This document shows, piece after piece, positions 1 through 64,000 of a stretch of 64,000 nucleotides of DNA. Positions within the stretch are counted from its first letter, which is position 1, and each line of letters begins with the position of its first letter. Source of the DNA: Candidatus Hydrogenedens sp. (lineage in GTDB: Bacteria; Hydrogenedentota; Hydrogenedentia; Hydrogenedentales; Hydrogenedentaceae). Location of the stretch: the NCBI GenBank assembly GCA_049968235.1, contig JBMFRC010000006.1, positions 64,001 to 128,000 on the forward strand. Direction: 5' to 3'. A program made the translations under genes and the position numbers. A model generated the notes under the pieces. It did no database searches. It was not told where the DNA came from and saw only the letters and a program-made list of their open reading frames with translations.

Positions 1-201
1 TATGGCTTTCAGTGGATTTCTTAACCATGGGGTTAATATTCCTATCAAACCGTAATCAAATATCATCCAGAGAGATGTATGTCCTCTTAAATTTACATTG
101 TCATGAAAAATCAAGCCATCAATACTTGACATAAACACTTCTAAAACTAAACCAAATAAAGCAAAGATAATAAAGCGAACAAGTGCTTTATGATAATTCA
201 T
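1..201 (-). CDS. Partial hypothetical membrane protein (N-terminal 67 codons; gene continues beyond window start)
   Basis: ATG at 201..199 (minus) preceded by AAGGT-like RBS. Open frame to position 1 with no stop. Translation MNYHKALVRFIIFALFGLVLEVF... is hydrophobic and helix-like. Not in the ORF track because it runs off the edge. Confidence 0.3.
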   Translation of the reverse strand, partial: MNYHKALVRFIIFALFGLVLEVFMSSIDGLIFHDNVNLRGHTSLWMIFDYGLIGILTPWLRNPLKAI

Positions 202-283
202 AATAATACCTTTTCATCGAATTTTTATTAGGAAAGATTACGAAGGATATTATTTTGTAGACTTGATTAATCAAAAAAATGTT

Positions 284-1720
284 TCATTTTTTTCTAAGAA
301 ATGGTAACTCGAACCCAAAAATACTTCCTTTTCCGGGCTGACTTTTTACAAAGACCTTACCTCCATGACTTTCGATAACCTGACGAACAATATATAAGCC
401 TAAACCGGAACCTGTAGAATCAACCCCTTCCATTTTCTGTTGTTTTAATCGCACAAATTCTTTGAACAATTTTGGAATGTCTTCTTGTGATATGCCAATT
501 CCATTATCTTCGACTTCAACCCGTACATAAGATAAATAAGTATATGAGCGAATAGTAATTGTACCATTCTGGGGTGTATATTTAATGGCATTGGTTAGAA
601 AATTCAGAATAGCCTCTCGAATTAATCTCTGGATACCCAAAACGAATATCTTTTTTTCTGGTAGTTCCAATTTAATCTCATGTCTCTTGCTTGCTATTAA
701 ATCCTGGTTTTCTTCAAGAATTTTTTCGATAAGGCTATTCAGTTCAAACTCTTTTGCTTCTCTTAACAGGTCAGCATTCTCCATTACGGAAAGATTTTCT
801 AAGTCGTGCAAAAAAGATACCAATTCATCAATTCTCGTTAGTGAGCGTTGAACCCAGGATTGTTGTGTTTCGTTTAATTCACCTCCGTATCCATAAAGCA
901 AATTTTGTAAATGCATGGCTATTGCAGAAATAGGGGCTCGTAAATTATGCAAGGCTATTTGCAAAAATCCTTTTCTTTGGTCACATAACCTTTCTAAATC
1001 CTTATTTATTCTTACAATTTGCCTTTGTCCTTCTCTGAGAAAATACATTAAGTGGGTCGTTAGTGATGCGGTTAAGAAGAATAATAAGCCTTGAACAACA
1101 GCCACTGTTATGATATATATTCCTGTAGGTGGGTTATCTGTTGGAACTGCCCCTATGGGATACATTTGAGGAATCCATTGAAGCCAACTAACAATTGCTA
1201 ATGTTAGAAAGAGTAGATAACCGTATATTGTATAAGTAAATGCAATTAAAGGGCTGAATAAAATACTTGCGATAATTACATGGAAAATAAAAAATGTCTG
1301 AAAAGGTGAATACACACCTCCTACCAACCATATTGCAATTGTTAAAAGTAAAAAGTCAGTAGCAATTGATAAATGTAAAATAAAAACAAGTAAAAACCGA
1401 TACTTTCGTGATTTTTCTTTCTTTTTCCTTGCGGGGAATGCAATTGCAAAGTTTAATAAATTTGCTAAAAATAGGATAATTGCTAACAGAATTAAAGCAT
1501 AGTGATTTAATTCATGAATTCCTAATATGTACTTTGCAAAAAGCGAACCTGCAACAATAAGAAAAGAAACAAAGAAACGGACAATGGTAAAGTCATAAAG
1601 TTGGTCTTCTAATCGAAGGCTATGTAAAAAAACAGGGAATGAACCTTCTTCATCCCTCAGAAAAAAACGAATTATTTTAGACAATAATGACTGGGAATAT
1701 TTACCTGAAGAGCCTGACAT
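284..1720 (-). CDS. Sensor histidine kinase with ~7 TM N-terminal receptor domain (HisKA + HATPase_c)
   Basis: About 230 aa N-terminus with ~7 hydrophobic helices. H-box-like LHNLRAPISAI. C-terminal N/G1/G2 boxes (NAIKYT, DNGIGI, GSGLGL). True ATG start. Same strand and immediately downstream of the hox operon and receiver gene. Confidence 0.8.
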   Translation of the reverse strand: MSGSSGKYSQSLLSKIIRFFLRDEEGSFPVFLHSLRLEDQLYDFTIVRFFVSFLIVAGSLFAKYILGIHELNHYALILLAIILFLANLLNFAIAFPARKKKEKSRKYRFLLVFILHLSIATDFLLLTIAIWLVGGVYSPFQTFFIFHVIIASILFSPLIAFTYTIYGYLLFLTLAIVSWLQWIPQMYPIGAVPTDNPPTGIYIITVAVVQGLLFFLTASLTTHLMYFLREGQRQIVRINKDLERLCDQRKGFLQIALHNLRAPISAIAMHLQNLLYGYGGELNETQQSWVQRSLTRIDELVSFLHDLENLSVMENADLLREAKEFELNSLIEKILEENQDLIASKRHEIKLELPEKKIFVLGIQRLIREAILNFLTNAIKYTPQNGTITIRSYTYLSYVRVEVEDNGIGISQEDIPKLFKEFVRLKQQKMEGVDSTGSGLGLYIVRQVIESHGGKVFVKSQPGKGSIFGFELPFLRKK

Positions 1721-1818
1721 TTTTCCCCTTCAGAATGTTTCATTTTTCTAAATCTATTGTATAAAAAAAAACAGAGCAACTCTCCTTTTTTTTTTTTTTA
1801 TTAAACAGACTTTCCTTA

Positions 1819-2196
1819 TTATGCTACACCTAATTTTGCTTTCAAAGTAGAAATCAAAACCTTCGGGTCAACAGGTTTCTGGAATATACCAGCCAGTCCT
1901 AATTCGCGAGCATCAATGTTATAGCGAACCGCATCACCTGCGGAACTTAACATATACATAGGTCCGGGATATTTATCTCCCTTTAATTTTATAGCAACCT
2001 GACTTCCGGAATCTACATTTTCCATCATTAGATCTATAATAACTGCATCAGGTTGTATTCTCTGAACTGCTTTTAATCCTTCTTCTCCGTTAGCCGCCTC
2101 TCCAACAACAAATCCGGCGGATTCTAACATAACTCTCAGTGCAGAGCGAATATCTGGGTCATCATCAATAATAAGAATAACTTTTTTTTGTTCCAT
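1819..2196 (-). CDS. Single-domain response regulator (CheY-like receiver)
   Basis: 125 aa. N-terminal DDD acidic pocket, phospho-acceptor Asp in VIIDLMM, conserved SSAGD and FQKP Lys. No output domain. Confidence 0.85.
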   Translation of the reverse strand: MEQKKVILIIDDDPDIRSALRVMLESAGFVVGEAANGEEGLKAVQRIQPDAVIIDLMMENVDSGSQVAIKLKGDKYPGPMYMLSSAGDAVRYNIDARELGLAGIFQKPVDPKVLISTLKAKLGVA

Positions 2197-2677
2197 GTTC
2201 CCTTCTCCTTTGTTGATTTAATATGTTATTTAAAAATTGCCATGCTAATTCAAGATTATTTTTTGCCTCTTCAGTAATCCCTTCACCGATTGTAAAATCA
2301 TAACCTCTGATACCTAATATCCACGATTCTGGAGCAGAACCGAAATATTCATCACAAATAGCAATTACCGATTCTGCATTTACAGAATGTGTCGAAAAGG
2401 TTATATTTTTTGAAGGGAATACTCTTTTTAAGTAAAAAGGTTCATCACCTTCTTTCGATGCATCTACAAATAATACTTTATCATAATTTACCAGTTCAGC
2501 ACCTAATTCAATATTTAACTGGTAATCAGCATCTGTATTAACATTATCATGGTTCATCTGTTTAACACGTTGGACAAATAAAGGTCCCAACGCATCATCA
2601 TGACGCTCCGGATTTCCATATCCGAAGATGAGTATTTTTTCATCCTCTAATAAGTTCATGAACGAGTTTACCTTCAT
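2165..2677 (-). CDS. hoxW: Hydrogenase maturation endopeptidase (HoxW/HycI family)
   Basis: ILIFGYGNPERHDDALG motif typical of the Ni-dependent C-terminal processing protease. Directly downstream of the large subunit. An alternative start at internal Met (2659) with AAGGT RBS is possible. Confidence 0.75.
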   Translation of the reverse strand: MKVNSFMNLLEDEKILIFGYGNPERHDDALGPLFVQRVKQMNHDNVNTDADYQLNIELGAELVNYDKVLFVDASKEGDEPFYLKRVFPSKNITFSTHSVNAESVIAICDEYFGSAPESWILGIRGYDFTIGEGITEEAKNNLELAWQFLNNILNQQRRREHGTKKSYSYY

Positions 2678-4085
2678 GGTTCATTATTTGTATTTGTAAG
2701 GGCATCTGTCCTAATGCATGGGTTGCACAACTCAAACATGGGTCATAAGCACGGATACCAACCTCAATAGTGTTTAATAACCCTTCCGTTATTTCAGATT
2801 TTCCTTGCAAATAATCTTTTGCCAGGACATTTACAACCTGATTCATAGGTTCATTATTATTGGTTGTAGATACGATTAGGTTTGCAAGAACAATCTGGTC
2901 GTTATCATTAATTTCATAATGATGGAACAAAGTTCCACGAGGGGCTTCTATCCACGCGACACCACGTTTCTGTTTTGTTCCCTGAGTAATTAGATTTGTC
3001 CCCTGTAAATCAGGGTCGTTTAACAAATCTTTTATCTTCTCAGCGGAATGCAACATTTCGATTAATCGTGCCCAGTGATATGCCATAGAAGCATTTATAG
3101 GCTTTCCACCTGTTAATGACATTAATTCCTGTCTTTCTTTCTCGGCTAATGGAGTATCAATAAAATCACAATTATTGATACGAGCCAGAGGTCCCACCCG
3201 ATACCATCCTTTTTCTTTTCCTAAGGAACGAATGAACGGGAACTTCATATAACTCCACGGACGAACTTCCTCTGCAATGTAATCAAGATAATCTTCGGGC
3301 TTGACCATATCGAAGATTATCTTTCCATCTGCTGTTTTAGCCCTTAATAAACCATCGTACAGGTCAAGACAACCATCTTTTCGGACAATGCTTAAATGAT
3401 TGGAATCAAAATAACCAAATTTAAGGAAAAAGTCTAATTTCTCTTTTACTATTTTTTTACATAATTCAACGGACTCTACAGACCATTTTATGATGGTATC
3501 AATATCCTTCAGGAAAACATCTCTTTCTTCAATAGATAGGTTTTTATTAATACCACCGGGAATAGCACCTGTCCCATGGACTTTTTTCCCAGCAGTGGCT
3601 TTAATAATTTCCTGACCATATTTTCTCAATAAAACAGCCTTCTTTGCTGTTTCCGGGTCTGCTTTTATCACCCCAATTACATTTCTTTGTTCAACCGGTG
3701 CATCAAATCCGAATAATAAATCGGGAGAACAAAGATAGAAAAAGTGTAGTGCGTGGGACTGTAAGGTTTGTCCATAGTGCATAAGTCTTCTCATCTTTTC
3801 TCCGGTAGGAGTTAATGTTTTTGCTCCTACAATAACATCGGTTGCTTTTGCAGCACAGAGGTGATGACTTACAGGACAAATTCCACATAGTCTTTGAACA
3901 ATGGTTGGGGCTTCCCAATAAAACCGTCCCTGAACAAATCGTTCAAAGCCACGAAACTCTATAATATGGAAACGGGTTTGTTGCACATTCCCTTTCTCAT
4001 CTAAGAGGATAGTAACTTTCCCGTGTCCTTCTACCCGTGTAACGGGGTTTATTACAATTTTTCTTCCTGTTGTTTTTGTACTCAT
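2640..4085 (-). CDS. hoxH: [NiFe] hydrogenase large subunit, group 3d (HoxH)
   Basis: N-terminal RLCGICPVSHH (L1 RxCGxC Ni-binding motif) and C-terminal DPCLSCATH (L2 DPCxxCxxH). 481 aa, matching cyanobacterial HoxH length. Confidence 0.9.
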   Translation of the reverse strand: MSTKTTGRKIVINPVTRVEGHGKVTILLDEKGNVQQTRFHIIEFRGFERFVQGRFYWEAPTIVQRLCGICPVSHHLCAAKATDVIVGAKTLTPTGEKMRRLMHYGQTLQSHALHFFYLCSPDLLFGFDAPVEQRNVIGVIKADPETAKKAVLLRKYGQEIIKATAGKKVHGTGAIPGGINKNLSIEERDVFLKDIDTIIKWSVESVELCKKIVKEKLDFFLKFGYFDSNHLSIVRKDGCLDLYDGLLRAKTADGKIIFDMVKPEDYLDYIAEEVRPWSYMKFPFIRSLGKEKGWYRVGPLARINNCDFIDTPLAEKERQELMSLTGGKPINASMAYHWARLIEMLHSAEKIKDLLNDPDLQGTNLITQGTKQKRGVAWIEAPRGTLFHHYEINDNDQIVLANLIVSTTNNNEPMNQVVNVLAKDYLQGKSEITEGLLNTIEVGIRAYDPCLSCATHALGQMPLQIQIMNHEGKLVHELIRG

Positions 4086-4103
4086 AGATACTGCCTCCTG
4101 AAA

Positions 4104-4652
4104 TTAGTCGTATTTTATAAGTTCATAATCAAGACTTAACGGTTCTCCTTTTAATAAGGCAACCAATGCGTTCCAAATCGTATCTGCGGAAGGTGGGCAA
4201 CCGGGCAGGAAATAATCAATTTTCACTACCTCATGACAGGGATATACCTTGTCTAATAAAACGGGAATATCCGGGTCATTGGGGATAACCCCTGTATTTT
4301 CACTTTTTACAGTGGGACCATTCAGATATGCCTCTTCCAGACATTCCTTTAATGGAACTAAATTCCTCATGGAGGGAACTCCTCCTGTCAAAGCACAGGC
4401 ACCGATGGCAACAAGAATCTTACAATGTTTTCTAAATTCCATCAGTATCTCTGCATTTTCATCATTACTGATACCACCTTCAATAATCCCAATATCTACA
4501 GGTTTTGTAAAATTTTTTATATCATTTATAGGTGACTTGTTAAATTCCACCAATTCAACAAGGTCTAAAATACGCTCATCAATGTCCAAAATAGACATAT
4601 GGCATCCAAAACATCCCGTAAAATGGGCTGTTGCTACAACAGGTTTACTCAT
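4104..4652 (-). CDS. hoxY: [NiFe] hydrogenase small (delta) subunit HoxY
   Basis: 182 aa (same length as Synechocystis HoxY). Proximal-cluster Cys pattern FTGCFGCHMS ... GACALTGG ... LPGCPP. Confidence 0.85.
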   Translation of the reverse strand: MSKPVVATAHFTGCFGCHMSILDIDERILDLVELVEFNKSPINDIKNFTKPVDIGIIEGGISNDENAEILMEFRKHCKILVAIGACALTGGVPSMRNLVPLKECLEEAYLNGPTVKSENTGVIPNDPDIPVLLDKVYPCHEVVKIDYFLPGCPPSADTIWNALVALLKGEPLSLDYELIKYD

Positions 4653-4671
4653 AACTCCATTCCTTTCCTGT

Positions 4672-5388
4672 TTATAATTTCACTTTTTTTGTTTCTATTT
4701 CTGAACCAATCGGCTTCTTGTCGTAAGGTCTCTTTCCAACAGGTGTTAAATACCCTTGCCTCTTCACTACAAGGCACCCCGTAGGACAAACAGACATTGC
4801 TTTATCATCTTTTGTCAAATTGGTATCTTTCAATCCATCGTTGGAGTTTACCGAAATTCGCATGTTAATTCCTCGATTTTCAAAACCAAACACATTTTTC
4901 TTGTCCAGATGTATAGATGCTCTTACACAACGACCACATAAAACACAGCGATTCCTATCTAAATAGACATCGGGATGAGTTGCATCGAGTTCTTTTTGAG
5001 CATATAAATAAGGCATCTGTGGAGTTAATAATCCGAGACGATATGCTAAAGCCTGTAATTCACATTTTCCAGCAACCTCACATGAAGGACAGAAATGATT
5101 CCCTTCCACGAATAACATTTCAATAATGTTCCTGCGGAAACCATTCAATTCTTCCGTATTATTTTCTACAACAATCCCTTCAGCAACAGGATATGTACAG
5201 GAATTAACAGGTCTTCCATTTACTTTTACTGTGCAAACTCGACAATGACCACCCGGAGGAAGGTCTTTAAGATAGCACAATCTCGGAATATATATCCCTG
5301 CATCATCTGCAGCTTGAATTATCGTTTTATCCGGAGCAGATTTTACTTCAACTCCATCAATTGTAAAAGTAACTACATTTGTACTCAT
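4672..5388 (-). CDS. hoxU: Diaphorase subunit HoxU (NuoG-like 2Fe-2S/4Fe-4S ferredoxin)
   Basis: 238 aa. N-terminal 2Fe-2S ferredoxin fold (CRVCTVKVNGRP...C) followed by the HFCPSCEVAGKCELQ and CVLCGRCVRA cluster motifs typical of the NuoG N-terminus and HoxU. Confidence 0.85.
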   Translation of the reverse strand: MSTNVVTFTIDGVEVKSAPDKTIIQAADDAGIYIPRLCYLKDLPPGGHCRVCTVKVNGRPVNSCTYPVAEGIVVENNTEELNGFRRNIIEMLFVEGNHFCPSCEVAGKCELQALAYRLGLLTPQMPYLYAQKELDATHPDVYLDRNRCVLCGRCVRASIHLDKKNVFGFENRGINMRISVNSNDGLKDTNLTKDDKAMSVCPTGCLVVKRQGYLTPVGKRPYDKKPIGSEIETKKVKL

Positions 5389-7160
5389 TATTTTACTCCT
5401 TCCATTGTTCTTCCACTTGCTTCTATACCAATTTTCATAGCTTTTTGCAAATCAAAGGTTAATAATTTACCATCTTCTTCTTTGATTCTTTCTGCATATA
5501 AATCTGCAAAATCATAAATAGTTGTTAATACAGGATTTGCAGATGTTTGCCCTAGTCCACAACGACTCATGGATTTTACCGTTTGCGCTATTCTCCGCAA
5601 TTCAGCAAGGCTTTGGGCAGTGCCTTTACCATCCAGTATCTGTCTAAATTTCTTTTCAAGTAGTGTGGTTCCAGCCCTACATGGGACACACCAACCACAA
5701 GATTCTTCGATAAAAAACTCTATAAACTGATGCATACACTCTAATAAATCTCTATTTTTACCAAAAATCATGATAGAACCACCGGTTGGAAGGTCCTCAA
5801 ATGAAATTCGTCTACCAAAATCCTTGGGGGCTACACACTTTCCAGAAGCACCGCCTACTTGAACTGCCTGTGTATCTTTGGCACCTACCAGTTCTAACAG
5901 ATTCTCTATTGTTATTCCATACTCAACCTCATATACTCCTGGATGCTCACAATCACCGGAAACACTTAACATTTTTGTTCCTGTTGAGTCTTTTGTTCCA
6001 ATCTTCGCAAACCATTCTCCGCCCTTTTCTAATATACGAGCAGCACAACATAGCGTTTCCACGTTATTTACAGATGTGGGTTCGCTTTTATATCCTTTCT
6101 GAACAGGGAACGGTGGTCTATCGCGAGGAGCGCCTCTTTTCCCTTCTGCCGACTCAATAAGTGCAGATTCTTCACCACACACATAAGCACCTGCACCCAA
6201 TTGAATTCGAATATCAAAACTAAAATCTTCTCTACCACAAATATGTTCACCTAATAAACCCAAATGTCTTCTTTTTGCTAAAACCTTTTCAAGATTATCT
6301 AATAAATAAGCATATTCTCCACGAAGATACATTATACCTTCTTTAGCACCGATGGCATACCCTGCAATAGTCATGCCTTCAAAAACCAGGTCAGGATACT
6401 CTGTCAATATAACGCGGTCTTTAAATGTTCCGGGTTCCCCTTCATCTGCATTACATATAAGATAACGAATGGGTGATTTTTGCTTTCTACAAAAATCCCA
6501 CTTCATTGCTGTAGGAAAGCCGGCTCCTCCTCTTCCACGAAGCCTTGACTTATTTATTTCTGCAATAACATCTTCAGGTTTCATATTTAACGCATTTCGG
6601 ATTGCCTGTCCGTTCTCTAATGGGGCACATATAACTTCCCCTTCTTTTTTCAAATTCAACAAAACTCGTGCTTGTGGCAAATCAGAAATATCCTTACCTG
6701 CTTTAATATCACTTATAATTTTAGGAACATCCGCAGGTTTAAGATTTGTAAACGGTATATTGTTTATTAGTGCACCTGGAGCCTGGTCACTTAGACCGAT
6801 ACATGAGGTATGAAGCAAAGTAAACAAGTTATCCTTTGTAGTTTCACCAAAGGATATACCTAATTCCTTTTCAAAGGCTTTCCCTACTTCATCAGCCCCT
6901 TTCATTCTTTCTATAACTGCATTAGCAAGTCTTATTACATTCTTCCCAAGAGGTTTTCTTGGTAAAAAAGAATAAAAACTGACCATATCCCGAACCTGTA
7001 CCATAGGCATGTTCAGGACCTCTGCAACATGTGCGGCCATCTCATCCGAAATATAGCCGAATTCTTTAACAATATCGTGGGCTATATTCATCAGATAACC
7101 GCAGTCATTGCCATATTTATTGGCAATGTTTTTGATTTGTTCTCGGTAATGGTGGGTCAT
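5388..7160 (-). CDS. hoxF: Diaphorase subunit HoxF (NuoE-like N-terminus fused to NuoF-like NAD(P)H/FMN/4Fe-4S domain)
   Basis: GAGAYVCGEESALIESAEGKRG FMN/NADH-binding signature of NuoF. ESCGWCVPCR 4Fe-4S motif. N-terminal thioredoxin-like NuoE-like region. AGGAG RBS upstream. 1-nt overlap with hoxU start. Confidence 0.85.
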   Translation of the reverse strand: MTHHYREQIKNIANKYGNDCGYLMNIAHDIVKEFGYISDEMAAHVAEVLNMPMVQVRDMVSFYSFLPRKPLGKNVIRLANAVIERMKGADEVGKAFEKELGISFGETTKDNLFTLLHTSCIGLSDQAPGALINNIPFTNLKPADVPKIISDIKAGKDISDLPQARVLLNLKKEGEVICAPLENGQAIRNALNMKPEDVIAEINKSRLRGRGGAGFPTAMKWDFCRKQKSPIRYLICNADEGEPGTFKDRVILTEYPDLVFEGMTIAGYAIGAKEGIMYLRGEYAYLLDNLEKVLAKRRHLGLLGEHICGREDFSFDIRIQLGAGAYVCGEESALIESAEGKRGAPRDRPPFPVQKGYKSEPTSVNNVETLCCAARILEKGGEWFAKIGTKDSTGTKMLSVSGDCEHPGVYEVEYGITIENLLELVGAKDTQAVQVGGASGKCVAPKDFGRRISFEDLPTGGSIMIFGKNRDLLECMHQFIEFFIEESCGWCVPCRAGTTLLEKKFRQILDGKGTAQSLAELRRIAQTVKSMSRCGLGQTSANPVLTTIYDFADLYAERIKEEDGKLLTFDLQKAMKIGIEASGRTMEGVK

Positions 7161-7545
7161 AACTTCCTTACTCCTACAAAAATTTGACTTACTTATTAAC
7201 TTACCGTTAGGTAAACAACTATATTACTATATCATATTTATCACTATATTTCAATATTGTTCGACATTATTTCAAATATTTTGCAAAAATTGCTAAACTA
7301 TGTTTTTATACGCATAAATTGAGGCTATTTTGTTGCTTCGTTCATTTTATTATCAAAAATTTGGTATTACTATTTAATATATTAGTAATACTATTATTGT
7401 TATTGCACTACACCCGCAAAAATATTTAACTTGTATTTATTCTTAAAAAAATTTCTTTTTTACTTTTCTATTTATTACTTTGATTTTTTTGTCTTTTTTC
7501 TTGTAGAATTAAGGCTTAATTCAAAAGAGGAAAGTTAGAGTAAAA
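7161..7545. promoter_or_regulatory. AT-rich divergent intergenic region between hoxF (-) and ybaB (+); likely holds promoters for both operons
   Basis: 385 bp with no ORF, very AT-rich. Flanked by divergently transcribed operon starts. Several TTGnnn/TAnAAT-like hexamers but no single confident -35/-10 pair. Confidence 0.4.
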
Positions 7546-7884
7546 ATGTTCAATTTTAAAGACATTTCACAGTTAGGTGGTCTCTTAAAAGAGGCTATGC
7601 AAGTTAAACAAAAGATTGAGACTTTAAAAGAAGAATTAGCCAAAGAAATTATTGAAGGCGAATCCGGTGGAGGCATGGTTAAAATTCAAATGAATGGAAA
7701 ATTTGAGGTTCTGAATATATCTATATCTGATGAGGTATTTTCAGAAGGTATGGCGGATAAGTCATTATTAGAAGCACTTATTTTATCCGCTTTTAATGTT
7801 GCTTCCGAAAAAGTCCGTTTGCTTGCAAAAGAGAAAATGAAAGAAATATCAGGTGGTATTGAAATATCAGGATTGATGGATTAG
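7546..7884 (+). CDS. ybaB: Nucleoid-associated protein YbaB/EbfC
   Basis: 112 aa. Typical YbaB pattern (MFNF..I.QLGGLLKEAMQVKQK...GESGGGMVK). AAGAGGAAAG RBS. Confidence 0.85.
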   Translation: MFNFKDISQLGGLLKEAMQVKQKIETLKEELAKEIIEGESGGGMVKIQMNGKFEVLNISISDEVFSEGMADKSLLEALILSAFNVASEKVRLLAKEKMKEISGGIEISGLMD

Positions 7885-8831
7885 TGAGAATACTCTTTTT
7901 TGGAACACCCGAAATTGCAATCCCATCATTACAGAAACTCCATAACCATTTTTTTGTTGTTGGGGTTGTCTGTCAACCGGATAAACCAAGTGGGAGGCAT
8001 CTTCGCATTACTCCACCGCCTATTAAAGTAGAAGCTGAAAAATTGGGTATACCCGTTTTTCAACCTGAAAAAGTTAATGATCCTATATATTTACAGCATT
8101 TTAAGAATTTACAACCTGATATTGGCGTTGTTGTGGCTTATGGTAGATTTTTAAAAGAAGAATTACTATCATTGCCCAAATCAGGATATTTTCTTAATTT
8201 ACATCCCAGCCTTCTTCCGCGATGGAGAGGACCTTCCCCCATACAAACTGCGATACTTGAAGGTGATACGGAAACGGGGGTAACAATTATGAAAATTTCT
8301 ATGGAAATGGATGCCGGAGATATTTTGTTGCAAAAATCTACATCTATTGATATTAATGAAACCGCAGAAGAACTTACTCATAGGTTATCCATAATGGGTG
8401 CGGATTTGTTAATACAATCTATCCATTTAATTGCAGAAAATAAAGCGGTATTTACCCCTCAGGACCATTCAAAGGCAACTTATTGTCATCTCATTGAAAA
8501 AAAACACGGTATTATACATTGGGAGTTACCGGCGTTGACAATACATAATTGCGTTCGTGGCTGCCTCCCCTGGCCCGTGGCTTTTACAAAATTTAAAGGT
8601 GAAATTATACGGATATATAAAACCGAATTAATATCTGGAAGTCAAAATTATAATGATGTAAAATCGGGCACCGTAGTAGAAATAAAAAAAGATAAATGTA
8701 TTGTAAAAACAGGAAAAGGATTGATAGGCATTTGTGTGCTTCAAGCACCAAACAGAAAACCCTTAACTTTTCGTGAATATATAAATGGCAAACCTATATG
8801 TATAGGTGATATTTTTGAGGATGCGTTGTAA
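7884..8831 (+). CDS. fmt: Methionyl-tRNA formyltransferase
   Basis: GTG start. MRILFFGTPE N-terminus. HPSLLPRWRGPSPIQ (SLLP formyltransferase motif). C-terminal Fmt domain. Confidence 0.9.
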   Translation: MRILFFGTPEIAIPSLQKLHNHFFVVGVVCQPDKPSGRHLRITPPPIKVEAEKLGIPVFQPEKVNDPIYLQHFKNLQPDIGVVVAYGRFLKEELLSLPKSGYFLNLHPSLLPRWRGPSPIQTAILEGDTETGVTIMKISMEMDAGDILLQKSTSIDINETAEELTHRLSIMGADLLIQSIHLIAENKAVFTPQDHSKATYCHLIEKKHGIIHWELPALTIHNCVRGCLPWPVAFTKFKGEIIRIYKTELISGSQNYNDVKSGTVVEIKKDKCIVKTGKGLIGICVLQAPNRKPLTFREYINGKPICIGDIFEDAL

Positions 8832-8832
8832 A

Positions 8833-10164
8833 ATGGCTAATGTAGATATTGTCCGTGCTGCTGTAATAAATACTTTATTACGATGGGAGGATGGGAAATT
8901 ACCTATTGACGAATGTATATCAAGGACGCTTCGTCGCAAAACATATAGCACACGTGGGCGTCGTTTTTTTGCATATTTAGTATATGGTACGATTCGTAAT
9001 CTGGATTTACTTGACCACATTATTTCCCAATATTTCAAAAATTCTCTCGATGAACTTCCACGACCTATACTTTATATTTTAAGAATTGCCGTTTTTCAGA
9101 TTTATTTTTGTGATATTGTTACAACACCGGCAGCGGTTCACACCTCAGTGGACCTTGCACGCACCTTTGGACATGCTGGTTTAGCCCGTATGGTAAATGC
9201 AGTGCTTCGGAAACTTCCCGATAATTTTGATGAGATTCCTATTCCATCAAAGGAAGAAGACCTTTTTGGTTATTTATCTATTCGTTATTCTATTCCCAAA
9301 TGGATTTTACAAGAATTTGCACAGAGATTTGGAGAGGAACAACTTGAAGATTTTGCTTTATCCGTTTCTGAAATTCCTTTCCTCTCTATACGAACCAATA
9401 CGATGTTAACAAATCGTGAAGAATTGAAAAAAAGATTAAAAAAGATTGGGATTGAAGCACAACCCGTAACACCGATTCCGGAAGAATTATCTTTAAATTC
9501 TACTTATCTTCTAACGGATTGTCCTTTGATGCGTCAGGGTTTATATACAATACAAGACCCTGCTTCCATGCTTAGTGTCCATGCACTAAATCCCCAGGCG
9601 GATGACATAATTTTGGATATTTGTTCTGCTCCAGGAACAAAAACAACCCATATTGCCGAATTCACACGCAATCAATCAAAAATATTCTCAATTGAAATCC
9701 ATCCGGGAAGAATACAGCGAATCTATGAAAATATTCATCGATTAAAATGTGAAAATATATTCCCTATTTGTTCAAGTGGTACCTATCTCCCCTTTCCGGA
9801 TGAGACCTTTGATAGAATTTTGGTAGATGCTCCATGTTCCGGATTAGGGACTTTACGAAGGAATCCAGACATTAAATATAACATTAAACAGGAATCTTTG
9901 CAAAGATTATCAAAATTGCAAAAGGCTATTCTCACAGAAGCATGTAGAGTTTGTAAAAAAAATGGTGTAATTGTATATTCTGTGTGTACCTTTACAACAG
10001 ACGAAACCTTAAATGTAGTGAATGAATTTATTGAAGAAAAAAAATTAATTCCTATAAATGCACCGGAGTTACTTGACCCGTGGAAAATTCAGACAGGACA
10101 GTATCAAACAATTCCAAAAAATCTCTGGGACGGCTTCTTCTTGACGGTATTTCAAAAGCCATAG
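8833..10164 (+). CDS. rsmB: 16S rRNA (cytosine967-C5)-methyltransferase RsmB/Sun
   Basis: N-terminal NusB-like domain. SAM-binding DICSAPGTKT. Catalytic DAPCSGLGTLRRNPD and YSVCT motifs. The track ORF starts at GTG 8806; an ATG at 8821 or 8833 (directly after the fmt stop) is more plausible. Confidence 0.8.
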   Translation: MANVDIVRAAVINTLLRWEDGKLPIDECISRTLRRKTYSTRGRRFFAYLVYGTIRNLDLLDHIISQYFKNSLDELPRPILYILRIAVFQIYFCDIVTTPAAVHTSVDLARTFGHAGLARMVNAVLRKLPDNFDEIPIPSKEEDLFGYLSIRYSIPKWILQEFAQRFGEEQLEDFALSVSEIPFLSIRTNTMLTNREELKKRLKKIGIEAQPVTPIPEELSLNSTYLLTDCPLMRQGLYTIQDPASMLSVHALNPQADDIILDICSAPGTKTTHIAEFTRNQSKIFSIEIHPGRIQRIYENIHRLKCENIFPICSSGTYLPFPDETFDRILVDAPCSGLGTLRRNPDIKYNIKQESLQRLSKLQKAILTEACRVCKKNGVIVYSVCTFTTDETLNVVNEFIEEKKLIPINAPELLDPWKIQTGQYQTIPKNLWDGFFLTVFQKP

Positions 10165-11204
10165 TTAACACAGTTCTATTTTTCTTTAATCTTTTTCTGT
10201 GGTTAATTCAATGGTCGTTGGCACTACTTGTCTTTATAGCGGTTATGGCAGGTTCAGGGTATTATATATACACACAAGCTCTAAGTGGTGGAAAGTATAT
10301 CATCGTTCCTAAAATTACCGATATGCCGGTTATGGAAGCATCGAAAAAACTTTTTGAAGTAGGATTGGAATTAGGTCCTTATATACCAGTTACACACGAT
10401 ACAATACCCAAATACTATGTTATTAGCCAAAAACCGGAACCTGGGAAAGTTGTTCGATTAGGTAGAAAAGTATTTCCCGTAGTAAGTGCTGGTCCACCTA
10501 ATGAAAAAGTCCCTGATTTAAGAGGCAAAACCCTTGACGAGGCTCAAAAATTAATTGAATATAATAGTAGATTTAAATTAGGAAACATTGCACGAATTAA
10601 TCGTGATGAACCAGCAGAAACAGTTATTTCTCAGGACCCTCCACCCGACACAGAAGCGACGCAGGGAACATTTATAAATTTACTTATAAGTGCAGGAACA
10701 CAAACGGAAACAATAATAATGCCTAATATTGTAGGGAAAAACATACAGGAAGTAGAAGAACTGTTAAAACCTTATGATATCAAATTAGTCCCCAATATAG
10801 TTGATTCCCCCAGTTCCCCGGAAAATATCGTAATAGAACAGGACCCACCTGCGGATACACCTATTGTCCGTGGACAAATGGTAGTTTATACCATTAAATC
10901 CACAGGAACCGCTCCCCTACCGGATGCGCGTTATCAAACTGAAGTTACTTATACTATGAATGATGATTGGGCTGTAAAAGAAGTTCGTGTTGAACTGGTG
11001 GACCGACATGGAAATCGCGAAATTTTATGGCAGAAACCACGATTATATGATACACTTTCACAAATTCGATATGTTCGAGGAACACCGTTAAATATCAAGG
11101 TTACTTATGTAAGTAAAGCAATGGTGGAAATATTTGTTGATGAAGTTAAAGTAGCATCTTTTGAATTAGAAGGAGGAAATCCTCCAAAATTGTTGCAACC
11201 TTAA
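10080..11204 (+). CDS. Membrane-anchored PASTA-domain protein (3-4 PASTA repeats, no kinase or PBP domain)
   Basis: Short cytoplasmic tail, one TM (LFFFNLFLWLIQWSLALLVFIAVMA), then repeated ~65-aa PASTA-like units (PKITDMPVMEASKKLFEVGLEL.., VPDLRGKTLDEAQKLIE.., MPNIVGKNIQEVEELLKPY..). Sits in the pknB slot of the conserved fmt-rsmB-...-rpe neighbourhood. 85-nt overlap with rsmB makes the exact start uncertain. Confidence 0.65.
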   Translation: MENSDRTVSNNSKKSLGRLLLDGISKAIVNTVLFFFNLFLWLIQWSLALLVFIAVMAGSGYYIYTQALSGGKYIIVPKITDMPVMEASKKLFEVGLELGPYIPVTHDTIPKYYVISQKPEPGKVVRLGRKVFPVVSAGPPNEKVPDLRGKTLDEAQKLIEYNSRFKLGNIARINRDEPAETVISQDPPPDTEATQGTFINLLISAGTQTETIIMPNIVGKNIQEVEELLKPYDIKLVPNIVDSPSSPENIVIEQDPPADTPIVRGQMVVYTIKSTGTAPLPDARYQTEVTYTMNDDWAVKEVRVELVDRHGNREILWQKPRLYDTLSQIRYVRGTPLNIKVTYVSKAMVEIFVDEVKVASFELEGGNPPKLLQP

Positions 11205-11240
11205 ATGATTGGTAAGATTTAAATTCAGGAGTTATGTAAG

Positions 11241-11906
11241 ATGCTCAATAGAGATAGAAATATCAAGATTTCCCCATCTATCTTATCTTGTGATTTTAGT
11301 AAGATGGGAGAAGAAATTACACAATTAATTGAAGCAGGTGCGGATTATATCCATTTTGATGTAATGGATGGACATTTTGTTCCTAATATTACAATAGGAC
11401 CGCCCATAATTGCTTCCTTGCGAAGATACTGTTCTGTACCAATGGATGTTCATCTTATGATAGATAATCCGGAAGAATATGTTGATTCTTTTGCTGATGC
11501 AGGTGCGGATATAATAACCGTTCATGTTGAAGCAACAAATCATCCTCATCGTTTAATACAACACATTAAAGATATTGGATGTCAGGCGGGCATTGTATTA
11601 AATCCTTCTACTCCCGAAAGTCGTATTGAGTTTTTAGTCGAAGATATAGATATGGTTCTTGTAATGACCGTAAATCCGGGGTTTGGAGGTCAGAAGTTTA
11701 TTCCGGATATGCTTCGTAAAATTAAAGCCATTCGTGCAATGATAGGAGAACGCGATTTAGAAGTAGATGGTGGAATTGATGAAAAAACAGCACCGGAGGT
11801 CATCAAAGCAGGAGCAAATGTTCTCGTCGCAGGTTCCTATGTTTTCAATAATTCCTCTTATAAAGCGTCCATTAAAAAATTAAAAGAAAGTATAAATTTT
11901 ACTTGA
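11241..11906 (+). CDS. rpe: Ribulose-phosphate 3-epimerase
   Basis: [29 protein letters not shown] signature. 221 aa. RBS CAGGAG. Confidence 0.9.
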
Positions 11907-11979
11907 CTTTAAACTTTTATTAGTGTATATTATATTTAGAGTTTTTAGTGAAAAATAAACTAAAAAAAGGGTAAATTTT

Positions 11980-13140
11980 ATGAGAAGATTTTTCTTAATA
12001 GCTGTAACAATAATCATCACAAGTTTTCTATTCGGCTGTCCTTACAATGGTGTAATCAAAGATGGTGTTGTAATTGTTGACCAGTTACCTGGTGTAACCG
12101 TTTCTTCCGTTTCACCAGACCAGATTGTCTTAAATTCACAAGGGTCAGTTCCTGTAACAACGGGAGACATTATAATTGGTCAATATGGTGATACGGGTTA
12201 CCTTCGTAAGGTTACCGCAGTAGGACAAAAAGGTACAGAGGTTGTTGCTGTAACTGAGCCTGCTTCTTTAGAAGATGCCATTCAAGAAGGTATGTTGATG
12301 ACCAGTGTTAAGTTTGATGTAAATGATTATGTAAAAGCAGGTGTTTTACCCAAAGATGCAAAAGCGACTATAGTAAATTTTAGTGGGAAAGAAATTTATC
12401 GTGGAAATGGCATACGAATCACTGTAGACAAGGGTATATTGGATTGCACTCCACAGGTTGCAATTGTAGCAGACTATAAAGATTTTAAATTGAGGAAATT
12501 TGACTTAACAACAACGGGAACTATTACGCTTACTTTAGACCTTAAAATTGCTCTGGATAATGGAACACCAATCTCTCAGGAATGGGATATTATTCCACCA
12601 ATAATTCATCCTTTTGCGGCAAGTATTGGACCTGTTCCTGTTTACGGTCGCGTAACATTACGTTTCCCATTTGGATTATATGGACAGATGACTGGTGATA
12701 CAAGTGTGAAATCTGGTTTTGATATAAAAGATAATTTCACATTGAAGGCAGTATATGATACAGGCAGTTGGGATGGGTCAAAAGCAGATTTATTTAATTT
12801 CACTTTTGATGGACATCCACTTACATGGAATATTGATATAGGTGGTACTGCTCAAGCATATATTAAAGCCATAGTTGAGTTAACTCTCTATGAATCAGCA
12901 GAAGCAGTAATATTTGCTAAGCCGTATATCACATCGAATATCCATGTATTTCCTTCTCCTGCAAGTATCGAGATTATTGGCGGTGTGGATGCAGGTGCGT
13001 ATGCAGGTTTAAGTGTATTGGGACATAATATAATTGGCAAGAGTTTCTACTGGAATGGTCCCAGTAAGTTATTATATAGAGGTGTTCAGGACTATTCTGA
13101 CCCATTACCTTGGACAAGTGGTTCTATAGATTTGTGGTAA
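11980..13140 (+). CDS. Hypothetical lipoprotein
   Basis: Signal peptide with lipobox LFGC. 386 aa, beta-rich, no recognisable catalytic motif. First gene of a secreted-protein cluster. Confidence 0.55.
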   Translation: MRRFFLIAVTIIITSFLFGCPYNGVIKDGVVIVDQLPGVTVSSVSPDQIVLNSQGSVPVTTGDIIIGQYGDTGYLRKVTAVGQKGTEVVAVTEPASLEDAIQEGMLMTSVKFDVNDYVKAGVLPKDAKATIVNFSGKEIYRGNGIRITVDKGILDCTPQVAIVADYKDFKLRKFDLTTTGTITLTLDLKIALDNGTPISQEWDIIPPIIHPFAASIGPVPVYGRVTLRFPFGLYGQMTGDTSVKSGFDIKDNFTLKAVYDTGSWDGSKADLFNFTFDGHPLTWNIDIGGTAQAYIKAIVELTLYESAEAVIFAKPYITSNIHVFPSPASIEIIGGVDAGAYAGLSVLGHNIIGKSFYWNGPSKLLYRGVQDYSDPLPWTSGSIDLW

Positions 13141-13160
13141 ATCAAAATTGAAAATTTTAA

Positions 13161-13200
13161 AAATGTGACTTGAACAAAGGGTTCAGGTCACATTTTTTAT
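13161..13200 (+). terminator. Rho-independent terminator after the lipoprotein gene
   Basis: 15-bp stem AAATGTGACTTGAAC / GTTCAGGTCACATTT (one G-U) with 5-nt loop, followed by TTTTTT. 20 nt downstream of the stop at 13140. Confidence 0.55.
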
Positions 13201-13226
13201 TATTGAATAGATTGTTGTTTGTGGCT

Positions 13227-14333
13227 ATGCCGTGTAAAAAAATCTTTTGTATATTTATTTTTTCTATCCTATTTTTTCGCTTCTCTTTTTCAGCACAAGG
13301 ACAATATCATTCTTCTGATTATTTGGAACCCCATTTTGTTATTCAATTACCTGAATTACTCCGTTTGGTGCAAATTTATAATTTTGGTTCTTATCATTGC
13401 GACAGTTCATCCGAAGACGGTTACGCACTTGGAAATGGTGATACATCCTGCAAACCTCATAGTTCGGATTATAATCCACAGGATTGGACTATATCTTTTC
13501 AAGAGGTATTACGATTGGCTCAATTTTACAAATCCAGCTCGTATCATATTGATTTATCAGGAGAAGATGGCTTTCAGCCGGGGAATGAAACTGAACCTGT
13601 TCCGGGAACAGAAAAAACTTTTTTAGGGATTCCTTTCGTTTGGATTCCTTCGGGGTCCTTTTACATGGGAACAACAAAAAGTTCAACGGAATTAGTTCAA
13701 TTATATGGCGGAAGTTCCTCTTTATATAGTTCTGAATATCCACAACATTTGGTTGCTATCTCTAACGGTTTTTGGATGAGCCAGACTGAAATTACACAAA
13801 AACAATGGACAGATATAATGGGATACAATCCATCAAATAATATAGGTGCCAATCTCCCTGTAGAAAATTTATCGTGGAATGAATGCCAGAAATTTATTGA
13901 AAAACTTAATAAATTAGGAAATGGGATATTTCGTTTGCCTACTGAAGCCGAATGGGAATATGCGTGTCGTGCAGGTTCTAATTCTGAATTTTGTTTCGGT
14001 GATGATGCAGAACAATTAGACAATTACGGATGGCATTTTTATAATAGTAACTATCAAACACATCCTGTAAAACAAAAATTACCCAATGTATGGGGATTAT
14101 ATGATATGCATGGAAATGTATGGGAATGGTGTCAGGACTGGTATGATACTGAGTATTATCAATACTCCCCTACTCTTGACCCTACTGGACCTGCAACAGG
14201 TAAATATAAAGTTTTACGAGGAGGCACATGTTTACGGACATCTGCCCGTTGTAGGTCTGCTTTTCGTTCATGGAATATACCCGATTTAACTATGGCTGAC
14301 CAAGGATTTAGAATATGCAGAATTTCCGATTAA
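13227..14333 (+). CDS. Secreted FGE/SUMF1-family (formylglycine-generating enzyme-like) protein with N-terminal tandem Cys-containing module
   Basis: ATG 13227 gives signal peptide MPCKKIFCIFIFSILFFRFSFSAQG. The track ORF begins at an upstream TTG inside the terminator hairpin. C-terminal FGE-sulfatase fold (WEWCQDWY, RGGTCL...RCRSAFR, GFRICR). N-terminal ~100 aa consist of two copies of a module also present at the C-terminus of the next gene. Confidence 0.75.
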   Translation: MPCKKIFCIFIFSILFFRFSFSAQGQYHSSDYLEPHFVIQLPELLRLVQIYNFGSYHCDSSSEDGYALGNGDTSCKPHSSDYNPQDWTISFQEVLRLAQFYKSSSYHIDLSGEDGFQPGNETEPVPGTEKTFLGIPFVWIPSGSFYMGTTKSSTELVQLYGGSSSLYSSEYPQHLVAISNGFWMSQTEITQKQWTDIMGYNPSNNIGANLPVENLSWNECQKFIEKLNKLGNGIFRLPTEAEWEYACRAGSNSEFCFGDDAEQLDNYGWHFYNSNYQTHPVKQKLPNVWGLYDMHGNVWEWCQDWYDTEYYQYSPTLDPTGPATGKYKVLRGGTCLRTSARCRSAFRSWNIPDLTMADQGFRICRISD

Positions 14334-17300
14334 TATTCATTTTTCTATCTGGAGTATTTCTTTTTCACACATCCTCTTCTGGACATAATATAGGTATCTC
14401 TTCCTTATATTTTGAACCCAACCATAATCGTTTTGTTTCCGATGTGTTTTATTTTTCCATAGGAAATACTGTTTCTGTAGCATGTTATCAAAATGCTCTT
14501 GTGTTTTTTACATACAATTCTCAAGAATATTACAGAGTCGTTTTTCCTAAAGGTAAGCCTAAAGAAATTACAGGCAATATCCCTCTTCCATCATATTCAA
14601 CATATTTCTATGGGACGAATTCTACTCCTGCAATAGCAGTCCATTATAAAGCAGTTATATATAAAGAAATATTTCCGGGTATCGACTTATATTTATATGA
14701 AAAAGGAGGTAATTTTAAGTTCGATTTTATCGTTCATCCCGATTCAAAACCCGATGCGATTAGTATTAATTTTGAAACTCTCGATATACATAAGCAAAAG
14801 TGGATTTCTAAGAATCCTGAAATTGATGAAAACATTATTCGAATTGTCCACGATAATGTAAAACTAGATTTTTATGCCCCTTGTGCCTTTCAATGGATAA
14901 ATGGAATATCCCACAAAATACCTATTCGTTTATCGTATGACAATGGGGTGAAATTTTATATTCCTGAATCCTCATACAATCCCAATTATCCATTGCTTAT
15001 TGACCCTACTTTGTTGGCGGGCACATATTTGGGAGGGAATAATACCGACAAGATTATTGATGTAAAAACAGATACTGCAGGTAGCATCTATTTAGTTGGT
15101 GAAACAAAATCGCTTAATTTTCCTACCAGTGCTGGTTCTCTTCAAACAAACTATTCTGGTGGAGATATAACAGGAGATATATTTATTGCAAAATTAAATC
15201 CTCTTGCCAATTATCCCCTCTTTTCCACATTTTTGGGTGGTTCCGGGGATGATAGTGCCACAGCAATTAGAATTGATGAGCAAAGAAATATATATATAAC
15301 AGGGATAACTTCTTCTTCGGATTTTCCTACAACGACAAATGCCTATCAAACAACAAAAGCAGGTGGAAGAGATGCTTTTATTACAAAAATCAATTCAGAT
15401 GCTACCGAATTAATCTATAGTTCTTACATAGGAGGCAGTGGTGATGAAAGCATAATGGATTTCACTTTTCTTCCCGATAATAATATTGTTCTAACAGGCT
15501 GGACACAATCATCGGATTTTCCCATAACCGGAAGTTCTTCATTAAATTCTATGTTTAGCGGTGGAGGACTGGACGGATTTTTGTTTAAATGTAATTCATC
15601 ATTTCAACCTATATGGAGTGGTTTTATAGGAACAGCCGGTATAGATGTTTGTAAAACAATAGTAAATTTTGGTGGTGATATTATTTTAAGTGGATACACA
15701 TCCTCAATGAATTTTCCAACTACGCAGGGCGTATTTCAGATTTCTTATGGAGGTGGAAATTACGATTCATTTATAATGAAACTATCAGGTAATAATGCAT
15801 CTACAATATCTTCTTCTTATTTTGGGGGAAGTCTAATTGACCTATGTCAGGCTTTGATTTGTGATAGTTATGGAAACATATACATCACAGGAGAGACATC
15901 TTCCACCAACTTTCCAGTTAGTATCACATCGTTTCAGATTGGATATGGTGGTGGAGAAAGAGATGCTTTTGTTAGTAAACTATCTCCCAATTTAGACCAG
16001 ATAATTTTCAGTACTTATTTAGGAGGAAGTAAGACAGAATCAGGGCTCGGAATCGAATTGGACACATTATCACGAGTATATGTTGTTGGTTATACATATT
16101 CAGGAGATTTCCCTGTAATACCTGGGACATTACAACCTTTATATGGTGGTAATCAGGATGCATTTTTTGCATGCTTGAACCCTAATGGAAATACATTACA
16201 ATATAGTACTTTTTATGGAGGTAAAGGAGAAGAAAAAGCAAGGTCTGTCTATATTTCTAATTCCAATGTAATGTATACAGTAGGAGAAACTGCATCCAAT
16301 CTACTACCTATAACATCAGGGACTTTCCAGACAAGTTTTGGAGGAGGAACACTCGATGGTTTTCTCGCCTGTATTGATGTATCACCTCCTACAAATGAGG
16401 GAGAAGGACAAATAGAAGGGAATATTGAAGGAACCCCAGAAGGTTCGTTAGAAGGTGAAGGTTTAAGGGTATGGACAATAGCACCTGTGGAACGGGTTGT
16501 AACAGAAGGAGCAACAACTACTTTCATTATTGGTGTATCCGGTTATGTGGGAACTGTAAATTATCAATGGCAATTTAAGAGTATCATTGGAGAAGAATAT
16601 ATTCCTATTTTTAACAGCAATAGTCCTATGTTAACGTTGCGTAATATTCAATTTTCATCTTCTGGCTATTATCGATGTAGGGTAAGTGATTCTTTAGGGA
16701 CAGTATTCTCTTCTCCTTTCAAATTAACAGTTCTACAAAGTTTAGAAGGCTCAACAGAGGGGTTATTAGAAGGAAATATAGAAGGTATTATTGAAGGAAG
16801 TGCAGAAGGAACTACAGAAGGTTTATTAGAGGGAGTAGAAGAAGGGATACTAGAAGGCATTTCAGAAGGTTCAAATGAAGGGATTCTTCTTGAAGGTGAG
16901 GGTATAATAGAAGAAGGTCTAATGGAAGGTGAAGGTGCTTATTATCCCTGTGGTTTTGAGATAAATGGAAATGAAACTCATAGTCTCTTAAAAGATAAGG
17001 CTCAAAATCTTTATTATATTTATGTGCCTAATGAAGGGACATTAAACGACCTTATTGTTAATATTTCACTAACCCATGATAATTTACAGCAGATATTAAT
17101 TCAAATTGTATCCCCCTATGGAACAGAAGTTTTTCTACTGATTTATCCAGCACAAGGCGGAACTTCACTACAAAATACAAACTTTGACGATAATGCGGAA
17201 ATAAGTATAAGTGATGGAGTTAGTCCTTTTACAGGTAGTTACAAACCTGTGGGATATCTGGGAGTTTTACGAGGAGAAAATTTACAAGGTACATGGATGT

Positions 17301-17698
17301 TGAGAATTGTGGATTCCGAGACAGGTAGTAGAGGTTATCTTGAATCATGGAAATTGTTATTCAATACATATGCCTGTTCTGAAGAAGGAAATCCTGAAGA
17401 AGGTGAAATTGTAATGTATCATTCAGCAGATACCGATAAGAATCATTCTTTTTCCCTTGTTGAAGTGTTGCGGGTAATACAAATCTTCAATTTTGGTAGT
17501 TATCACTGTGATATTAATGGAGAGGATGGATATGGATTGGGTATAGGAGATCAGAATTGCAATCGCCATAGTTCTGATTATACAGGACCCTATTGGTCCA
17601 TTACTTTCCCCGAACTTTTGCGTTTAATACAGTTATTTAATATAGGTGGGTATGTATCCTGTTCAGATACAGAAGACGGTTTTTGTCCTATTCAATAG
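14315..17698 (+). CDS. Large secreted SBBP beta-propeller repeat protein with Ig-like domain, proprotein-convertase P-domain, EG-repeat linkers and C-terminal tandem module
   Basis: Signal peptide. About 11 SBBP-type repeats (GG.GDD.A.AI..D..GNIYITG.T.S.DFPTT). Ig-like domain (YQWQF...YYRCRVSD). P_proprotein domain (GTWMLRIVDSETGSRGYLESWKLLF). Two xEGx repeat blocks. Last ~95 aa homologous to the N-terminus of the FGE-like protein. Confidence 0.75.
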   Translation: MQNFRLIFIFLSGVFLFHTSSSGHNIGISSLYFEPNHNRFVSDVFYFSIGNTVSVACYQNALVFFTYNSQEYYRVVFPKGKPKEITGNIPLPSYSTYFYGTNSTPAIAVHYKAVIYKEIFPGIDLYLYEKGGNFKFDFIVHPDSKPDAISINFETLDIHKQKWISKNPEIDENIIRIVHDNVKLDFYAPCAFQWINGISHKIPIRLSYDNGVKFYIPESSYNPNYPLLIDPTLLAGTYLGGNNTDKIIDVKTDTAGSIYLVGETKSLNFPTSAGSLQTNYSGGDITGDIFIAKLNPLANYPLFSTFLGGSGDDSATAIRIDEQRNIYITGITSSSDFPTTTNAYQTTKAGGRDAFITKINSDATELIYSSYIGGSGDESIMDFTFLPDNNIVLTGWTQSSDFPITGSSSLNSMFSGGGLDGFLFKCNSSFQPIWSGFIGTAGIDVCKTIVNFGGDIILSGYTSSMNFPTTQGVFQISYGGGNYDSFIMKLSGNNASTISSSYFGGSLIDLCQALICDSYGNIYITGETSSTNFPVSITSFQIGYGGGERDAFVSKLSPNLDQIIFSTYLGGSKTESGLGIELDTLSRVYVVGYTYSGDFPVIPGTLQPLYGGNQDAFFACLNPNGNTLQYSTFYGGKGEEKARSVYISNSNVMYTVGETASNLLPITSGTFQTSFGGGTLDGFLACIDVSPPTNEGEGQIEGNIEGTPEGSLEGEGLRVWTIAPVERVVTEGATTTFIIGVSGYVGTVNYQWQFKSIIGEEYIPIFNSNSPMLTLRNIQFSSSGYYRCRVSDSLGTVFSSPFKLTVLQSLEGSTEGLLEGNIEGIIEGSAEGTTEGLLEGVEEGILEGISEGSNEGILLEGEGIIEEGLMEGEGAYYPCGFEINGNETHSLLKDKAQNLYYIYVPNEGTLNDLIVNISLTHDNLQQILIQIVSPYGTEVFLLIYPAQGGTSLQNTNFDDNAEISISDGVSPFTGSYKPVGYLGVLRGENLQGTWMLRIVDSETGSRGYLESWKLLFNTYACSEEGNPEEGEIVMYHSADTDKNHSFSLVEVLRVIQIFNFGSYHCDINGEDGYGLGIGDQNCNRHSSDYTGPYWSITFPELLRLIQLFNIGGYVSCSDTEDGFCPIQ
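16396..16465 (+). repeat. 12-nt tandem coding repeat (xEGx)n, block 1
   Basis: gaagg-containing 12-mers encoding EGEGQIEGNIEGTPEGSLEGEG. Confidence 0.6.
16741..16940 (+). repeat. 12-nt tandem coding repeat (xEGx)n, block 2 (~16 units)
   Basis: ttagaaggctca acagaggggtta ttagaaggaaat atagaaggtatt ... encoding LEGSTEGLLEGNIEGIIEGSAEGTTEGLLEGVEEGILEGISEGSNEG... Confidence 0.7.
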
Positions 17699-17701
17699 CA
17701 A

Positions 17702-18556
17702 TTAGGATATTTCTGAAAAACCTATCTCTAACAAATTCGTAGCCACACGAAAACGCTCTGATGATTTTTCTGCCCCTAAAACTACAGCTATAACCCGTGA
17801 TTTATTTCTTCGTGCTGTTGCTACGATGCAGTGACCTGCCAATTTCGTATACCCTGTTTTTAGTCCATCACAACCTACAAAAGTGGTGAGTAAATCATTT
17901 GTATTACTCCTTTCTATATTCTCATCCTGTATAATAAATTTCTTTTTAGATGTCCATGAAAGTAATACAGGCAACTTACAACATTCTAAAGCAAGATTAG
18001 CAAGGTCTTTTGCTGTTGTCCTATCTAAATCCCCTCCACTTTTAATGGGATACCCATTTACAGTAAAGTATTTCGTATTTTTCATCTCTAACTTTTTTGC
18101 CATCGAATTCATATCTTCTATACATTTACTTTCTGAACCCCATAAATATTCAGCAACTGTTACTGCGGATGTATTCGATGAGATAATAGCGATTGCATCC
18201 ATTAAATAACCTAATTTATATCTTTTGTCTGTTGAGAATATAATATCCGAATTGTTTTTGGGGAATATGGTTCTCTTTGGAACAACTTCATCTTCTAATT
18301 TTACTTCTTTCTTTATAATTTTTAATGCAACCAGATACATAAGCATCAATTTAACTAAACTTGCTGGAGGACAAATTGCATTTGCATCATCTTCAATTAT
18401 TATCTTCCTATTGTACGCATCAACACATATTTTTTTGATAGTTCTGTTAGGTTTTACTATTGGCGTAAATTTTGTTTTTCTTTTTGTTGCAACTGCAAAT
18501 AATAAGGATTGAAAAACGAAACTTCTCCGGTTAATTTTATTATTTTCTGCATGCAT
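17702..18556 (-). CDS. D-alanyl-D-alanine carboxypeptidase (peptidase S11, PBP5/6-like)
   Basis: SxxK (PASLVKLM), SxN (SSN) and KTG (KTGYT) active-site triad of serine DD-peptidases. N-terminal signal/anchor. Confidence 0.8.
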   Translation of the reverse strand: MHAENNKINRRSFVFQSLLFAVATKRKTKFTPIVKPNRTIKKICVDAYNRKIIIEDDANAICPPASLVKLMLMYLVALKIIKKEVKLEDEVVPKRTIFPKNNSDIIFSTDKRYKLGYLMDAIAIISSNTSAVTVAEYLWGSESKCIEDMNSMAKKLEMKNTKYFTVNGYPIKSGGDLDRTTAKDLANLALECCKLPVLLSWTSKKKFIIQDENIERSNTNDLLTTFVGCDGLKTGYTKLAGHCIVATARRNKSRVIAVVLGAEKSSERFRVATNLLEIGFSEIS

Positions 18557-18574
18557 GTATTCTATCTCTCTAAT

Positions 18575-21331
18575 TTAATATTGCATTATTTTCTTTTGGA
18601 GATGTAAAATATTCATTAAATCATCAAAAAGGAAAGGTTTTTTTATTATATCAACATCAGGACCTATTTCGCCTATTGTATCTTTTAATTGATTGTTTGA
18701 GATTAAAAATATTTTATTCTTTCCCTCCCCCAACTTCTCTAATTTCTCGAAATCTTCTTCCTCCATATAATCAGCATCTATTACAATATTTATTGGCGAG
18801 AATCTCAATATTGAAGAAAGAACATTCTCAAAACTATCTGTAATTAAACATGGAATTTTATAGTGATTCATCATTAAGCCTAAAAACTCACGAAAAGTGC
18901 TTTCAGGCTCAAAGATTATAACAACTTTTTCCATGTCTTTATCTTTTCTATCACTATCTATTATCTTCTTAACCTCCCCCCCCTGTTTGACATTATCAAT
19001 TAATCTTAACAGGTAATCCGCAGGGAAAGGCTTTTTAATAAATAGAATATTTTCCGAATAATTTTTTAAATAGGATTTTGATATATTGATATTTTCATCA
19101 ATTATTAACAGTATAGTTGCAGTATCGGTTAAATGATGTTCTTCTATTATACTTAGCAAGGAGAGAATATTTTCAAACTCTTTTTCATAAGTATTTATAA
19201 GAAGGATTTCAGGTTCCAAATCATTTACAAATCGAATTGATTCGTATATATTCTTTGCCCATAGAATATCCCCTTTATCCTTTCCGAGTATTTTCTGAAA
19301 GATATCAAATAATACGGTTTCATTATCGACGATTAGAATCTTTTCTATATTACTTTTTTGTTCTATCTTCTTTTTTTCTCCATCATAAAATATACAATTA
19401 GGCAAAATTACTGTAAATTTACTACCTTCTCCAAGCACACTTTCAACAGTAATTTTTCCATTATGACTCTCAACAATACCCTTTGCAATAGCCAGCCCAA
19501 TACCTGTCCCTTCATATTTTCTTGTAGGAGAACTATCTACCTGGAAAAATTTCTCGAATATTTTTTCTTTATATTCCGGTGGAATTCCGATACCTGTATC
19601 TGCAACTGAGAGTTCCAAAAAGCCTTCATTATCTATAGATATATCTATTTCTATTCTCCCTCCTGTATTAGTAAATTTAACGGCGTTATTAAGTAATATG
19701 CCTAACACTTGACTGATTTTCTCTTTATCTGCCCATATATATATGTTCTCATTTTCATATTTTTCAATAAGATTTATTTGTTTGGCAAGAATTTTAGGGT
19801 TATTAAAAGATGTATTTTCTTTTACCAGTTCTTTTACAGAAAATAGTTTTTTCTTTATTTGTAATCCTTTTATTTCTATTCTGCTAAACTCTATCATCTC
19901 ATTCACCATACGTAATAATCGTTCTACATTTCTTAGCATAACTTCCATAGCATTTTTTTGCTGTTCTGTCAGGGTACCCAATGTGTTTGATAAAAACATT
20001 TCTATATAGCCTTGTATTGTGCTTATGGGGGTTCTTAATTCATGACTTACATTGGATAAAAAGGCATCTTTATTTTTTCCATACTGTCTCAATTCCTCAT
20101 TAAGTTTCTCTAATTGAATTGTTCTTTCTTCCAGTTCATTCTGCATTTTCTTCTGCTGGCTTAAATCGGAAATTACCAGTGAATATCGTATCTCTTTCAA
20201 GTCTTCATTAGGTATAACAGAAACAGAAACGAGGGTAGGAACCTCTTTTTCATCGGACCTTATAAACATGATTTCCCGCCGTTTTTCTATATCTACCATT
20301 TCTAATAAGGGAAGCAATCGTATTACCTCAGCACTTTCTAAAAATTCGTAAATATAATGTCCCAGAACTTGTTCTTCTTCTCTACCTATCATCTTACAAA
20401 AACATTCATTCACCATTACGATTTTATGTTGTATGTCTATAAGCAGAAACCCTTCGTTCATGGTCATGATTAATTTTTTTAGATTTTCTTCTGACTCACG
20501 CAATTTTCTTGTCTGTTCTTCAACTTTTGTTTTTAACTCGTCGGCATGTTTCTGCACCTTCGCAGAGAGGACTTTAAGTTCAGTAATATCTTTTACAGTT
20601 GCAAGAGTTGCTTTATGTTTCCCTTTTTTATCAAATATAGGTGTTCCATGGATCCATAAGTATTTTTTTTGATTGTTTACTTCCAATTCGACCTCATATT
20701 CGCCGCTAATTCCATAACTTCGTGTTAGCCAGTTTTGTTCCACTGCACTTATATTATAAAGACGCACCATATTTGCTACAGTGGAACCTATGATTTCATT
20801 CTTTGTAATGGCTATAAATCTACAAAATTGTTCATTTACATCAACAATGATACCATCTGGATTTGTTAAAACATAACCTTCTGAAATATGGTCGGCGAGG
20901 GTCTTAAATCGCTCCGCTAACTCATCAATATTCTCTTCACGCCGAATAAGAATAATCACAAAGGATAAAATACCTAAAAGGAAACTCCCTAACCCTATGA
21001 GTTCAGAAAATCGGCGTATCTCATCAGGTAAATTGTCATACCAATAGGGATTTAAGGATGTTTTGGATATTATCCAAATACCTGAAGTAAATAGAAGTAT
21101 AATGCCACCTATAAGTATGGATTTTTCTCTTCTTGAAAACTTATATTTATTCAACATCGTAATCGTTATAAAAGAGGGTAAAGCAATAGAAAGTAAAGCG
21201 GTAATAAATCTTGTATTTGATGTATTCATTATTTCCTGAGAAATAAACAATCCCCCAAAACCAAAGATAAAAGGTATAAATAGGGAAATAATTTTTCCCT
21301 GAGATTTACTTAATTTCAAAAATTCCTTCAT
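18575..21331 (-). CDS. Hybrid sensor histidine kinase (4 TM, multiple PAS domains, HisKA, HATPase_c, two degenerate receiver-like domains)
   Basis: N-terminal TM helices. PAS-like segments. H-box SHELRTPISTIQGY. G-boxes DTGIGIP/GTGIGLAIAKG. About 270 aa C-terminal region with receiver-like alternation but non-canonical Asp pocket. Confidence 0.8.
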   Translation of the reverse strand: MKEFLKLSKSQGKIISLFIPFIFGFGGLFISQEIMNTSNTRFITALLSIALPSFITITMLNKYKFSRREKSILIGGIILLFTSGIWIISKTSLNPYWYDNLPDEIRRFSELIGLGSFLLGILSFVIILIRREENIDELAERFKTLADHISEGYVLTNPDGIIVDVNEQFCRFIAITKNEIIGSTVANMVRLYNISAVEQNWLTRSYGISGEYEVELEVNNQKKYLWIHGTPIFDKKGKHKATLATVKDITELKVLSAKVQKHADELKTKVEEQTRKLRESEENLKKLIMTMNEGFLLIDIQHKIVMVNECFCKMIGREEEQVLGHYIYEFLESAEVIRLLPLLEMVDIEKRREIMFIRSDEKEVPTLVSVSVIPNEDLKEIRYSLVISDLSQQKKMQNELEERTIQLEKLNEELRQYGKNKDAFLSNVSHELRTPISTIQGYIEMFLSNTLGTLTEQQKNAMEVMLRNVERLLRMVNEMIEFSRIEIKGLQIKKKLFSVKELVKENTSFNNPKILAKQINLIEKYENENIYIWADKEKISQVLGILLNNAVKFTNTGGRIEIDISIDNEGFLELSVADTGIGIPPEYKEKIFEKFFQVDSSPTRKYEGTGIGLAIAKGIVESHNGKITVESVLGEGSKFTVILPNCIFYDGEKKKIEQKSNIEKILIVDNETVLFDIFQKILGKDKGDILWAKNIYESIRFVNDLEPEILLINTYEKEFENILSLLSIIEEHHLTDTATILLIIDENINISKSYLKNYSENILFIKKPFPADYLLRLIDNVKQGGEVKKIIDSDRKDKDMEKVVIIFEPESTFREFLGLMMNHYKIPCLITDSFENVLSSILRFSPINIVIDADYMEEEDFEKLEKLGEGKNKIFLISNNQLKDTIGEIGPDVDIIKKPFLFDDLMNILHLQKKIMQY

Positions 21332-21807
21332 TTTGTATCCTCGACTAATTTCATTTTATCTCTTATGGTATCTTTTACCAGTTTGTCGCACCGTTCATTT
21401 TGGGAATGCTGATTATGTCCTTTTATCCACTCCCAGGTAACATCATGCTTTTCAACTAATTGAATCAACTCATTCCATAAATCAATATTTTTGACTGTTC
21501 CGGATTTTGTTTTCCATCCTTTCTTTACCCAACTTTTTAACCATTCTGACATCCCCTTTTTTAAATACTCCGAATCCGTATAAATAATAACTTTACATTT
21601 CTTTTTTAATGCTTTTAATCCTTCTATTGCCGCTTTTAATTCCATACGATTATTTGTTGTGTCTTCTTCATATCCGGTTAATATCTTTTCTTTATCTCCA
21701 TAAGTTAATATAACTGCCCATGCACCTTTTCCCGGATTGGGAATACATCCACCATCGGTATATATTTTTACTAAAGGAATGTCTGTTTTATTTTCTACCT
21801 CATCCAT
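21328..21807 (-). CDS. rnhA: Ribonuclease HI
   Basis: YTDGGC...NNRMEL...YTDSEY...KGHNQ catalytic DEDD motif set. 159 aa. ATGA overlap with the downstream HK. Confidence 0.9.
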   Translation of the reverse strand: MDEVENKTDIPLVKIYTDGGCIPNPGKGAWAVILTYGDKEKILTGYEEDTTNNRMELKAAIEGLKALKKKCKVIIYTDSEYLKKGMSEWLKSWVKKGWKTKSGTVKNIDLWNELIQLVEKHDVTWEWIKGHNQHSQNERCDKLVKDTIRDKMKLVEDTK

Positions 21808-21808
21808 A

Positions 21809-22342
21809 TTAATTTCCTGCTATTTCTTCTATCCACCTATTATTCCGATGTTTTTTAGCCAATTCTTTTGGTGTCATACCTTCGTTATTTCGTTCTTCCA
21901 TCGGAATTCCAATTGTTTTTAAGTATTTTCCGACATTGACTGTTCCAAAAATAGCCGATGTATGTAAAGGAGAATCTCCGAAATTGTCTTTTATCTGAGT
22001 ATCACTTCCATGCGTAATCAACCAGCGAGCAGGCCCCTTTAAATCCCACATAGCACATACATGTAAAGGGGTCATACCGGTAATATCCTTTTCATCAAGT
22101 TTTGCTCCATATATATACAATAGGTCTAATATATCTTTACTTCCGCTACACACAGCATAATGTAACATTGTTTTGCCTAAATAATCTTTGCTATTAATAA
22201 TTGCGGGATTTTTCAACAACTGTTTTTCTAAATTGACCACATCCCCTTTTGCAGCGAGGTCAAAACATGATGGATTACAGCCTGTTATAATTAAAGGGAG
22301 TAGATATATAAAATTCTTTATTTTTCTATATAATTTCACCAT
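21809..22342 (-). CDS. Ankyrin-repeat lipoprotein
   Basis: Signal with lipobox LIITGC. 3-4 ankyrin repeats (G.TPLH.A...G....LL..GA). Confidence 0.75.
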   Translation of the reverse strand: MVKLYRKIKNFIYLLPLIITGCNPSCFDLAAKGDVVNLEKQLLKNPAIINSKDYLGKTMLHYAVCSGSKDILDLLYIYGAKLDEKDITGMTPLHVCAMWDLKGPARWLITHGSDTQIKDNFGDSPLHTSAIFGTVNVGKYLKTIGIPMEERNNEGMTPKELAKKHRNNRWIEEIAGN

Positions 22343-22416
22343 CTTTTATATATTTTAATCTCTATTTGTATATTATAATACTATTATAAATAATCGGTCA
22401 TGATAAGGAATAATCC

Positions 22417-23241
22417 ATGTCCAAAAGGTACCCCGCAGTAAGTGGACAATTTTATCCCAATAATCCATCAACGCTATTAGCACAGGTAAGTATTTATATT
22501 GAACAATCCGGTGTATCTCCATCTCCAGACCGTGTATTATCAATTATTGCACCTCATGCTGGGTATATGTATTCGGGACTAACCGCAGGTTTTGCATTTG
22601 CAAGAATTCGGGGACAAAAAATAAGTCGAATAATTTTAGTGGGTAGGTCTCACCGTTATACTTTTGACGGTCTGGCTCTTTGTGAATACGAATCTTTTTT
22701 AACTCCTGTAGGAGAATTCCCTATTGATACTACATTTAATCTTTCCCTTATGAAGCACCTCCCTTGTTGTGTAAATAGTGCACATATTTATGAGCATTGC
22801 CTTGAAGTTATGTTGCCTTTCCTCTATGGAAGTATTGGCACTATTCCAATCGTTCCTATTTTACTTGGTAAAGAACCTTCTCAGAGACATTTAGAATATG
22901 GGAAAATAATTGCTTCTTTATCTCAAAACGGAGACTTAGTCATAGCATCTACAGATTTATCTCACTATCTACCTGAAAAAGAGGCAAATCAGATAGATAC
23001 AAATACAATTCATGCTATTTTAGATAAGGATGTAGAAAAAATTATTCAGGGGATAGAAATGGGAACATGTTCGATGTGTGGTGCATCCGCTGTCATTTTA
23101 GCAATGGGTTTTTCTTCTTTTTTTGGCAATTATGATGTTCATTTATTAAACTATACAACCAGTGGAAAAACTTCTGGTGATTATAGTTCCGTTGTTGGTT
23201 ATGCTTCTTTAAGTTTTGAACTAAAAGAAGTAAACATGTAA
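22417..23241 (+). CDS. AmmeMemoRadiSam system protein B (Memo1-like)
   Basis: YPAVSGQFYP N-terminus, APHAGY..SG, LSHY motifs characteristic of the MEMO1 / AmmeMemoRadiSam-B family. Confidence 0.8.
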   Translation: MSKRYPAVSGQFYPNNPSTLLAQVSIYIEQSGVSPSPDRVLSIIAPHAGYMYSGLTAGFAFARIRGQKISRIILVGRSHRYTFDGLALCEYESFLTPVGEFPIDTTFNLSLMKHLPCCVNSAHIYEHCLEVMLPFLYGSIGTIPIVPILLGKEPSQRHLEYGKIIASLSQNGDLVIASTDLSHYLPEKEANQIDTNTIHAILDKDVEKIIQGIEMGTCSMCGASAVILAMGFSSFFGNYDVHLLNYTTSGKTSGDYSSVVGYASLSFELKEVNM

Positions 23242-23293
23242 AATAAGATATCTTTCAAAATCTGGCAACGCATCGAAAAACAGGATTTTTCAA

Positions 23294-24397
23294 ATGGCAG
23301 GTATTCTTATTCAAGATATTTGTAGTATTTTAGAAGAATGGGCACCTAAAGAATTAGCATACCCTGAAGATTCTGTAGGTTTGGTTTTAGGATCAAATGA
23401 TTGGAATACCAGTAATGTTATTGTCTGTCTAACAATTACAGACCCGATTGTTCAAGAGGCTATACAAAAGAAAGTAAAACTGATTATTTCCCATCATCCT
23501 TTATTCTATCAGCCACTACGAAAAATAGTCCACGGGAATCCTTATCAAAAAAGGATAGCCAAATTAATAACGAATGAGATTGCATGTTATACATGTCATA
23601 CCAATCTGGATGTCGCAGAAAAGGGATTAAATTACATATTAGCAAAAAAATTAGACCTTTCTAATATCTCCGGATTGCTTCCTATTGAACATGTTAAACT
23701 ATATAAATTAGTTACATTTGTTCCCAAAAACCATCTTGAAAAAGTTAGAAGTGCGGTATGTGATAGTGGTGCAGGAATTATTGGTGAATACGCATATTGC
23801 TCTTTCAGCACATCTGGAACGGGAACTTTTCTGCCTTCAGAAAAAGCGAATCCTTTTCTCGGTAAAGTAGGAAAAATGAATGAAGAAAAGGAGGAACGAT
23901 TTGAAGTTATCGTTTCCTCTGAGGTTCTGGATAGAACAATTGATGCATTACTATCCGCACATCCTTATGAAGAAGTTGCTTACGATGTTTATCCTTTACA
24001 CAATAAGAACTGTAAAATTTCATTAGGAGTAAAAGGGACATTAGATAAATCGGTATCTCTTGATACCTTCTCTAATATGGTAAAAGAAAAATTAAATCTT
24101 CCTTCAATAAGGATAGTTGGAAACCCAGATAAAAAAGTGAAAAACATTGCTGTCCTTGGAGGTAATGGTGGTGGAGAAATAATAAACATCCCCGATAACA
24201 TAGATGTCTTAATTACTGGAGATGTCAAATATCATCAGGCATTGGAAGCGGAAGACCGTGGATTGGCGGTAATCGATGCAGGACATTTTGGAACAGAATA
24301 TCCTATTGTTGAAGGAATTGCTAATTATCTAAATCGAAAACTGCCTCTACTTGAGATAATTATTCCCATAGAAAAAGAACCTTTCTGGTATAAATAA
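23294..24397 (+). CDS. Nif3-family dinuclear metal center protein (GTP cyclohydrolase 1 type 2 homolog)
   Basis: N- and C-terminal NIF3 halves (ISHHPLFY..., ITGDVKYHQALEA...DAGHF) with an inserted PII-like domain. 367 aa. Confidence 0.8.
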   Translation: MAGILIQDICSILEEWAPKELAYPEDSVGLVLGSNDWNTSNVIVCLTITDPIVQEAIQKKVKLIISHHPLFYQPLRKIVHGNPYQKRIAKLITNEIACYTCHTNLDVAEKGLNYILAKKLDLSNISGLLPIEHVKLYKLVTFVPKNHLEKVRSAVCDSGAGIIGEYAYCSFSTSGTGTFLPSEKANPFLGKVGKMNEEKEERFEVIVSSEVLDRTIDALLSAHPYEEVAYDVYPLHNKNCKISLGVKGTLDKSVSLDTFSNMVKEKLNLPSIRIVGNPDKKVKNIAVLGGNGGGEIINIPDNIDVLITGDVKYHQALEAEDRGLAVIDAGHFGTEYPIVEGIANYLNRKLPLLEIIIPIEKEPFWYK

Positions 24398-24413
24398 AAA
24401 GAGAGGATTAAAG

Positions 24414-25859
24414 ATGCGAATATTGTATTTAACTTCTGAACTGGCTCCTTTAATATCAACTGGAGGACTAGCAGAAGTTGCTTATGCTTTACCTAAATCG
24501 CTTAAGAAAAATAATATAGATATTCGTGTTGGATTACCTAAATACAAGCATTTAAAAATTTCGGAAAATTGTGTTTCATCTTTACCCTGTTTATTGGATA
24601 GTTCAAAAAATGCCTATCAGTCCATACTTTGGGAAACTATTGTTCCCCAAACAGATATTCCTTTATATTTGATTGAACATGAGGAACTTTTTGGAAGAGA
24701 CTATGTATATGGTTCAGGAGATTGGGAATATGAGGATAATCCACGTAGGTTTTCTTTCTTCTGTAAAGCCATACTTGATGCTATAGAACGAATCCAATGG
24801 AAACCGGATATTATTCATTGTAATGACTGGGCAACATCTGCCATTTTACCTTTTTTATTAATCCAACATGAACATAACTTCTTCTGGCATAATACATATA
24901 CTTTACTCACAATCCATAATCTCGCTTTTCAGGGTAGATATCCAGGCTCTCGTTATCCCTCTACAGGTTTACCCATTGAATTTTTTAATTCCAATTGTTT
25001 TGAATATCATGGTGATATGAATTTACTTAAAGGAGGAATTCTTCTTGCAGATAAAATAAATACAGTAAGCCCAACTTATGCCATTGAGATACAAACATTA
25101 GAGTATGGTTTTGGATTAGACAATGTATTAAGGTTCCGTTCCAATGACCTTTCTGGCATTCTTAATGGGGTTGATTACTCCATATGGAGTTCACATAATG
25201 ATAGAAATATAGAAGTCAATTATGATTGTGATTCGATAGCAAATAAAGAAATCTGTAAATCATCTTTACGAAAGAAAATTAATTTCCCTGAACAAAATGT
25301 CCCTTTAATCGGAATTACCAGTCGTCTTTATTGGCAGAAGGGTATAGATATACTCATCCAATCTTTGCCTGAGTTGATAAAACTTGACTTACAAATGGTT
25401 ATCCTTGGCACAGGAGACCCTAAATATGAAACACAACTTAAAGAAATTGCTTCCTGCTATCCGGATAAAATAAGAACCATAATTAGTTATGATACCGAAC
25501 TATCACATCAAATTATAGCGGGTAGTGATTTTATTCTTATGCCTTCTCGATACGAACCATGTGGATTAACGCAATTATATGCCTTCGCATACGGAACTAT
25601 TCCCATTGTTCGGAAGGTAGGTGGGTTAGCGGATTCTGTAACGAACATAACACCTGAAAATATTCGAAAAAAACGTGCAACAGGGATAACTTTTAGACCT
25701 CTGACTTCTAAAAGTATTATTAGAAGCATAAGAAATGCAATTGATTTATTTCATAATAAAGATATATTTTATGATATAAGAATCAATGCTATGAAACAAG
25801 ATTTTTCATGGGATAAACAAGCAAAATTATATATAAAATTGTATGAAAGCCTCTTGTGA
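24414..25859 (+). CDS. glgA: Glycogen synthase (ADP-glucose type, GT5)
   Basis: MRILYLTSELAPLISTGGLAEV N-terminal K/S-TGGL motif. C-terminal GT-B fold (PSRYEPCGLTQLYAFAYGTIPIV). Confidence 0.85.
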   Translation: MRILYLTSELAPLISTGGLAEVAYALPKSLKKNNIDIRVGLPKYKHLKISENCVSSLPCLLDSSKNAYQSILWETIVPQTDIPLYLIEHEELFGRDYVYGSGDWEYEDNPRRFSFFCKAILDAIERIQWKPDIIHCNDWATSAILPFLLIQHEHNFFWHNTYTLLTIHNLAFQGRYPGSRYPSTGLPIEFFNSNCFEYHGDMNLLKGGILLADKINTVSPTYAIEIQTLEYGFGLDNVLRFRSNDLSGILNGVDYSIWSSHNDRNIEVNYDCDSIANKEICKSSLRKKINFPEQNVPLIGITSRLYWQKGIDILIQSLPELIKLDLQMVILGTGDPKYETQLKEIASCYPDKIRTIISYDTELSHQIIAGSDFILMPSRYEPCGLTQLYAFAYGTIPIVRKVGGLADSVTNITPENIRKKRATGITFRPLTSKSIIRSIRNAIDLFHNKDIFYDIRINAMKQDFSWDKQAKLYIKLYESLL

Positions 25860-26352
25860 TAATAATAGTTCCGATGCCCTGTTAATCCTACAAACCTCTT
25901 CTCCAGCACAAACAGAGGAATTGGGGCGTATTTTCGGAAAATGCCTGCAACCGGATGCCAAAGTAGCACTTATTGGAGATTTAGCAACAGGAAAAACTTG
26001 CTTCGTTAAGGGAATCGTAAAAGAAATATGTGGAGATTGCTGGGTACATAGTCCAACTTTTACAATAATTAATCAATACGGAAATCCTCCCCAGGTTCTT
26101 CACCTTGATTGTTATCGGATTCAGGATGAAAGGGAAATCATTGATATTGGTTCTGAAGAATGGTTAAGTGATAATGTAATCTGTCTGATAGAATGGGCAG
26201 ATAGGATTATAAGTATTATTCCCTCCAATACTACCTTTCTGTATTTTTACCATATAGAAAATGATAAACGAAGAATTGAAATATTCAACTTAAATTCCAA
26301 TGTTTTTAATACACTGACGGAGAAATTACCCGGTCATTTCTTAAAAACATAG
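25843..26352 (+). CDS. tsaE: tRNA threonylcarbamoyladenosine biosynthesis ATPase TsaE
   Basis: Walker A LIGDLATGKT. SPTFTIINQY. LHLDCYRI. 17-nt overlap with glgA. Confidence 0.75.
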   Translation: MKASCDNNSSDALLILQTSSPAQTEELGRIFGKCLQPDAKVALIGDLATGKTCFVKGIVKEICGDCWVHSPTFTIINQYGNPPQVLHLDCYRIQDEREIIDIGSEEWLSDNVICLIEWADRIISIIPSNTTFLYFYHIENDKRRIEIFNLNSNVFNTLTEKLPGHFLKT

Positions 26353-26361
26353 AGTACTATT

Positions 26362-27033
26362 TCATTTAGTTTTTTGTTCTTTCTGAAGAGGTTGTACAGA
26401 AAGTTTTACGGGAATAGAGGCTCCTGAAGATACGATAATTTCGATAGCCTGTTCCATCGTAATGGGACATTTATATATTTTTTCAGCAGGGTAAAATTGT
26501 AATATTCCCACACTTATATTAGGAGTAGTAGGGATAAAAACCCGATAGTATTCTTTTTTATTAGGAAGTTTAATTTTTCCTAACAAAAGTCCCATTGTAT
26601 AAATTTTATCATGTGTGAAGGGGACAATTACGATATAACGCGTGTGATTGGATGAAAACTGTTCTATAAAACTTACTGTCATCTGTTTTGCAGAATTGTA
26701 TATGGTTTTAACTATAGGAATTTTTTTGATAATTTTTTCAAAAAGAGATAAAATCTGGCGGATTAGGAAGAAACTTGATAAAAGCCCAACCAGATAGACA
26801 AAGATAACAATTAATATAACGGATATAGGAGCAATTAAATAATTCGGATATTCTGGAAACCATTGGGTCACATAAGGTGTTATACGTCCTACTGTAAAGT
26901 AATAGATAAATCTCAAAATCAAAAATGTTAATCCTAAAGGGACAACTGTCAATATACCTGCAAAGAAATATCTTCTTACTCTTCCCCAGATTTTAGACAT
27001 TTTCTTTTCCGTATTTTTCTTTTCAATCTGCAT
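26362..27033 (-). CDS. DUF502 family membrane protein
   Basis: Two N-terminal TM helices plus conserved IPTTPNISVG (TPNPTSG-like) DUF502 signature. Start may be the internal Met (MSKIWGRV, 27000). Confidence 0.7.
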   Translation of the reverse strand: MQIEKKNTEKKMSKIWGRVRRYFFAGILTVVPLGLTFLILRFIYYFTVGRITPYVTQWFPEYPNYLIAPISVILIVIFVYLVGLLSSFFLIRQILSLFEKIIKKIPIVKTIYNSAKQMTVSFIEQFSSNHTRYIVIVPFTHDKIYTMGLLLGKIKLPNKKEYYRVFIPTTPNISVGILQFYPAEKIYKCPITMEQAIEIIVSSGASIPVKLSVQPLQKEQKTK

Positions 27034-27736
27034 GTTTTTTCTCTATTTTTTGTAACTCTTGCTGCATATAGGAGTCTGCTTTTAACACCTCGGGTGTAAC
27101 AACTCCACCTGACAAAATCATTGTTACAATTTCATCCATTGGAATCTCCATTTCATCTCCTACGCTATCTTGAGGAACTAATTCAAAATATCCGCTTGTA
27201 GGATTAGGTGTAGTCGGAACAAAAACTGTTTTAAAAGAACCCAGTCCTTCAATCTCCACACTATTTGTAACTAAAGCAATACTTCTAACTCCGGGAAAGG
27301 GGAAATCAATAAATATTGCTGGACCTGATTTCTGTTTTTCTTCTTTCGCTTTTGTAAATACAGATACAATTTGTTTTGTAGCATTATATATGGTTTTTAT
27401 AAAAGGTATCCGTTCTAAAATACTTTCAAATAAGTAAAAAAGCCTACTCCCAACGTAGATATTTGTTATAACCCCTAAAAATAAAATCCCCAGTATTATC
27501 AATATTAAAGAAATAGCGGGGACAAAATAATCAGGCACCGTATAGAATATTTTTTTCGTAAGTGGTCCTAATTTATTATGTAACAATAAATAAAGTAATT
27601 GTATTACATAGAAGGTTACCCCGACAGGTATGATAACGATTAACCCTGTGAATATTCGATTAATTATGGAAGTTTTTATCGCTCTAAATAATCGTTTTAG
27701 CAGGATAATTAATCTTAATTTTAAGGAAGGATGCAT
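27023..27736 (-). CDS. DUF502 family membrane protein (paralog)
   Basis: Same architecture. VPTTPNPTSGYFELVPQD signature. Adjacent paralog. Confidence 0.7.
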   Translation of the reverse strand: MHPSLKLRLIILLKRLFRAIKTSIINRIFTGLIVIIPVGVTFYVIQLLYLLLHNKLGPLTKKIFYTVPDYFVPAISLILIILGILFLGVITNIYVGSRLFYLFESILERIPFIKTIYNATKQIVSVFTKAKEEKQKSGPAIFIDFPFPGVRSIALVTNSVEIEGLGSFKTVFVPTTPNPTSGYFELVPQDSVGDEMEIPMDEIVTMILSGGVVTPEVLKADSYMQQELQKIEKKHAD

Positions 27737-27744
27737 ATAAAATA

Positions 27745-28008
27745 CTAAGATATATGATTCTTTTCTATTTCTATTCCATCGCCAATTCTTAAATAAGGCA
27801 AGTCATTAATAATGGGATATACAATTTTTTTATCTTCCCTTATCAATCCCCCGTCTAAATTTTCATTCACCGGGTCCCCATCTCTATTTACTACCTTACC
27901 CTGTTGAATAGCTTTGTTAATTTTCTTTAATAATTCATCATCAACCAGTTGTAACGGTTGTTTTGTTTCAGGACATACTAATATATTGAGTAATTCCTGT
28001 GAAATCAT
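27745..28008 (-). CDS. Trm112-like (UPF0434) small protein
   Basis: LLNILVCPETKQPL Zn-ribbon-like Trm112p motif. 87 aa. Confidence 0.7.
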   Translation of the reverse strand: MISQELLNILVCPETKQPLQLVDDELLKKINKAIQQGKVVNRDGDPVNENLDGGLIREDKKIVYPIINDLPYLRIGDGIEIEKNHIS

Positions 28009-28032
28009 AAAGGTTCTCCTAAAACTCAGAAA

Positions 28033-28209
28033 TTATGAGTTCTCTTCTTTTTTCTTCTCTTCTAAACTTTCTTTCTTTTCCTCTTCTCCCCCTTTGACTG
28101 CATCCTTAAATTCTGCAATGGCTGTTCCTAAAGAACGACCTAATCCTGCAATCTTATTTCCACCAAATAAAACGAGGACTATAATAAGGATTATAAATAA
28201 TTCACCCAT
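28033..28209 (-). CDS. tatA: Sec-independent protein translocase TatA/E
   Basis: MGELFIILIIVLVLFGGNKIAGLGRSLG is the canonical TatA TM plus hinge (FG..K). Start placed at ATG 28209. The track ORF extends to 28263 through two upstream in-frame Met that are unlikely. Lys/Glu-rich C-tail. Confidence 0.75.
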   Translation of the reverse strand: MGELFIILIIVLVLFGGNKIAGLGRSLGTAIAEFKDAVKGGEEEKKESLEEKKKEENS

Positions 28210-28460
28210 TCCTGGTGTCCACATATATTGTTCCTTTCTAAATAAGGTTATTTTTCGATTCAAACTACAAACATTTAATTATATTATACTCTTCAATCAC
28301 ATTTGGTTTCTAATTGTAACGCTTCGTCCTAATTTCATGTATACACCAAAATATATAGTTGAGAAATATGTCTGTAAAAAGAGATAATATATTATAAGTT
28401 TTTGAATATAGTTATATCCTTTTAAGAACCCCAAAAGATACATTATAGGAGTGCTTTTTT

Positions 28461-30182
28461 ATGTCCGATGGTCCATATATGAATAATGAAGAAAATAAAG
28501 AATGCTGTGGTAGAGATTTTATACATCAAATTATTGATGAAGATTTAAAGAGTGGAAGATACACGGGTGTAGTAACGCGTTTTCCACCGGAACCCAATGG
28601 GTATCTACATATCGGACATGCGAAATCTATATGTTTAAATTTCGGTCTTGCGGAAGAATATAAAGGAAGATGTCATCTTCGATACGATGATACAAATCCA
28701 TTAAAAGAAGAGCAAGAATATATTGATGCGATTCGTGAAGATGTAAAATGGTTGGGCTTTGACTGGGGAAAACATGAATATTATGCCTCTGATTATTTTG
28801 AACAACTTTATGAATGGGCTATTGATTTAATTAAAAAAGGTAAAGCCTATGTTTGTGATTTATCATCGGAGGAAGTGAGGGCATATCGGGGAACATTAAC
28901 AGAACCTGGTAAAGAAAGTCCATATCGCAATAGGTCCATAGAGGAAAATTTAGATCTTTTCCAGAGAATGAGAGCAGGCGAATTCCCCGATGGTTCGCGA
29001 ACACTTCGTGCAAAAATTGATATGGCTTCACCTAATTTAAACATGCGTGACCCGATAATGTATCGTATTATACGAGCAACTCATCCACGAACAGGTGATA
29101 AATGGTGTATTTATCCCATGTATGATTTTGCTCATGGTCAATCCGATTCTATTGAAGGTATAACGCATTCTATCTGTACATTGGAATTTGAAGACCACCG
29201 TCCTTTATATGACTGGTTTATAAAAGAAATTGGGATATATGCTCCTCGACAGATTGAATTTGCTCGATTAAACCTAACATATACAGTTATGAGTAAAAGG
29301 AGACTTCTTGAACTTGTTCGTGAGGGATATGTTCGTGGTTGGGATGACCCAAGAATGCCTACCATATCCGGATTGAGAAGAAGAGGTTATACCCCTGAAT
29401 CTATTCGTCAATTTTGCAAATTAATTGGTGTAGCCAAAGCAGATAATACCGTAGATATAGCCTTACTTGAATATTGTATTCGTGAGGATTTAAATAAGAA
29501 AGCCAATAGATATATGGCGGTTCTAAATCCTCTAAAAGTAGTCATTGAAAACTATCCTGATGACCTTACTGAAGAAATGGATGCAGTAAATAATCCGGAA
29601 GACCCCTCTGCTGGAACAAGAAAAGTTCCATTTTCAAAGGTAATATACATTGAACAAGATGATTTTATGGAAAATCCACATCCAAAATTCTATCGACTAT
29701 CACCCGGAAAAGAAGTTCGGTTAAGATATGCTTACTTTATAAAATGCACAGATGTAATAAAAGATGAAAAGGGTAATATTATTGAATTGCGTTGCACATA
29801 TGACCCGAATACGAAAGGTGGAAACGCACCGGATGGCAGGAAAGTAAAGGCAACTTTACATTGGGTATCTGCCCGACATGCTTTTGACGCAGAAATCCGT
29901 TTATATGATTATCTTTTCCTGAAACCCGACCCCAGTGATGTCCCTGAAGGTTGCGATTGGAGAAGCAATATAAATCCAAATTCATTATTAGTGTTATCAA
30001 ACTGCAAATTAGAACCTGAATTAAAAAATCTCAGGACAGGCGAAAAGGTTCAATTTGAACGGCAGGGGTATTTCTGTGTTGACCCCGATTCAAACCCTGA
30101 AAAAATGGTATTTAATCGAACGGTAACTCTTAAAGATGAATGGGCAAAAATCAAATCCAGATTGAATTCGTCTTCGAAATAG
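28461..30182 (+). CDS. glnS: Glutaminyl-tRNA synthetase
   Basis: [24 protein letters not shown] (near-identical to the E. coli GlnRS HIGH region). VMSKR KMSKS-equivalent. C-terminal anticodon-binding beta-barrels. Confidence 0.9.
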
Positions 30183-30323
30183 TCTTATAGAAATAATTTT
30201 AAGGGTGATTCCATTAAAATTTTTTGTGATTTTTTACATTAATTTCATGCATAATTATTATAATACTGTTTTTCAGTGGTAGGTATAAATATATAAAAAA
30301 AACAATTAGGGAATTAAAATAAG

Positions 30324-33300
30324 ATGGGTAAATACAAGAATATGGTTGCACAATTATTATTCATTCTTTCAATTACTTTAACATCTTATTGCTTTTCACA
30401 GGATAATTTGAAAAATACTTCTTATTTAGAAAATTATTTTTTCCATTCTGAACAGAACAACCATTATTTTGCTTTTTCAAAAAATCAATACTTTGAAATT
30501 ACACCGGGTAGTCTAAAAATATGGATATGGAATCCTATAAAAAATGCCTTTTGTGAACCTGTAGAAATTTGTTTTCTTAACAATGAGAGTAATGCTGTCC
30601 TGGGAAGTGAAAAATCTGATGTAACATACAGTTATTATTCAGGAAATAATCCGGATAATTGGATACATAATAATTTTGCCTATAAGAAATTATGTATTCC
30701 CAACATTTACAAAGGAATTGACCTTGAATTTTACTTTAATAATCATGAGTTAGAGTTTGATTTCATCATTAACTCTCAAACAGATACTAATCAAATCCTT
30801 TGGAGAATCTGTGGGAATAATGTTGAATCACATATTGAAAACAATCAATTAGTTATTACAAATAACGAAGGCTATACATACACTTTTAGCATTCCAGAAA
30901 TATACAAATCCGCAATTAAAAATCCTGCGAGTATTCTTTCACATAATGTTTCTTTTTTAGATTTAGATGGGAATACATACCAAATCTATGTTGATATTCA
31001 TGATAGAAATTCCGAATTGCTTATAGACCCAATACTTACATTATCAACATATATAATTTTTCCGTCATCCAACTGGCCTTCTTCGCTATTTACCAAAATG
31101 TGTTTAGACTACTATAACAATATTGAGGATATTGCTTTAATAGGGGGAGCCATTGAATTTCCCGGTTCTTCTGGAACGGATGTATCAGGATTTTTATGTA
31201 AATTATCCCCACAATTAGGGAAAACACATCATATTGTTTTTATAAATGGAATGGGTGAAGATTATATAAATTTCGTTACTCATTTTATAAATATGATGAA
31301 TGAATTTATCGTTATAGGTGGGAAAACAAATTCTCTTAACTTTCCGACTGTTAACCCAGTCCAACCTTTAAATAGCATTCTGAACAGAAATGGAACATCT
31401 GGTGAATTTGATGGTTTTCTTATGATGTTTGACAAAGACCTAAGGATAACTTTTTCTACTTTTGTCGGTGGGAGTGGATATGACTCTATTGAAGATATTA
31501 ACATTAACACCAATAATTTATTTTTTGCAGGGAATACAAATTCTACTGATTTACCTCTGGTAAATTCTTCATTAAAAACTCAAAAAGGACTACTTGCAGA
31601 TGGTTTCTGGGGTATACTGAAACTTACGGACCCATTGGAGTGTCGATATATAACAAAATTAGGCATAGATGGCATTGAAATCAAGGATATTGAATCATAT
31701 TCAACAATTATATATCTTTGTGGAAATACAAGCGTAGGTTTACCGTATTTTAACCCAATAGTCCCGGAAACACCTGTTCAAGGGCAGGACATCTTTATTC
31801 AAACTTATTCATATTCTGAAGGCACAACAATCCCTGATATTAGTTTATTATCTTCTTTATTCTTAGGCGGTTCGGATAATGATATATTGGAAAAATCTAT
31901 TCTTCTGAATACAAATACCCTTTGTTTGGCAGGGAATACATATTCAAATGATTTGCCAGAACCTGTCATTTCGACAATACCTGAAAAAATACCTGAAAAA
32001 ACTTATCCTTTTCTTATATTAGTTAATCCAACAGTAACTCAAAAATTAATAGGTACTCACTATATCTTTGGTAATGGAACCGATATAATAACTGATATAA
32101 AAACACCTAGTACCGATTCAAGCACATTTTTCATTGTAGGTTATACCAATAGTTATTTTGAAAATTTTAATTGGAATAACACCGAATTTACTTCCAATCC
32201 GTTTGATACCTCGCTCAATAATGGGGCAAATGAAAACTTTGATGCAATGGTATGGAGACTTCAATGGAACAGCATAGAAAATACAATCACGCCTACATGG
32301 GGAACATTTTTAGGGGGAACTTTAAATGATACAGCATTGTCCATAGGTACTGTTGATAGTAATCACATTTGCTTTTCGGGTATAACAAATTCTCCTGATT
32401 TCCCATTACAGGGGTGTCAAACTATAGCACCAGCATATTTACCAAGCCATTATTTATCTGCTTTTAATATATCGGGTAAAGTTATATATGTAAATCCTGA
32501 CAGTTCTGTTGATCCCACTGATGGCAGTTCATGGGAAAAAGGTTACCATACTATTTCAGAAGCCATTAGTTCTGCTAACAACTATGATGAAATATGGATA
32601 AAATCTGGATATTACAATGAAAGGCTTACAATTAATGGATTTTCAAATCTTATCTTGCGAGGTGGTTTTTCAGGTTTAGAAACGAATATAGATGAAATAA
32701 ATCCATGGGAAAATCCAACAAAGATTTCCCCTATACAGGTAAAAGGAACGGGAAACTTAGGAACACCCACCTTAAATATTACATCGTGCATGAATATTGT
32801 ATTAAATGGACTTGTTTTTGAAAGTGGAACTAATATACTTGGTGATGGTGGAGCCATAAATATTTCTAATTCCACTGTTCGTATCCTATGTTCTCAATTT
32901 TACAAAAACAATTCAAATGGGAACGGTGGGGCTATCTATATTAATAATTCGTATGCAAACATCGCAAACTGTGTATTTGTTCAGAATTCTTGTTCAGGAA
33001 ACGGTTCGGGTATTTCTGCTAACGAATCTACAGTTAAAATTATACATTGCACATTTGCTAACAATTTTAATTCCGTTAGCGAAGATGTTAGCACTGTAGA
33101 CATTCAAGGTTCTACATCTATGCTAATGATACTCAACTCTATAATCTGGGCTAATGAGGGAAATACTCATGTTCAGATAAATTATCCTGAAATTATTCCT
33201 CCTGTAAATCTTCTATTCAGCCATTCAATTATCCAAAATTTCAGTTTATTATCTACACCACCATCACCCAATACCGTACTTGATACTAACCCTCTATTTA

Positions 33301-35957
33301 TTGAGAACCCGTCCGAAACAACACCTGGCGACTTAAATTTAAATCTGGAATCACCAGCGGTAAATCTTGCTGACCCAATCTCACTTACAATAGAATACGG
33401 TGCTGTTAATGAAGATATTCGTCGCAAACCGCGAATATTTATGGGAGAGAGTTGTAAACCTGATGCAGGAGCCTTCGAAATATTTCCTGCTCCCACACCT
33501 GTAATCACACTCTTGGGCGATAATCCCTTATATTTAACTATAAATAATCCCTACATTGAACCTGGATATGTATCTAAAGATGGATGTGATGTTGATATAA
33601 CATTTTTAGTAGATGTTACTTCCAATGTAAATACAGAACAGACAGGAGAATACACTGTAGAGTATTCGGTAATAAGTCCGTATGACCAGGGACAGATAAT
33701 AAAAGCAATCCGGAGAGTTATAGTCATCACTGCTTCATCGCAAATCATCCTTAACGGACCATCCGATGTGGTAATAGAATGTGGAAACTTTTTTATTGAC
33801 CCCGGTGCAGTAGCATTTGATTTATTGGGGAATAATATTTCCAATGAAATTATTGTTACGGATAATGTTGATTATTCAACTCCTGGAACATATACCATAG
33901 AATATAGTGTAACAGAGACAGAAAGCCATCCTGCCCTTCATGCTGTAAGAAATATAACGGTTCAGGATACAACTCCCCCAATACTTATTCTAATAGGTCC
34001 TCCGCAGATTACCATTCCTTGTGGTTCAACATGGTCTGACCCGGGATACATTGCATTTGACCAATGTTCACTTAATAATGTGCAGGTAAATGTAACAGGT
34101 AGTGTAAACACTTCTGCCACTGGAACCTATACGATTACTTACACTGCCTATGATGAGAACGAACATACATCCACTCTCACAAGAAAAGTCGTTGTTGATT
34201 GCAATATTCCTCAATTACAACAATGCCAGAATCAATGTTCTAATGATACTTCTCCTGTAGATAACGATGGAGATGGTCTATCATTTTGTATAGAGACTTG
34301 TTTGGGGACATCCGACCAGGATATAGATAGCGATGATGATAGTATGCCGGATTATTTTGAAGCAACATATAACTTAAATCCACTATTTAATGATGCGAAG
34401 GAAGATGCAGATTTAGATGGATTATCAAATCTTGAAGAATTTCTTACAAAGACCAATCCTATTGATTCCAATTCTCCATGGGAAGCCCATTATGTATCTA
34501 ATTCTGGCGATGACGATAATCCCGGGACATTGCAGTCCCCTCGTGCTACTATAACAACTACTCTTGGCAATATTAATACAAATCAAAATAAACAATCCTC
34601 TATTGTGCTGTTTCCAGGGAATTATTATGAAGATATTGTTTTATCAGAAAATATTGTTTTAATTGGAATCACAGCCTACGGTGAAAATAACAGACCTGTT
34701 ATCTACGGAAAAATTACGGGGGCTAATGGAGCAAAAATTTATAATGTTGATATAAAATCCAGTACAACCTCACCTGCAATAATTCCTGTTAAAGCCGAAG
34801 TTGAGAAGCCCATACTTCTGAATTGTGGTAATACTTCCATGCATATACGAAATGTCCGCTTTTTAGGTACAGGTTCGGAGATAGGTATATCTGTAGAAGG
34901 TGGAAATTGCTATAACACCATTATAGAGAGATGCCTCTTCCAGGATTTAAGTATTGGAATTCTAATAGGTGATAGTATCCCTGTTATCAGGAGATGCATT
35001 TTTAAATCATCACTTTCAACAAAAACTGATTCAACAGGTATTTATATTGAAGATAATTCAGGAAGTTACAATCCATCCAATTCTTTAGGTGATGTTAATG
35101 ACCCCAATACAGGTTGGAATACATTTAATCTTAATGGAGGAAAAGCGATAGTATGTAAAAGAGCCGAGGAGATTAAGGCTCATAACAATGACTGGGGAAC
35201 AGAGGATAGTGGAGAAATTTTAAATCAAGTTGAAGGAAATTTAGATACCCAATATTATCTGGGGAAAGGTAAAGCCATGATTGCTTCTTCACTTGCATGT
35301 GTTGTGTGGAATGCCAATAACAGAGACCCTATCATCAACGCCACGGTAGCAATAAATCCTTCTGTCTATCCACCATTAACACAAAATACAAAAGGCGTTT
35401 ATACTTTCTCATCCATTCCATCAGGGACCTATACCATAACAATATCTGCCCCTAATTTTTTAACACGACAGATTAATACAAATATACCTGAAGGAGATTT
35501 AAAATCTGAATCTGTAGCATTAAAACCTGTTGAAGGTGAAGGAACGGCTGATGGAGAAGGAACTACCGAAGGAATTCAAGAAGGTTCTACGGAAGGAACA
35601 ACTGAAGGTGAAAAAGAAATATTAATTCCTGATGTAAGAGGAATGTCTGTAGAGGAAGCAACTCAAGTATTAAATTCTGCAGGACTTCGTGTTTCAAATA
35701 CTATAAAAGAAGAATATAACCAGGAAGTTTCCAGAGGGAAAGTTACTCGAACGGAACCAGCAATCGGGACAAAAGTAGTCCAAAATACAGAAATAACTCT
35801 GGTAGTTAGTAAGGGGGCAAAAAGAAGATTTATTATTTCCTGTGGTCCTAATTACAATAGAAACTCGTATTGGGGCGATATAATCATTTGTATCTTTGCA
35901 TCCACCTTGCTTTTGTACAATCGTCCAGGAAAAGTATCTATAAATAAGAACAAATAA
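30324..35957 (+). CDS. Giant (1877 aa) multidomain surface protein: SBBP repeats, right-handed beta-helix, 3x DUF5011 Ig-like, TSP3-type Ca-binding repeats, second beta-helix, CarboxypepD_reg-like, EG-repeat linker, C-terminal PASTA domain + hydrophobic tail
   Basis: Signal peptide. SBBP repeats (NTNSLNFPT.., NTNSTDLPL..). Beta-helix repeats (GGAINISNSTVRI, GGAIYINNSYANI, NGSGISANESTVKI). DUF5011-like units (PVITLLGDNP...GEYTVEYSV, GTYTIEYSVTE, GTYTITYTAYDE). DNDGDGLS/DIDSDDDSMPD/DADLDGLSN Ca-binding loops. PASTA (IPDVRGMSVEEATQVLNSAGL...TEITLVVSKG). Confidence 0.75.
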   Translation: MGKYKNMVAQLLFILSITLTSYCFSQDNLKNTSYLENYFFHSEQNNHYFAFSKNQYFEITPGSLKIWIWNPIKNAFCEPVEICFLNNESNAVLGSEKSDVTYSYYSGNNPDNWIHNNFAYKKLCIPNIYKGIDLEFYFNNHELEFDFIINSQTDTNQILWRICGNNVESHIENNQLVITNNEGYTYTFSIPEIYKSAIKNPASILSHNVSFLDLDGNTYQIYVDIHDRNSELLIDPILTLSTYIIFPSSNWPSSLFTKMCLDYYNNIEDIALIGGAIEFPGSSGTDVSGFLCKLSPQLGKTHHIVFINGMGEDYINFVTHFINMMNEFIVIGGKTNSLNFPTVNPVQPLNSILNRNGTSGEFDGFLMMFDKDLRITFSTFVGGSGYDSIEDININTNNLFFAGNTNSTDLPLVNSSLKTQKGLLADGFWGILKLTDPLECRYITKLGIDGIEIKDIESYSTIIYLCGNTSVGLPYFNPIVPETPVQGQDIFIQTYSYSEGTTIPDISLLSSLFLGGSDNDILEKSILLNTNTLCLAGNTYSNDLPEPVISTIPEKIPEKTYPFLILVNPTVTQKLIGTHYIFGNGTDIITDIKTPSTDSSTFFIVGYTNSYFENFNWNNTEFTSNPFDTSLNNGANENFDAMVWRLQWNSIENTITPTWGTFLGGTLNDTALSIGTVDSNHICFSGITNSPDFPLQGCQTIAPAYLPSHYLSAFNISGKVIYVNPDSSVDPTDGSSWEKGYHTISEAISSANNYDEIWIKSGYYNERLTINGFSNLILRGGFSGLETNIDEINPWENPTKISPIQVKGTGNLGTPTLNITSCMNIVLNGLVFESGTNILGDGGAINISNSTVRILCSQFYKNNSNGNGGAIYINNSYANIANCVFVQNSCSGNGSGISANESTVKIIHCTFANNFNSVSEDVSTVDIQGSTSMLMILNSIIWANEGNTHVQINYPEIIPPVNLLFSHSIIQNFSLLSTPPSPNTVLDTNPLFIENPSETTPGDLNLNLESPAVNLADPISLTIEYGAVNEDIRRKPRIFMGESCKPDAGAFEIFPAPTPVITLLGDNPLYLTINNPYIEPGYVSKDGCDVDITFLVDVTSNVNTEQTGEYTVEYSVISPYDQGQIIKAIRRVIVITASSQIILNGPSDVVIECGNFFIDPGAVAFDLLGNNISNEIIVTDNVDYSTPGTYTIEYSVTETESHPALHAVRNITVQDTTPPILILIGPPQITIPCGSTWSDPGYIAFDQCSLNNVQVNVTGSVNTSATGTYTITYTAYDENEHTSTLTRKVVVDCNIPQLQQCQNQCSNDTSPVDNDGDGLSFCIETCLGTSDQDIDSDDDSMPDYFEATYNLNPLFNDAKEDADLDGLSNLEEFLTKTNPIDSNSPWEAHYVSNSGDDDNPGTLQSPRATITTTLGNINTNQNKQSSIVLFPGNYYEDIVLSENIVLIGITAYGENNRPVIYGKITGANGAKIYNVDIKSSTTSPAIIPVKAEVEKPILLNCGNTSMHIRNVRFLGTGSEIGISVEGGNCYNTIIERCLFQDLSIGILIGDSIPVIRRCIFKSSLSTKTDSTGIYIEDNSGSYNPSNSLGDVNDPNTGWNTFNLNGGKAIVCKRAEEIKAHNNDWGTEDSGEILNQVEGNLDTQYYLGKGKAMIASSLACVVWNANNRDPIINATVAINPSVYPPLTQNTKGVYTFSSIPSGTYTITISAPNFLTRQINTNIPEGDLKSESVALKPVEGEGTADGEGTTEGIQEGSTEGTTEGEKEILIPDVRGMSVEEATQVLNSAGLRVSNTIKEEYNQEVSRGKVTRTEPAIGTKVVQNTEITLVVSKGAKRRFIISCGPNYNRNSYWGDIIICIFASTLLLYNRPGKVSINKNK
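35530..35612 (+). repeat. 12-nt tandem coding repeat (xEGx)n, block 3
   Basis: Encodes VEGEGTADGEGTTEGIQEGSTEGTTEGE. Same gaagg 12-mer periodicity as in the 14315..17698 gene. Confidence 0.6.
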
Positions 35958-35974
35958 TCCGACTTATCGTTTTT

Positions 35975-37021
35975 TTAAGGCTCAGATTTTTTGTTGTGCT
36001 GTTTCTTTTTAATTGCCTTACGGTAATGCATAACCGCATCTGTGTGGGTATCAATATCTTTACTAAATGTATGTGTCCTCCCATCTGCATTAGATACAAA
36101 ATAAAGATATTCCCCTAATTCAGGAAATAAAGCAGAGCGTAAACTGGTAAGACCGGGATTTGATATAGGAGTAGGAGGTAAACCTTTATATTTATAGGTA
36201 TTATATGGGGAATCCACTTCCTTATCGGCATTGGTTAGTAATACTCCATATTTTTGATTGGCATATTGCAATGTCGCATCAATTTGGAGAGGCATGTCTT
36301 TCTTTAATCGATTATATATAACTTGTGCAATAAGAGGTCGTTCTTCATCTATTTTTGCTTCTTCTTCAATTAAAGAGGCTATTATAACTTTTTGATATTT
36401 CTCTTCATTGGAAAGTTCAAAGCCATTTTCCTCCATCAATTTTTTCCATTCTTTATCAAACTGACTAATCATTACATCAGCAAGGGTTTTAGCATCAGGT
36501 ATCTCTTCAAATAGATATGTCCCCGGCATTAAAAATCCTTCTACGGTAGGACCCGCGATATTTTTCTCTTTTGCATACTCACTAGAATTTACAATTTTTA
36601 GAAATTCTTCCGGGTCTGGAGCAATCATTGATATTTGTTTATTTGTTAAACCCTCCGGAACAGTTATTTTATATGCACATATAGGACGAATAGGACCTTT
36701 TAGTAGAAGTTCATATATTTGTTGAACAGAATATCCTTTGGGAATAGAATATATACCATATTTTATATCTTTATCCCCTCCTTTTATTCTTAACAAGGCT
36801 AAAAAGAAAATTTCATGGGGAATAAGTCCTTTTTCTTTAAGTAGAAACGCAATATCTTGTGCGGTGTTTCCTTTATTTACGGTTATTTCAACAGGTTCTC
36901 CCGGAACCCCTTCCCTTACTATATATACATACCCCCCTGCAATAACAATGCCCATTACCAATAATAAACATATCACTATAAATAAACCCACAAGTAATAT
37001 TTTTAATATGATTCTTTTCAT
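35975..37021 (-). CDS. mltG: Endolytic murein transglycosylase MltG (YceG-like)
   Basis: N-terminal TM anchor then YceG domain (LYFVSNADGRTHTFSKDIDTHTDAV C-terminal catalytic region). Confidence 0.85.
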   Translation of the reverse strand: MKRIILKILLVGLFIVICLLLVMGIVIAGGYVYIVREGVPGEPVEITVNKGNTAQDIAFLLKEKGLIPHEIFFLALLRIKGGDKDIKYGIYSIPKGYSVQQIYELLLKGPIRPICAYKITVPEGLTNKQISMIAPDPEEFLKIVNSSEYAKEKNIAGPTVEGFLMPGTYLFEEIPDAKTLADVMISQFDKEWKKLMEENGFELSNEEKYQKVIIASLIEEEAKIDEERPLIAQVIYNRLKKDMPLQIDATLQYANQKYGVLLTNADKEVDSPYNTYKYKGLPPTPISNPGLTSLRSALFPELGEYLYFVSNADGRTHTFSKDIDTHTDAVMHYRKAIKKKQHNKKSEP

Positions 37022-37032
37022 ATCTCTACTTT

Positions 37033-37458
37033 TTATTTACTTTTATGCAATTCTAGATATGTTTCTAATAGTTTTGCAGCTGCAATTTTATCAATAATAC
37101 CTCTCTGTTTTTTTTGTCCTACGCCGATGTTTGTCAACGCTCGTTGGGCTACAGTAGTTGTTAACCTTTCATCTATCTTTTCAATGTCTACATTAATTTT
37201 TCCTTTGATTTCTTCTATAAAACTTTTCACTTTTTCCGTTTGTATCCCTTCACTTCCATCCATTTTTAAGGGATAACCAATAATCACTTTTTTTACCTCT
37301 TTTTCTTTAATAATCTCCTGTATTGTTTTGATGAAATCTGTGGTTTTCCGCAAATCTATTACCATCAGCGGAAATGCAAAAATCCGGAGTGGGTCACTTA
37401 TGGCAAGTCCTATGCGAACTTCACCATAATCAATTGCAAGTATTCTTCCTTCTTCCAA
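37033..37458 (-). CDS. ruvX: Holliday-junction resolvase-like nuclease RuvX/YqgF
   Basis: ILAIDYGEVRIGLAISD matches the RuvX N-terminal motif. The track ORF (to 37560) adds 34 non-homologous residues. An in-frame TTG at 37458 preceded by AAAGGA RBS gives a typical 141-aa RuvX. Confidence 0.7.
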   Translation of the reverse strand: MEEGRILAIDYGEVRIGLAISDPLRIFAFPLMVIDLRKTTDFIKTIQEIIKEKEVKKVIIGYPLKMDGSEGIQTEKVKSFIEEIKGKINVDIEKIDERLTTTVAQRALTNIGVGQKKQRGIIDKIAAAKLLETYLELHKSK

Positions 37459-37558
37459 TTCAGGTTCCTTTCTTATTTTAATATTTAAACATTTTATTTT
37501 ATAATTGTATAAATCTGTTAATTTTTCACAAGAATTATAACGCTCTTGGGAGTTTTTC

Positions 37559-38239
37559 ATGCATATCGAAGATAGACCTATTCATTTTTCAGTTGAATTG
37601 ATACACAATCCGACACCTATAAATAAAGAAATTTTACAAAGATTTTACTATGATTTAATCGGTTCACCTGTTTCCTATGACAGTATTGATTTTAGTTTTC
37701 CTATGCAAACACGATTTTACTCAACACGAGGGAATCGAAGCCAATCCATGGTTCTTTTTCTTTTAGACCGCAGTATAATTATAGAAGAATGGACAACCAT
37801 CACTTTTAATGAATTCCTGAATAAAGTTAATGAATTAGGACCCAAAATATTACAGGTTAGAAATCAAATGGCTTTTCTCGCTCATACTGGGACTTTACGC
37901 TCAACTTTTGCACTAACTCGATATGACGATGCAAAGTCTTTTATTGTAGAAAAATTATTAAATCAATCCCAGGAACTGATGATTGACCATTTTGGACGAC
38001 CCTTAGCAACAACGGGAATACGATTTGTTTTTCCGGAATCAAACGATACTCCCGGAATATATCATGTGCTAATTGAATCTTTTCGCCACAGTAAAAAAGA
38101 ACTATTTGTTGAAGTACGGGGGATTTTTGGAAGGCAACCTGTCTCGGCACAAAATATAGATCTGATAATTGAAAATTTAAAAGAAATGCGTGAATTCCTT
38201 ACTCAACGATTACAGCCTTATCTAAATCAATACGATTAA
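37559..38239 (+). CDS. Hypothetical protein
   Basis: 226-aa ORF with ATG start, no recognisable motif, coding-like composition. Confidence 0.5.
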   Translation: MHIEDRPIHFSVELIHNPTPINKEILQRFYYDLIGSPVSYDSIDFSFPMQTRFYSTRGNRSQSMVLFLLDRSIIIEEWTTITFNEFLNKVNELGPKILQVRNQMAFLAHTGTLRSTFALTRYDDAKSFIVEKLLNQSQELMIDHFGRPLATTGIRFVFPESNDTPGIYHVLIESFRHSKKELFVEVRGIFGRQPVSAQNIDLIIENLKEMREFLTQRLQPYLNQYD

Positions 38240-38242
38240 TCT

Positions 38243-39223
38243 TTACCATCCCCGTAAACGATATACATCAAGAGGTTCTCTATCTGTTGGTAAAGGAGGT
38301 TGATAAGACAGTTTTGAAATCTCTTCCCGTTGTTCAATCGATAGATTCAAATCAATACATGGTATTACCTCTTTGAATTGTTCCAGAGTTCTTGCCCCTA
38401 ACAAAATAGATGTAACAATAGGATTGCTTTTTACCCAACTTGCTGACAGAACAGCAGGTGAATAACCTTTCTCCTCCGCATAATGGACAAATTTTCGGGT
38501 TATTTCTTCATACATGGGGTTATTGTAACGCTGTTGATACATCTTATTTTCATTTAATCTCCCCTTCTCTCCTTTTAAATATTTTCCGGTCAACATACCT
38601 GCACCCAGAACATTATAGGGTATAACTGCCAGACTCTCATGTTTGGCTAAGGGTAATATTTCTACTTCTACCTGTCTTTTAATAAGGCTATACATAGGTT
38701 GGATACATATAACGGGTGCATAATGGAATTCTCTTGATACTGCAATTGTCTTCATTATTTGCCATGCAGAGAAGTTAGAAATACCCATATAAAGGACTTT
38801 TCCCTGCATGATTAATGTATGTACTGCTTCTAAAGAATACTCTATGGATGTGTATTCATCCCAATGATGGAGATAAAGTATATCAAGATATTCTGTATTT
38901 AATCTTCGTAAAGATTCTTCTACAGATTGTATAATGTTTTTCTTTGATAATCCTTCATTATTTATCCCTTTTTGGGAGGGGAAAAATACCTTCGTTGCAA
39001 GAATAATATCTTTTCGACTGTTACCTATCCATTCTCCTACAATCTTTTCTGTTTCTCCTTTATTGTAATTATGAGCAGTATCAAAGAAGTTTATACCAAT
39101 ATCATAGGCATAGTCCATAATTTTGAAACTAACATCTTTATCTGCCTCATTACCAAATGTCATTGTCCCCAGACATATCTCAGAAACTTTCAGACCTGAT
39201 TTCCCTAATGGAACATATTTCAT
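38243..39223 (-). CDS. Aldo/keto reductase (cytoplasmic)
   Basis: AKR catalytic tetrad context (DTAHNY, K in LATKVF, HHWD). 326 aa. Confidence 0.85.
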   Translation of the reverse strand: MKYVPLGKSGLKVSEICLGTMTFGNEADKDVSFKIMDYAYDIGINFFDTAHNYNKGETEKIVGEWIGNSRKDIILATKVFFPSQKGINNEGLSKKNIIQSVEESLRRLNTEYLDILYLHHWDEYTSIEYSLEAVHTLIMQGKVLYMGISNFSAWQIMKTIAVSREFHYAPVICIQPMYSLIKRQVEVEILPLAKHESLAVIPYNVLGAGMLTGKYLKGEKGRLNENKMYQQRYNNPMYEEITRKFVHYAEEKGYSPAVLSASWVKSNPIVTSILLGARTLEQFKEVIPCIDLNLSIEQREEISKLSYQPPLPTDREPLDVYRLRGW

Positions 39224-39263
39224 AGATTATCTCCCTCATAAAAAATCTTACATAAAGAGAAAG

Positions 39264-39337
39264 TGGCGGCGCAGGGATTCGAACCCCGGACACGCGGATT
39301 ATGATTCCGCTGCTCTAACCAACTGAGCTACGCCGCC
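39264..39337 (-). tRNA. tRNA-Met (anticodon CAT), elongator type
   Basis: Reverse complement GGCGGCGTAGCTCAGTTGGTTAGAGCAGCGGAATCATAATCCGCGTGTCCGGGGTTCGAATCCCTGCGCCGCCA folds as a cloverleaf with anticodon loop AT-CAT-AA. G1-C72 paired, and no GGG/CCC anticodon stem, so not initiator. tRNA-Ile2 (lysidine CAU) cannot be excluded. CCA not encoded. Confidence 0.85.
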
Positions 39338-39504
39338 GTAAGGAATATTATTATAACAAATGTGTTTTTTATTATACAACAGTTCAAAAAATCTATACTT
39401 ATAACTTATGATGCGAATTCATATAATATTAGGTTTGAAGTCGTTTTATTCTACTTTTTTTTCTTATACTATTTAGAAATTTATTTAGGATTAGGAATAC
39501 GTAT

Positions 39505-40269
39505 ATGACGGTTATACTTTCCTGGAATGTTAATGGATTCCGTTCTGTCTTAAAAAAAGGATTTATGGAATGGCTTGAAACAGTTTCTCCTGATATTCTT
39601 TGTTTACAGGAAACTAAATTAAAGCATTCTGATATAAATGACAATTCTTTCCCGATACCTTCACAATATCACGCTTATTGGAGTTGTGCTAAAAAACCGG
39701 GCTACAGTGGAACCGCTTTTTTCTGTAAAAATAAACCCATTCAAATCATAGAAATAGAAGAACCTGATTTTACACATGAAGGGAGGGTGCAAATAGCTGA
39801 TTTCGGTGATTTTATCCTTTTTAATTCCTACTGGCCTAACAGTCAGGAAGAAAAAAAACGGCTTCCTTATAAACTCAGGTTTATTGATAAATTGCAGAAA
39901 ACACTTCTTGATTTCGTTAAGAAAAAGAAAAACATACTCGTATGTGGAGATTTTAATATAGCCCATACAGAGATTGACCTTGCTCGACCTAAAGAAAATG
40001 AAAATCATGCAGGTTATTATCCTGAAGAAAGAGAGGCTATGACAAATTTCTTACATTCAGGTTTTGTAGATACTTTTCGTATGTTTTGCAAAGAAGGAGG
40101 TCACTATACATGGTGGTCGTATCGAACAAATGCCAGGGCTCGGAATATTGGTTGGAGAATTGATTACCATGTCGTAAATGAATCGTTTAAGAAGCATATT
40201 AAACGGTCTTGGATTTTATCGGATGTTTCTGGGTCTGACCATTGTCCAATAGGTGTTGAAATTATTTAA
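39505..40269 (+). CDS. xth: Exodeoxyribonuclease III (AP endonuclease Xth)
   Basis: ILSWNVNGFR, LCLQETK, GDFNIAH, SDHCPI motifs of the EEP-family ExoIII. Confidence 0.9.
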   Translation: MTVILSWNVNGFRSVLKKGFMEWLETVSPDILCLQETKLKHSDINDNSFPIPSQYHAYWSCAKKPGYSGTAFFCKNKPIQIIEIEEPDFTHEGRVQIADFGDFILFNSYWPNSQEEKKRLPYKLRFIDKLQKTLLDFVKKKKNILVCGDFNIAHTEIDLARPKENENHAGYYPEEREAMTNFLHSGFVDTFRMFCKEGGHYTWWSYRTNARARNIGWRIDYHVVNESFKKHIKRSWILSDVSGSDHCPIGVEII

Positions 40270-40283
40270 ATAGGTATATTTTT

Positions 40284-40865
40284 ATGAATAAATCTTATGT
40301 TACAACCAAACAAGGGGACACCGGAAAAACAAAATTACCCGCTGGACATTGGATATCAAAGGATTCGGAAATTATCGAATGTCTCGGCTCTTTAGATAGT
40401 CTCCGCACCAACTTATCTTATCTTCGATTGCAAATTTTACAATCTGATAATCCTCACAAGATATTTCTTTCTGAGGTACTTCTATGGCTTATTCATTGCT
40501 GTTTTATAACCGGGACACAAATATCCGACCCTTCTGGAACGATTATCCCCTCTAACCATCCAAAATTAAGTCAAAAACACTTAGAACAATTAGAACAATG
40601 GCAGGCTCAATTGGAAGAGCAAATTCAATTGCCAAGAAAATTTATTGCATCTGCCAGTAATTCTGTTTCTGCGTATGCTGATATAGTAACCACAGTTGCA
40701 AGAGAATTTGAACGCCGACTAATCGCTTTAGAGAAAAACCAACCTCACAAAACCAATAATGTATTTATTCCTTTTTTTAATCGTTTAAGTGATTTTTTAT
40801 TTATCATTGCACGAATTTTAGATAATAATAATTTCCATACTGTAGATTATACTCTTATCCAATAA
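40284..40865 (+). CDS. ATP:cob(I)alamin adenosyltransferase, PduO-type
   Basis: TKQGDTGKTKL...ECLGSLDSL N-terminal motif (T.xGDxGxTxL ... E..G.LDEL) characteristic of PduO/MMAB ATR. Confidence 0.8.
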   Translation: MNKSYVTTKQGDTGKTKLPAGHWISKDSEIIECLGSLDSLRTNLSYLRLQILQSDNPHKIFLSEVLLWLIHCCFITGTQISDPSGTIIPSNHPKLSQKHLEQLEQWQAQLEEQIQLPRKFIASASNSVSAYADIVTTVAREFERRLIALEKNQPHKTNNVFIPFFNRLSDFLFIIARILDNNNFHTVDYTLIQ

Positions 40866-40868
40866 ATT

Positions 40869-41714
40869 CTATCCTTGCCCAGATAACTTTAATACTTTAT
40901 TTATAAAATTTTTCAGTCCATTTATATATTTATCTCCCGTTATAACAAACCCTTCATTATGGTCGCCTGTAATTTCTAAAAATTCTTTTTCACATTCTAA
41001 TAAATCAAATATTTTTTGCCCATGGTAATATTTAATAAGCGTATCCTGAGGACTATGAATAACTAAAACCGGGGATTTTATATTTTTTAACTTCTTTTTT
41101 GTATAAAATTCATTTCCTCTGGCAAAACGCTCTGGAAACCATGAAAACATATCTTTTGCCACATCAATTGTAGAAAGGAAAGTACTTTCAAGGATTACTC
41201 CTGCACATTCTACTTTCGTCGCTAAATCTGCCGTTACAGCACCCCCTAAAGAACGACCAAAAAGAATTACATTCTGTGGTGAATATCCCTTCCTTCCTAT
41301 TAAATACTTCCACATTGCTAAAGCATCGTTGCAACATCTTTCTTCTGAAGGTCTCCCCGTTGACTTACCGTATCCGCCATAATCGTAAACCAGCACGCTG
41401 AGACCTAACTTTCGGAATATGCCAACAGATTCCAATCGGTCTGCTATATTTCCAGCATTTCCATGTGAAAAAAGAACCACACCTTTTGATTCTTCACAAG
41501 GAATATACCATCCGTGAGTCTTCTTCTTATCTACCTGAACCACAATATCTTCATATTCCCACTGATAAAAATCGGGGGTTCTGTAAATATAAGTTGACTT
41601 TTGATACAGGATGTTAGGAAATATATATTTAGCAAACAAAGAGAATGAAATCATAGCAATAGTGATAGATAGTATTAAAATAATACATAAATATTTATAT
41701 TTAACTATTTTCAT
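40869..41714 (-). CDS. Membrane-anchored alpha/beta hydrolase
   Basis: N-terminal TM. HGNAGN oxyanion-hole region. GRSLGG nucleophile elbow. C-terminal His. Confidence 0.7.
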   Translation of the reverse strand: MKIVKYKYLCIILILSITIAMISFSLFAKYIFPNILYQKSTYIYRTPDFYQWEYEDIVVQVDKKKTHGWYIPCEESKGVVLFSHGNAGNIADRLESVGIFRKLGLSVLVYDYGGYGKSTGRPSEERCCNDALAMWKYLIGRKGYSPQNVILFGRSLGGAVTADLATKVECAGVILESTFLSTIDVAKDMFSWFPERFARGNEFYTKKKLKNIKSPVLVIHSPQDTLIKYYHGQKIFDLLECEKEFLEITGDHNEGFVITGDKYINGLKNFINKVLKLSGQG

Positions 41715-41734
41715 TTACATATTGATTAATGAAA

Positions 41735-42415
41735 CTATTTTTGACCATAATAACCGTCTTTCCCCCATTTTCGTTCATAATGTTTCCTTAAATACACCTC
41801 TTCTATTGTTTTTATATTTCCATCACTTATCATAATTGTATGGTATGCCATTTCCGCTAACTGTTCAAGAACAAAGGCTGTTTCAACTGCTTTCTCTACA
41901 TTTTCTCCCCAAACGAAAGGTCCATGTCCTGGAATAAGAACCGCCTTACATCTTTCTTCATTATTTTCCAAAATACATTGAACGACCTTTTCACCTATTG
42001 AATTTTCATAGTCTTCTGTATCAGGTATTTTTGTTAATGGAACATCTCCGAAAAAATAATCTGCATGAGTAGTTCCCAAACATGGGATTGGTTTTCTTGC
42101 CTGAGCCCAACATGTTGCAAAATGGGAATGTGTATGAACAACACCACCTGCACCGGACACATTTTTATATATAGATAGATGAACGGGTAAATCTACAGAT
42201 GGTTTTAAATCTCCCTCAACAATTTTTCCGTCTATATCTACAACGACCATATCCCTTACTTTTAGTTTGTGATAAGGAACTCCACTGGGCTTAATCACCA
42301 CCAGGTTACTTTCTCTATCTATTCCACTGGCATTTCCCCATGTTAAAATTACCAGTTTTTCTTGAACTAGTTGCAAATTGGCTTCCAAAACTTCCTTTTT
42401 CAATCGCTCTAACAT
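41735..42415 (-). CDS. araD: L-ribulose-5-phosphate 4-epimerase (class II aldolase family)
   Basis: Collinear with E. coli AraD (LTWGNASGIDRE, VVHTHSHFATCWAQ, GTTHADYF, HGPFVWG, YLRKHY..YYGQ). Confidence 0.75.
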   Translation of the reverse strand: MLERLKKEVLEANLQLVQEKLVILTWGNASGIDRESNLVVIKPSGVPYHKLKVRDMVVVDIDGKIVEGDLKPSVDLPVHLSIYKNVSGAGGVVHTHSHFATCWAQARKPIPCLGTTHADYFFGDVPLTKIPDTEDYENSIGEKVVQCILENNEERCKAVLIPGHGPFVWGENVEKAVETAFVLEQLAEMAYHTIMISDGNIKTIEEVYLRKHYERKWGKDGYYGQK

Positions 42416-42427
42416 TGTACTTACCTT

Positions 42428-43426
42428 TTATTCATCTGCATTTGATTGAATCATATTACTGACTTTTTCTGGATTTTCCATAACAGATATTAATATTTCT
42501 TCTATCTTTTGGGCACATTTAAGATTCATAATTTCTGTGCGTATTTTTCCGATATATGGGTAACCATGTAAATAACCATTATAAAACTTTCTAAATATGG
42601 GAACTCCTCTTTGCTCGCCATAGTATTCAATGTGCTTGCGGAAATGTATAAGACACCAATGTATTCGTTCTGTAATGTCAGGTTCAGGAGTATATTCACC
42701 TTTTTCCAGATATAATTTACAGCGTTTAAATAAAAAGGGATTTCCAATAACAGCCCTTCCTATCATAACTCCATCCGCGCCCAATGCAAAGCATTTTTCA
42801 ACATCCTGCGGTGTTTTTATATCCCCGTTAGCAACAAAAGGTATTCTCGTTTTTTCTTTTATTTTAGGTACCCAGGACCAATCTACATCTCCTTTTAATC
42901 CCTGTTGTCTTGTTCTTAAATGTACTGTGATAAAATCAATACCTATGTTATAAGCAATTTCTAAAACATCAAAAATAGTAATATTATTATCGTCCCAACC
43001 TAATCGTGTTTTTAATGTAACAGGTAGTTCTATATTTGATTTTACTTCGTATAAAACGCGTTCCAATTTTTTTAAGTCCCTCAACAAACCTGCACCATCT
43101 CCCCTATTTGCAATTTTTTTAACCCAACAACCTGCGTTAATGTCAATAAAATCCGGAGCATAACTTTCCGCTGTTTTCCCTGCATTTACCATTGATGTTT
43201 CAGAACTACCATATAATTGAATACCGATAGGTCTCTCCTGTTCATTAAAACTCATTTTCTTTAAGGACCTATCTACATTACGGATTACCGCCTCTGCACT
43301 GATAAATTCAGTAATAACGACATCCGCACCCCATTCTTTGCATATGTTGCGAAACGGGAAATCAGTTATATCATCCATAGGGGCGAGAAACAAAGGCTTT
43401 TCTATTTCATATTTTCCAATTTTCAT
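42428..43426 (-). CDS. tRNA-dihydrouridine synthase
   Basis: LAPMDDITDFPFR...ADVVITEF...INAGC (Cys nucleophile)...GADGVMIGR motifs of Dus family. Confidence 0.85.
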   Translation of the reverse strand: MKIGKYEIEKPLFLAPMDDITDFPFRNICKEWGADVVITEFISAEAVIRNVDRSLKKMSFNEQERPIGIQLYGSSETSMVNAGKTAESYAPDFIDINAGCWVKKIANRGDGAGLLRDLKKLERVLYEVKSNIELPVTLKTRLGWDDNNITIFDVLEIAYNIGIDFITVHLRTRQQGLKGDVDWSWVPKIKEKTRIPFVANGDIKTPQDVEKCFALGADGVMIGRAVIGNPFLFKRCKLYLEKGEYTPEPDITERIHWCLIHFRKHIEYYGEQRGVPIFRKFYNGYLHGYPYIGKIRTEIMNLKCAQKIEEILISVMENPEKVSNMIQSNADE

Positions 43427-43437
43427 TGTATTGAATT

Positions 43438-45153
43438 TTATTTATTCATTTTAAAAAGTTTCATGGCACAAAATTTAGGTCCACACATCGTGCAATAATT
43501 TTGATTTATTTTATCTCTCCCGTCTTCCTTTATACATGGATTACTTTCTATAAACATTTGCAATGATTTTTCGGGGTCTAATGCAAGAGCAAATTGGTCC
43601 TCCCATGAGAATTTAACCCTTGCTAATGCCATAAGGCAATCCCGAAGAAAAGCGGAAGGCAAACCTTTTGCAATATCTGAAGCATGTGCCGAAATTCGAT
43701 AGGTAATTACGCCTTCTCGTACATCCTCCCTATTGGGTAAACCTATATGCTCTTTGGGTGTAACATAACATAACATAGCGGTTCCTGCAGAGCCGATAAG
43801 CGTTGCCCCGATAGCAGAGCTAATATGGTCATAACCTGTTGCAATATCTGTTACAACGGGACCCAATGTATAAAATGGAGCGGAATTGCACAAATCCTTT
43901 TGAATTTCAATATTATCCATAATTTTATTCATAGGGATATGCCCCGGCCCCTCATGCATCACCTGAACATCGAATTTCTCTGCCCTTCTGGCAAGTTCAC
44001 TTTGAATTTTTAATTCTGCAAATTGGGCTTCATCATTTGCATCATAAATACATCCCGGCCTCAAGCCGTCCCCTATCGAAACCGCGACATCATAGGCAGA
44101 TAATATTTCACAAATTTCATCCCAGTGGGTATATGTAAAATTCTGTTGTTTATGCATTTTCATCCATTGTGAAATAATTGCACCTCCACGACTGACAATA
44201 CCTGCTAATCGTTTTTCCACCAGTGGCAGGTGTTCTTCCAGTAATCCGGCATGAATTGTGAAATAATCTACTCCTTGTTCCGCTTGTTTAATTAAAACAT
44301 CGCGATATAATTCCCATGAAATTTCTTCTGGCTTTCCTTCTACCTTCTCTAATACTTCATAAATCGGTACTGTTCCAACAGGAACGGGTGAATTCCGAAT
44401 TATTGCTTCTCGAATGGTTTCTATTTCTTCCCCTGTGCTTAAATCCATAACTGTATCAGCACCACACATTACTGCCCAAATCATCTTTTCTACTTCTTCT
44501 TTAATCCCGCTACGAATAGATGAATTTCCTATATTTGCATTAATTTTTGTTCGTAGTCCTTGCCCTATTCCCATCGGTTCTAATTCCGGATGATTAATAT
44601 TTGCAGGTATAATAATTCTTCCTTCTGCTACTTGTTTACAAATCCATTCCGGGGAAATCATCGATTCTTTTATGATTTTCTCTGCTTTCTCTTTCCACAA
44701 CCAATCTATCCACATTTTATTTTGTGTTATTTCAATACTTTCTCGATGTGCTACATATTCCATCTCCGGAGTAATAATACCTTTCTTTGCATAGTACCGT
44801 TGTGTTACCCTTTTCCCACATTTTGCTTTTCGTATTATTTTATTTCCTTTTTGAAAACTTTGTATTTCTTCCCTTAACTTTATCCATTCATCTCGTATCT
44901 TTGATATTCCAATCTGAAAATCCGATAATTCTGTTATACTTTCATAAGGTCCTGCTGTATCATATATATAATATTCAAAAGCATGTGAAGAATATTTCTC
45001 TTTTAACGCATCCGGGACAATGTTTTCGTTAATTTTTATTTTCCTTGTAGGTATTAAAAAATTAAATTCCTTCCCATTTATATTTATATATTCTTTTTGA
45101 ATTTTAGATTTCAAAACATCACTTTTTATAAAGTTATTCATTCTTCTACCCAA
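43438..45153 (-). CDS. thiC: Phosphomethylpyrimidine synthase ThiC
   Basis: Radical-SAM ThiC C-terminal [12 protein letters not shown] cluster motif. 571 aa, collinear with ThiC. Confidence 0.9.
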
Positions 45154-45208
45154 TACTAATTAGACTATACATTCTTCTTAATTATAGCAATAAAAAATTA
45201 GAGATATT

Positions 45209-47827
45209 TTAAATGTAAACAAGAACTTCTATCTTTTCATTTCCTTCTATCAAACGATATTCTTTTACATGAAGCATTGCAACAACATCTTTCAAGAGTA
45301 TTTGACATGCTTCATTTTTCGTGGTTGGACATTTAACTTCTATCTTTGAGACAGGTGCTGCCAAACTTATATTCGCATCCGCTTTGGCTTTTCTAATGGG
45401 GTTAATCAGCAAGATAAGGTCTTCATATAATTCTGGATATTTTGTTGGAGGCACCTCATTAAACTCTTCAATAGATGGCCATGGACTCCTGTGAATAGAA
45501 TTTGCCATGTCTTTATCATTTGAATATTCCCAACTCCAAATCTCCTCTGTAATATAGGGTAAATAAGGAGCAAATAAACGAATAATAGCACGATGTATTA
45601 GTCTTAACGCACTACAAGCGGAGAGCCGTTCATTATTTAATTCCGGTTGATAAACACGAGGTTTTATAATTTCCAGATAATTATCACAAAAGACATTCCA
45701 GAAAAATTCTTCTGTCAACATTAATGATTGAGCATAATCAAATTCCTCAAAACTGGCGGTTGCTCTTTGAATACATGTTTTTAGTTCATTTATAACTGAA
45801 ATGTCAATAGGATTTTGAATAATTCCTCTTTTTAGTAATCCTCTATCCACATTTTGGAGTTGCATAATCGCAAATTTACTTGCATTAAATAATTTTGTAC
45901 ATAGTTTTCTACCTACTTTAAAAGCCTGTTCATCGTAAGCAGTGTCCACCCCCAATCGTGCCTTTGCTGACCAATAACGAACGCTATCTGCACCGTGTTG
46001 CTCAATCAGCGGTTCAGGAGTTACTACATTCCCATGACTTTTTGACATTTTTTTTCGGTCAGGGTCTAATATCCAACCACTTAACACCACATTTTTCCAG
46101 GGAATTTCACCATCATGAAGATATGCTTTTACAATAGTGTAAAATGCCCATGTTCGGATAATATCATGCGCCTGGGGGCGTATATCCATGGGGAACAATT
46201 TTTTATGTCTTTCTGGATTTAAAAACCAATGTGTTGCTATCTGTGGAGTAAGAGAACTTGTTGCCCATGTATCTAATACATCTGGTTCTCCGGTAAAGCC
46301 GTTCGGTTTATCTCTTTGTTCTTCTGTATAACCGTGAGGGACATCCGATAGGGGGTCAATAGGTAAATCTTTAATATCAGGTAAAATGGGCTTACTATAT
46401 ACAATTATTCCCTCTTCATTTATTGGGTACCATACCGGAATAGGGACACCAAAAAATCTCTGTCGGCTCAAACACCAGTCCTGATTTAATCCTTCAACCC
46501 AGTGTTCATATCGTTTATACATATAATCGGGATGCCAATTTATCTTTTTACCCTGTTCAATAAGTGCCTCTTTTTTATCAATAATTTTTGTGTACCATTG
46601 TCGTGTTGGAACAATTTCCAGAGGTCGGTCACCTTTTTCAAAGAAACGAACTGCATGCGTAATTTGCGTTTCAGGACGGTCAATTACACTCTCCGTTTGG
46701 TTTGCAATTTCGATAATGACCTTCTTGGCATTTCCTGTATATAGTCCCTCCATTCTGGAATAGACTTCATTGGCTTTTTGTGGATTCATGGAAGGGACAA
46801 TCAAGTGGCCTTCATCTAAAGAATTGTTTGGTTTTTCATTGACACTTACAAATTGCACATGTAATAAAGTGCCATTCCTCGCCACAATTTGTCGGAGAGG
46901 TAAATTGAATTGTTTCCACCATTCCACATCCGTTTGGTCTCCGAATGTACATACCATGACAACACCTGTTCCTTTTTCGGGCTCCGCTTTTTCATCTGCC
47001 ATAATAGGTACGGGAACATGAAACAAAGGCGTTAAGATTGTTTTCCCTATGTATTTCTTATACCTTTCATCATCTGGATGTACCAGAACTGCAACACAAG
47101 CAGGAAGTAATTCGGGACGTGTAGTTGCTATTATGAGATAATCACTACTATCAGGGAAAGGAAAGCGAAAATAATAAAAAGCAGAAGGGACATCCTTATC
47201 TACAAGTTCCGCTTGTGCAATTGCTGTCTGATAATCGATATCCCACAAAACAGGTCTCTCTTCTTGATATACCTCCCCTTTTTTGTAAAGTTCAATAAAA
47301 CTTGCCTGAGAAATTAAACGGCAATGTCGGTCTATCGTTGCATATTCTAGGTCCCAGTCATAACTCATTCCGAGCCTTGTCCATAAGTTCCGAAATGCTT
47401 TTTCATCTTCAATAATAACCTGGTCGCATAACTCAATAAAGTTTTTCCTACTTACTGCCATAGGGGGTGTCCCTTTTTTACCGGGAAAGACTTTAAGATT
47501 GGGGTCATATGGCATTGAAGGTTCACAACGGACATTAAGATAATTTTGAACTCTTCGTTCGGTTGGCAATCCGTTATCATCCCATCCTATTGGGAAAAAG
47601 ATATTTTTACCTTTCATTCTTTGATAACGAACAATAAAATCTTGATGGGAATAACTGAACATATGTCCAACATGCAAAGAACCACTTACAGTAGGGGGAG
47701 GAGTATCGACAACGAAGGTCTCCTCACGGTTTTTTGTAGGGTCCCAACGATATATCCCTGTTTCTTTCCATGTTTTTATCCAATTCTCTTCAATTTTCTT
47801 TACATCATAATTTTGAGGTAAATCCAT
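45209..47827 (-). CDS. valS: Valyl-tRNA synthetase (short, archaeal-like type)
   Basis: PPPTVSGSLHVGH (HIGH region) with ...RYQRMKG. KMSKSHGN. N-terminus MDLPQNYDVKKIEENW typical for ValRS. 872 aa. Confidence 0.8.
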   Translation of the reverse strand: MDLPQNYDVKKIEENWIKTWKETGIYRWDPTKNREETFVVDTPPPTVSGSLHVGHMFSYSHQDFIVRYQRMKGKNIFFPIGWDDNGLPTERRVQNYLNVRCEPSMPYDPNLKVFPGKKGTPPMAVSRKNFIELCDQVIIEDEKAFRNLWTRLGMSYDWDLEYATIDRHCRLISQASFIELYKKGEVYQEERPVLWDIDYQTAIAQAELVDKDVPSAFYYFRFPFPDSSDYLIIATTRPELLPACVAVLVHPDDERYKKYIGKTILTPLFHVPVPIMADEKAEPEKGTGVVMVCTFGDQTDVEWWKQFNLPLRQIVARNGTLLHVQFVSVNEKPNNSLDEGHLIVPSMNPQKANEVYSRMEGLYTGNAKKVIIEIANQTESVIDRPETQITHAVRFFEKGDRPLEIVPTRQWYTKIIDKKEALIEQGKKINWHPDYMYKRYEHWVEGLNQDWCLSRQRFFGVPIPVWYPINEEGIIVYSKPILPDIKDLPIDPLSDVPHGYTEEQRDKPNGFTGEPDVLDTWATSSLTPQIATHWFLNPERHKKLFPMDIRPQAHDIIRTWAFYTIVKAYLHDGEIPWKNVVLSGWILDPDRKKMSKSHGNVVTPEPLIEQHGADSVRYWSAKARLGVDTAYDEQAFKVGRKLCTKLFNASKFAIMQLQNVDRGLLKRGIIQNPIDISVINELKTCIQRATASFEEFDYAQSLMLTEEFFWNVFCDNYLEIIKPRVYQPELNNERLSACSALRLIHRAIIRLFAPYLPYITEEIWSWEYSNDKDMANSIHRSPWPSIEEFNEVPPTKYPELYEDLILLINPIRKAKADANISLAAPVSKIEVKCPTTKNEACQILLKDVVAMLHVKEYRLIEGNEKIEVLVYI

Positions 47828-47955
47828 AAAAAACCTTCCTTTAATAATTAAAATCTCTTACAAAAAAATCTGGAAAATCGAAAGGACAGGTAAATAGTAT
47901 ACTAAATCAGAATATTCTTTGGAAAGTTGTAAGTAAAAAATGAATATTTTCACTT

Positions 47956-48615
47956 TTATAGTAGATTAAAACCTGTTAAACCGAAAGTGAGTAAAAAACC
48001 TGCTATATAATGCAAAGGAGGCGAGATAATTCGTGAACCTAATGTTATCGCAATAATAAGTCCAAAGGGGCCCATTTGTTGTAAGAATCGTTGTCCTTCC
48101 GGTGGAAGAAAATAATTTAAGACATGATGTCCATCTAAAGGAGGTAGTGGAATACAATTGAAAAGTAGTAAAACAAGATTTATCATTACAATGGAAATGG
48201 ATACTAAACAGGCTGGAGAGGAAAACATTTCATCCGGGGTTGAAATACCATTAATGATAACGGTTAATCTTAAAACGAAAGTAAATGCTATAGCCAATAA
48301 TAAATTTGCTGAGGGTCCTGCTATAGCAACAAAAACAGAATGAAGTCTTGGATTTCTTAAATTCCGAATGTTTACAGGAACAGGTTTTGCCCAACCAAAT
48401 AGAAATGGGAATTGCGTTATCATCATCATTAACGGCAAAATAAAAGTTCCCAACAGGTCCGCATGTTTTATGGGATTTAATGTTAATCGTCCCAACATTC
48501 GTGCTGTATGGTCACCAAATCGGTCTGCAGCAGCTGCATGTGCCGCTTCATGTGCGGATAAGCAAAATAGCAAGCATATATATTGTACCAAGATTTGTAA
48601 AATATGGTCAGCCAC
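47956..48615 (-). CDS. Site-2 protease family (peptidase M50B) membrane metalloprotease
   Basis: HEAAHA HExxH motif inside a TM helix. Multiple TM segments. LDGHH-like second metal ligand region (PPLDGHHVL). Confidence 0.75.
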   Translation of the reverse strand: MADHILQILVQYICLLFCLSAHEAAHAAAADRFGDHTARMLGRLTLNPIKHADLLGTFILPLMMMITQFPFLFGWAKPVPVNIRNLRNPRLHSVFVAIAGPSANLLLAIAFTFVLRLTVIINGISTPDEMFSSPACLVSISIVMINLVLLLFNCIPLPPLDGHHVLNYFLPPEGQRFLQQMGPFGLIIAITLGSRIISPPLHYIAGFLLTFGLTGFNLL

Positions 48616-48726
48616 TTAAATAACCCTCGTATAATATTGTGTAAGTATACTTTATATATAATATGACATGTCAAAAAGGTATAATGTTTCTAAAATCTAT
48701 ATAATCTATATTTTTTACAACTATAT

Positions 48727-50238
48727 ATGATTGATACATTATTATTGAAAACATATATCACTATTCTTTCAGTCTTATCTAAGAATAAAGATAATCTATC
48801 CGAAAATTTCATTTCGCTTAACGATTTTTTACATCTTTTTTCTCAACCCAAACTCAACCTCATAAATACGAAAGACTTCTTACAACAGGTAGAAGAGTGT
48901 TTTAATCTTCACATAGAAACTGGAAATAAGCTACATTCTGTTCATTTGAATATTGATAAAATGATTGTATTAAATTGTCTGTCTATCTTTAATAAACTTA
49001 TCGGTAAAAATATTTTTTCTATTTATTATGAGGAAACACAAGAAGGTGGTTTTCTCATTCCGAATCTCACTTTGTTTTCATCGAATAATCTGGAGCAATT
49101 GTCAAATTTTATCTTGGTTAATAATTTTTTACCTTTAAATACTTCATTCATTAATACACAGTGGACTAAAATCACAAATGGTGGAAAAATACAAATCAAA
49201 CAAAATCAAATTATATTCAAGCTTGCTGGTTTTAAATTACCAGCCAGGAACAATCCTTTATGTGAATTTGCCCCTGAATTTTCTTCTGCATTAGAAGAAG
49301 AAATCGAAAGTCTCATCTCTAATTATATATCCTCATGGGATTTTAATAAGATAATTGATATTCATGTATTTTTCAATTCTATATGGGAATATTTAAGACC
49401 GTTTATAACTAATCCTAATAAAATAGAGATTAGAATAGATAAACCTATCCCTATACTAAAGATATCGGAACTCAGTTTATCTTCAATACTTCTTTGTAAT
49501 ATTTCTCCATTTATCATTTTGCATAACCTTCTAACAGGGATATTCAGTATTAGTTATGAGACAAAAGGGAAAAACTTTATGGTCGAAACAGTAATAAGAA
49601 CGGAGAAACCTTTTGAATATCCTTTAATTGCCCAAAGGGCAATTAAATATTTCGTGGAACAAATAAAAGGAAGTCTAACCATTGAAAGTAAACAAATAAA
49701 AAATGATTGTATATTTACAACTACACTTTCTATTCCCGACAATATCGGCATTTTTTTAGATACCGAATTACATGGTTGGGAGTGTCTAACAGCAGAAAGT
49801 CAGGATATTTTACGACGATTGAGTTATGAATGTTCAATACCTTATGAACATCCATTTATTTCAGAACTTATTCGATTTGAAATAGAAAATTATTTTCGTG
49901 AACTTTTCTCAAAGCCTCTATTTATCAATCTTTCCCATGAATTATTGGAGAGAAACAAGCGTTATATCAGTCATACTATAAAATCTATGTTAGAGGAAAT
50001 AGAAAAAGGAAAAATCAAAAAGAATTCTTTTAATCCTTTATCCATAGGACAAATAATGGATGCCTTTTTAAGTTTACCTGACGTAGAAAATAGATTTCGT
50101 AAAATTTTTAATACAGATACAGTCAATATGACACATTTATTAGAATTATCGAAAACATTAAAAGAATTCCCCCACTCCAGCAAATCATTGATTTCTATAT
50201 TAATTTTCTTTATACAAAATACAAAGAAGTCCAATTAA
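48727..50238 (+). CDS. Hypothetical protein (503 aa), no recognisable domain
   Basis: Long ATG-initiated ORF with coding-like periodicity. Convergent with the hfs-like operon. Confidence 0.5.
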   Translation: MIDTLLLKTYITILSVLSKNKDNLSENFISLNDFLHLFSQPKLNLINTKDFLQQVEECFNLHIETGNKLHSVHLNIDKMIVLNCLSIFNKLIGKNIFSIYYEETQEGGFLIPNLTLFSSNNLEQLSNFILVNNFLPLNTSFINTQWTKITNGGKIQIKQNQIIFKLAGFKLPARNNPLCEFAPEFSSALEEEIESLISNYISSWDFNKIIDIHVFFNSIWEYLRPFITNPNKIEIRIDKPIPILKISELSLSSILLCNISPFIILHNLLTGIFSISYETKGKNFMVETVIRTEKPFEYPLIAQRAIKYFVEQIKGSLTIESKQIKNDCIFTTTLSIPDNIGIFLDTELHGWECLTAESQDILRRLSYECSIPYEHPFISELIRFEIENYFRELFSKPLFINLSHELLERNKRYISHTIKSMLEEIEKGKIKKNSFNPLSIGQIMDAFLSLPDVENRFRKIFNTDTVNMTHLLELSKTLKEFPHSSKSLISILIFFIQNTKKSN

Positions 50239-50244
50239 TAGCTT

Positions 50245-50784
50245 CTAAACTTTTAATGTTTTGATAATGTTATTTATTTCATTCTCTATTAACTTATATA
50301 TCTCTATATCATTCATATTCGAGAATCTTTCTCTACATTCTCCCGTGTGAATTGATAAAAGTGTGTGTGTATTGTGGATAATATAAATTTGCATATTAAT
50401 ATTGGGATTCGTAATAAACATTCCGGCAATGGAATTCCCTAAATCTCCTACTGGCATCCTGTCAATATTTGATAACACAAAAGTCAACGCAACCCTGGCA
50501 CCTCCTAAATCTTCACTTTTACCAATTACAACATCGCCACCGGCTCTTTCTGCTGAACCTTTAGCCAAACTTAATCCCATTCCCACTATTTTTGATTTTT
50601 TTGTTGTATAAAATGGGTCAAACAACTGTTCTTCATCAACGCTAAAACCTTTTCCATTATCTTCAATTATCAGGGTAAGCAAATCAGTTTCCTCATTTAT
50701 ATCCAACAAAATTCGTATCTCATTTGCACCTGCATTAATTGAATTTTCTATCAAATCAAGGATATGTAAAGAGAGTTCAATCAA
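50245..50784 (-). CDS. GHKL-type ATPase (anti-sigma regulatory factor / Ser-kinase-like, HfsD-like)
   Basis: HATPase_c boxes: N (ENSINAGA), G1 (EDNGKGF), G2 (GMGLSLAKG). No HisKA domain. Last gene of a 5-gene overlapping operon. Confidence 0.7.
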   Translation of the reverse strand: MIELSLHILDLIENSINAGANEIRILLDINEETDLLTLIIEDNGKGFSVDEEQLFDPFYTTKKSKIVGMGLSLAKGSAERAGGDVVIGKSEDLGGARVALTFVLSNIDRMPVGDLGNSIAGMFITNPNINMQIYIIHNTHTLLSIHTGECRERFSNMNDIEIYKLIENEINNIIKTLKV

Positions 50785-51547
50785 TTTCTATGACCTCCAA
50801 AACAGTATTTGTCCTTATTCCTTTTTTTATACCGTCAAAAGTGAGACTATCCACGCATATTTCTGTTCGAACATGCCCAATTTCATCTATAGAATGTGCA
50901 TCTGAAGAAGTAATTACCGGAAGATTTTGAGGTAGTGAATATATGATACTTTTTAAAAGAAACTCTTTCTTTTCGATAACCCTTTTTACTGATATAGGTG
51001 ATATTTCTAACACATCAAACACATTGTCAGGAATAATACCCAGCTGGCTTGTAATAGAAAAAGAAGGGCGGTCAACATGACTGGCAATAATCATTGCGTT
51101 ATATTTTCTTAATAATGCAATTACATTTTCTAAATTCATACCCGATGATAAATACAGCGATTTTTCTTCTTCTCCTATAACTTCTCCTTTTGAATTAATA
51201 ATTAGCTGAGGTTCTAAAAAGTCTTTCTTGTTTAACTCTTCACTTAAAGTTTCTCTTATAATTTTTCCAACCGACTCTGCATCTTCTAAATCGGGAAATA
51301 TCCCTAAAACATGTACTTCTTCTTCAGTTGTAATCTCTATTCCTGGAAGAAATAATATCTGTGGGAACCAATTCTGTCCATATTCATAAAATGCCCGCAC
51401 ATTCCTCGTGCTATTGTGATCACATATAGCAAATGCATTTATCCCTTTTTTTATTAAGCGTGGATATATATTCTGGGGTAGCATCATTCGGTCTGCACAT
51501 GGGGATAAAACAGAATGAATATGTAAGTCAGAAAATAATATGGACAA
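50777..51547 (-). CDS. PHP-domain phosphoesterase (HfsC-like)
   Basis: DLHIHSVLS...AICDHN...HV PHP metal-ligand motifs. 8-nt overlap with downstream GHKL gene. Confidence 0.8.
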   Translation of the reverse strand: MSILFSDLHIHSVLSPCADRMMLPQNIYPRLIKKGINAFAICDHNSTRNVRAFYEYGQNWFPQILFLPGIEITTEEEVHVLGIFPDLEDAESVGKIIRETLSEELNKKDFLEPQLIINSKGEVIGEEEKSLYLSSGMNLENVIALLRKYNAMIIASHVDRPSFSITSQLGIIPDNVFDVLEISPISVKRVIEKKEFLLKSIIYSLPQNLPVITSSDAHSIDEIGHVRTEICVDSLTFDGIKKGIRTNTVLEVIEID

Positions 51548-51551
51548 AACA

Positions 51552-51902
51552 CTACCCTCTTATACCCAACTCATACAATTTTCCAACAATATTAAATGCA
51601 GTATCGGAAGATGAAAATAATAATATTTTTTCTTGTTCTGCTTTCTTCATGACATTATCATCGGGATGGCGGTTTTGTATAAAAATGACTGCAGAAATTT
51701 CTGCATGGACACATACCGCTATTACATTGATATGTGTCTGTAAAGTAATTAGAATAGAGCCTTTTTTCGCATTTGCTAAAACATCACTCAGTAAATCCGA
51801 TACATACCCTTCACTAACTTCTCTATCTAATAAGTCAGCAATTTCAGGAGTAAGTAATTCCAATTGTAATTCCTCATAAATTTCTTTTAATTTCTTACTC
51901 AT
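51552..51902 (-). CDS. DRTGG-like domain protein
   Basis: 116 aa. Same fold signature as 53496..53840 (V.DLLSDVL..A..GSILIT.QTHINVIAV....ISAVIF). Confidence 0.6.
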   Translation of the reverse strand: MSKKLKEIYEELQLELLTPEIADLLDREVSEGYVSDLLSDVLANAKKGSILITLQTHINVIAVCVHAEISAVIFIQNRHPDDNVMKKAEQEKILLFSSSDTAFNIVGKLYELGIRG

Positions 51903-51918
51903 ACATTTATCTCCATTT

Positions 51919-53499
51919 TTACATTCTATTCAAATATGGGCAGTTGTTTATATCTTTCTTCATTATTACAATGTCTTCTGCAAAATTCAAGCATGCGGGT
52001 GCTCCACAAACTCCACAATCATAGCCGGGTAATTTTTTATTTATTTTTTCTATCTCACTAAGTTTCTGAATCGCTATTCTTACATCCTCATCAAGTCGCA
52101 CACCTTTCCGTGAATTGATAGTGGATACACGGTATATTGCATCTATTTTTTGATTTTCATATTTATGCTTCTGTTCATTCCAGAATGAATCAAAAATTAT
52201 TTTTGACATGGTGGGTTCTTCACCCCAATATGGAGAGCCAAAACAGCCATTATAGCAAGCATACAATTCCACCATTTTTATAGGGACAGGTAATTGTTTC
52301 TTTTCTATATTTTCTAAAAACGTTTTTACCTGCTCTATTCCAGATATTGTTACTATGCCATCATTGCTATTTTTGTCAATATTTATATTGTGTATTTTAT
52401 CTTTTTGTTTTTTCTTATTTGTTTCTTTATATATATCCATTATCATTTCAAATGATTTCTGGGGAGAAATCATTTGAATAGAAATATCTAAATTTTTATT
52501 GTTATTAACTGCGGATATCTGAGCAGGACAAGAAGGTATAAAAAAGATATTTCGTCTTTCAGCGAAACTACTTATCGCTGTTTCTATAGGTCCCAAATAG
52601 GGAGCAATATTATCAATCAATGAAGGATATTCCGTTTGTATCCAGTATAGGACTGCGGGACAAACGGGTAATATTAAAGGGAAATTAATTTTTTCATTGT
52701 TCTCAATATATTTTTGTGTTTCTTTTTGTAATACTTCCTCCCATAATACTAATGGAAATACTTCCAATCCTTTTCTGTGGAATTTTTCTTCGAACTCATC
52801 CCATGAATAATAAAGTAGAATAGAAGCAATCCATGGTGAGGGGGCGATAAGTATTCCCTGCTTTTCCTTTTCATGATTTTTCTCGCAATCCTCCAAATCA
52901 AATACTTTCGTAGGACATATCTTTATACATTCATTACAATTGATGCAATGGTGAGACAAAATATACAAGTTTTTTTCATACAGTCTTATGGCTTTTGTGG
53001 GACATCTTGATAGACATTGCAAACATTTTTTACATTTCTCTGCCGTTACATGAACATAACTATCAACTTTTGAAAAATCTTTGTCTGACTTTACAAATAT
53101 AAGTATTTTTAACAAAGTGCCTGTGGGCTCGCTATGTATAACAAAGTAGTCTGAATTTTTCCTTATGTTAGGTAAACCCATTCCTGCTCCGAAACCCATT
53201 TCTCTTGCTTCGTCGGGTGCAGTAGAGTACCCTTCCTGAACAGCAAGGTCAATTCGGGGAATACCGGGTCCTGTATCCTTAACTACAATCTCAATTTTTT
53301 CATCATCTATTGTAAAATTAATTTCTCCTCCATAAGAATGGATAATAACATTCATCTCCGACTCATAAACGGCAATCATAATCTTTCGGATTATTTCGGG
53401 GGCTATTGCCAACTTACTTAATATTTCTTTAATTTTTGAAGAAACCTGTCCGCCACCTAAATAATCTCCTTTTTTTACTGGATATGAACCTGTAATCAT
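51919..53499 (-). CDS. Fusion protein: GHKL Ser-kinase-like ATPase + 2x[4Fe-4S] ferredoxin + degenerate [FeFe]-hydrogenase H-cluster-like domain (HfsB-like sensory hydrogenase homolog)
   Basis: N-terminal HATPase_c (DTGPGIP, GAGMGLPN). CKKCLQCLSRCP and CINCNECIKICP ferredoxin motifs. Then PVCPAVLYW (compare TSCCPxW), IPSCPAQ (compare MPCxxK), ELYACYNGCFGSP (compare ExMACxxGCxxGG). C-terminal CGVCGAPAC. Confidence 0.75.
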   Translation of the reverse strand: MITGSYPVKKGDYLGGGQVSSKIKEILSKLAIAPEIIRKIMIAVYESEMNVIIHSYGGEINFTIDDEKIEIVVKDTGPGIPRIDLAVQEGYSTAPDEAREMGFGAGMGLPNIRKNSDYFVIHSEPTGTLLKILIFVKSDKDFSKVDSYVHVTAEKCKKCLQCLSRCPTKAIRLYEKNLYILSHHCINCNECIKICPTKVFDLEDCEKNHEKEKQGILIAPSPWIASILLYYSWDEFEEKFHRKGLEVFPLVLWEEVLQKETQKYIENNEKINFPLILPVCPAVLYWIQTEYPSLIDNIAPYLGPIETAISSFAERRNIFFIPSCPAQISAVNNNKNLDISIQMISPQKSFEMIMDIYKETNKKKQKDKIHNINIDKNSNDGIVTISGIEQVKTFLENIEKKQLPVPIKMVELYACYNGCFGSPYWGEEPTMSKIIFDSFWNEQKHKYENQKIDAIYRVSTINSRKGVRLDEDVRIAIQKLSEIEKINKKLPGYDCGVCGAPACLNFAEDIVIMKKDINNCPYLNRM

Positions 53500-53840
53500 T
53501 GTTGTATTTTTCCCTTTTCAAATATTCCATAAATGACACCACAGGTTTCATACATCTCTAAGGAAGATACTAAAAGAAAGGCTTTATTTTCTTCCGCACT
53601 TTCTATCAACTCATGGATAGGTTCTGAGTCTGTAATAAGACATATAGCAGGAACATCAAATATATTAAACAACTGAACTAGAGAGATATGATTTAAGTGT
53701 GTAATTATCAATGTGTTTTCGCTGGCTGAATGAATTAAATCACTAATTCGGTCCCCTGCAAAAACTTTCCCTATTTCTGTTTTTTCCCCTTTAACAACAA
53801 CCTCTATACCTAATACCTTTATAATATCCTGTATATCCAC
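53496..53840 (-). CDS. DRTGG domain protein (HfsA-like)
   Basis: 114 aa. GDRISDLI...LIITHL..ISLV....DVPAICL pattern of the DRTGG domain. 4-nt overlap with the fusion gene. Confidence 0.65.
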   Translation of the reverse strand: MDIQDIIKVLGIEVVVKGEKTEIGKVFAGDRISDLIHSASENTLIITHLNHISLVQLFNIFDVPAICLITDSEPIHELIESAEENKAFLLVSSLEMYETCGVIYGIFEKGKIQQ

Positions 53841-53907
53841 CTGAAAAACTCCAAAGTATATATCTATTCTATCAAAGATTTACTCTGGAGTGTATTTGAA
53901 AAAAGGA

Positions 53908-55431
53908 TTACTGTTCTTCTTCAGATTCCTTATCCTCTTTATTATTTCTTCCTGTTATTTTCATCTTTTCTAAATACTCATCTAAAGTAAGCCCACTTTC
54001 TCGGATTTTTTCAATATATTTAGATACTGCTTCAAAATAAGTAAAATCACATTTTCTTAGTCCTTCTTTAATCTCGTCTGTATTATTTCCTTCATTTCTT
54101 TCCAAAGAGCGTAGCAGTCGATTTTCAAATTCCATTTTTGAGAGCACTACTTTATATGTTTTATCTGCCACTAAATCTGTTTTTACTGCAACTTTATCTG
54201 GGGGGAACGACCTTTCATATTCTGCGTTTATTCCTGCCCATTCCGTTCTACTCCAGCCGTATTTAAGCAAATCAATTAAATATTGCTCAATTTGCTTTCC
54301 TGTCAATGTTATTTCGACCAGTTCTTTAGCGCGGTGTCCTGCTGTTAGATAGACAGCATTGTAATCTAATTTAGTGGGTGGAAATGTACTTCGAATAAGT
54401 AATCGCGGATGACAAAAGGCAATATCAGCATTGGCTCTTTCTTTAATTGCATTAGCACTTAATACTCCAATTTGACTTGTATTAATTAATTTTCTGTTAT
54501 CTATCAAAAACTCTGATGCGATTGGACATATCTTCTTCTCTTCTGCTGATACCCAATTTAAAATTCCTTCATCAGGTTTTATAATATCATGTTTCATTTC
54601 CACTACCTGGTTCGTATATCTACTAATCTTTTGCTTCTCATTATCTATCACCAATTTTAAATGCCCCGCATACATAGCATAGGAACCCGCCTGAACGATG
54701 ATTGCATTTGTATCTTCACACTGCCTTGCTTCCTTCAATAACTCGTGAGTATGTCCGGAAATAAACACAGAAATTTCAGGGATTTTTTTAGATATTTCTG
54801 CACAGGCGTTACTTCCAAGATGGCATAGTGCAATAATGAAATGACAACCTTGTTTTTTTAATTCATCAATCGCTTTTTTTAGTTCGGGAACAGATTCTCT
54901 GGCAACTTTCATTTCTTCACCACCTAATTTCACAACACCGATAAAACCTATGGGTAAATTTCCCACTTTTTTTACAACCCACGGCTTATAACAATGTTCT
55001 AAACCTTCTTTATAATTTGTTCCTACAAATTCTACTGAAGGTGACAGTTCCCTTAACTTGCAAAGTCGTTCAATTCCTTTATCATAATCATGATTTCCGA
55101 TAACCATCACATCATATTTCATTTGCTCTATGATCTTATACATCATTTCTCCATCAGTTAAATCCGCAACCATGTCTCCTTTATCTGTCAAATCACCTGC
55201 ATCAAGCAACAATACATCTGGATTTTCTTCCCTTACATTATTTACAAATCCTGCAATATAGGGAATTCCTCCTACACCCAAATAACCCGGTCGTATATGG
55301 TCGTGAATATCATTTGTATAAACAATATTAACTTCTACATCTTCTGAAAATAAATTAAAAGAAACCAAAAACAGTAAAATTACACTCAAAAGTACCCTCA
55401 AATAATAATTTTTGTTATTCTTTGTCAACAT
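53908..55431 (-). CDS. Bifunctional metallophosphatase / 5'-nucleotidase (UshA-like), secreted
   Basis: Signal peptide. Calcineurin-like motifs (DIHDH, GDLTDKGD, GNHDYD, GHTHE). C-terminal 5'-nucleotidase substrate-binding domain. Confidence 0.8.
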   Translation of the reverse strand: MLTKNNKNYYLRVLLSVILLFLVSFNLFSEDVEVNIVYTNDIHDHIRPGYLGVGGIPYIAGFVNNVREENPDVLLLDAGDLTDKGDMVADLTDGEMMYKIIEQMKYDVMVIGNHDYDKGIERLCKLRELSPSVEFVGTNYKEGLEHCYKPWVVKKVGNLPIGFIGVVKLGGEEMKVARESVPELKKAIDELKKQGCHFIIALCHLGSNACAEISKKIPEISVFISGHTHELLKEARQCEDTNAIIVQAGSYAMYAGHLKLVIDNEKQKISRYTNQVVEMKHDIIKPDEGILNWVSAEEKKICPIASEFLIDNRKLINTSQIGVLSANAIKERANADIAFCHPRLLIRSTFPPTKLDYNAVYLTAGHRAKELVEITLTGKQIEQYLIDLLKYGWSRTEWAGINAEYERSFPPDKVAVKTDLVADKTYKVVLSKMEFENRLLRSLERNEGNNTDEIKEGLRKCDFTYFEAVSKYIEKIRESGLTLDEYLEKMKITGRNNKEDKESEEEQ

Positions 55432-55560
55432 AAACTACTCCTTTAAATGTTTTACATGTATATATAAAAATTTGACTATAATTACCTTTTTTAGGTTTAT
55501 TTTTCTTATATTTATATTTAAACAATTTGCTCTCAAAATTTATTGTAATAAGGAATAAAA

Positions 55561-56181
55561 ATGTCATTTCTTTCAAAACAGCCGTTTTTCTTATTCATAA
55601 CTTTATTTCTCTTTTCCTGCTCCAATGCTATTGTTCAGGAAACAAATCTAAAAGGAGAATTTAAAGTATTAGAAGTCCAACCTGTATCAGCCCCAATAAA
55701 TAATATCATTAAAAATGGTTCTTTTATAGAATGGCTCTCTGGAACGCGGGTTCCCTCAGGTTTTCTACCTCCTTTTTCTCAATACTCTTATGTAAATAAA
55801 AAAGCCAAAAAAGGAACCGGCTATGAAGTTGTTCAAAAGTGGATAAAAGCCGATGTAGGTGTGGACATAGGGAATATGTTTCGTACTTCTTTATCTGATT
55901 TACAACCGAATAGTTACATCTTTTCTGTAAATGCCACATTATTAAAAGGTCCAAAAGTTAATATAGGGATATGGAAAATATCCGAACCTGGCAAAATGGA
56001 ACCTTTTATAGACCCTCTTATAGAAGTCTTGGGCGAATTGAATAAACCTATTCATCTTGAAAAAGAATTCAAAATAGACCAAGGTGACACATATTTTTTA
56101 TGTGCCTATGCACCTGAAGGAACACCGCAAATTATCTGGTCAGACTGGATACTATCCGTAGCACCTACAAATAATAAGTAA
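55561..56181 (+). CDS. Hypothetical lipoprotein
   Basis: Signal with lipobox LFSCS. 206 aa, no recognisable motif. Confidence 0.5.
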   Translation: MSFLSKQPFFLFITLFLFSCSNAIVQETNLKGEFKVLEVQPVSAPINNIIKNGSFIEWLSGTRVPSGFLPPFSQYSYVNKKAKKGTGYEVVQKWIKADVGVDIGNMFRTSLSDLQPNSYIFSVNATLLKGPKVNIGIWKISEPGKMEPFIDPLIEVLGELNKPIHLEKEFKIDQGDTYFLCAYAPEGTPQIIWSDWILSVAPTNNK

Positions 56182-56186
56182 ATTTA

Positions 56187-56612
56187 TTATTCCCCTGTAA
56201 CTGTAATTCTTTTCCCTATAGAGACTGATTTCTTAGGTAGTGTTATTTTAAGTAAACCCATTTGCATTTCTGCGCTAACTTTATCTTCATCTATCTCATC
56301 AGCGAATTCAATAATCTTTTCAAAACTTCCATATAAACATTCGCAAAAAACTGTTTTTTCATCGCCTTCATCTGCTCTTCTTACTTTATTTCCGCGTATA
56401 CTCAATTTGTTTTTATCAATAGTCAACACAATATCTCCTTTCTTTACACCTGGCAATTCTACAAAAACATAATACTCTGCATTTGTTTCATAAACATCAG
56501 CAAGAGGTTCCCAGGGTTCACCTTCATTTAAACCTGTATTGAGACGACGCCATACTTCCATCATCAATTTTCGAGGCAATACTCGTAATGTATCAAAAGG
56601 GGAAATAAACAT
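56187..56612 (-). CDS. Hsp20/alpha-crystallin small heat-shock protein
   Basis: ADVYETNAEYYVFVELPGVKKGDI...L.I.G alpha-crystallin domain. 141 aa. Confidence 0.85.
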   Translation of the reverse strand: MFISPFDTLRVLPRKLMMEVWRRLNTGLNEGEPWEPLADVYETNAEYYVFVELPGVKKGDIVLTIDKNKLSIRGNKVRRADEGDEKTVFCECLYGSFEKIIEFADEIDEDKVSAEMQMGLLKITLPKKSVSIGKRITVTGE

Positions 56613-56748
56613 GGCATATTCTCCTATTTATATTTAGTTGTATCTACTATTATTATATACCAATAATGACTGGAAGTGTTTCGTTTTTCTGATAAAAATA
56701 TTCAATGTCCAATATATTTTTGAAGACAATTAATTGGAATTTACGAAA

Positions 56749-57957
56749 TTAACCGAATATTTCTCTGGCTGTATAAAACAACTTCGGAATATCTAAATAA
56801 TAAGGACATTGCTCCATAGCAGTTCTAATCTGCTCTTTTGATAGATTTTCGATATATTTTTGAATATCTTTATAACAATAACGAGCCCAACTTTCATCTC
56901 CGTATCTCTTTGCATACAAAATACATCGCCAGACATCTTGCACATGTAGTTCTTCCTGCATACCTTTTTCACAATGCTGGTTACAACCGGCACAATAAAG
57001 ATGTTGTGTCCTTTCTGCTATATTTCTCAACTGTTGTTTTTCCAACTCTGTTAATTTCATAGGTGTTATCGCTGCATACGCATTTTCATGAACATGTTGT
57101 ATATTCCCCATTTGGGATGCAATACCTGCAATCCGTTCATCTTCCCACACTGCTTTCAATTTTGCCTGTATTTTTGTAAAATTTTTTGATGTCCATGGTA
57201 ATAATTCTTCGCCATCATCCGGAATACTACCTAATGTTTTAATTGCTACCAGCCCTATTCCTGCTTCTGTGCATGCATCTATTGCTCTATTTAAATTATC
57301 CTTTCCCATTTCACGAAAACTATACTTAAACATAATCACATCAATTCCTCCTCCTAGCTTGCTGGCTTTCATCATAAGTTCATGTGCATTCCCGTGATGA
57401 GCACTAAAACCAAAATAGCGTATTTTTCCCTCTTTTTTTAATTTATCCCCCATATCTATAAACTCTTTGTCCAAAAATCGTTCGTGCTTAACAATATGCA
57501 TGTAAAAAATATCTAAATAATCTGTCTCCAATTCCTGCAACGACAAATTTATATTCTCAACAAACTTTTCAGGAGTGGCTTTGTCCTCTGTTTGATGAAC
57601 TTTGGATGCAATTATCAACTTTTTTCTATCCCCAATTTGTTTAATAAAAGGAGCTATCGTTTTATGAGATTGTCCTTCTGCATACATTTGGGCAGTATCT
57701 AAATGATTTACCCCTAATTCGTATGCACGATGCAATCTTCTATCATATACCGGATCCAAATTTTGACAACATCCCATAATCAGGATAGGTGTTACAATAT
57801 CCGTTTTACCTAATTTCCTGACTGGAACCTTAGTTCCGGGAGGTATTTTCCAGGAACTCGGCTTATTTTCAGTCTCTTCCGAAAAACTTGTTTTAGTTAA
57901 TATGCTTGCTGTAGTTACTGTTTTAATTGTTTGTTCGATAAAATCTCTTCGATTCAT
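56749..57957 (-). CDS. Tat-exported aldo/keto reductase with C-terminal Cys-rich extension
   Basis: N-terminal twin-arginine motif NRRDFIEQ plus hydrophobic h-region. AKR core (DTAQMY, HIVKH). C-terminal CAGCNQHCEKG...C...C Cys cluster. Confidence 0.8.
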   Translation of the reverse strand: MNRRDFIEQTIKTVTTASILTKTSFSEETENKPSSWKIPPGTKVPVRKLGKTDIVTPILIMGCCQNLDPVYDRRLHRAYELGVNHLDTAQMYAEGQSHKTIAPFIKQIGDRKKLIIASKVHQTEDKATPEKFVENINLSLQELETDYLDIFYMHIVKHERFLDKEFIDMGDKLKKEGKIRYFGFSAHHGNAHELMMKASKLGGGIDVIMFKYSFREMGKDNLNRAIDACTEAGIGLVAIKTLGSIPDDGEELLPWTSKNFTKIQAKLKAVWEDERIAGIASQMGNIQHVHENAYAAITPMKLTELEKQQLRNIAERTQHLYCAGCNQHCEKGMQEELHVQDVWRCILYAKRYGDESWARYCYKDIQKYIENLSKEQIRTAMEQCPYYLDIPKLFYTAREIFG

Positions 57958-58043
57958 TTTAATATACCTTAAATACAGTTGCTTTTATAATTCACACTTT
58001 GTTATAAATTATAATTAAACTAAAACACATAAGGAGTACTTTT

Positions 58044-58451
58044 ATGCCATTAATTCAATGGAACGATTCTTTAAGTGTCGGCATTCCTTCTATGGATACA
58101 CAACATCAAAAATTAATCAATATTATAAATCGACTACATGATGCTATGCGTGAAGGAAAAGGGAAAGATATTATATCCCCCGTATTAACGGAGTTACATA
58201 ATTATACCGTTACTCACTTTACAGCAGAAGAAAAATTAATGGAACAATGTAAATACAGTGGTCTTGCCGTTCAGAAACAACAACATAATAATTTTGTCAA
58301 TCAAATTAAAAAGTATCAGTCTGACTATGAAAAAGGTTCATTAACTCTTCCTCTTTCGGTTTCCAATTACTTAAAAGACTGGCTTATTAATCATATTCAG
58401 GGTCTGGATAAAAAATATGAGACATCTATGAAATCAGCAGGAATTAAATAG
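58044..58451 (+). CDS. Bacteriohemerythrin
   Basis: WNDSLSVGIPSMDTQHQKLI, HF..EE, WL.NHI..LDKKY His/Glu/Asp diiron ligand pattern. 135 aa. Confidence 0.85.
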   Translation: MPLIQWNDSLSVGIPSMDTQHQKLINIINRLHDAMREGKGKDIISPVLTELHNYTVTHFTAEEKLMEQCKYSGLAVQKQQHNNFVNQIKKYQSDYEKGSLTLPLSVSNYLKDWLINHIQGLDKKYETSMKSAGIK

Positions 58452-58462
58452 GAGAAATATCT

Positions 58463-58870
58463 ATGGCTTTTCTCAATTGGAACGATAATTTTAATATTGG
58501 AATATTTCAAATTGATGCTCAACATAAAAATCTGGTTAATATTATTAATCAGTTATATGAAGCGATGAGTGTAGGGAAAGGAAAAGAAATTATTGGGAAA
58601 ATTGTAAAAGAATTGGCGGGTTATACAATTACTCATTTTGGCACTGAAGAGAAACTCATGCAGGAACATGGCTATCCTGAATTGCCTCAACATAAAAAAG
58701 AACATGAACTTTTTGTTAAAAAAGTTCAGGAATTTAATAATGAAATTCAAAAAGGGAATCTTATCATTGTTTCTAATGTTGCCAATTTCTTGAAGGAATG
58801 GTTGATAAAACATATTCAAGGAACCGATAAGAAATATGGTCCATTTTTAAAGGGAAAAGGGGTAAAATAG
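58463..58870 (+). CDS. Bacteriohemerythrin (tandem paralog)
   Basis: WNDNFNIGIFQIDAQHKNLV.., HF.TEEKLM, WLIKHIQGTDKKY. 135 aa. 11 nt after the first copy. Confidence 0.85.
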   Translation: MAFLNWNDNFNIGIFQIDAQHKNLVNIINQLYEAMSVGKGKEIIGKIVKELAGYTITHFGTEEKLMQEHGYPELPQHKKEHELFVKKVQEFNNEIQKGNLIIVSNVANFLKEWLIKHIQGTDKKYGPFLKGKGVK

Positions 58871-58948
58871 GAACTGTTATATATACCGTTTTTTAGCATG
58901 TTATAACCAATATATTTGAAATGACACTACATTAACTATGAAACCGAC

Positions 58949-60217
58949 ATGTTTGAACCTAAATATATTTCGTTATTAATTTTTATTTTATTGTATCTCC
59001 TGTTCTTCATCCTGCCTTCGCGTAGAAGTATTACTGCTATTATTGCATCTACTATTATCCTAATTACAGGAATAATGGCACCTACAGAATTTTTCTTAGC
59101 CATTAACTGGAATGTGATGGGTATTTTTGTAGGTATGCTTTTTCTTGCAGATATTTTTATTGATAGTCGCTGTCCTGCTTTCTTAGCCACTTATCTCATT
59201 CATAAAAAAATGAGCACGCCTGTTGCTTTATTAGTAATTTGTGGACTAGCTTCATTTATTTCTGCATTTGTAGAAAATGTTGCTACTGTTCTCATTATCG
59301 CTCCTATATGTTTTGAATTGGCAAAACGATTAAAAATTGACCCGCGTGAATTAATAATCGGTATTGCGATTTCGAGCAATTTACAGGGAACAGCAACTTT
59401 AATTGGAGACCCACCCAGTATGCTTTTAGCGGGGTATGTGCATCTTAACTTTTTAGATTTCTTTTTTTACCATGGTAAACCCGGAATTTTCTTTGCAATA
59501 CAGATAGGTGCTATTACTTCCTTAACTTTTCTTTACTGGACATTCAAAAAATATAAAAGTGAACAGGAAGTAAGTATTGAACCTATAAAATCGTGGATAC
59601 CTACTTTCCTTCTTTTATTGTTAATTTTCCTGCTTGCCCTTGCATCGTTTTTTGAAGAAAGTTTTTTCACATCCGCAGGATTTATTTGTATGGTAATTGC
59701 AGGTATAGGTCTTATCTGGGCAAAGTATACCAGTAAAATCTCTATAATAAATAGCATTAAAGAACTCGACTGGGACACTACTTTGTTTCTTCTTGGTGTA
59801 TTTATAATGGTGGGCACTTTAAATAAATTTGGCTGGACGAACGATATTGCAGAATTAATATACAAATATGTGGGAAATAATAAAATTGTGATATATTTTG
59901 CTCTTATCATTATATCCATTGTTTTATCTGGATTTATTGATAATGTCCCATATCTCGCAGCAATGCTACCTATTACAACAATCCTTGCAGAAAAAGGAGG
60001 TTTCAATCCTACCTTACTTTATTTCGGCTTGCTTATCGGTGCCAGTCTTGGAGGAAATATAACTCCTATTGGGGCATCAGCAAATATTGTGGGAACAGGG
60101 TTGCTAAAAAAGGAAGGCTATCCTGTATCATTTATGCAATGGATAAAAATTTCCATTCCATTTACCCTTATTGCGGTTATCCCCGCATCTATATTTGTTT
60201 TATTTATATGGTTATAG
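58949..60217 (+). CDS. ArsB/NhaD-superfamily anion/ion permease
   Basis: About 11-12 TM helices with internal twofold repeat. GDPPSMLLAGY and SLGGNITPIGASANIV loops typical of the ArsB/NhaD/CitMHS permease fold. Confidence 0.7.
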   Translation: MFEPKYISLLIFILLYLLFFILPSRRSITAIIASTIILITGIMAPTEFFLAINWNVMGIFVGMLFLADIFIDSRCPAFLATYLIHKKMSTPVALLVICGLASFISAFVENVATVLIIAPICFELAKRLKIDPRELIIGIAISSNLQGTATLIGDPPSMLLAGYVHLNFLDFFFYHGKPGIFFAIQIGAITSLTFLYWTFKKYKSEQEVSIEPIKSWIPTFLLLLLIFLLALASFFEESFFTSAGFICMVIAGIGLIWAKYTSKISIINSIKELDWDTTLFLLGVFIMVGTLNKFGWTNDIAELIYKYVGNNKIVIYFALIIISIVLSGFIDNVPYLAAMLPITTILAEKGGFNPTLLYFGLLIGASLGGNITPIGASANIVGTGLLKKEGYPVSFMQWIKISIPFTLIAVIPASIFVLFIWL

Positions 60218-60264
60218 GTAAGATAAAATTGAGCATTAATAAATTTCTATCAAGGAGTCTTGCT

Positions 60265-61347
60265 ATGCCATTATTCTGTTTGCTTATCTCTTCATGCGTT
60301 GTTCTACATAATCCTCCTATCCTATCAACTGAAGATTTCATATCAATAGTTCAAAATAGCGGGGGAACTGTAAACTATATTTTTGAAGATGAACGACCCT
60401 TCAAAGAATGCCATGCCTCTACAATAGTCGAAACAGCGGAAGGGAATATCCTATCCGCATGGTTTGGAGGAACAAAAGAAAAAAATCCAGATGTGGCTAT
60501 CTGGCTATCCCGATGGGACGGCAAAGAATGGACCACACCTAAAAAAATAGCCAAAGTACGTGAAGAAGCACATTGGAATCCTGTTCTATTCAAAGACCAG
60601 GATAATATTATCTATTTGTTTTTCAAGGTAGGGAAAGATGTACCCATTTGGTCCACTTATTGGATGAAAACAGAGGATAACGGAAAGACCTGGTCAGAAC
60701 CGATCGAACTGGTACCGGGTGATATTGGCGGTAGAGGTCCCGTAAAAAATAAACCTATCATCCTGCATGACGGGACATGGCTTGCTCCTGCTTCGACCGA
60801 AATTAAAGGTTGGCGTTGTTTTGCGGACAGGAGCAATGATAAAGGCGTAACATGGATACGAAGTGATGATTGGAATATCGAATCCTCCGGAATTCGTGGG
60901 AAAGGCGTTATCCAGCCTACTTTCTGGGAATCTCAGCCTAATTATGTTCATGCACTCATGCGTTCCACAGGTGGCTGTATTGCCCGCTGTGACTCAGAAG
61001 ATGGCGGAAAAACATGGGGAAAAGTTTATCGTACCGATTTGCCAAATAACAATAGTGGTATTGACCTTATCAAAAATACAGACGGCGTTCTCTGGTTAGT
61101 TTATAATCCCATCAGCGGGAACTGGGGACCTCGCAATTCTTTAATGTTTGCATATTCCAGAGATAATGGCAAAACATGGACAAATTTCGTTTATCTCGAA
61201 AAGAATTTAATCCCCACTCATGAATACTCTTATCCTGCCATTATTACCACACATAAAGGGATTGCTATTTCTTACACATGGCGTCGAGAACGAATAAAAT
61301 TCTGGGAAATCCCCAATGATGTCCTAAAAAAATATATAACCCTATAA
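60265..61347 (+). CDS. BNR/Asp-box repeat sialidase-like lipoprotein (exo-alpha-sialidase family)
   Basis: Start placed at ATG 60265 (AAGGAG RBS 7 nt upstream, lipobox LISSC) rather than the track start 60139 that overlaps the permease. Five Asp-box repeats (EDNGKTWSEP, SNDKGVTW, SEDGGKTWG, RDNGKTWTN, ...). Confidence 0.75.
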   Translation: MPLFCLLISSCVVLHNPPILSTEDFISIVQNSGGTVNYIFEDERPFKECHASTIVETAEGNILSAWFGGTKEKNPDVAIWLSRWDGKEWTTPKKIAKVREEAHWNPVLFKDQDNIIYLFFKVGKDVPIWSTYWMKTEDNGKTWSEPIELVPGDIGGRGPVKNKPIILHDGTWLAPASTEIKGWRCFADRSNDKGVTWIRSDDWNIESSGIRGKGVIQPTFWESQPNYVHALMRSTGGCIARCDSEDGGKTWGKVYRTDLPNNNSGIDLIKNTDGVLWLVYNPISGNWGPRNSLMFAYSRDNGKTWTNFVYLEKNLIPTHEYSYPAIITTHKGIAISYTWRRERIKFWEIPNDVLKKYITL

Positions 61348-61468
61348 TTTCTTCTATCCCTCTGCAAATGGATATTTACATCCACAACGAATAAATCCGT
61401 TGAAACAATTTGTTTTCTATTCGTGTCTTATATGAAACACAAAATTCTCATACTTTAAGGATTTTATC

Positions 61469-62782
61469 ATGCTTTCACAGACCCTAAAAATAACTTTCTT
61501 TTTTATTTTACTTCTTTGCTTGCTCTCCTTTCCTTATGCCTTTTCTGAACCTGTTTTCAAAGCAGGCTTTGCAATGGTAGATATTACCCCTCCTGCGGGC
61601 ATCCCAATGTGGGGGTATGGAGCAAGACATGATTTACCTTCCGAAGGTACAAAATATCCACTGAATTTCAAGGTTGTCGTATTTGATGATGGAACAAATC
61701 GTCTCGCTATTGGCGGATTGGATTTAGGTCGTTCACCTACACAATGGTCAATGGAAAAAATCACAGAACGCCTGAAAAAAGAATGTGGCGTTTCTTATGT
61801 CATGCTTGCCGGCTCACATACCCATCACGGACCTGTTATAGAACTAATAAATGAACCCAACTGTGGACAGGGTAAATTTGATAAAGCCATTCAATATGTT
61901 GACGAGCTCGAAAACAAGATTTGTACGGCAATATCCGAAGCAACAACAAGACTTATTCCCGCAAAAATTGGCTGGGCAAGTGAGCAAACTGACTTGAATC
62001 GCAATCGTGTATCAAAGAAACCGCAAAAAATGCGAGACCCGGAACTAACCATAATTCGGATAGATACAATAGATGGTAAACCTATTACAGCAATAATTAA
62101 TTTCTCTGCACACCCAGTACTCGATGATATATTTGACCGTCGCTGGAGTTCCGACTGGGCAGGTATTATGCAAAAAAGATTTGAAGAATTATTAAATGTC
62201 CCCTGTATATTCCTTCAAGGTTCCACAGGTGATATGTCGCCCAATACCAATGACCAACGAAAAGGAATGGTCGGATTTGGAAACGCTATCGGAGAATATT
62301 CCGCCGAACTTTATAAAAAAATATCAACAACTGTTCCTACACAACCACAAATACAATTCATATCTGAACGATTTACATACCCTTCCCGCATGGATACAAA
62401 CAATCCCCTCGTTATGGCTGTTTACAAACAAGGATTTTTCCCGGAACTTATCAACGCACTATTAAAAGAATTCTCCAATAACACTGTCTCCGTAACCTTA
62501 TCAACTGCCCTTATAAACAAAGAATTAGCACTTGTTGGTGGTTCCGGCGAATTCTTCTCTGGTCTTGCCATCCGTCTAAAAACCAATTCACCAGCAAAAA
62601 AGACAATATTCTTGGGATATTGCAACGGACATTCCCTTTACATCCCCACTGTAGAAGCGGTCGAAGAAGGTGGATACGGTGCCGACCCTATGTTTTCATG
62701 GGTCCCCCCAGGAACAGGTGAAAACCTAATAGACAAAGCCTGTGCAAACATCAAAGAAATGCTAACCCAAACTGCCAATTAA
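61469..62782 (+). CDS. Neutral/alkaline ceramidase-like secreted hydrolase
   Basis: Signal peptide. FAMVDITPPAGIPMWGYG and AGSHTHHGP motifs of the neutral ceramidase N-terminal catalytic domain. Confidence 0.65.
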   Translation: MLSQTLKITFFFILLLCLLSFPYAFSEPVFKAGFAMVDITPPAGIPMWGYGARHDLPSEGTKYPLNFKVVVFDDGTNRLAIGGLDLGRSPTQWSMEKITERLKKECGVSYVMLAGSHTHHGPVIELINEPNCGQGKFDKAIQYVDELENKICTAISEATTRLIPAKIGWASEQTDLNRNRVSKKPQKMRDPELTIIRIDTIDGKPITAIINFSAHPVLDDIFDRRWSSDWAGIMQKRFEELLNVPCIFLQGSTGDMSPNTNDQRKGMVGFGNAIGEYSAELYKKISTTVPTQPQIQFISERFTYPSRMDTNNPLVMAVYKQGFFPELINALLKEFSNNTVSVTLSTALINKELALVGGSGEFFSGLAIRLKTNSPAKKTIFLGYCNGHSLYIPTVEAVEEGGYGADPMFSWVPPGTGENLIDKACANIKEMLTQTAN

Positions 62783-63404
62783 TTTTACTTAGTTCGACAT
62801 TCAACAATCTCTAACAAAAAGCCCCATTTACATCCAGTAATTGTTTACACAATTAATAAATAAAACCTTATATCAAAACATCCCATTTTTTAAGCAGGGG
62901 CTTTTGGTATGCAAGCGTATTAATGTATAGGCGAAATTTTTTTGCCTCCCTCTCGGATAAATATTATTTTTTCATCGGGTATGTGAGAATATGCGTGTTG
63001 ATGCAATAAAAATGTCTGTATCACAATATTTTTTTATTCATTTATGCGTTTTTTAATTTATCTAGGACGGATTGATGTATATTTGCGTATTTATTAGTGC
63101 GAATGATTATTCGCCACTACATTTTTCTGTGTTCATGATAAATGCATCTTGTGGGAAATTCTATAAATTTGAATAGGGATTGCTGGTAAGGATTATATTG
63201 TTTTCGATAAGATAATCGAATAAAATTTATTAGATAGACAGAGGAAATAACATTAAAAGTCATAAAAAGAGGAATATATTAGGTCTCCACTAAGGGGATA
63301 AGTTTTAATTATCCATTTTGTTATCTATCTGGTCGCATTATTTTTTCTATCTATCCAATTTTGTTATATCTATCTCTCCTGTTTAACCCATTACAAAATA
63401 ATTA

Positions 63405-63436
63405 GCCCTTGTTGTTATTTTTTTTAGAACAAGGGC
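63405..63436 (-). terminator. Hairpin terminator downstream of pntB
   Basis: GCCCTTGTT / AACAAGGGC 9-bp GC-rich stem with 14-nt loop. On the minus strand it is followed by a TTATTTTGT U-rich tract. 26 nt after the pntB stop. Confidence 0.45.
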
Positions 63437-63461
63437 TATGAAATTTTGCGATGATATATTA

Positions 63462-64000
63462 TTACTCTTGTGCTTCTTTGAATTGATTAATGATTGCTGT
63501 TAAGGTTTGTTTAGCGTCTCCAAAAATCATGCGTGTATTTTCTTTGAAGAAGAGCGGGTTTTCTACGCCGGAGAAACCGGAAGCAAGAGACCGCTTTAAG
63601 ACAAAACAGGTTTTGGCATAATCTACATTAATAATAGGCATTCCGTAGATGGCACTCTTGGGGTCTTCTCTTGCGGAGGGATTAACAACATCGTTTGCAC
63701 CGACTACGATACAAACATCTATCGTGTCAATTATCGGATTAATATCATCCATCTCCAGCAATTGGTCATAAGGGACATTGGCTTCTGCTAATAGGACATT
63801 CATGTGTCCTGGCATACGACCGGCAACAGGGTGAATGGCGTATTTTACTTCCGCTCCATTTTTTTCTAATAGGTCTGCTAATTCTTTTACTACATGTTGT
63901 GCTTGTGCAACTGCCATGCCATAGCCCGGAACAAAAACTACAGAACGAGCTGCTTCCAATACGAAATAGGCATCTTCAGGTGTTAATGCTTTCACTTCAC
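63462..64000 (-). CDS. pntB: NAD(P) transhydrogenase subunit beta (PntB), C-terminal NADP(H)-binding dIII domain; gene continues beyond window end
   Basis: VVFVPGYGMAVAQAQH...HPVAGRMPGHMNVLLAEANVPY...VVGANDVVNP are the hallmark dIII motifs. The ORF is open to the window edge and full PntB has an N-terminal TM domain. Confidence 0.85.
   Translation of the reverse strand, partial: EVKALTPEDAYFVLEAARSVVFVPGYGMAVAQAQHVVKELADLLEKNGAEVKYAIHPVAGRMPGHMNVLLAEANVPYDQLLEMDDINPIIDTIDVCIVVGANDVVNPSAREDPKSAIYGMPIINVDYAKTCFVLKRSLASGFSGVENPLFFKENTRMIFGDAKQTLTAIINQFKEAQE

Follow-up and report, generated by a model that had tools for sequence, protein, structure and literature searches.

The C-terminal signals LPXTG, PEP-CTERM, GlyGly-CTERM and MYXO-CTERM each led to a dedicated enzyme and a surface-display pathway. 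The usual role of PASTA domains is that of a sensor or PBP appendage in Gram-positive bacteria. Cys-type tripartite C-terminal signals are processed by myxosortases of the CPBP family (Haft, bioRxiv 10.1101/2023.06.07.544157; mBio 2025, PMC11980579). We used as references the MYXO-CTERM (TIGR03901), JDVT-CTERM, Synerg-CTERM (TIGR04564) and CGP-CTERM signals. In all four of these known Cys-type signals, the motif abuts the TM helix, with no spacer in between (bioRxiv 10.1101/2023.06.07.544157). As far as can be read from sequence, several giant surface proteins of Candidatus Hydrogenedens bacteria, unrelated to one another, carry a cassette in which PASTA is followed by a motif, a TM helix and a basic tail. 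Because it is found on several unrelated giant proteins, this cassette looks like an undescribed anchoring or sorting signal; it is probably a lineage-specific, PASTA-coupled one.

The ORF at 30324..35957 (+ strand) of the window, i.e. of the whole 64-kb stretch of DNA that was analysed, starts with ATG and codes for 1877 aa. It is real, as first described, and the gene is conserved within the genus Candidatus Hydrogenedens. The gene order glnS–X–mltG/ruvX, where X is the 1877-aa gene, was kept in four species-representative genomes. A 100%-identical protein exists at NCBI, and an exact look-up of the protein on contigs gave no match. Scanning for promoters and terminators yielded sites no more numerous than in shuffled sequence. 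The original prediction of a C-terminal PASTA domain on a giant adhesin-like protein was confirmed, and no kinase or PBP domain was present: neither Pkinase nor Transpeptidase gave a Pfam match in the 1877-aa protein, and the model NF033483 (PknB_PASTA_kin) reached 48 bits, against a cutoff of 450, in the PASTA region only. We consider, with a probability of about 0.5, that in Candidatus Hydrogenedens the product is a giant protein of the envelope or surface, and that its last ~115 residues are a portable anchoring or sorting cassette.

These last ~115 residues form one cassette, made up as follows:

35529..35618, + strand: (xEGx)n low-complexity acidic linker, aa 1736-1765, start of the cassette (read from the sequence)
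35619..35816, + strand: PASTA domain, aa 1766-1831 (Pfam, PDB profile search, AF2)
35817..35846, + strand: signature motif AKRRFIISCG, aa 1832-1841, with Cys1840-Gly1841 invariant (alignments of carriers)
35847..35879, + strand: polar spacer PNYNRNSYWGD, aa 1842-1852, with an aromatic residue and then an invariant Asp at its end (alignments)
35880..35918, + strand: hydrophobic TM segment IIICIFASTLLLY, aa 1853-1865 (hydropathy 2.59)
35919..35957, + strand: basic C-terminal tail NRPGKVSINKNK, aa 1866-1877, and the stop codon (read from the sequence)

The domain that had been called a canonical PASTA is genuine. Failure of the C-terminus to match PF03793 had been named as the outcome that would speak against it; the match found (E=1.8e-16; aa 1768-1830; model positions 3-64 of 64) has 60.3 bits, well beyond the gathering cutoff of 23.2. 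In a PDB profile search, the domain matched 3py9 (S. aureus Stk1, 8.6e-13), M. tuberculosis PknB, 3m9g and 2kui. An AF2 model of the C-terminal 493 aa (mean pLDDT 50, informative only for PASTA and a beta-sandwich) showed a strand, a helix and three strands with a pLDDT of 80-88 (E381-383, H392-401, E411-414, E422-427 and E439-447 in the numbering of the fragment). A helix at aa 1849-1865 had a low pLDDT. The predicted (xEGx)n linker was borne out by direct reading, and an EG-type linker also precedes PASTA in L008:820-5130, L009:10731-13700 and P0209. The short hydrophobic tail that had been noted is present, IIICIFASTLLLY being followed by NRPGKVSINKNK, but it is not incidental. Residues 1837-1840 (IISC) fit the lipobox pattern [LVI][ASTVI][GAS]C; a lipoprotein lipobox was rejected at this site, which comes after KRR and only three hydrophobic residues, outside any signal peptide.

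Carriers of the cassette were searched for with PASTA-plus-tail queries and then with a local HMM of the tail, run with --max. The cassette was found on giant secreted proteins of three or more unrelated architectures, at more than 20 loci, in Hydrogenedens genomes and metagenomes:

Carrier family A (DUF7948, propeller, Ig-like domains): the 1877-aa ORF, L001-L004, L013-L016, L028
Carrier family B (Ig-like, CarboxypepD_reg, dockerin/cohesin-like region, 1-2 PASTA): L008:820-5130, L009:10731-13700, L018
Carrier family C (GLUG motif, 4 PASTA): L012:4928-10471, L023, L027
Further carrier: the truncated P0195

The same short C-terminal domain is thus shared by secreted proteins of one lineage whose architectures are unrelated, which is how a C-terminal sorting signal can be defined operationally. 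The tail-only HMM matched the extreme C-terminus of the carriers with E-values of 1e-13 to 1e-23; over about 450 kb of loci it gave no matches outside the carriers, the next best E-value being 0.2. A tail-only profile run against a database of 5.8 billion proteins retrieved nothing at E<=10, the query being probably too short or bias-filtered. Carriers of families A and B were assigned to Ca. Hydrogenedens (by cluster names and, for B, by MAGs), and proteins of the P0008 type described below originate from Ca. Hydrogenedens MAGs. The suggestion that PASTA is used generally was upheld for giant secreted proteins of this lineage, since PASTA and tail occur together on at least three unrelated architectures. 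PASTA is also greatly expanded on giant secreted proteins of the phylum, with up to 21 repeats in one cluster annotated as Hydrogenedens.

The motif is better conserved than PASTA, and PASTA better than the TM helix and tail. Between carrier families, identity was 70-90% for the motif, 36-72% for PASTA and 21-62% for the remaining tail. The consensus of the motif among carriers is [AK]K[RK]R[RHS]FI[IV]SCG, and in 15 tails from at least three carrier families the residues K, F, I, S, C and G, as well as the Asp preceding the TM helix, were invariant. Cys1840 was found in every ortholog and carrier aligned. The spacer between motif and TM helix counts 9-12 residues among carriers and 11 in the 1877-aa protein. 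Every carrier has the TM helix and the basic tail, which is R/K-rich throughout. P0008, an ortholog with 49% identity, has no PASTA, yet it keeps the Cys-Gly, the spacer, the TM helix and the basic tail (KKCGC…E-TM-RPKKNKRL). The tail would therefore be the core anchor and PASTA an accessory. Thus, of the idea that PASTA serves as an unusual wall anchor, it stands that the domain is genuine and terminal; it does not stand alone, the Cys motif is the best-conserved part, and P0008 does without PASTA.

Two other genes of the window share domains with this protein:

10080..11204, + strand: kinase-less TM protein with 3 PASTA domains (Pfam PASTA E=3e-28, 3 stretches)
14315..17698, + strand: paralog of the N-terminal part, with DUF7948, SBBP x3, Ig_3, P_proprotein and EG linkers (Pfam, translation)

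The kinase-less PASTA protein had been predicted and was found again, with its 3 PASTA domains at E=3e-28. Its gene sits between fmt/rsmB and rpe, outside the cassette family. Its PASTA domains share merely 24% identity with that of the cassette, and the latter was rejected as a recent copy on account of this low identity. The paralog at 14315..17698 has no PASTA, no TM tail and no match to the tail HMM.

The N-terminal half of the 1877-aa protein comprises the following:

30324..30398, + strand: signal-peptide-like segment, MGKYKN, MVAQLLFILSITLTSY and CFS–Q, the dash marking the break (read from the sequence)
30561..31034, + strand: DUF7948 domain, aa 80-237 (Pfam PF25778, E=1.7e-23)
31089..32393, + strand: SBBP-like beta-propeller, aa ~256-690 (four-stranded blades in AF2, and Foldseek)
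32481..33233, + strand: probable right-handed parallel beta-helix, aa ~720-970 (strand triplets in AF2)

The N-terminal segment is likelier to be a type I signal peptide than a lipoprotein one, because orthologs keep its n- and h-regions and not its Cys. DUF7948, a domain that the original prediction had left unnamed, forms a beta-sandwich in the AF2 model (pLDDT 75-90). For the propeller, the AF2 model (pLDDT 70-90) had the CylK propeller as its top Foldseek match (E=1.8e-11). Proteins with PF25778 and PF06739 were matched by phmmer over 17-37% of the 1877-aa query; the region can be aligned to such DUF7948-plus-SBBP proteins, and a repeat consensus is discernible in an alignment of 23 long proteins. 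The SBBP model PF06739 itself gave no match, at E<=10 with the sub-region or at E<=1 with the whole protein. The predicted SBBP propeller therefore holds as a fold and by homology, while the Pfam model is silent. In the first beta-helix region, AF2 showed triplets of short strands with a period of ~26 residues (pLDDT 75-88), and GGAI motifs occur at aa 842 and 868. No significant HMM match was obtained for this region (Chlam_PMP, E=1.5; pectinesterase, E=0.007), the Pfam scan of the sub-region for Beta_helix was negative, and the fold search brought no confirmation. PF13229 is present in P0042, P0044 and P0046, which match the 1877-aa protein.

The central region contains:

33498..34199, + strand: three Bact_surface_Ig-like (DUF5011, PF16403) domains, aa ~1059-1292 (Pfam, PDB profile search)
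34239..34472, + strand: Asp-rich, TSP3-like Ca-binding loops (DNDGDG, DIDSDDD, DADLDG), aa 1306-1383 (motifs, partial HMM)
34491..35273, + strand: region previously called a second beta-helix, aa ~1390-1650 (conserved in orthologs)
35304..35519, + strand: CarboxypepD_reg-like beta-sandwich, aa 1661-1732 (Pfam near cutoff, AF2)

The three DUF5011 domains were recovered by PF16403 in 3 stretches (E=1.7e-47, 159.8 bits against a cutoff of 27), and the region matched the Ig-like domains of chitinase 60 (1.3e-9) in the PDB profile search. The Asp-rich loops, located through their DxDxDG-type motifs, gave a partial NCBIfam match to MtsD (throspo3; 4e-9, aa 1306-1383) and merely E=1.1 with Pfam TSP3_bac. 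For aa ~1390-1650, Pfam gave no match at E<=10 and the pLDDT in AF2 was mostly <50. PF13620 fell slightly short of its cutoff on aa 1661-1732 (30.3 bits against 32.3; E=5.3e-7), where AF2 showed a beta-sandwich (pLDDT 60-87); CarboxypepD_reg is above cutoff in the cassette carriers L009:10731-13700 and L018. Overall, the predicted order of domains stood for the signal-peptide-like N-terminus, the propeller, the three DUF5011 domains, the EG linker, PASTA and the tail. Support was weaker for a first beta-helix, for TSP3 loops and for CarboxypepD_reg, and the second beta-helix stays putative.

Domain content, reuse and conservation hierarchy are observations, from which we infer the functional steps of a mechanism. 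Export by the Sec pathway would be driven by the N-terminal signal peptide. The TM helix and basic tail would then stop transfer and leave the protein in the cytoplasmic membrane with its N-terminus outside and its C-terminus inside, as the positive-inside layout suggests. PASTA would come to lie no more than about 30 residues from the outer face of this membrane, where peptidoglycan and its lipid-linked precursors occur; by analogy with kinases of the PknB/PrkC type, it probably binds these non-covalently. Not all PASTA domains bind muropeptides. Finally, in view of how it is conserved and how the cassette is reused, the Cys motif may be recognised by a putative partner, most likely, as for the tripartite signals, a processing or modification enzyme, which would anchor the mature protein in the envelope or pass it on for surface display. 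A tentative extension, to which we give well below even odds, is that the cassette serves as substrate signal in a so far undescribed sorting system of Hydrogenedentota: a dedicated enzyme would recognise the Cys motif and cleave or modify it at the Cys, PASTA would be retained and target the mature protein to peptidoglycan or lipid-linked precursors, and tails of the type GCxGC…LGD–TM would be a sister signal for the same or related machinery.

The possibility that the hydrophobic tail is a known sorting signal, raised in the original prediction as an argument against PASTA anchoring, was not borne out: although it is similarly built, no model matched. The NCBIfam sorting-signal models, among which are those for MYXO-, JDVT-, Synerg- and CGP-CTERM, gave no match at E<=10 with the 47-aa tail and related tails (about 12), in a scan where HMMER filters discard most matches above E~0.1. 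An LPXTG-like pentapeptide is absent from the last 60 residues, as are matches to Gram_pos_anchor or to Pfam or NCBIfam anchor models. No CPBP protease (PF02517), sortase, exosortase or rhombosortase was found in the 64-kb window or in the loci flanking the carriers. The only candidate partners nearby were a small M50 protease encoded at a distance of 12 kb and, upstream of glnS, two DUF502 membrane proteins that occur as a conserved pair; nothing ties either to the cassette. A limited literature search on PASTA with sorting signals, in Planctomycetes or Hydrogenedentes, turned up nothing relevant. The phylum falls within the FCB group, and related contigs bear genes for an outer-membrane barrel and for an LpxL-like acyltransferase; the organism is probably a diderm.

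Several observations weigh against the cassette model. Between motif and TM helix lie 9-12 residues, whereas known Cys-type signals abut the helix. The tail is seen only alongside PASTA, P0008 aside, so that the motif might be conserved as a structural prolongation of PASTA and not as a recognition site. If an outer membrane exists, an anchor in the inner membrane would by itself leave the route of the 1,800-aa ectodomain to the surface unexplained. The carriers might thus be type I membrane proteins with a plain stop-transfer anchor, PASTA and KRRFIISCG serving as a juxtamembrane stalk, with no cleavage, modification or dedicated enzyme, and the motif either prolonging the PASTA fold or acting as an amphipathic element at the interface. 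The constant company of motif and PASTA in carriers, as in a single folded unit, agrees with this, as do the spacer, a feature unlike intramembrane-cleaved signals, the failure of known sorting-signal HMMs to match the tail and the lack of a sorting enzyme near any carrier. However, the motif is conserved better than the PASTA fold between carrier families, and its Cys-Gly persists in P0008, where PASTA was lost or never there, which is hard to reconcile with a PASTA extension. Moreover, AF2, in what is a weak model, shows the motif at low confidence with no secondary structure packed on PASTA, and attachment to the inner membrane of a diderm would keep a giant adhesin-like ectodomain in the periplasm. 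We regard a plain anchor as possible, though doubtful.

That PASTA itself is a non-covalent, peptidoglycan-binding wall anchor and the hydrophobic tail incidental, as originally proposed, would fit with a genuine, terminal PASTA, with its expansion to as many as 21 repeats on the giant secreted proteins of the phylum and with the kinase-less three-PASTA protein coded in the same window. It appears improbable, given that P0008 orthologs have the tail and no PASTA, that the tail motif is conserved more than PASTA and that every carrier has a TM helix and basic tail. Nor is the tail at all likely to be a known Cys-type signal of the MYXO-CTERM class, handled by a CPBP-family protease. Its invariant Cys followed by Gly, its tripartite layout and basic C-terminus, the CGC of P0008, which recalls the GCGC of MYXO-CTERM, and the GCxGC…TM tails on other Hydrogenedentota proteins do suggest such a class. 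Against it, none of 12 tails was matched by NCBIfam models even at E<=10, the four known signals abut the TM helix while the cassette has its spacer of 9-12 residues, no PF02517 gene is present in the window or loci, and profile-profile comparison with the GCxGC family gave a probability of 4%. An anchoring or sorting cassette specific to this lineage remains our preferred reading.

If it is correct, the cassette would add an uncultured phylum of the FCB group to the list of those with sorting signals, would be the first such signal with a folded peptidoglycan-associated domain (PASTA) built in, and would widen the role of PASTA to that of a general envelope-anchoring module for giant adhesin-like proteins in a probable diderm. 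Hydrogenedens is a recurrent member of anaerobic digesters, and a short tail HMM can list its surface proteome and drive phylogenetic profiling for the partner enzyme. Should the tail be a membrane anchor only, the cassette would still be a tidy case of modular reuse, of modest interest.

Compared with the PknB/PrkC/Stk1 kinases and class B PBPs (PBP2x), the cassette PASTA belongs to the same PF03793 family, Stk1 (3py9) and PknB being its best PDB matches, and is likewise extracytoplasmic and near the membrane. Unlike them, the 1877-aa protein has a single PASTA copy and lacks both a kinase and a transpeptidase domain. The order of PASTA and TM helix is also reversed: PASTA is N-terminal to the TM helix, after a passenger of ~1,750 aa, whereas in kinases it is C-terminal to it. 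Its host is of a Gracilicutes/FCB lineage, while PASTA kinases and PBPs are those of Firmicutes or Actinobacteria. The cassette shares with the LPXTG/sortase signal the succession of motif, hydrophilic spacer, TM helix and basic tail, its presence on giant adhesin-like proteins and a conceptual tie to peptidoglycan and lipid II; it differs in having no LPXTG or related motif and in its FCB-group, probably diderm host.

Like the Cys-type signals, the tail is found at the very C-terminal end of secreted proteins, has a motif with an invariant Cys (here Cys-Gly), a hydrophobic helix and a basic cluster, and is reused on many unrelated passengers inside one lineage. Unlike them, it has a polar spacer of 9-12 residues between motif and TM helix, an unrelated motif, KRRFI[IV]SCG, with no HMM match, a preceding PASTA (P0008 aside), no CPBP protease near its genes (window and carrier loci) and a basic tail rich in Lys and Asn, where that of the known signals is rich in Arg. 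Tails of the form GCxGC–(12-20 aa)–LGD–TM–basic are found on giant multi-PASTA proteins such as P0064, P0081 and P0141, some of which carry a Hydrogenedentota annotation. Homology between the two kinds of tail was rejected as unproven (cross-HMM E>3; hhalign probability 4%). The GCxGC tails have a longer spacer and are not tied to PASTA, which they follow directly in 5/17 cases, the other 12/17 coming after EF-hand/dockerin-like segments. Both kinds nevertheless have a Cys motif, spacer, acidic residue, TM helix and basic tail and belong to the same phylum, and the tail of P0008 looks intermediate between them.

The gene under study is an unbroken open reading frame with an ATG start, and the NCBI protein 100% identical to it is annotated as 'immunoglobulin-like domain-containing protein [Candidatus Hydrogenedens sp.]', the genus belonging, by NCBI taxonomy, to Candidatus Hydrogenedentota of the FCB group. 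It is preceded by an AT-rich intergenic region of 141 bp and is convergent with its downstream neighbour, 17 bp separating their stop codons. Its neighbours are housekeeping genes, one for GlnRS upstream and, on the opposite strand downstream, those for MltG/YceG and RuvX; the same flanks (glnS and mltG/ruvX) were found in four species-representative genomes, including that of Ca. Hydrogenedens terephthalaticus. A tandem pair of DUF502 genes is kept two genes upstream in all ortholog loci. In one of these (L004:15497-22100), about 6.5 kb are inserted between the giant gene and mltG/ruvX, the insert containing an ORF of 1376 aa and, in two copies, another whose C-terminus is transposase-like ('…REL NHIRQYIIDNPKNWEHD'). 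The window genes discussed here are the following.

7884..10164: fmt/rsmB
10080..11204 (+): kinase-less three-PASTA protein, 374 aa
11241..11906: rpe
14315..17698 (+): DUF7948+SBBP protein, 1127 aa, paralog of the N-terminal half of the giant protein
17702..18556 (-): peptidoglycan-remodelling gene, S11 D-Ala-D-Ala carboxypeptidase
26362..27736 (-): DUF502 membrane-protein tandem pair, three TM helices each
30324..35957 (+): the giant secreted protein, 1877 aa
35975..37021 (-): peptidoglycan-remodelling gene, MltG
51919..53499 (-): hydrogenase-like protein, 526 aa

Both DUF7948 giant genes are adjoined by a peptidoglycan-remodelling gene, the carboxypeptidase coming after the 1127-aa paralog and MltG after the 1877-aa protein, which may be a coincidence. 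In the 526-aa protein, HATPase_c/HATPase_c_2 (histidine-kinase-type ATPase) and 4Fe-4S ferredoxin motifs occur together with the C-terminal portion of the large subunit of an [FeFe]-hydrogenase, a domain content that recalls a hydrogenase-like protein with a sensory or regulatory role.

The domain composition given in the original prediction was borne out in its essentials, the reading frame directly, the three DUF5011 domains and the PASTA domain by Pfam, and the propeller by its fold.

Pfam matches in the 1877-aa protein
aa 80-237: DUF7948, E = 1.7e-23
three domains: Bact_surface_Ig-like/DUF5011, E = 1.7e-47
aa 1768-1830: PASTA, E = 1.8e-16, 60.3 bits (cutoff 23.2)

The PASTA domain is genuine, since a PDB profile search (matching Stk1 of S. 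aureus, 3py9, 8.6e-13, and PknB of M. tuberculosis, in both cases in the PASTA ectodomain) and the AF2 model (strand-helix-three-strand fold, pLDDT 80-88) agree with Pfam. The Pfam SBBP model did not match the proposed propeller region, even at E<=10, but it has support from homology, which this region shares with many DUF7948+SBBP proteins, and from fold: AF2 predicted four-stranded blades across aa ~256-690 (mean pLDDT 70), and the best PDB match found by Foldseek was the CylK beta-propeller (E=1.8e-11). The first beta-helix is plausible on the AF2 model, which showed strand triplets with a period of ~26 residues (pLDDT 75-88), and GGAI motifs are present in this region. CarboxypepD_reg fell slightly below the Pfam threshold (30.3 bits vs 32.3), the TSP3-like Asp loops gave only a partial match to NCBIfam MtsD (4e-9), and the second proposed 'beta-helix' (aa ~1390-1650) had a pLDDT below 50 and no match in HMM searches.

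The PASTA domain is part of a C-terminal cassette, made of an EG-rich linker, PASTA, the motif [AK]K[RK]R[RHS]FI[IV]SCG, a polar spacer, a TM helix and a basic tail, which is conserved among orthologs and reused on other proteins. PASTA and tail were present in all seven full-length orthologs (69-100% identity) and in two remoter ones (~55%, from L003 and L004). A further ortholog group, P0008 (49% identical, 9 cluster members, annotated Ca. Hydrogenedens sp.), is devoid of PASTA: its EG/DG-rich linker runs directly into 'KKCGCNQKGNKTSISE', followed by the TM helix and 'RPKKNKRL'. Past the linker, only Cys1840, Gly1841 and Ser1848 are invariant in all eight aligned sequences. This indicates that one lineage can do without PASTA but not without a Cys–spacer–TM–basic tail.

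Among 1.84 billion representative proteins, a search with a PASTA-plus-tail profile returned 17,087 PASTA proteins, three of which matched through the whole tail: an ortholog (P0002), P0195, which is the truncated end of another gene, and, more loosely, P0170. Leads from the profile matches and a motif-seeded metagenome scan yielded more than 20 loci with the cassette, each with the C-terminal pattern …[LV][IV]SKG–[AK]K[RK]R[RHS]FI[IV]SCG–(9-12 polar residues)–D–TM–basic. The carriers have at least three unrelated architectures.

Architectures of the cassette carriers
Family A: that of the window protein
Family B: signal peptide, EG repeats up to ~450 aa, CarboxypepD_reg, dockerin/cohesin-like region, sometimes two PF16403 Ig domains, 1-2 PASTA (L008:820-5130, L009:10731-13700, L018:5846-10348)
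Family C: N-terminus with GLUG motif, four PASTA (L012:4928-10471, L023, L027)

A local HMM of the tail, built without PASTA, scored the carriers at E=1e-13 to 1e-23 and gave no further match in all fetched DNA (next best E-value 0.2). Members of the family B 90% cluster carry the annotation Ca. Hydrogenedens sp., and from the accession series we infer that their source MAGs are those of the P0008-type orthologs.

At L009:8902-10564, L010 and L011, a family B gene is cut to a 187-aa 3' remnant (P0209; EG linker, PASTA and tail), directly adjoined by an rve-family IS integrase. Immediately downstream lies an intact paralog of 989 aa; this points to a tandem pair with one disrupted copy. P0170 (745 aa) has at residues ~160-230 an internal 'SGC–spacer–TM–RKARYR' and a second signal-peptide-like stretch, after which come the N-terminal domain again, five PASTA and a similar tail. 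It probably represents two neighbouring tail-bearing genes joined by gene calling, in which case the first has a Cys tail without PASTA. The 1127-aa paralog has neither PASTA nor tail; it ends, without a TM helix, in two copies of a Cys module, '…ELLR[LV]IQ[LF]FNxGGYxxCxDxEDG[YF]CP', which matched no Pfam family. The same module terminates a 507-aa PASTA protein at L012:3188-4711, and may represent another C-terminal module that recurs on secreted proteins of Hydrogenedens.

Conservation within the cassette is graded, and among 15 tails K, F, I, S, C and G are invariant, as is the Asp preceding the TM helix.

Identity between carrier families
10-residue motif: 70-90%
PASTA: 36-72%
Spacer, TM and tail: 21-62%

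The Cys motif and the TM helix form the conserved core of the cassette, of which PASTA is one component. The cassette PASTA shares only 24% identity with those of the three-PASTA protein, which argues that the cassette spread as one block rather than being assembled repeatedly from a housekeeping PASTA gene. The three-PASTA protein contains no kinase; a short cytoplasmic stub and a TM helix precede its three PASTA and a C-terminal domain of ~90 aa. Its gene sits between fmt/rsmB and rpe, which in the fmt-rsmB-…-rpe cluster of Firmicutes is the place of prpC-prkC; the protein looks like a kinase-less PrkC-type ectodomain in conserved synteny, here in an FCB-group bacterium.

Many metagenomic giants (P0059-P0076; 2,000-3,300 aa) carry 20-32 tandem PASTA, the one named example coming from Planctomycetota, so that PASTA is by no means confined to PBPs and kinases. 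A protein with 30 repeats is annotated Planctomycetota. Of the 149 top multi-PASTA proteins, about 17-20 end in 'GCxGC–(12-20 aa)–LGD–TM–basic', a coherent C-terminal domain of ~45 aa, 'GCxGC–(12-20 aa)–LGD–LFLxGLxL–basic' (P0064, P0081, P0095, P0141, P0152 and others). Members score 50-74 bits with a local HMM, no NCBIfam model matches the family, and some members of the P0064 cluster (21 PASTA repeats) are annotated Ca. Hydrogenedens/Hydrogenedentota. This tail looks like another undescribed Cys-type sorting signal. The P0008 tail has an intermediate look between the two tails, but homology between them was not demonstrable (cross HMM E>3, hhalign probability 4%), and we treat them as analogous families.

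How the cassette might act can be outlined as follows. The signal peptide would direct Sec export, the TM helix and basic tail would stop transfer, and the juxtamembrane PASTA would thereby be placed where peptidoglycan and lipid II are. A partner may then recognise the Cys motif: if the cassette is a sorting signal, this would be a processing enzyme, while a plain anchor would have no partner. On contigs with cassette proteins there are genes for an LpxL-like acyltransferase, for a barrel protein of the outer membrane (AlgE-type) and for a T2SS-type ATPase, which, with the FCB-group position, suggests that Hydrogenedens has an outer membrane; none of these envelope terms occurs in a Hydrogenedentota paper that was searched for them. 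An outer membrane, if present, would make a further sorting step likelier for adhesin-like passengers. The original prediction proposed that PASTA would serve as a cell-wall anchor of the protein. The general use of PASTA on giant secreted proteins stands, while the anchoring role has to be revised, PASTA being a component of a larger, tail-anchored cassette.

No description of the cassette was found in the papers searched, nor a model matching it in NCBIfam or Pfam. The local IISC fits a lipobox pattern, a reading ruled out by its position outside any signal peptide. The cassette resembles the Cys-type sorting signals (MYXO-, JDVT-, Synerg- and CGP-CTERM): like them, it lies at the very C-terminus of varied secreted proteins and has a signature motif containing an invariant Cys, followed by a TM helix and a basic cluster. 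However, three tested features place it outside this class: at E<=10, none of the tested tails matched an NCBIfam model; the motif is separated from the TM helix by a 9-12-residue spacer, whereas in Cys-type signals it abuts the helix; and no gene for the cognate protease family CPBP (PF02517) was found in the 64-kb window or the flanking loci. LPXTG signals also have a spacer, but the LPXTG motif is absent from the cassette tail. We rate the cassette as a probable variant among the tripartite C-terminal anchoring or sorting signals.

Follow-up and report, generated by a model that had tools for sequence, protein, structure and literature searches.

The 64-kb window (the whole stretch of DNA analysed here, 64,000 nucleotides) encodes, at positions 51919-53499 of the minus strand, a 526-aa protein that was shown to be the fused form of a gene pair mostly kept separate, i.e., a SpoIIAB-like kinase domain and a hydrogenase-like FeS protein of putative "group C1" type. 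From the N- to the C-terminus, this putative redox-gated signalling kinase consists of a SpoIIAB-like HATPase, a 2x[4Fe-4S] ferredoxin, a shortened [FeFe]-hydrogenase H-domain, and an RnfB/CFeSP-type domain with the pattern Cx2Cx4Cx16C. The ORF starts with ATG in the translation of the window; the plus-strand reading of the same interval was rejected, its translation being full of stops. The protein is already deposited and auto-annotated at NCBI as MGC8738211.1, from a Candidatus Hydrogenedens MAG, and relatives were found in at least 584 species genomes. Its parts are located as follows:

51919..53499, minus strand: the target fusion protein, 526 aa, with HATPase_c_2, 2x Fer4, shortened H-domain and PF04060 FeS
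53095..53499, minus strand: SpoIIAB/RsbW-like GHKL ATP-binding domain, residues 1-135 (Pfam, NCBIfam, 1TIL alignment, Foldseek)
52885..53058, minus strand: 2x[4Fe-4S] ferredoxin (F-cluster-like), residues 148-205, Cys 156/159/162/166 and 185/188/191/195 (Pfam Fer4)
52210..52872, minus strand: shortened H-domain, residues 210-430 (Pfam Fe_hyd_lg_C; profile alignments to solved HydA chains)
52660-52662, minus strand: codon of C280 in the P1-like PVC280PAV, aligned with a HydA cubane-ligand position
52528-52530, minus strand: codon of C324 in the P2-like IPSC324PAQ, aligned with a HydA cubane-ligand position
52255-52257 and 52243-52245, minus strand: codons of C415 and C419 in the P3-like ELYAC415YNGC419FGSP, cubane-ligand positions
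51934..52032, minus strand: PF04060 "FeS" domain, residues 490-522, C495-x2-C498-x4-C503-x16-C520 (Pfam, 41.2 bits)

The first-pass annotation had proposed a single polypeptide joining a kinase-like ATPase to ferredoxin and hydrogenase domains, and the ORF, the Pfam domains and AF2/Foldseek agree on this point. The motifs it quoted (DTGPGIP, GAGMGLPN, CKKCLQCLSRCP, CINCNECIKICP, PVCPAV, IPSCPAQ, ELYACYNGCFGSP and CGVCGAPAC) are all present in the minus-strand translation, and they are not chance occurrences because their residues are invariant across 42 homologues that are only 32-81% identical to the window protein. The 16 cluster Cys are likewise conserved, the exceptions being C419, which is Cys in 40 of the 42, and C159, for which a few members have Ser. 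AF2 gave a confident model (pLDDT 87.9, pTM 0.88), and the top 38 Foldseek matches of this model in the PDB are all [FeFe]-hydrogenases, with E-values of ~1e-11 to 1e-9 and a best probability of 1.0. A promoter/terminator scan gave sites no more numerous than the shuffle expectation.

The N-terminal domain carries an intact Bergerat fold, as had been suggested, according to Pfam, the 1TIL alignment and Foldseek. Pfam HATPase_c_2 covers residues 19-132 (34.1 bits vs. a cut-off of 27.4), with a further HATPase_c match at 36.6 bits, and the Foldseek superposition on SpoIIAB (1til_E) gave a TM-score of 0.80 on the target with an rmsd of 2.9. The ATPase boxes comprise an N-box with E46, N50 and H54, which coincide with the SpoIIAB positions in the 1TIL residue alignment, a G1 box with D75, G77 and G79, and a G2 box with G102, G104, G106 and G108; the motif residues are invariant in 42/42 sequences. 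The NCBIfam spIIAB model (TIGR01925) matched at 46.4 bits, under its equivalog cut-off of 135. Neither the module nor the other window ORFs that were scanned gave a STAS antagonist or sigma factor, and the target is flanked by DRTGG proteins. Ser/Thr phosphotransfer by this kinase-like domain is putative.

Two CxxCxxCxxxCP ferredoxin motifs follow, as annotated earlier, and are recognised by Pfam as Fer4 at residues 151-199. A profile search aligned them collinearly with the DdH and CpI F-domain, and seven of the eight Cys are invariant, C159 being the one that varies. The terminal CGVCGAPAC is likewise present; however, it is not an isolated motif, since it belongs to the PF04060 domain, whose four Cys are invariant in 42/42. 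The PF04060 region gave partial NCBIfam matches to RnfB and AcsC-type proteins, as well as PDB matches to the CFeSP large subunit (4djd_C and 2h9a_A). This domain, of the type found at the RnfB N-terminus and in corrinoid FeS proteins, presumably binds a [4Fe-4S] cluster.

The region between the ferredoxin and PF04060 domains is indeed related to Fe_hyd_lg_C, as shown by Pfam (43.7 bits vs. a cut-off of 22.1, in two pieces), profile alignment and Foldseek. A single-sequence PDB search was swamped by ferredoxin matches, and the excised H-domain with a profile was used for the residue-level alignment; the H-domain alone then matched solved HydA chains with profile E-values as low as 1e-8. The P1-, P2- and P3-like motifs are collinear with those of HydA. 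The "reduced Cys content" ascribed to them, however, was an overstatement, as true HydA has just one Cys more, the proton-relay Cys of P1, which is not a ligand. Every Cys ligand of the [4Fe-4S]H cubane is kept, the [2Fe]-bridging C419 among them: C280, C324, C415 and C419 are found in 42, 42, 42 and 40 of the 42 sequences, respectively.

Missing from the fused clade are the relay Cys and the P2 Lys, and the P3 Met is replaced. At P1, the window protein reads LPVCPAV vs. TSCCPxW, and the relay Cys gives way to V/L/M/I/A in fused-clade proteins and to A/F/Y/S in the split forms, Cys never being seen. True HydA proteins beside the target loci mostly carry TSCSPGW; the TSCCPxW pattern matched Bacteroidota only, and the P1 search pattern for true HydA was widened beyond it. 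At P2, which reads IPSCPAQ in the window, the Lys position is occupied by Gln (35), Glu (4), His (2) or Arg (1) in the 42 fused proteins, never by Lys, whereas 62 of 63 split relatives keep the Lys and true HydA proteins of the same loci read MPCxAKKxE (reference pattern MPCxxKxxE, in which the Lys contacts a CN ligand). At P3, the window protein reads ELYACYNGCFGSP vs. ExMxCxxGCxxGGGxP, with the Met replaced by Tyr or Phe in 40/42, and the two Met flanking the [2Fe] site are both substituted in the fused clade. The domain is also shorter: the P1-P2 spacing is 43 in the fused clade vs. 55 in the split forms and true HydA (a deletion of ~12 residues), and the P2-P3 spacing is 91 vs. 144 in 34 true HydA proteins of the same loci (a deletion of ~53 residues). 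The Pfam H-domain score is 43.7 bits for the target vs. 109.6 bits for the split Petrimonas homologue, Pfam finds no Fe_hyd_SSU-like C-terminal wrap in the target, and no HydE, HydF or HydG maturase was present among the window ORFs scanned.

Judged from these substitutions, the [2Fe] pocket has probably been dismantled in the fused clade, giving a protein without the [2Fe] subcluster. Work attributed to Knorzer et al. from 2012 reportedly showed that algal HydA1 no longer incorporates [2Fe] once the equivalent Lys is replaced. HydS enzymes lacking the first P1 Cys still bind an H-cluster. The loss of the P1 Cys, which had been taken as a sign of a possibly absent or altered H-cluster, is therefore poor evidence for absence, since characterised sensory HydS enzymes lack this residue too (PMC8924675); the stronger evidence is the P2 Lys-to-Gln and P3 Met-to-Tyr changes and the ~12- and ~53-residue deletions. 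The Gln at the P2 Lys position could still hydrogen-bond a CN ligand with the bridging Cys kept, and the absence of [2Fe] therefore remains "probable" rather than proven. A pseudo-hydrogenase used as a redox sensor, as first proposed, is still the most likely reading of this domain.

The search for the same fusion in databases found it elsewhere, and the fused kinase-sensor form makes up one monophyletic clade; in most other lineages the same two parts are encoded by adjacent genes of ~140 aa and ~440 aa. The fusion had been described before. A 2024 study (PMC11406978) of Hydrogenedentota, the same phylum, had found HydDB group C1 [FeFe]-hydrogenases that bear a HATPase_C domain, with P1-P3 barely recognisable, and its authors doubted H2 sensing by these proteins. 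Group C1 is itself defined in HydDB as "histidine kinase-linked (putative)", a putative sensor (PMC5037454), and the Petrimonas mucosa counterpart ING2E5A_0849 has been classed as C1 (PMC7768429). The fusion architecture is thus widespread and not a discovery; what is new here is the monophyly of the fused form, the [2Fe]-pocket losses with the cubane Cys kept, the five-gene module, and the extra fusions described below. A literature search found no experimental study of a group C1 protein or of the DRTGG/PHP/HATPase module, while a regulatory role of the related PAS-type HfsB/HydS is backed by genetics (PMC5707799, PMC8924675).

The target is the second gene of the module, whose order is DRTGGa, sensor-kinase, DRTGGb, PHP and stand-alone HATPase, with genes in the window that overlap or are separated by gaps of at most 16 nt:

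53496..53840, minus strand: DRTGGa, 114 aa, first module gene; its stop overlaps the target start (ATGA); NCBI hypothetical protein MGC8738212.1
51552..51902, minus strand: DRTGGb, 116 aa, DRTGG/HprK-N-like; weak Pfam DRTGG and Hpr_kinase_N; NCBI "serine kinase" MGC8738210.1
50777..51547, minus strand: PHP-family metal-dependent phosphoesterase, 256 aa, TTG start; Pfam PHP_C and PHP; conserved in the module
50245..50784, minus strand: stand-alone histidine-kinase-type HATPase_c, 179 aa, without HisKA/DHp, last module gene; Pfam 53.8 bits; overlaps the PHP stop by 8 nt

The order DRTGGa-target-DRTGGb-PHP was observed in essentially all of 80 loci from more than ten phyla, with the stand-alone HATPase present wherever the locus reaches far enough. 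The window copy of DRTGGa has no Pfam match; at practically every one of the 80 loci an orthologue stands in the corresponding place (phmmer 1e-7 to 2e-25). DRTGGb, downstream of the target in about all loci, shows invariant residues in a conserved motif Y-x-x-D-L-L-S-x-V (D36, S39) and at T53. Its profile gave weak PDB matches to the HprK/P N-domain 1ko7 (E 0.003), AF_1212 2ioj (0.008) and the CBS-PPase 3l2b (0.04), while a single-sequence PDB search gave no match; "Pizza" designer propellers, the top profile matches, were dismissed as repeat artefacts. In NCBIfam, the PHP protein partially matches TrlF, RNase RNM and nucleoside bisphosphate phosphatase through their PHP domains, and in the PDB it weakly matches the 5'-3' exoribonuclease 7ug9 and the PHP phosphoesterase 9etk. 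It is thus nearer to nucleotide/RNA phosphoesterases (RNase AM/RNM, pAp phosphatase) than to known protein phosphatases, and nucleotide signalling would fit it at least as well as protein dephosphorylation. A defence-system reading of this protein, raised by TrlF/Ppl-like matches, was set aside, with PADLOC giving weak domain-level matches only and the synteny being with hydrogenases.

The module usually lies beside NuoE/NuoF-containing HydABC-type electron-bifurcating [FeFe]-hydrogenases, a NuoE/NuoF/HydA set being detected at roughly half of the 80 loci, and in Bacillota the stand-alone HATPase is placed between the NuoE-like and NuoF-like genes of HydABC. In Hydrogenedentota, most members of which encode group A3 [FeFe]-hydrogenases, 21 of 53 C1 genes adjoin group A3 genes and 32 of 53 have no hydrogenase within 10 kb (PMC11406978). 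The window belongs to the latter kind: its 64 kb contain no H-domain besides the target and no HydABC, and the nearest hydrogenase in it is a Hox-type [NiFe] operon ~45 kb away. Such an orphan layout, without an adjoining [FeFe]-hydrogenase, also occurs in three further loci (L081-L083), and the orphan module is held at the same chromosomal site in relatives at 40-50% identity.

Further gene fusions were found within this family. A DRTGG-kinase fusion occurs in loci L025 and L064, where the DRTGGa orthologues score as Pfam DRTGG and a separate rex gene overlaps the module start; the sensor is fused to DRTGGb in L051 and DRTGG to the sensor in P0215, and CBS-kinase fusions are seen in P0195, P0238 and P0249. 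In five to six Actinomycetota loci, Rex is fused to DRTGGa; no Rex is encoded in the window. The DRTGG-kinase, DRTGG-sensor, Rex-DRTGG and CBS-kinase fusions suggest that these parts act together. By the Rosetta-stone principle, the fused form is evidence for the kinase-like ATPase acting with the FeS sensor as one unit, and the further fusions name concrete candidate partners.

A redox-gated signalling kinase acting within the five-gene module is the reading to which we give about an even chance. The C-terminal two-thirds would hold up to four [4Fe-4S] clusters, i.e., two F-clusters, the former H-cluster cubane and the PF04060 cluster, which may form a redox input wire equilibrating with the ferredoxin/H2/NADH pool; with the [2Fe] pocket gone in the fused clade, redox state would probably be sensed rather than H2 bound. 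The redox state of the clusters would then gate ATP-dependent binding or Ser/Thr phosphorylation by the N-terminal domain, for which the two DRTGG proteins are the likeliest partners in place of the STAS partner of SpoIIAB/RsbW. The PHP enzyme may reset the system, and the output could be control of the hydrogenase or of redox metabolism, in some lineages via Rex, because DRTGG is fused to Rex there. We propose only tentatively that the module represents an unrecognised kind of partner switching, in which an FeS "ex-hydrogenase" gates a SpoIIAB-like kinase with DRTGG partners, PHP reset and Rex or hydrogenase output. In that case, the fused protein of the Hydrogenedentota type would serve as a sensor kinase for the ferredoxin/redox pool, all on one polypeptide, and would have abandoned H2 binding entirely.

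Conservation of the four H-cluster ligands, with bridging C419 among them, could instead point to a true H2 sensor, matured by HydEFG, with a complete although unusual H-cluster, slow HydS-like H2 binding and a signal passed straight to the fused kinase. The P2 Lys is still there in the split relatives, the family has a strong link to operons for hydrogenases, it has been placed in sensory group C (PMC5037454, PMC11406978), and known HydS also lack the relay Cys (PMC8924675); because most Hydrogenedentota encode group A3 enzymes, maturases are probably available in the phylum (PMC11406978). This reading is unlikely, however, given that the fused clade never has the P2 Lys (0/42), has both [2Fe]-flanking Met replaced and has undergone both deletions relative to true HydA, and given that neither the SSU-like wrap nor, among the window ORFs scanned, the maturases were found. 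Replacement of the equivalent algal Lys, which is said to block [2Fe] incorporation, argues in the same direction, as do the authors who hardly found P1-P3 in these proteins and doubted H2 sensing (PMC11406978).

The tight synteny with HydABC structural genes, including the Bacillota HATPase inserted between hydC-like and hydB-like genes, might also reflect a non-signalling accessory of NuoEF-type hydrogenases, either an ATP-dependent FeS/cofactor delivery-repair factor (Nar1/NARFL-like) or an auxiliary electron-transfer subunit. GHKL ATPases include chaperones, the PHP protein resembles a nucleotide phosphoesterase, and the H-domain retains only the cubane ligands, as Nar1-type proteins do. 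Such a role nevertheless seems improbable: the ATPase domain is specifically one of the SpoIIAB/RsbW signalling subfamily, CBS and DRTGG, the domains joined to its nearest relatives, are sensor/regulator domains, and DRTGG is in turn fused to the repressor Rex. HydABC has been produced in active form without the module genes, and the solved HydABC complexes, matched here as HydA/HydB chains, contain no such subunit. In addition, the module is kept where no hydrogenase lies within 10 kb, both in the target clade and in the 32/53 Hydrogenedentota C1 genes (PMC11406978). A classical anti-sigma factor, in which the SpoIIAB-like domain holds a sigma factor and the FeS domains make its release redox-dependent, is very unlikely, even though the N-terminal domain is closest to SpoIIAB in both structure and sequence and many homologues carry the JGI name "anti-sigma regulatory factor (Ser/Thr protein kinase)". 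The spIIAB equivalog score is 46 vs. 135 bits, neither a sigma factor nor a STAS protein occurs in the module, the window ORFs scanned or the conserved neighbours at the 80 loci, and it is DRTGG, PHP and HATPase proteins that accompany the target consistently.

In many anaerobes of guts, digesters and sediments, the H2/redox balance is set by electron-bifurcating hydrogenases, and few genes lie beside these enzymes as consistently as those of group C1 proteins and their DRTGG/PHP/HATPase neighbours. The value of the present analysis is thus a clear hypothesis for a very widespread putative regulatory module.

Among known systems, the partner-switching Ser kinases SpoIIAB and RsbW belong to the same GHKL subfamily as the target ATPase, with matching N-box, G1 and G2 positions and a similar size (~135 aa); in contrast, the target ATPase is covalently joined to an FeS sensor and flanked by DRTGG proteins, with no STAS or sigma factor nearby. 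Eukaryotic Nar1/NARFL (IOP1) is an H-domain homologue with the cubane Cys, without the [2Fe] subcluster and with a non-catalytic role, but it is a cytosolic FeS-assembly factor that has no kinase, F-cluster pair or PF04060 domain. Membership of the target in group C1 is probable, with indirect support from homology and gene order shared with the Petrimonas type and from the classing in PMC11406978: residues ~148-524 are homologous to the split C1-type Petrimonas protein (L030; phmmer 9e-39), which lies in the same gene order. The kinase link of group C1 is represented by the fused HATPase_c_2 and by a second, stand-alone HATPase_c three genes downstream, whereas the frequent but non-obligatory A3/HydABC neighbour is absent from the window. 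Compared with split C1 proteins, the target has its kinase fused rather than adjacent, Gln in place of the P2 Lys, the ~12-residue P1-P2 deletion, and an H-domain score reduced from ~110 to 44 bits.

The PAS-type sensory [FeFe]-hydrogenases (TmHydS, TamHydS, RaHydS and TsHfsB; group C3/D) share with the target an F-cluster domain and an H-domain without the proton-relay Cys, and their H-cluster, where tested, has been verified spectroscopically. They carry a C-terminal PAS domain, whereas the target has no PAS by Pfam but a PF04060 domain and a fused kinase, and it lacks the Lys and Met of the [2Fe] pocket. The contrast with HydS drawn in the first-pass annotation thus holds for PAS-type group C but not for the C1 lineage, where a kinase-like protein is normally encoded by the adjacent gene. 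For PAS-type HydS proteins, a role has been suggested in signalling H2 or redox state to partners of the Ser/Thr kinase/phosphatase kind, regulating hydrogenases and fermentation (PMC8924675, PMC5707799). The hfsABCD operon (putatively FeS protein, PAS hydrogenase, anti-sigma kinase, PP2C) was dropped as a separate-gene analogue: these domain assignments found no confirmation in PMC5707799, and HfsD is a group B hydrogenase according to the Morra review. The regulatory [NiFe]-hydrogenase HoxBC of Ralstonia eutropha, whose kinase HoxJ controls hydrogenase gene expression, differs in its unrelated [NiFe] site, in relying on a genuine two-component system (histidine kinase plus response regulator), and in having the sensor and kinase as separate polypeptides, but it follows the same logic, i.e., a hydrogenase-derived sensor in physical contact with a GHKL kinase (summarised in PMC5707799).

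The open reading frame at 51919-53499 lies on the minus strand, starts with ATG and encodes 526 aa; plus-strand translation of the same interval gives many stops. Every motif quoted in the first-pass annotation was found in this translation. Pfam places HATPase_c_2/HATPase_c at residues 19-132, two 4Fe–4S ferredoxin motifs at residues 151-199 and the PF04060 "FeS" domain at residues 490-522, together with a Fe_hyd_lg_C match split in two pieces (43.7 bits against a cut-off of 22.1). NCBIfam returned sub-threshold partial matches only, to spIIAB (46 bits vs. a cut-off of 135), RnfB and group A/B [FeFe]-hydrogenase models. With 42 homologues as input, AlphaFold2 gave a confident model (pLDDT 87.9, pTM 0.88), for which the top Foldseek matches in the PDB are without exception [FeFe]-hydrogenases (DdH, CbA5H, CpI and the HydA of HydABC; E 1e-11 to 1e-9, probability 1.0), and SpoIIAB (1til_E) matches the N-terminal domain with a TM score of 0.80 and an rmsd of 2.9 Å. 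The fusion of a kinase-like to a hydrogenase-like part is thus confirmed.

The N-terminal domain was aligned with SpoIIAB residue by residue. The N-box residues E46, N50 and H54 carry identical numbers in SpoIIAB, DTGPGIP...STAP pairs with DEGVGIP...TTKP, and the G2 box reads GAGMGL vs. SGMGF. Because of this alignment, and because the N, G1 and G2 residues (E46, N50, H54, D75, G77, G79, G102, G104, G106 and G108) are invariant in 42/42 homologues, the Bergerat ATP-binding fold is judged intact; a check for its lack, suggested in the first-pass annotation, came out negative.

For the hydrogenase-like part, a profile of the isolated residues 205-445 was run against PDB sequences and matched [FeFe]-hydrogenases alone, apart from two weak chance matches at E ~0.6. 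The alignments convert HydA TSCCPxW into sPvCPaV at P1, vMPCxxKK into vpsCPaQ at P2 and vEvMaCxGGC into vELYaCxxGC at P3, and they therefore identify C280, C324, C415 and C419 as the four [4Fe–4S]-ligating positions of the H-cluster, the bridging Cys included (conserved in 42/42, 42/42, 42/42 and 40/42 homologues, respectively). The first-pass annotation had called the domain degenerate from its reduced Cys content; the H-domain is genuine and P1–P3 are altered, but compared with true HydA it lacks one Cys only, that of the proton relay, which is not a ligand and is likewise absent from characterised sensory HydS enzymes (PMC8924675). Stronger signs of degeneration are the replaced Lys and Met and the shortened spacings: the P2 Lys position is Q in 35, E in 4, H in 2 and R in 1 of the 42 homologues (Lys in 0/42), Tyr or Phe takes the place of the P3 Met in 40/42, the P1–P2 spacing is 43 vs. 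55 in the split forms (kinase-like and FeS halves in two adjacent genes) and in true HydA of the same loci, and the P2–P3 spacing is 91 vs. 144 in that HydA. To judge from these alignments, the cubane ligands are retained and the [2Fe] pocket is dismantled. The terminal CGVCGAPAC, also noted earlier, is present, but it forms part of a Cx2Cx4Cx16C domain (PF04060) of the RnfB/corrinoid–FeS-protein type, all four Cys of which are invariant among the 42 homologues.

The gene sits in a conserved module. Among 80 fetched homologous loci, the order DRTGGa, sensor-kinase, DRTGGb, PHP, stand-alone HATPase_c is kept in essentially all, and a NuoE/NuoF/HydA set precedes or follows it in roughly half; 33/34 of the HydA proteins encoded beside the module have full P1/P2/P3 motifs. 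The five window genes either overlap or have gaps of ≤16 nt between them, the stop of DRTGGa and the start of the sensor-kinase overlapping as ATGA. The small proteins are weakly recognisable as DRTGG/HprK-N-like, and DRTGGb has an invariant D36/S39/T53 set and a YxxDLLSxV motif. A defence-system reading of the PHP protein was checked and rejected.

Two features of the neighbouring hydrogenases were observed in passing. In most of the HydA proteins beside the module P1 is TSCSPGW and not TSCCPxW, Ser standing in for the second Cys (8/8 examples listed; ORFs of ~580-640 aa at loci L002, L004, L013, L018, L019, L040, L073, L080 and others); chain 7q4v_A, from the solved structure of A. woodii HydA1, has the Ser variant too, and the CC form occurs in Bacteroidota loci. 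At Planctomycetota, Spirochaetota and Actinomycetota loci, the fused module has downstream of it a NuoF-like (HydB) gene that encodes ~1020 aa rather than ~597 aa (ORFs of ~1017-1088 aa starting ~4 kb downstream at L001, L002, L004, L007-L010, L013 and L016), so that the protein evidently carries a large extra domain and may correspond to a non-canonical Bfu sub-type of those treated in PMC11406978.

Natural fusions appear to tie the module components together: DRTGG is fused to the kinase (L025, L064), the sensor to DRTGGb (L051), DRTGG to the ferredoxin/H-domain/FeS part (protein cluster P0215), and a Rex architecture (Put_DNA-bind_N + CoA_binding) to DRTGGa in the Actinomycetota loci L008, L009, L016, L017, L051 and probably L010. 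The Rex–DRTGG ORFs lie upstream of the sensor-kinase at the following positions.

L008: 6872-7972
L009: 6910-7974
L016: 6822-7964
L017: 6877-7980
L051: 6896-7981

At L025 and L064, rex is a gene of its own and overlaps the beginning of the DRTGG–kinase fusion gene, with which the module starts. These arrangements suggest that DRTGG connects the module with Rex, an NADH-sensing repressor. A CBS pair is fused to the kinase in clusters P0195, P0238 and P0249; in these kinase-domain homologues (50-56% identity) an N-terminal CBS domain or CBS pair replaces the FeS sensor, so that one kinase output domain apparently serves a nucleotide-sensing input as well.

The protein is probably a redox sensor in which a kinase is fused to a degenerate hydrogenase domain. 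Its FeS clusters, predicted to be four [4Fe–4S] (~16 Fe) with no CO/CN ligands, would follow the redox state of a ferredoxin/H2/NADH pool, and this state would gate ATP-dependent binding or phosphorylation by the SpoIIAB-like domain, with the DRTGG proteins as putative partners in the STAS role known for SpoIIAB/RsbW and the D36/S39/T53 region of DRTGGb as the candidate phosphorylation target. PHP would reset the system, and hydrogenase or redox metabolism may be what is controlled, in some lineages through Rex. The protein-phosphatase step is weakened because the closest relatives of PHP are nucleotide/RNA phosphoesterases, which would also suit nucleotide signalling, and we give this mechanism as a whole an even chance. 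A true H2 sensor with an unusual H-cluster would share the retained cubane ligands and the HydS-like loss of the relay Cys, and would have to work with the altered P2 and P3 positions; we consider it unlikely. Similarly improbable is a non-signalling accessory or assembly role, drawn by analogy with Nar1, which would suit the conserved cluster ligands. A classical anti-sigma factor, the role that the SpoIIAB likeness might call to mind, seems very improbable.

As to fused and split forms, one ORF was found at 16 of the 80 loci, confined to Planctomycetota/Brocadiia, Phycisphaerae, Spirochaetota, Verrucomicrobiota and Actinomycetota, and adjacent genes of ~140 aa (HATPase_c_2) and ~440 aa at 63-64 loci from Bacillota, Bacteroidota, Synergistota, Atribacterota, Chlorobiota, Acidobacteriota and others. 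A neighbour-joining tree on the shared region of 17 fused (16 loci plus the window) and 63 split sequences has a single branch parting all fused from all split members, with mean identities of 28% between and 43-46% within groups, as expected if fusion happened once and the fused gene then spread among phyla. P1 is SPVCP in the fused clade and SSACP in the split forms, P2 is xSCPxQ vs. TPCPAK (Lys in 62/63), and P3 is ELYACxxGCFGSP vs. ELxACxGGCxGG; the two-piece Fe_hyd_lg_C match of the window protein compares with 109.6 bits over the whole profile for the split L030. The fused clade is therefore the more degenerate branch of this presumed C1 lineage.

The window copy of the module is an orphan: when six true HydA proteins served as tblastn queries, the N-terminal FeS domains of HoxU were the only matches, with no [FeFe]-hydrogenase neighbour. 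The surroundings are as follows.

284-7160, minus: NAD-linked [NiFe]-hydrogenase operon of the Hox type, ~45 kb away from the orphan C1-type module
5388-7160, minus: NuoE+NuoF fusion of this operon
4672-5388, minus: HoxU-like gene of this operon
4104-4652, minus: [NiFe]-hydrogenase small subunit
2640-4085, minus: [NiFe]-hydrogenase large subunit
Minus strand, same operon: 170-aa ORF
1819-2196, minus: response regulator, after the Hox genes
284-1720, minus: histidine kinase, after the Hox genes
30324-35957, plus: very large ORF, 1877 aa
48727-50238, plus: conserved 498-503 aa protein, convergent with the module end, no Pfam match
53908-55431, minus: secreted-looking metallophosphoesterase/5'-nucleotidase (Metallophos + 5_nucleotid_C)
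58044-58451, plus: hemerythrin (HHE cation-binding), 135 aa, ~4.5 kb from the module
58463-58870, plus: second tandem 135-aa ORF

The gene next to the module is convergent, and the order Metallophos, module, convergent ~500-aa gene, M50 peptidase, extending to class I tRNA synthetase, ThiC, Dus and aldolase, is common to the window and to relatives whose sensor-kinases are 50% and 40% identical; the orphan module has therefore been retained for a long time. The convergent protein is present in all three syntenic relatives (L081:13316-14812, L082:11199-12695, L083:13237-14748). The metallophosphoesterase, ~67 nt upstream on the same strand and also found in L081-L083, might be co-transcribed with the module; a promoter/terminator scan gave no more sites than shuffled sequence. 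The hemerythrin gene, at an equivalent position in L081-L083, has a possible O2/redox-related function.

An identical protein is deposited at NCBI from a Candidatus Hydrogenedens sp. MAG as MGC8738211.1, under the name [quoted passage not shown]; records MGC8738208-MGC8738212 comprise it and its four neighbours. The same fusion architecture, which the first-pass annotation proposed to seek in databases, is widespread: a word-indexed search gave 545 clusters at E <1e-5, the best 120 of which have 513-578 aa, the identical Pfam set and 95-100% coverage; among 1.84 billion representatives, searched exhaustively, there were 129 clusters at E ≤1e-30 and 933 at E ≤1e-10; and when each species was represented by one genome, at least 584 genomes contained relatives. 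In HydDB, [FeFe] group C1 carries the definition "histidine kinase-linked (putative)" (PMC5037454), and C1 is the class given to Petrimonas mucosa ING2E5A_0849, whose gene lies four genes upstream of HndABCD (PMC7768429); the layout of L030 agrees with that region. An analysis of 179 Hydrogenedentota genomes (PMC11406978, mSystems 2024) reported 53 group C1 genes in which P1–P3 were hardly findable, group A3 hydrogenase genes adjoining 21/53; their products carry a HATPase_C domain that the best HydDB C1 match lacks, and group C genes near [NiFe]-hydrogenase genes are marked in the supplement. Since HATPase_C on Hydrogenedentota C1 was reported there, the fusion as such was already known. The first-pass interpretation is thus partly supported, and the architecture is not new: it is published for Hydrogenedentota and probably falls inside a named HydDB class. 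Within this little-studied C1 class, the fusion network names specific candidate partners for the protein.
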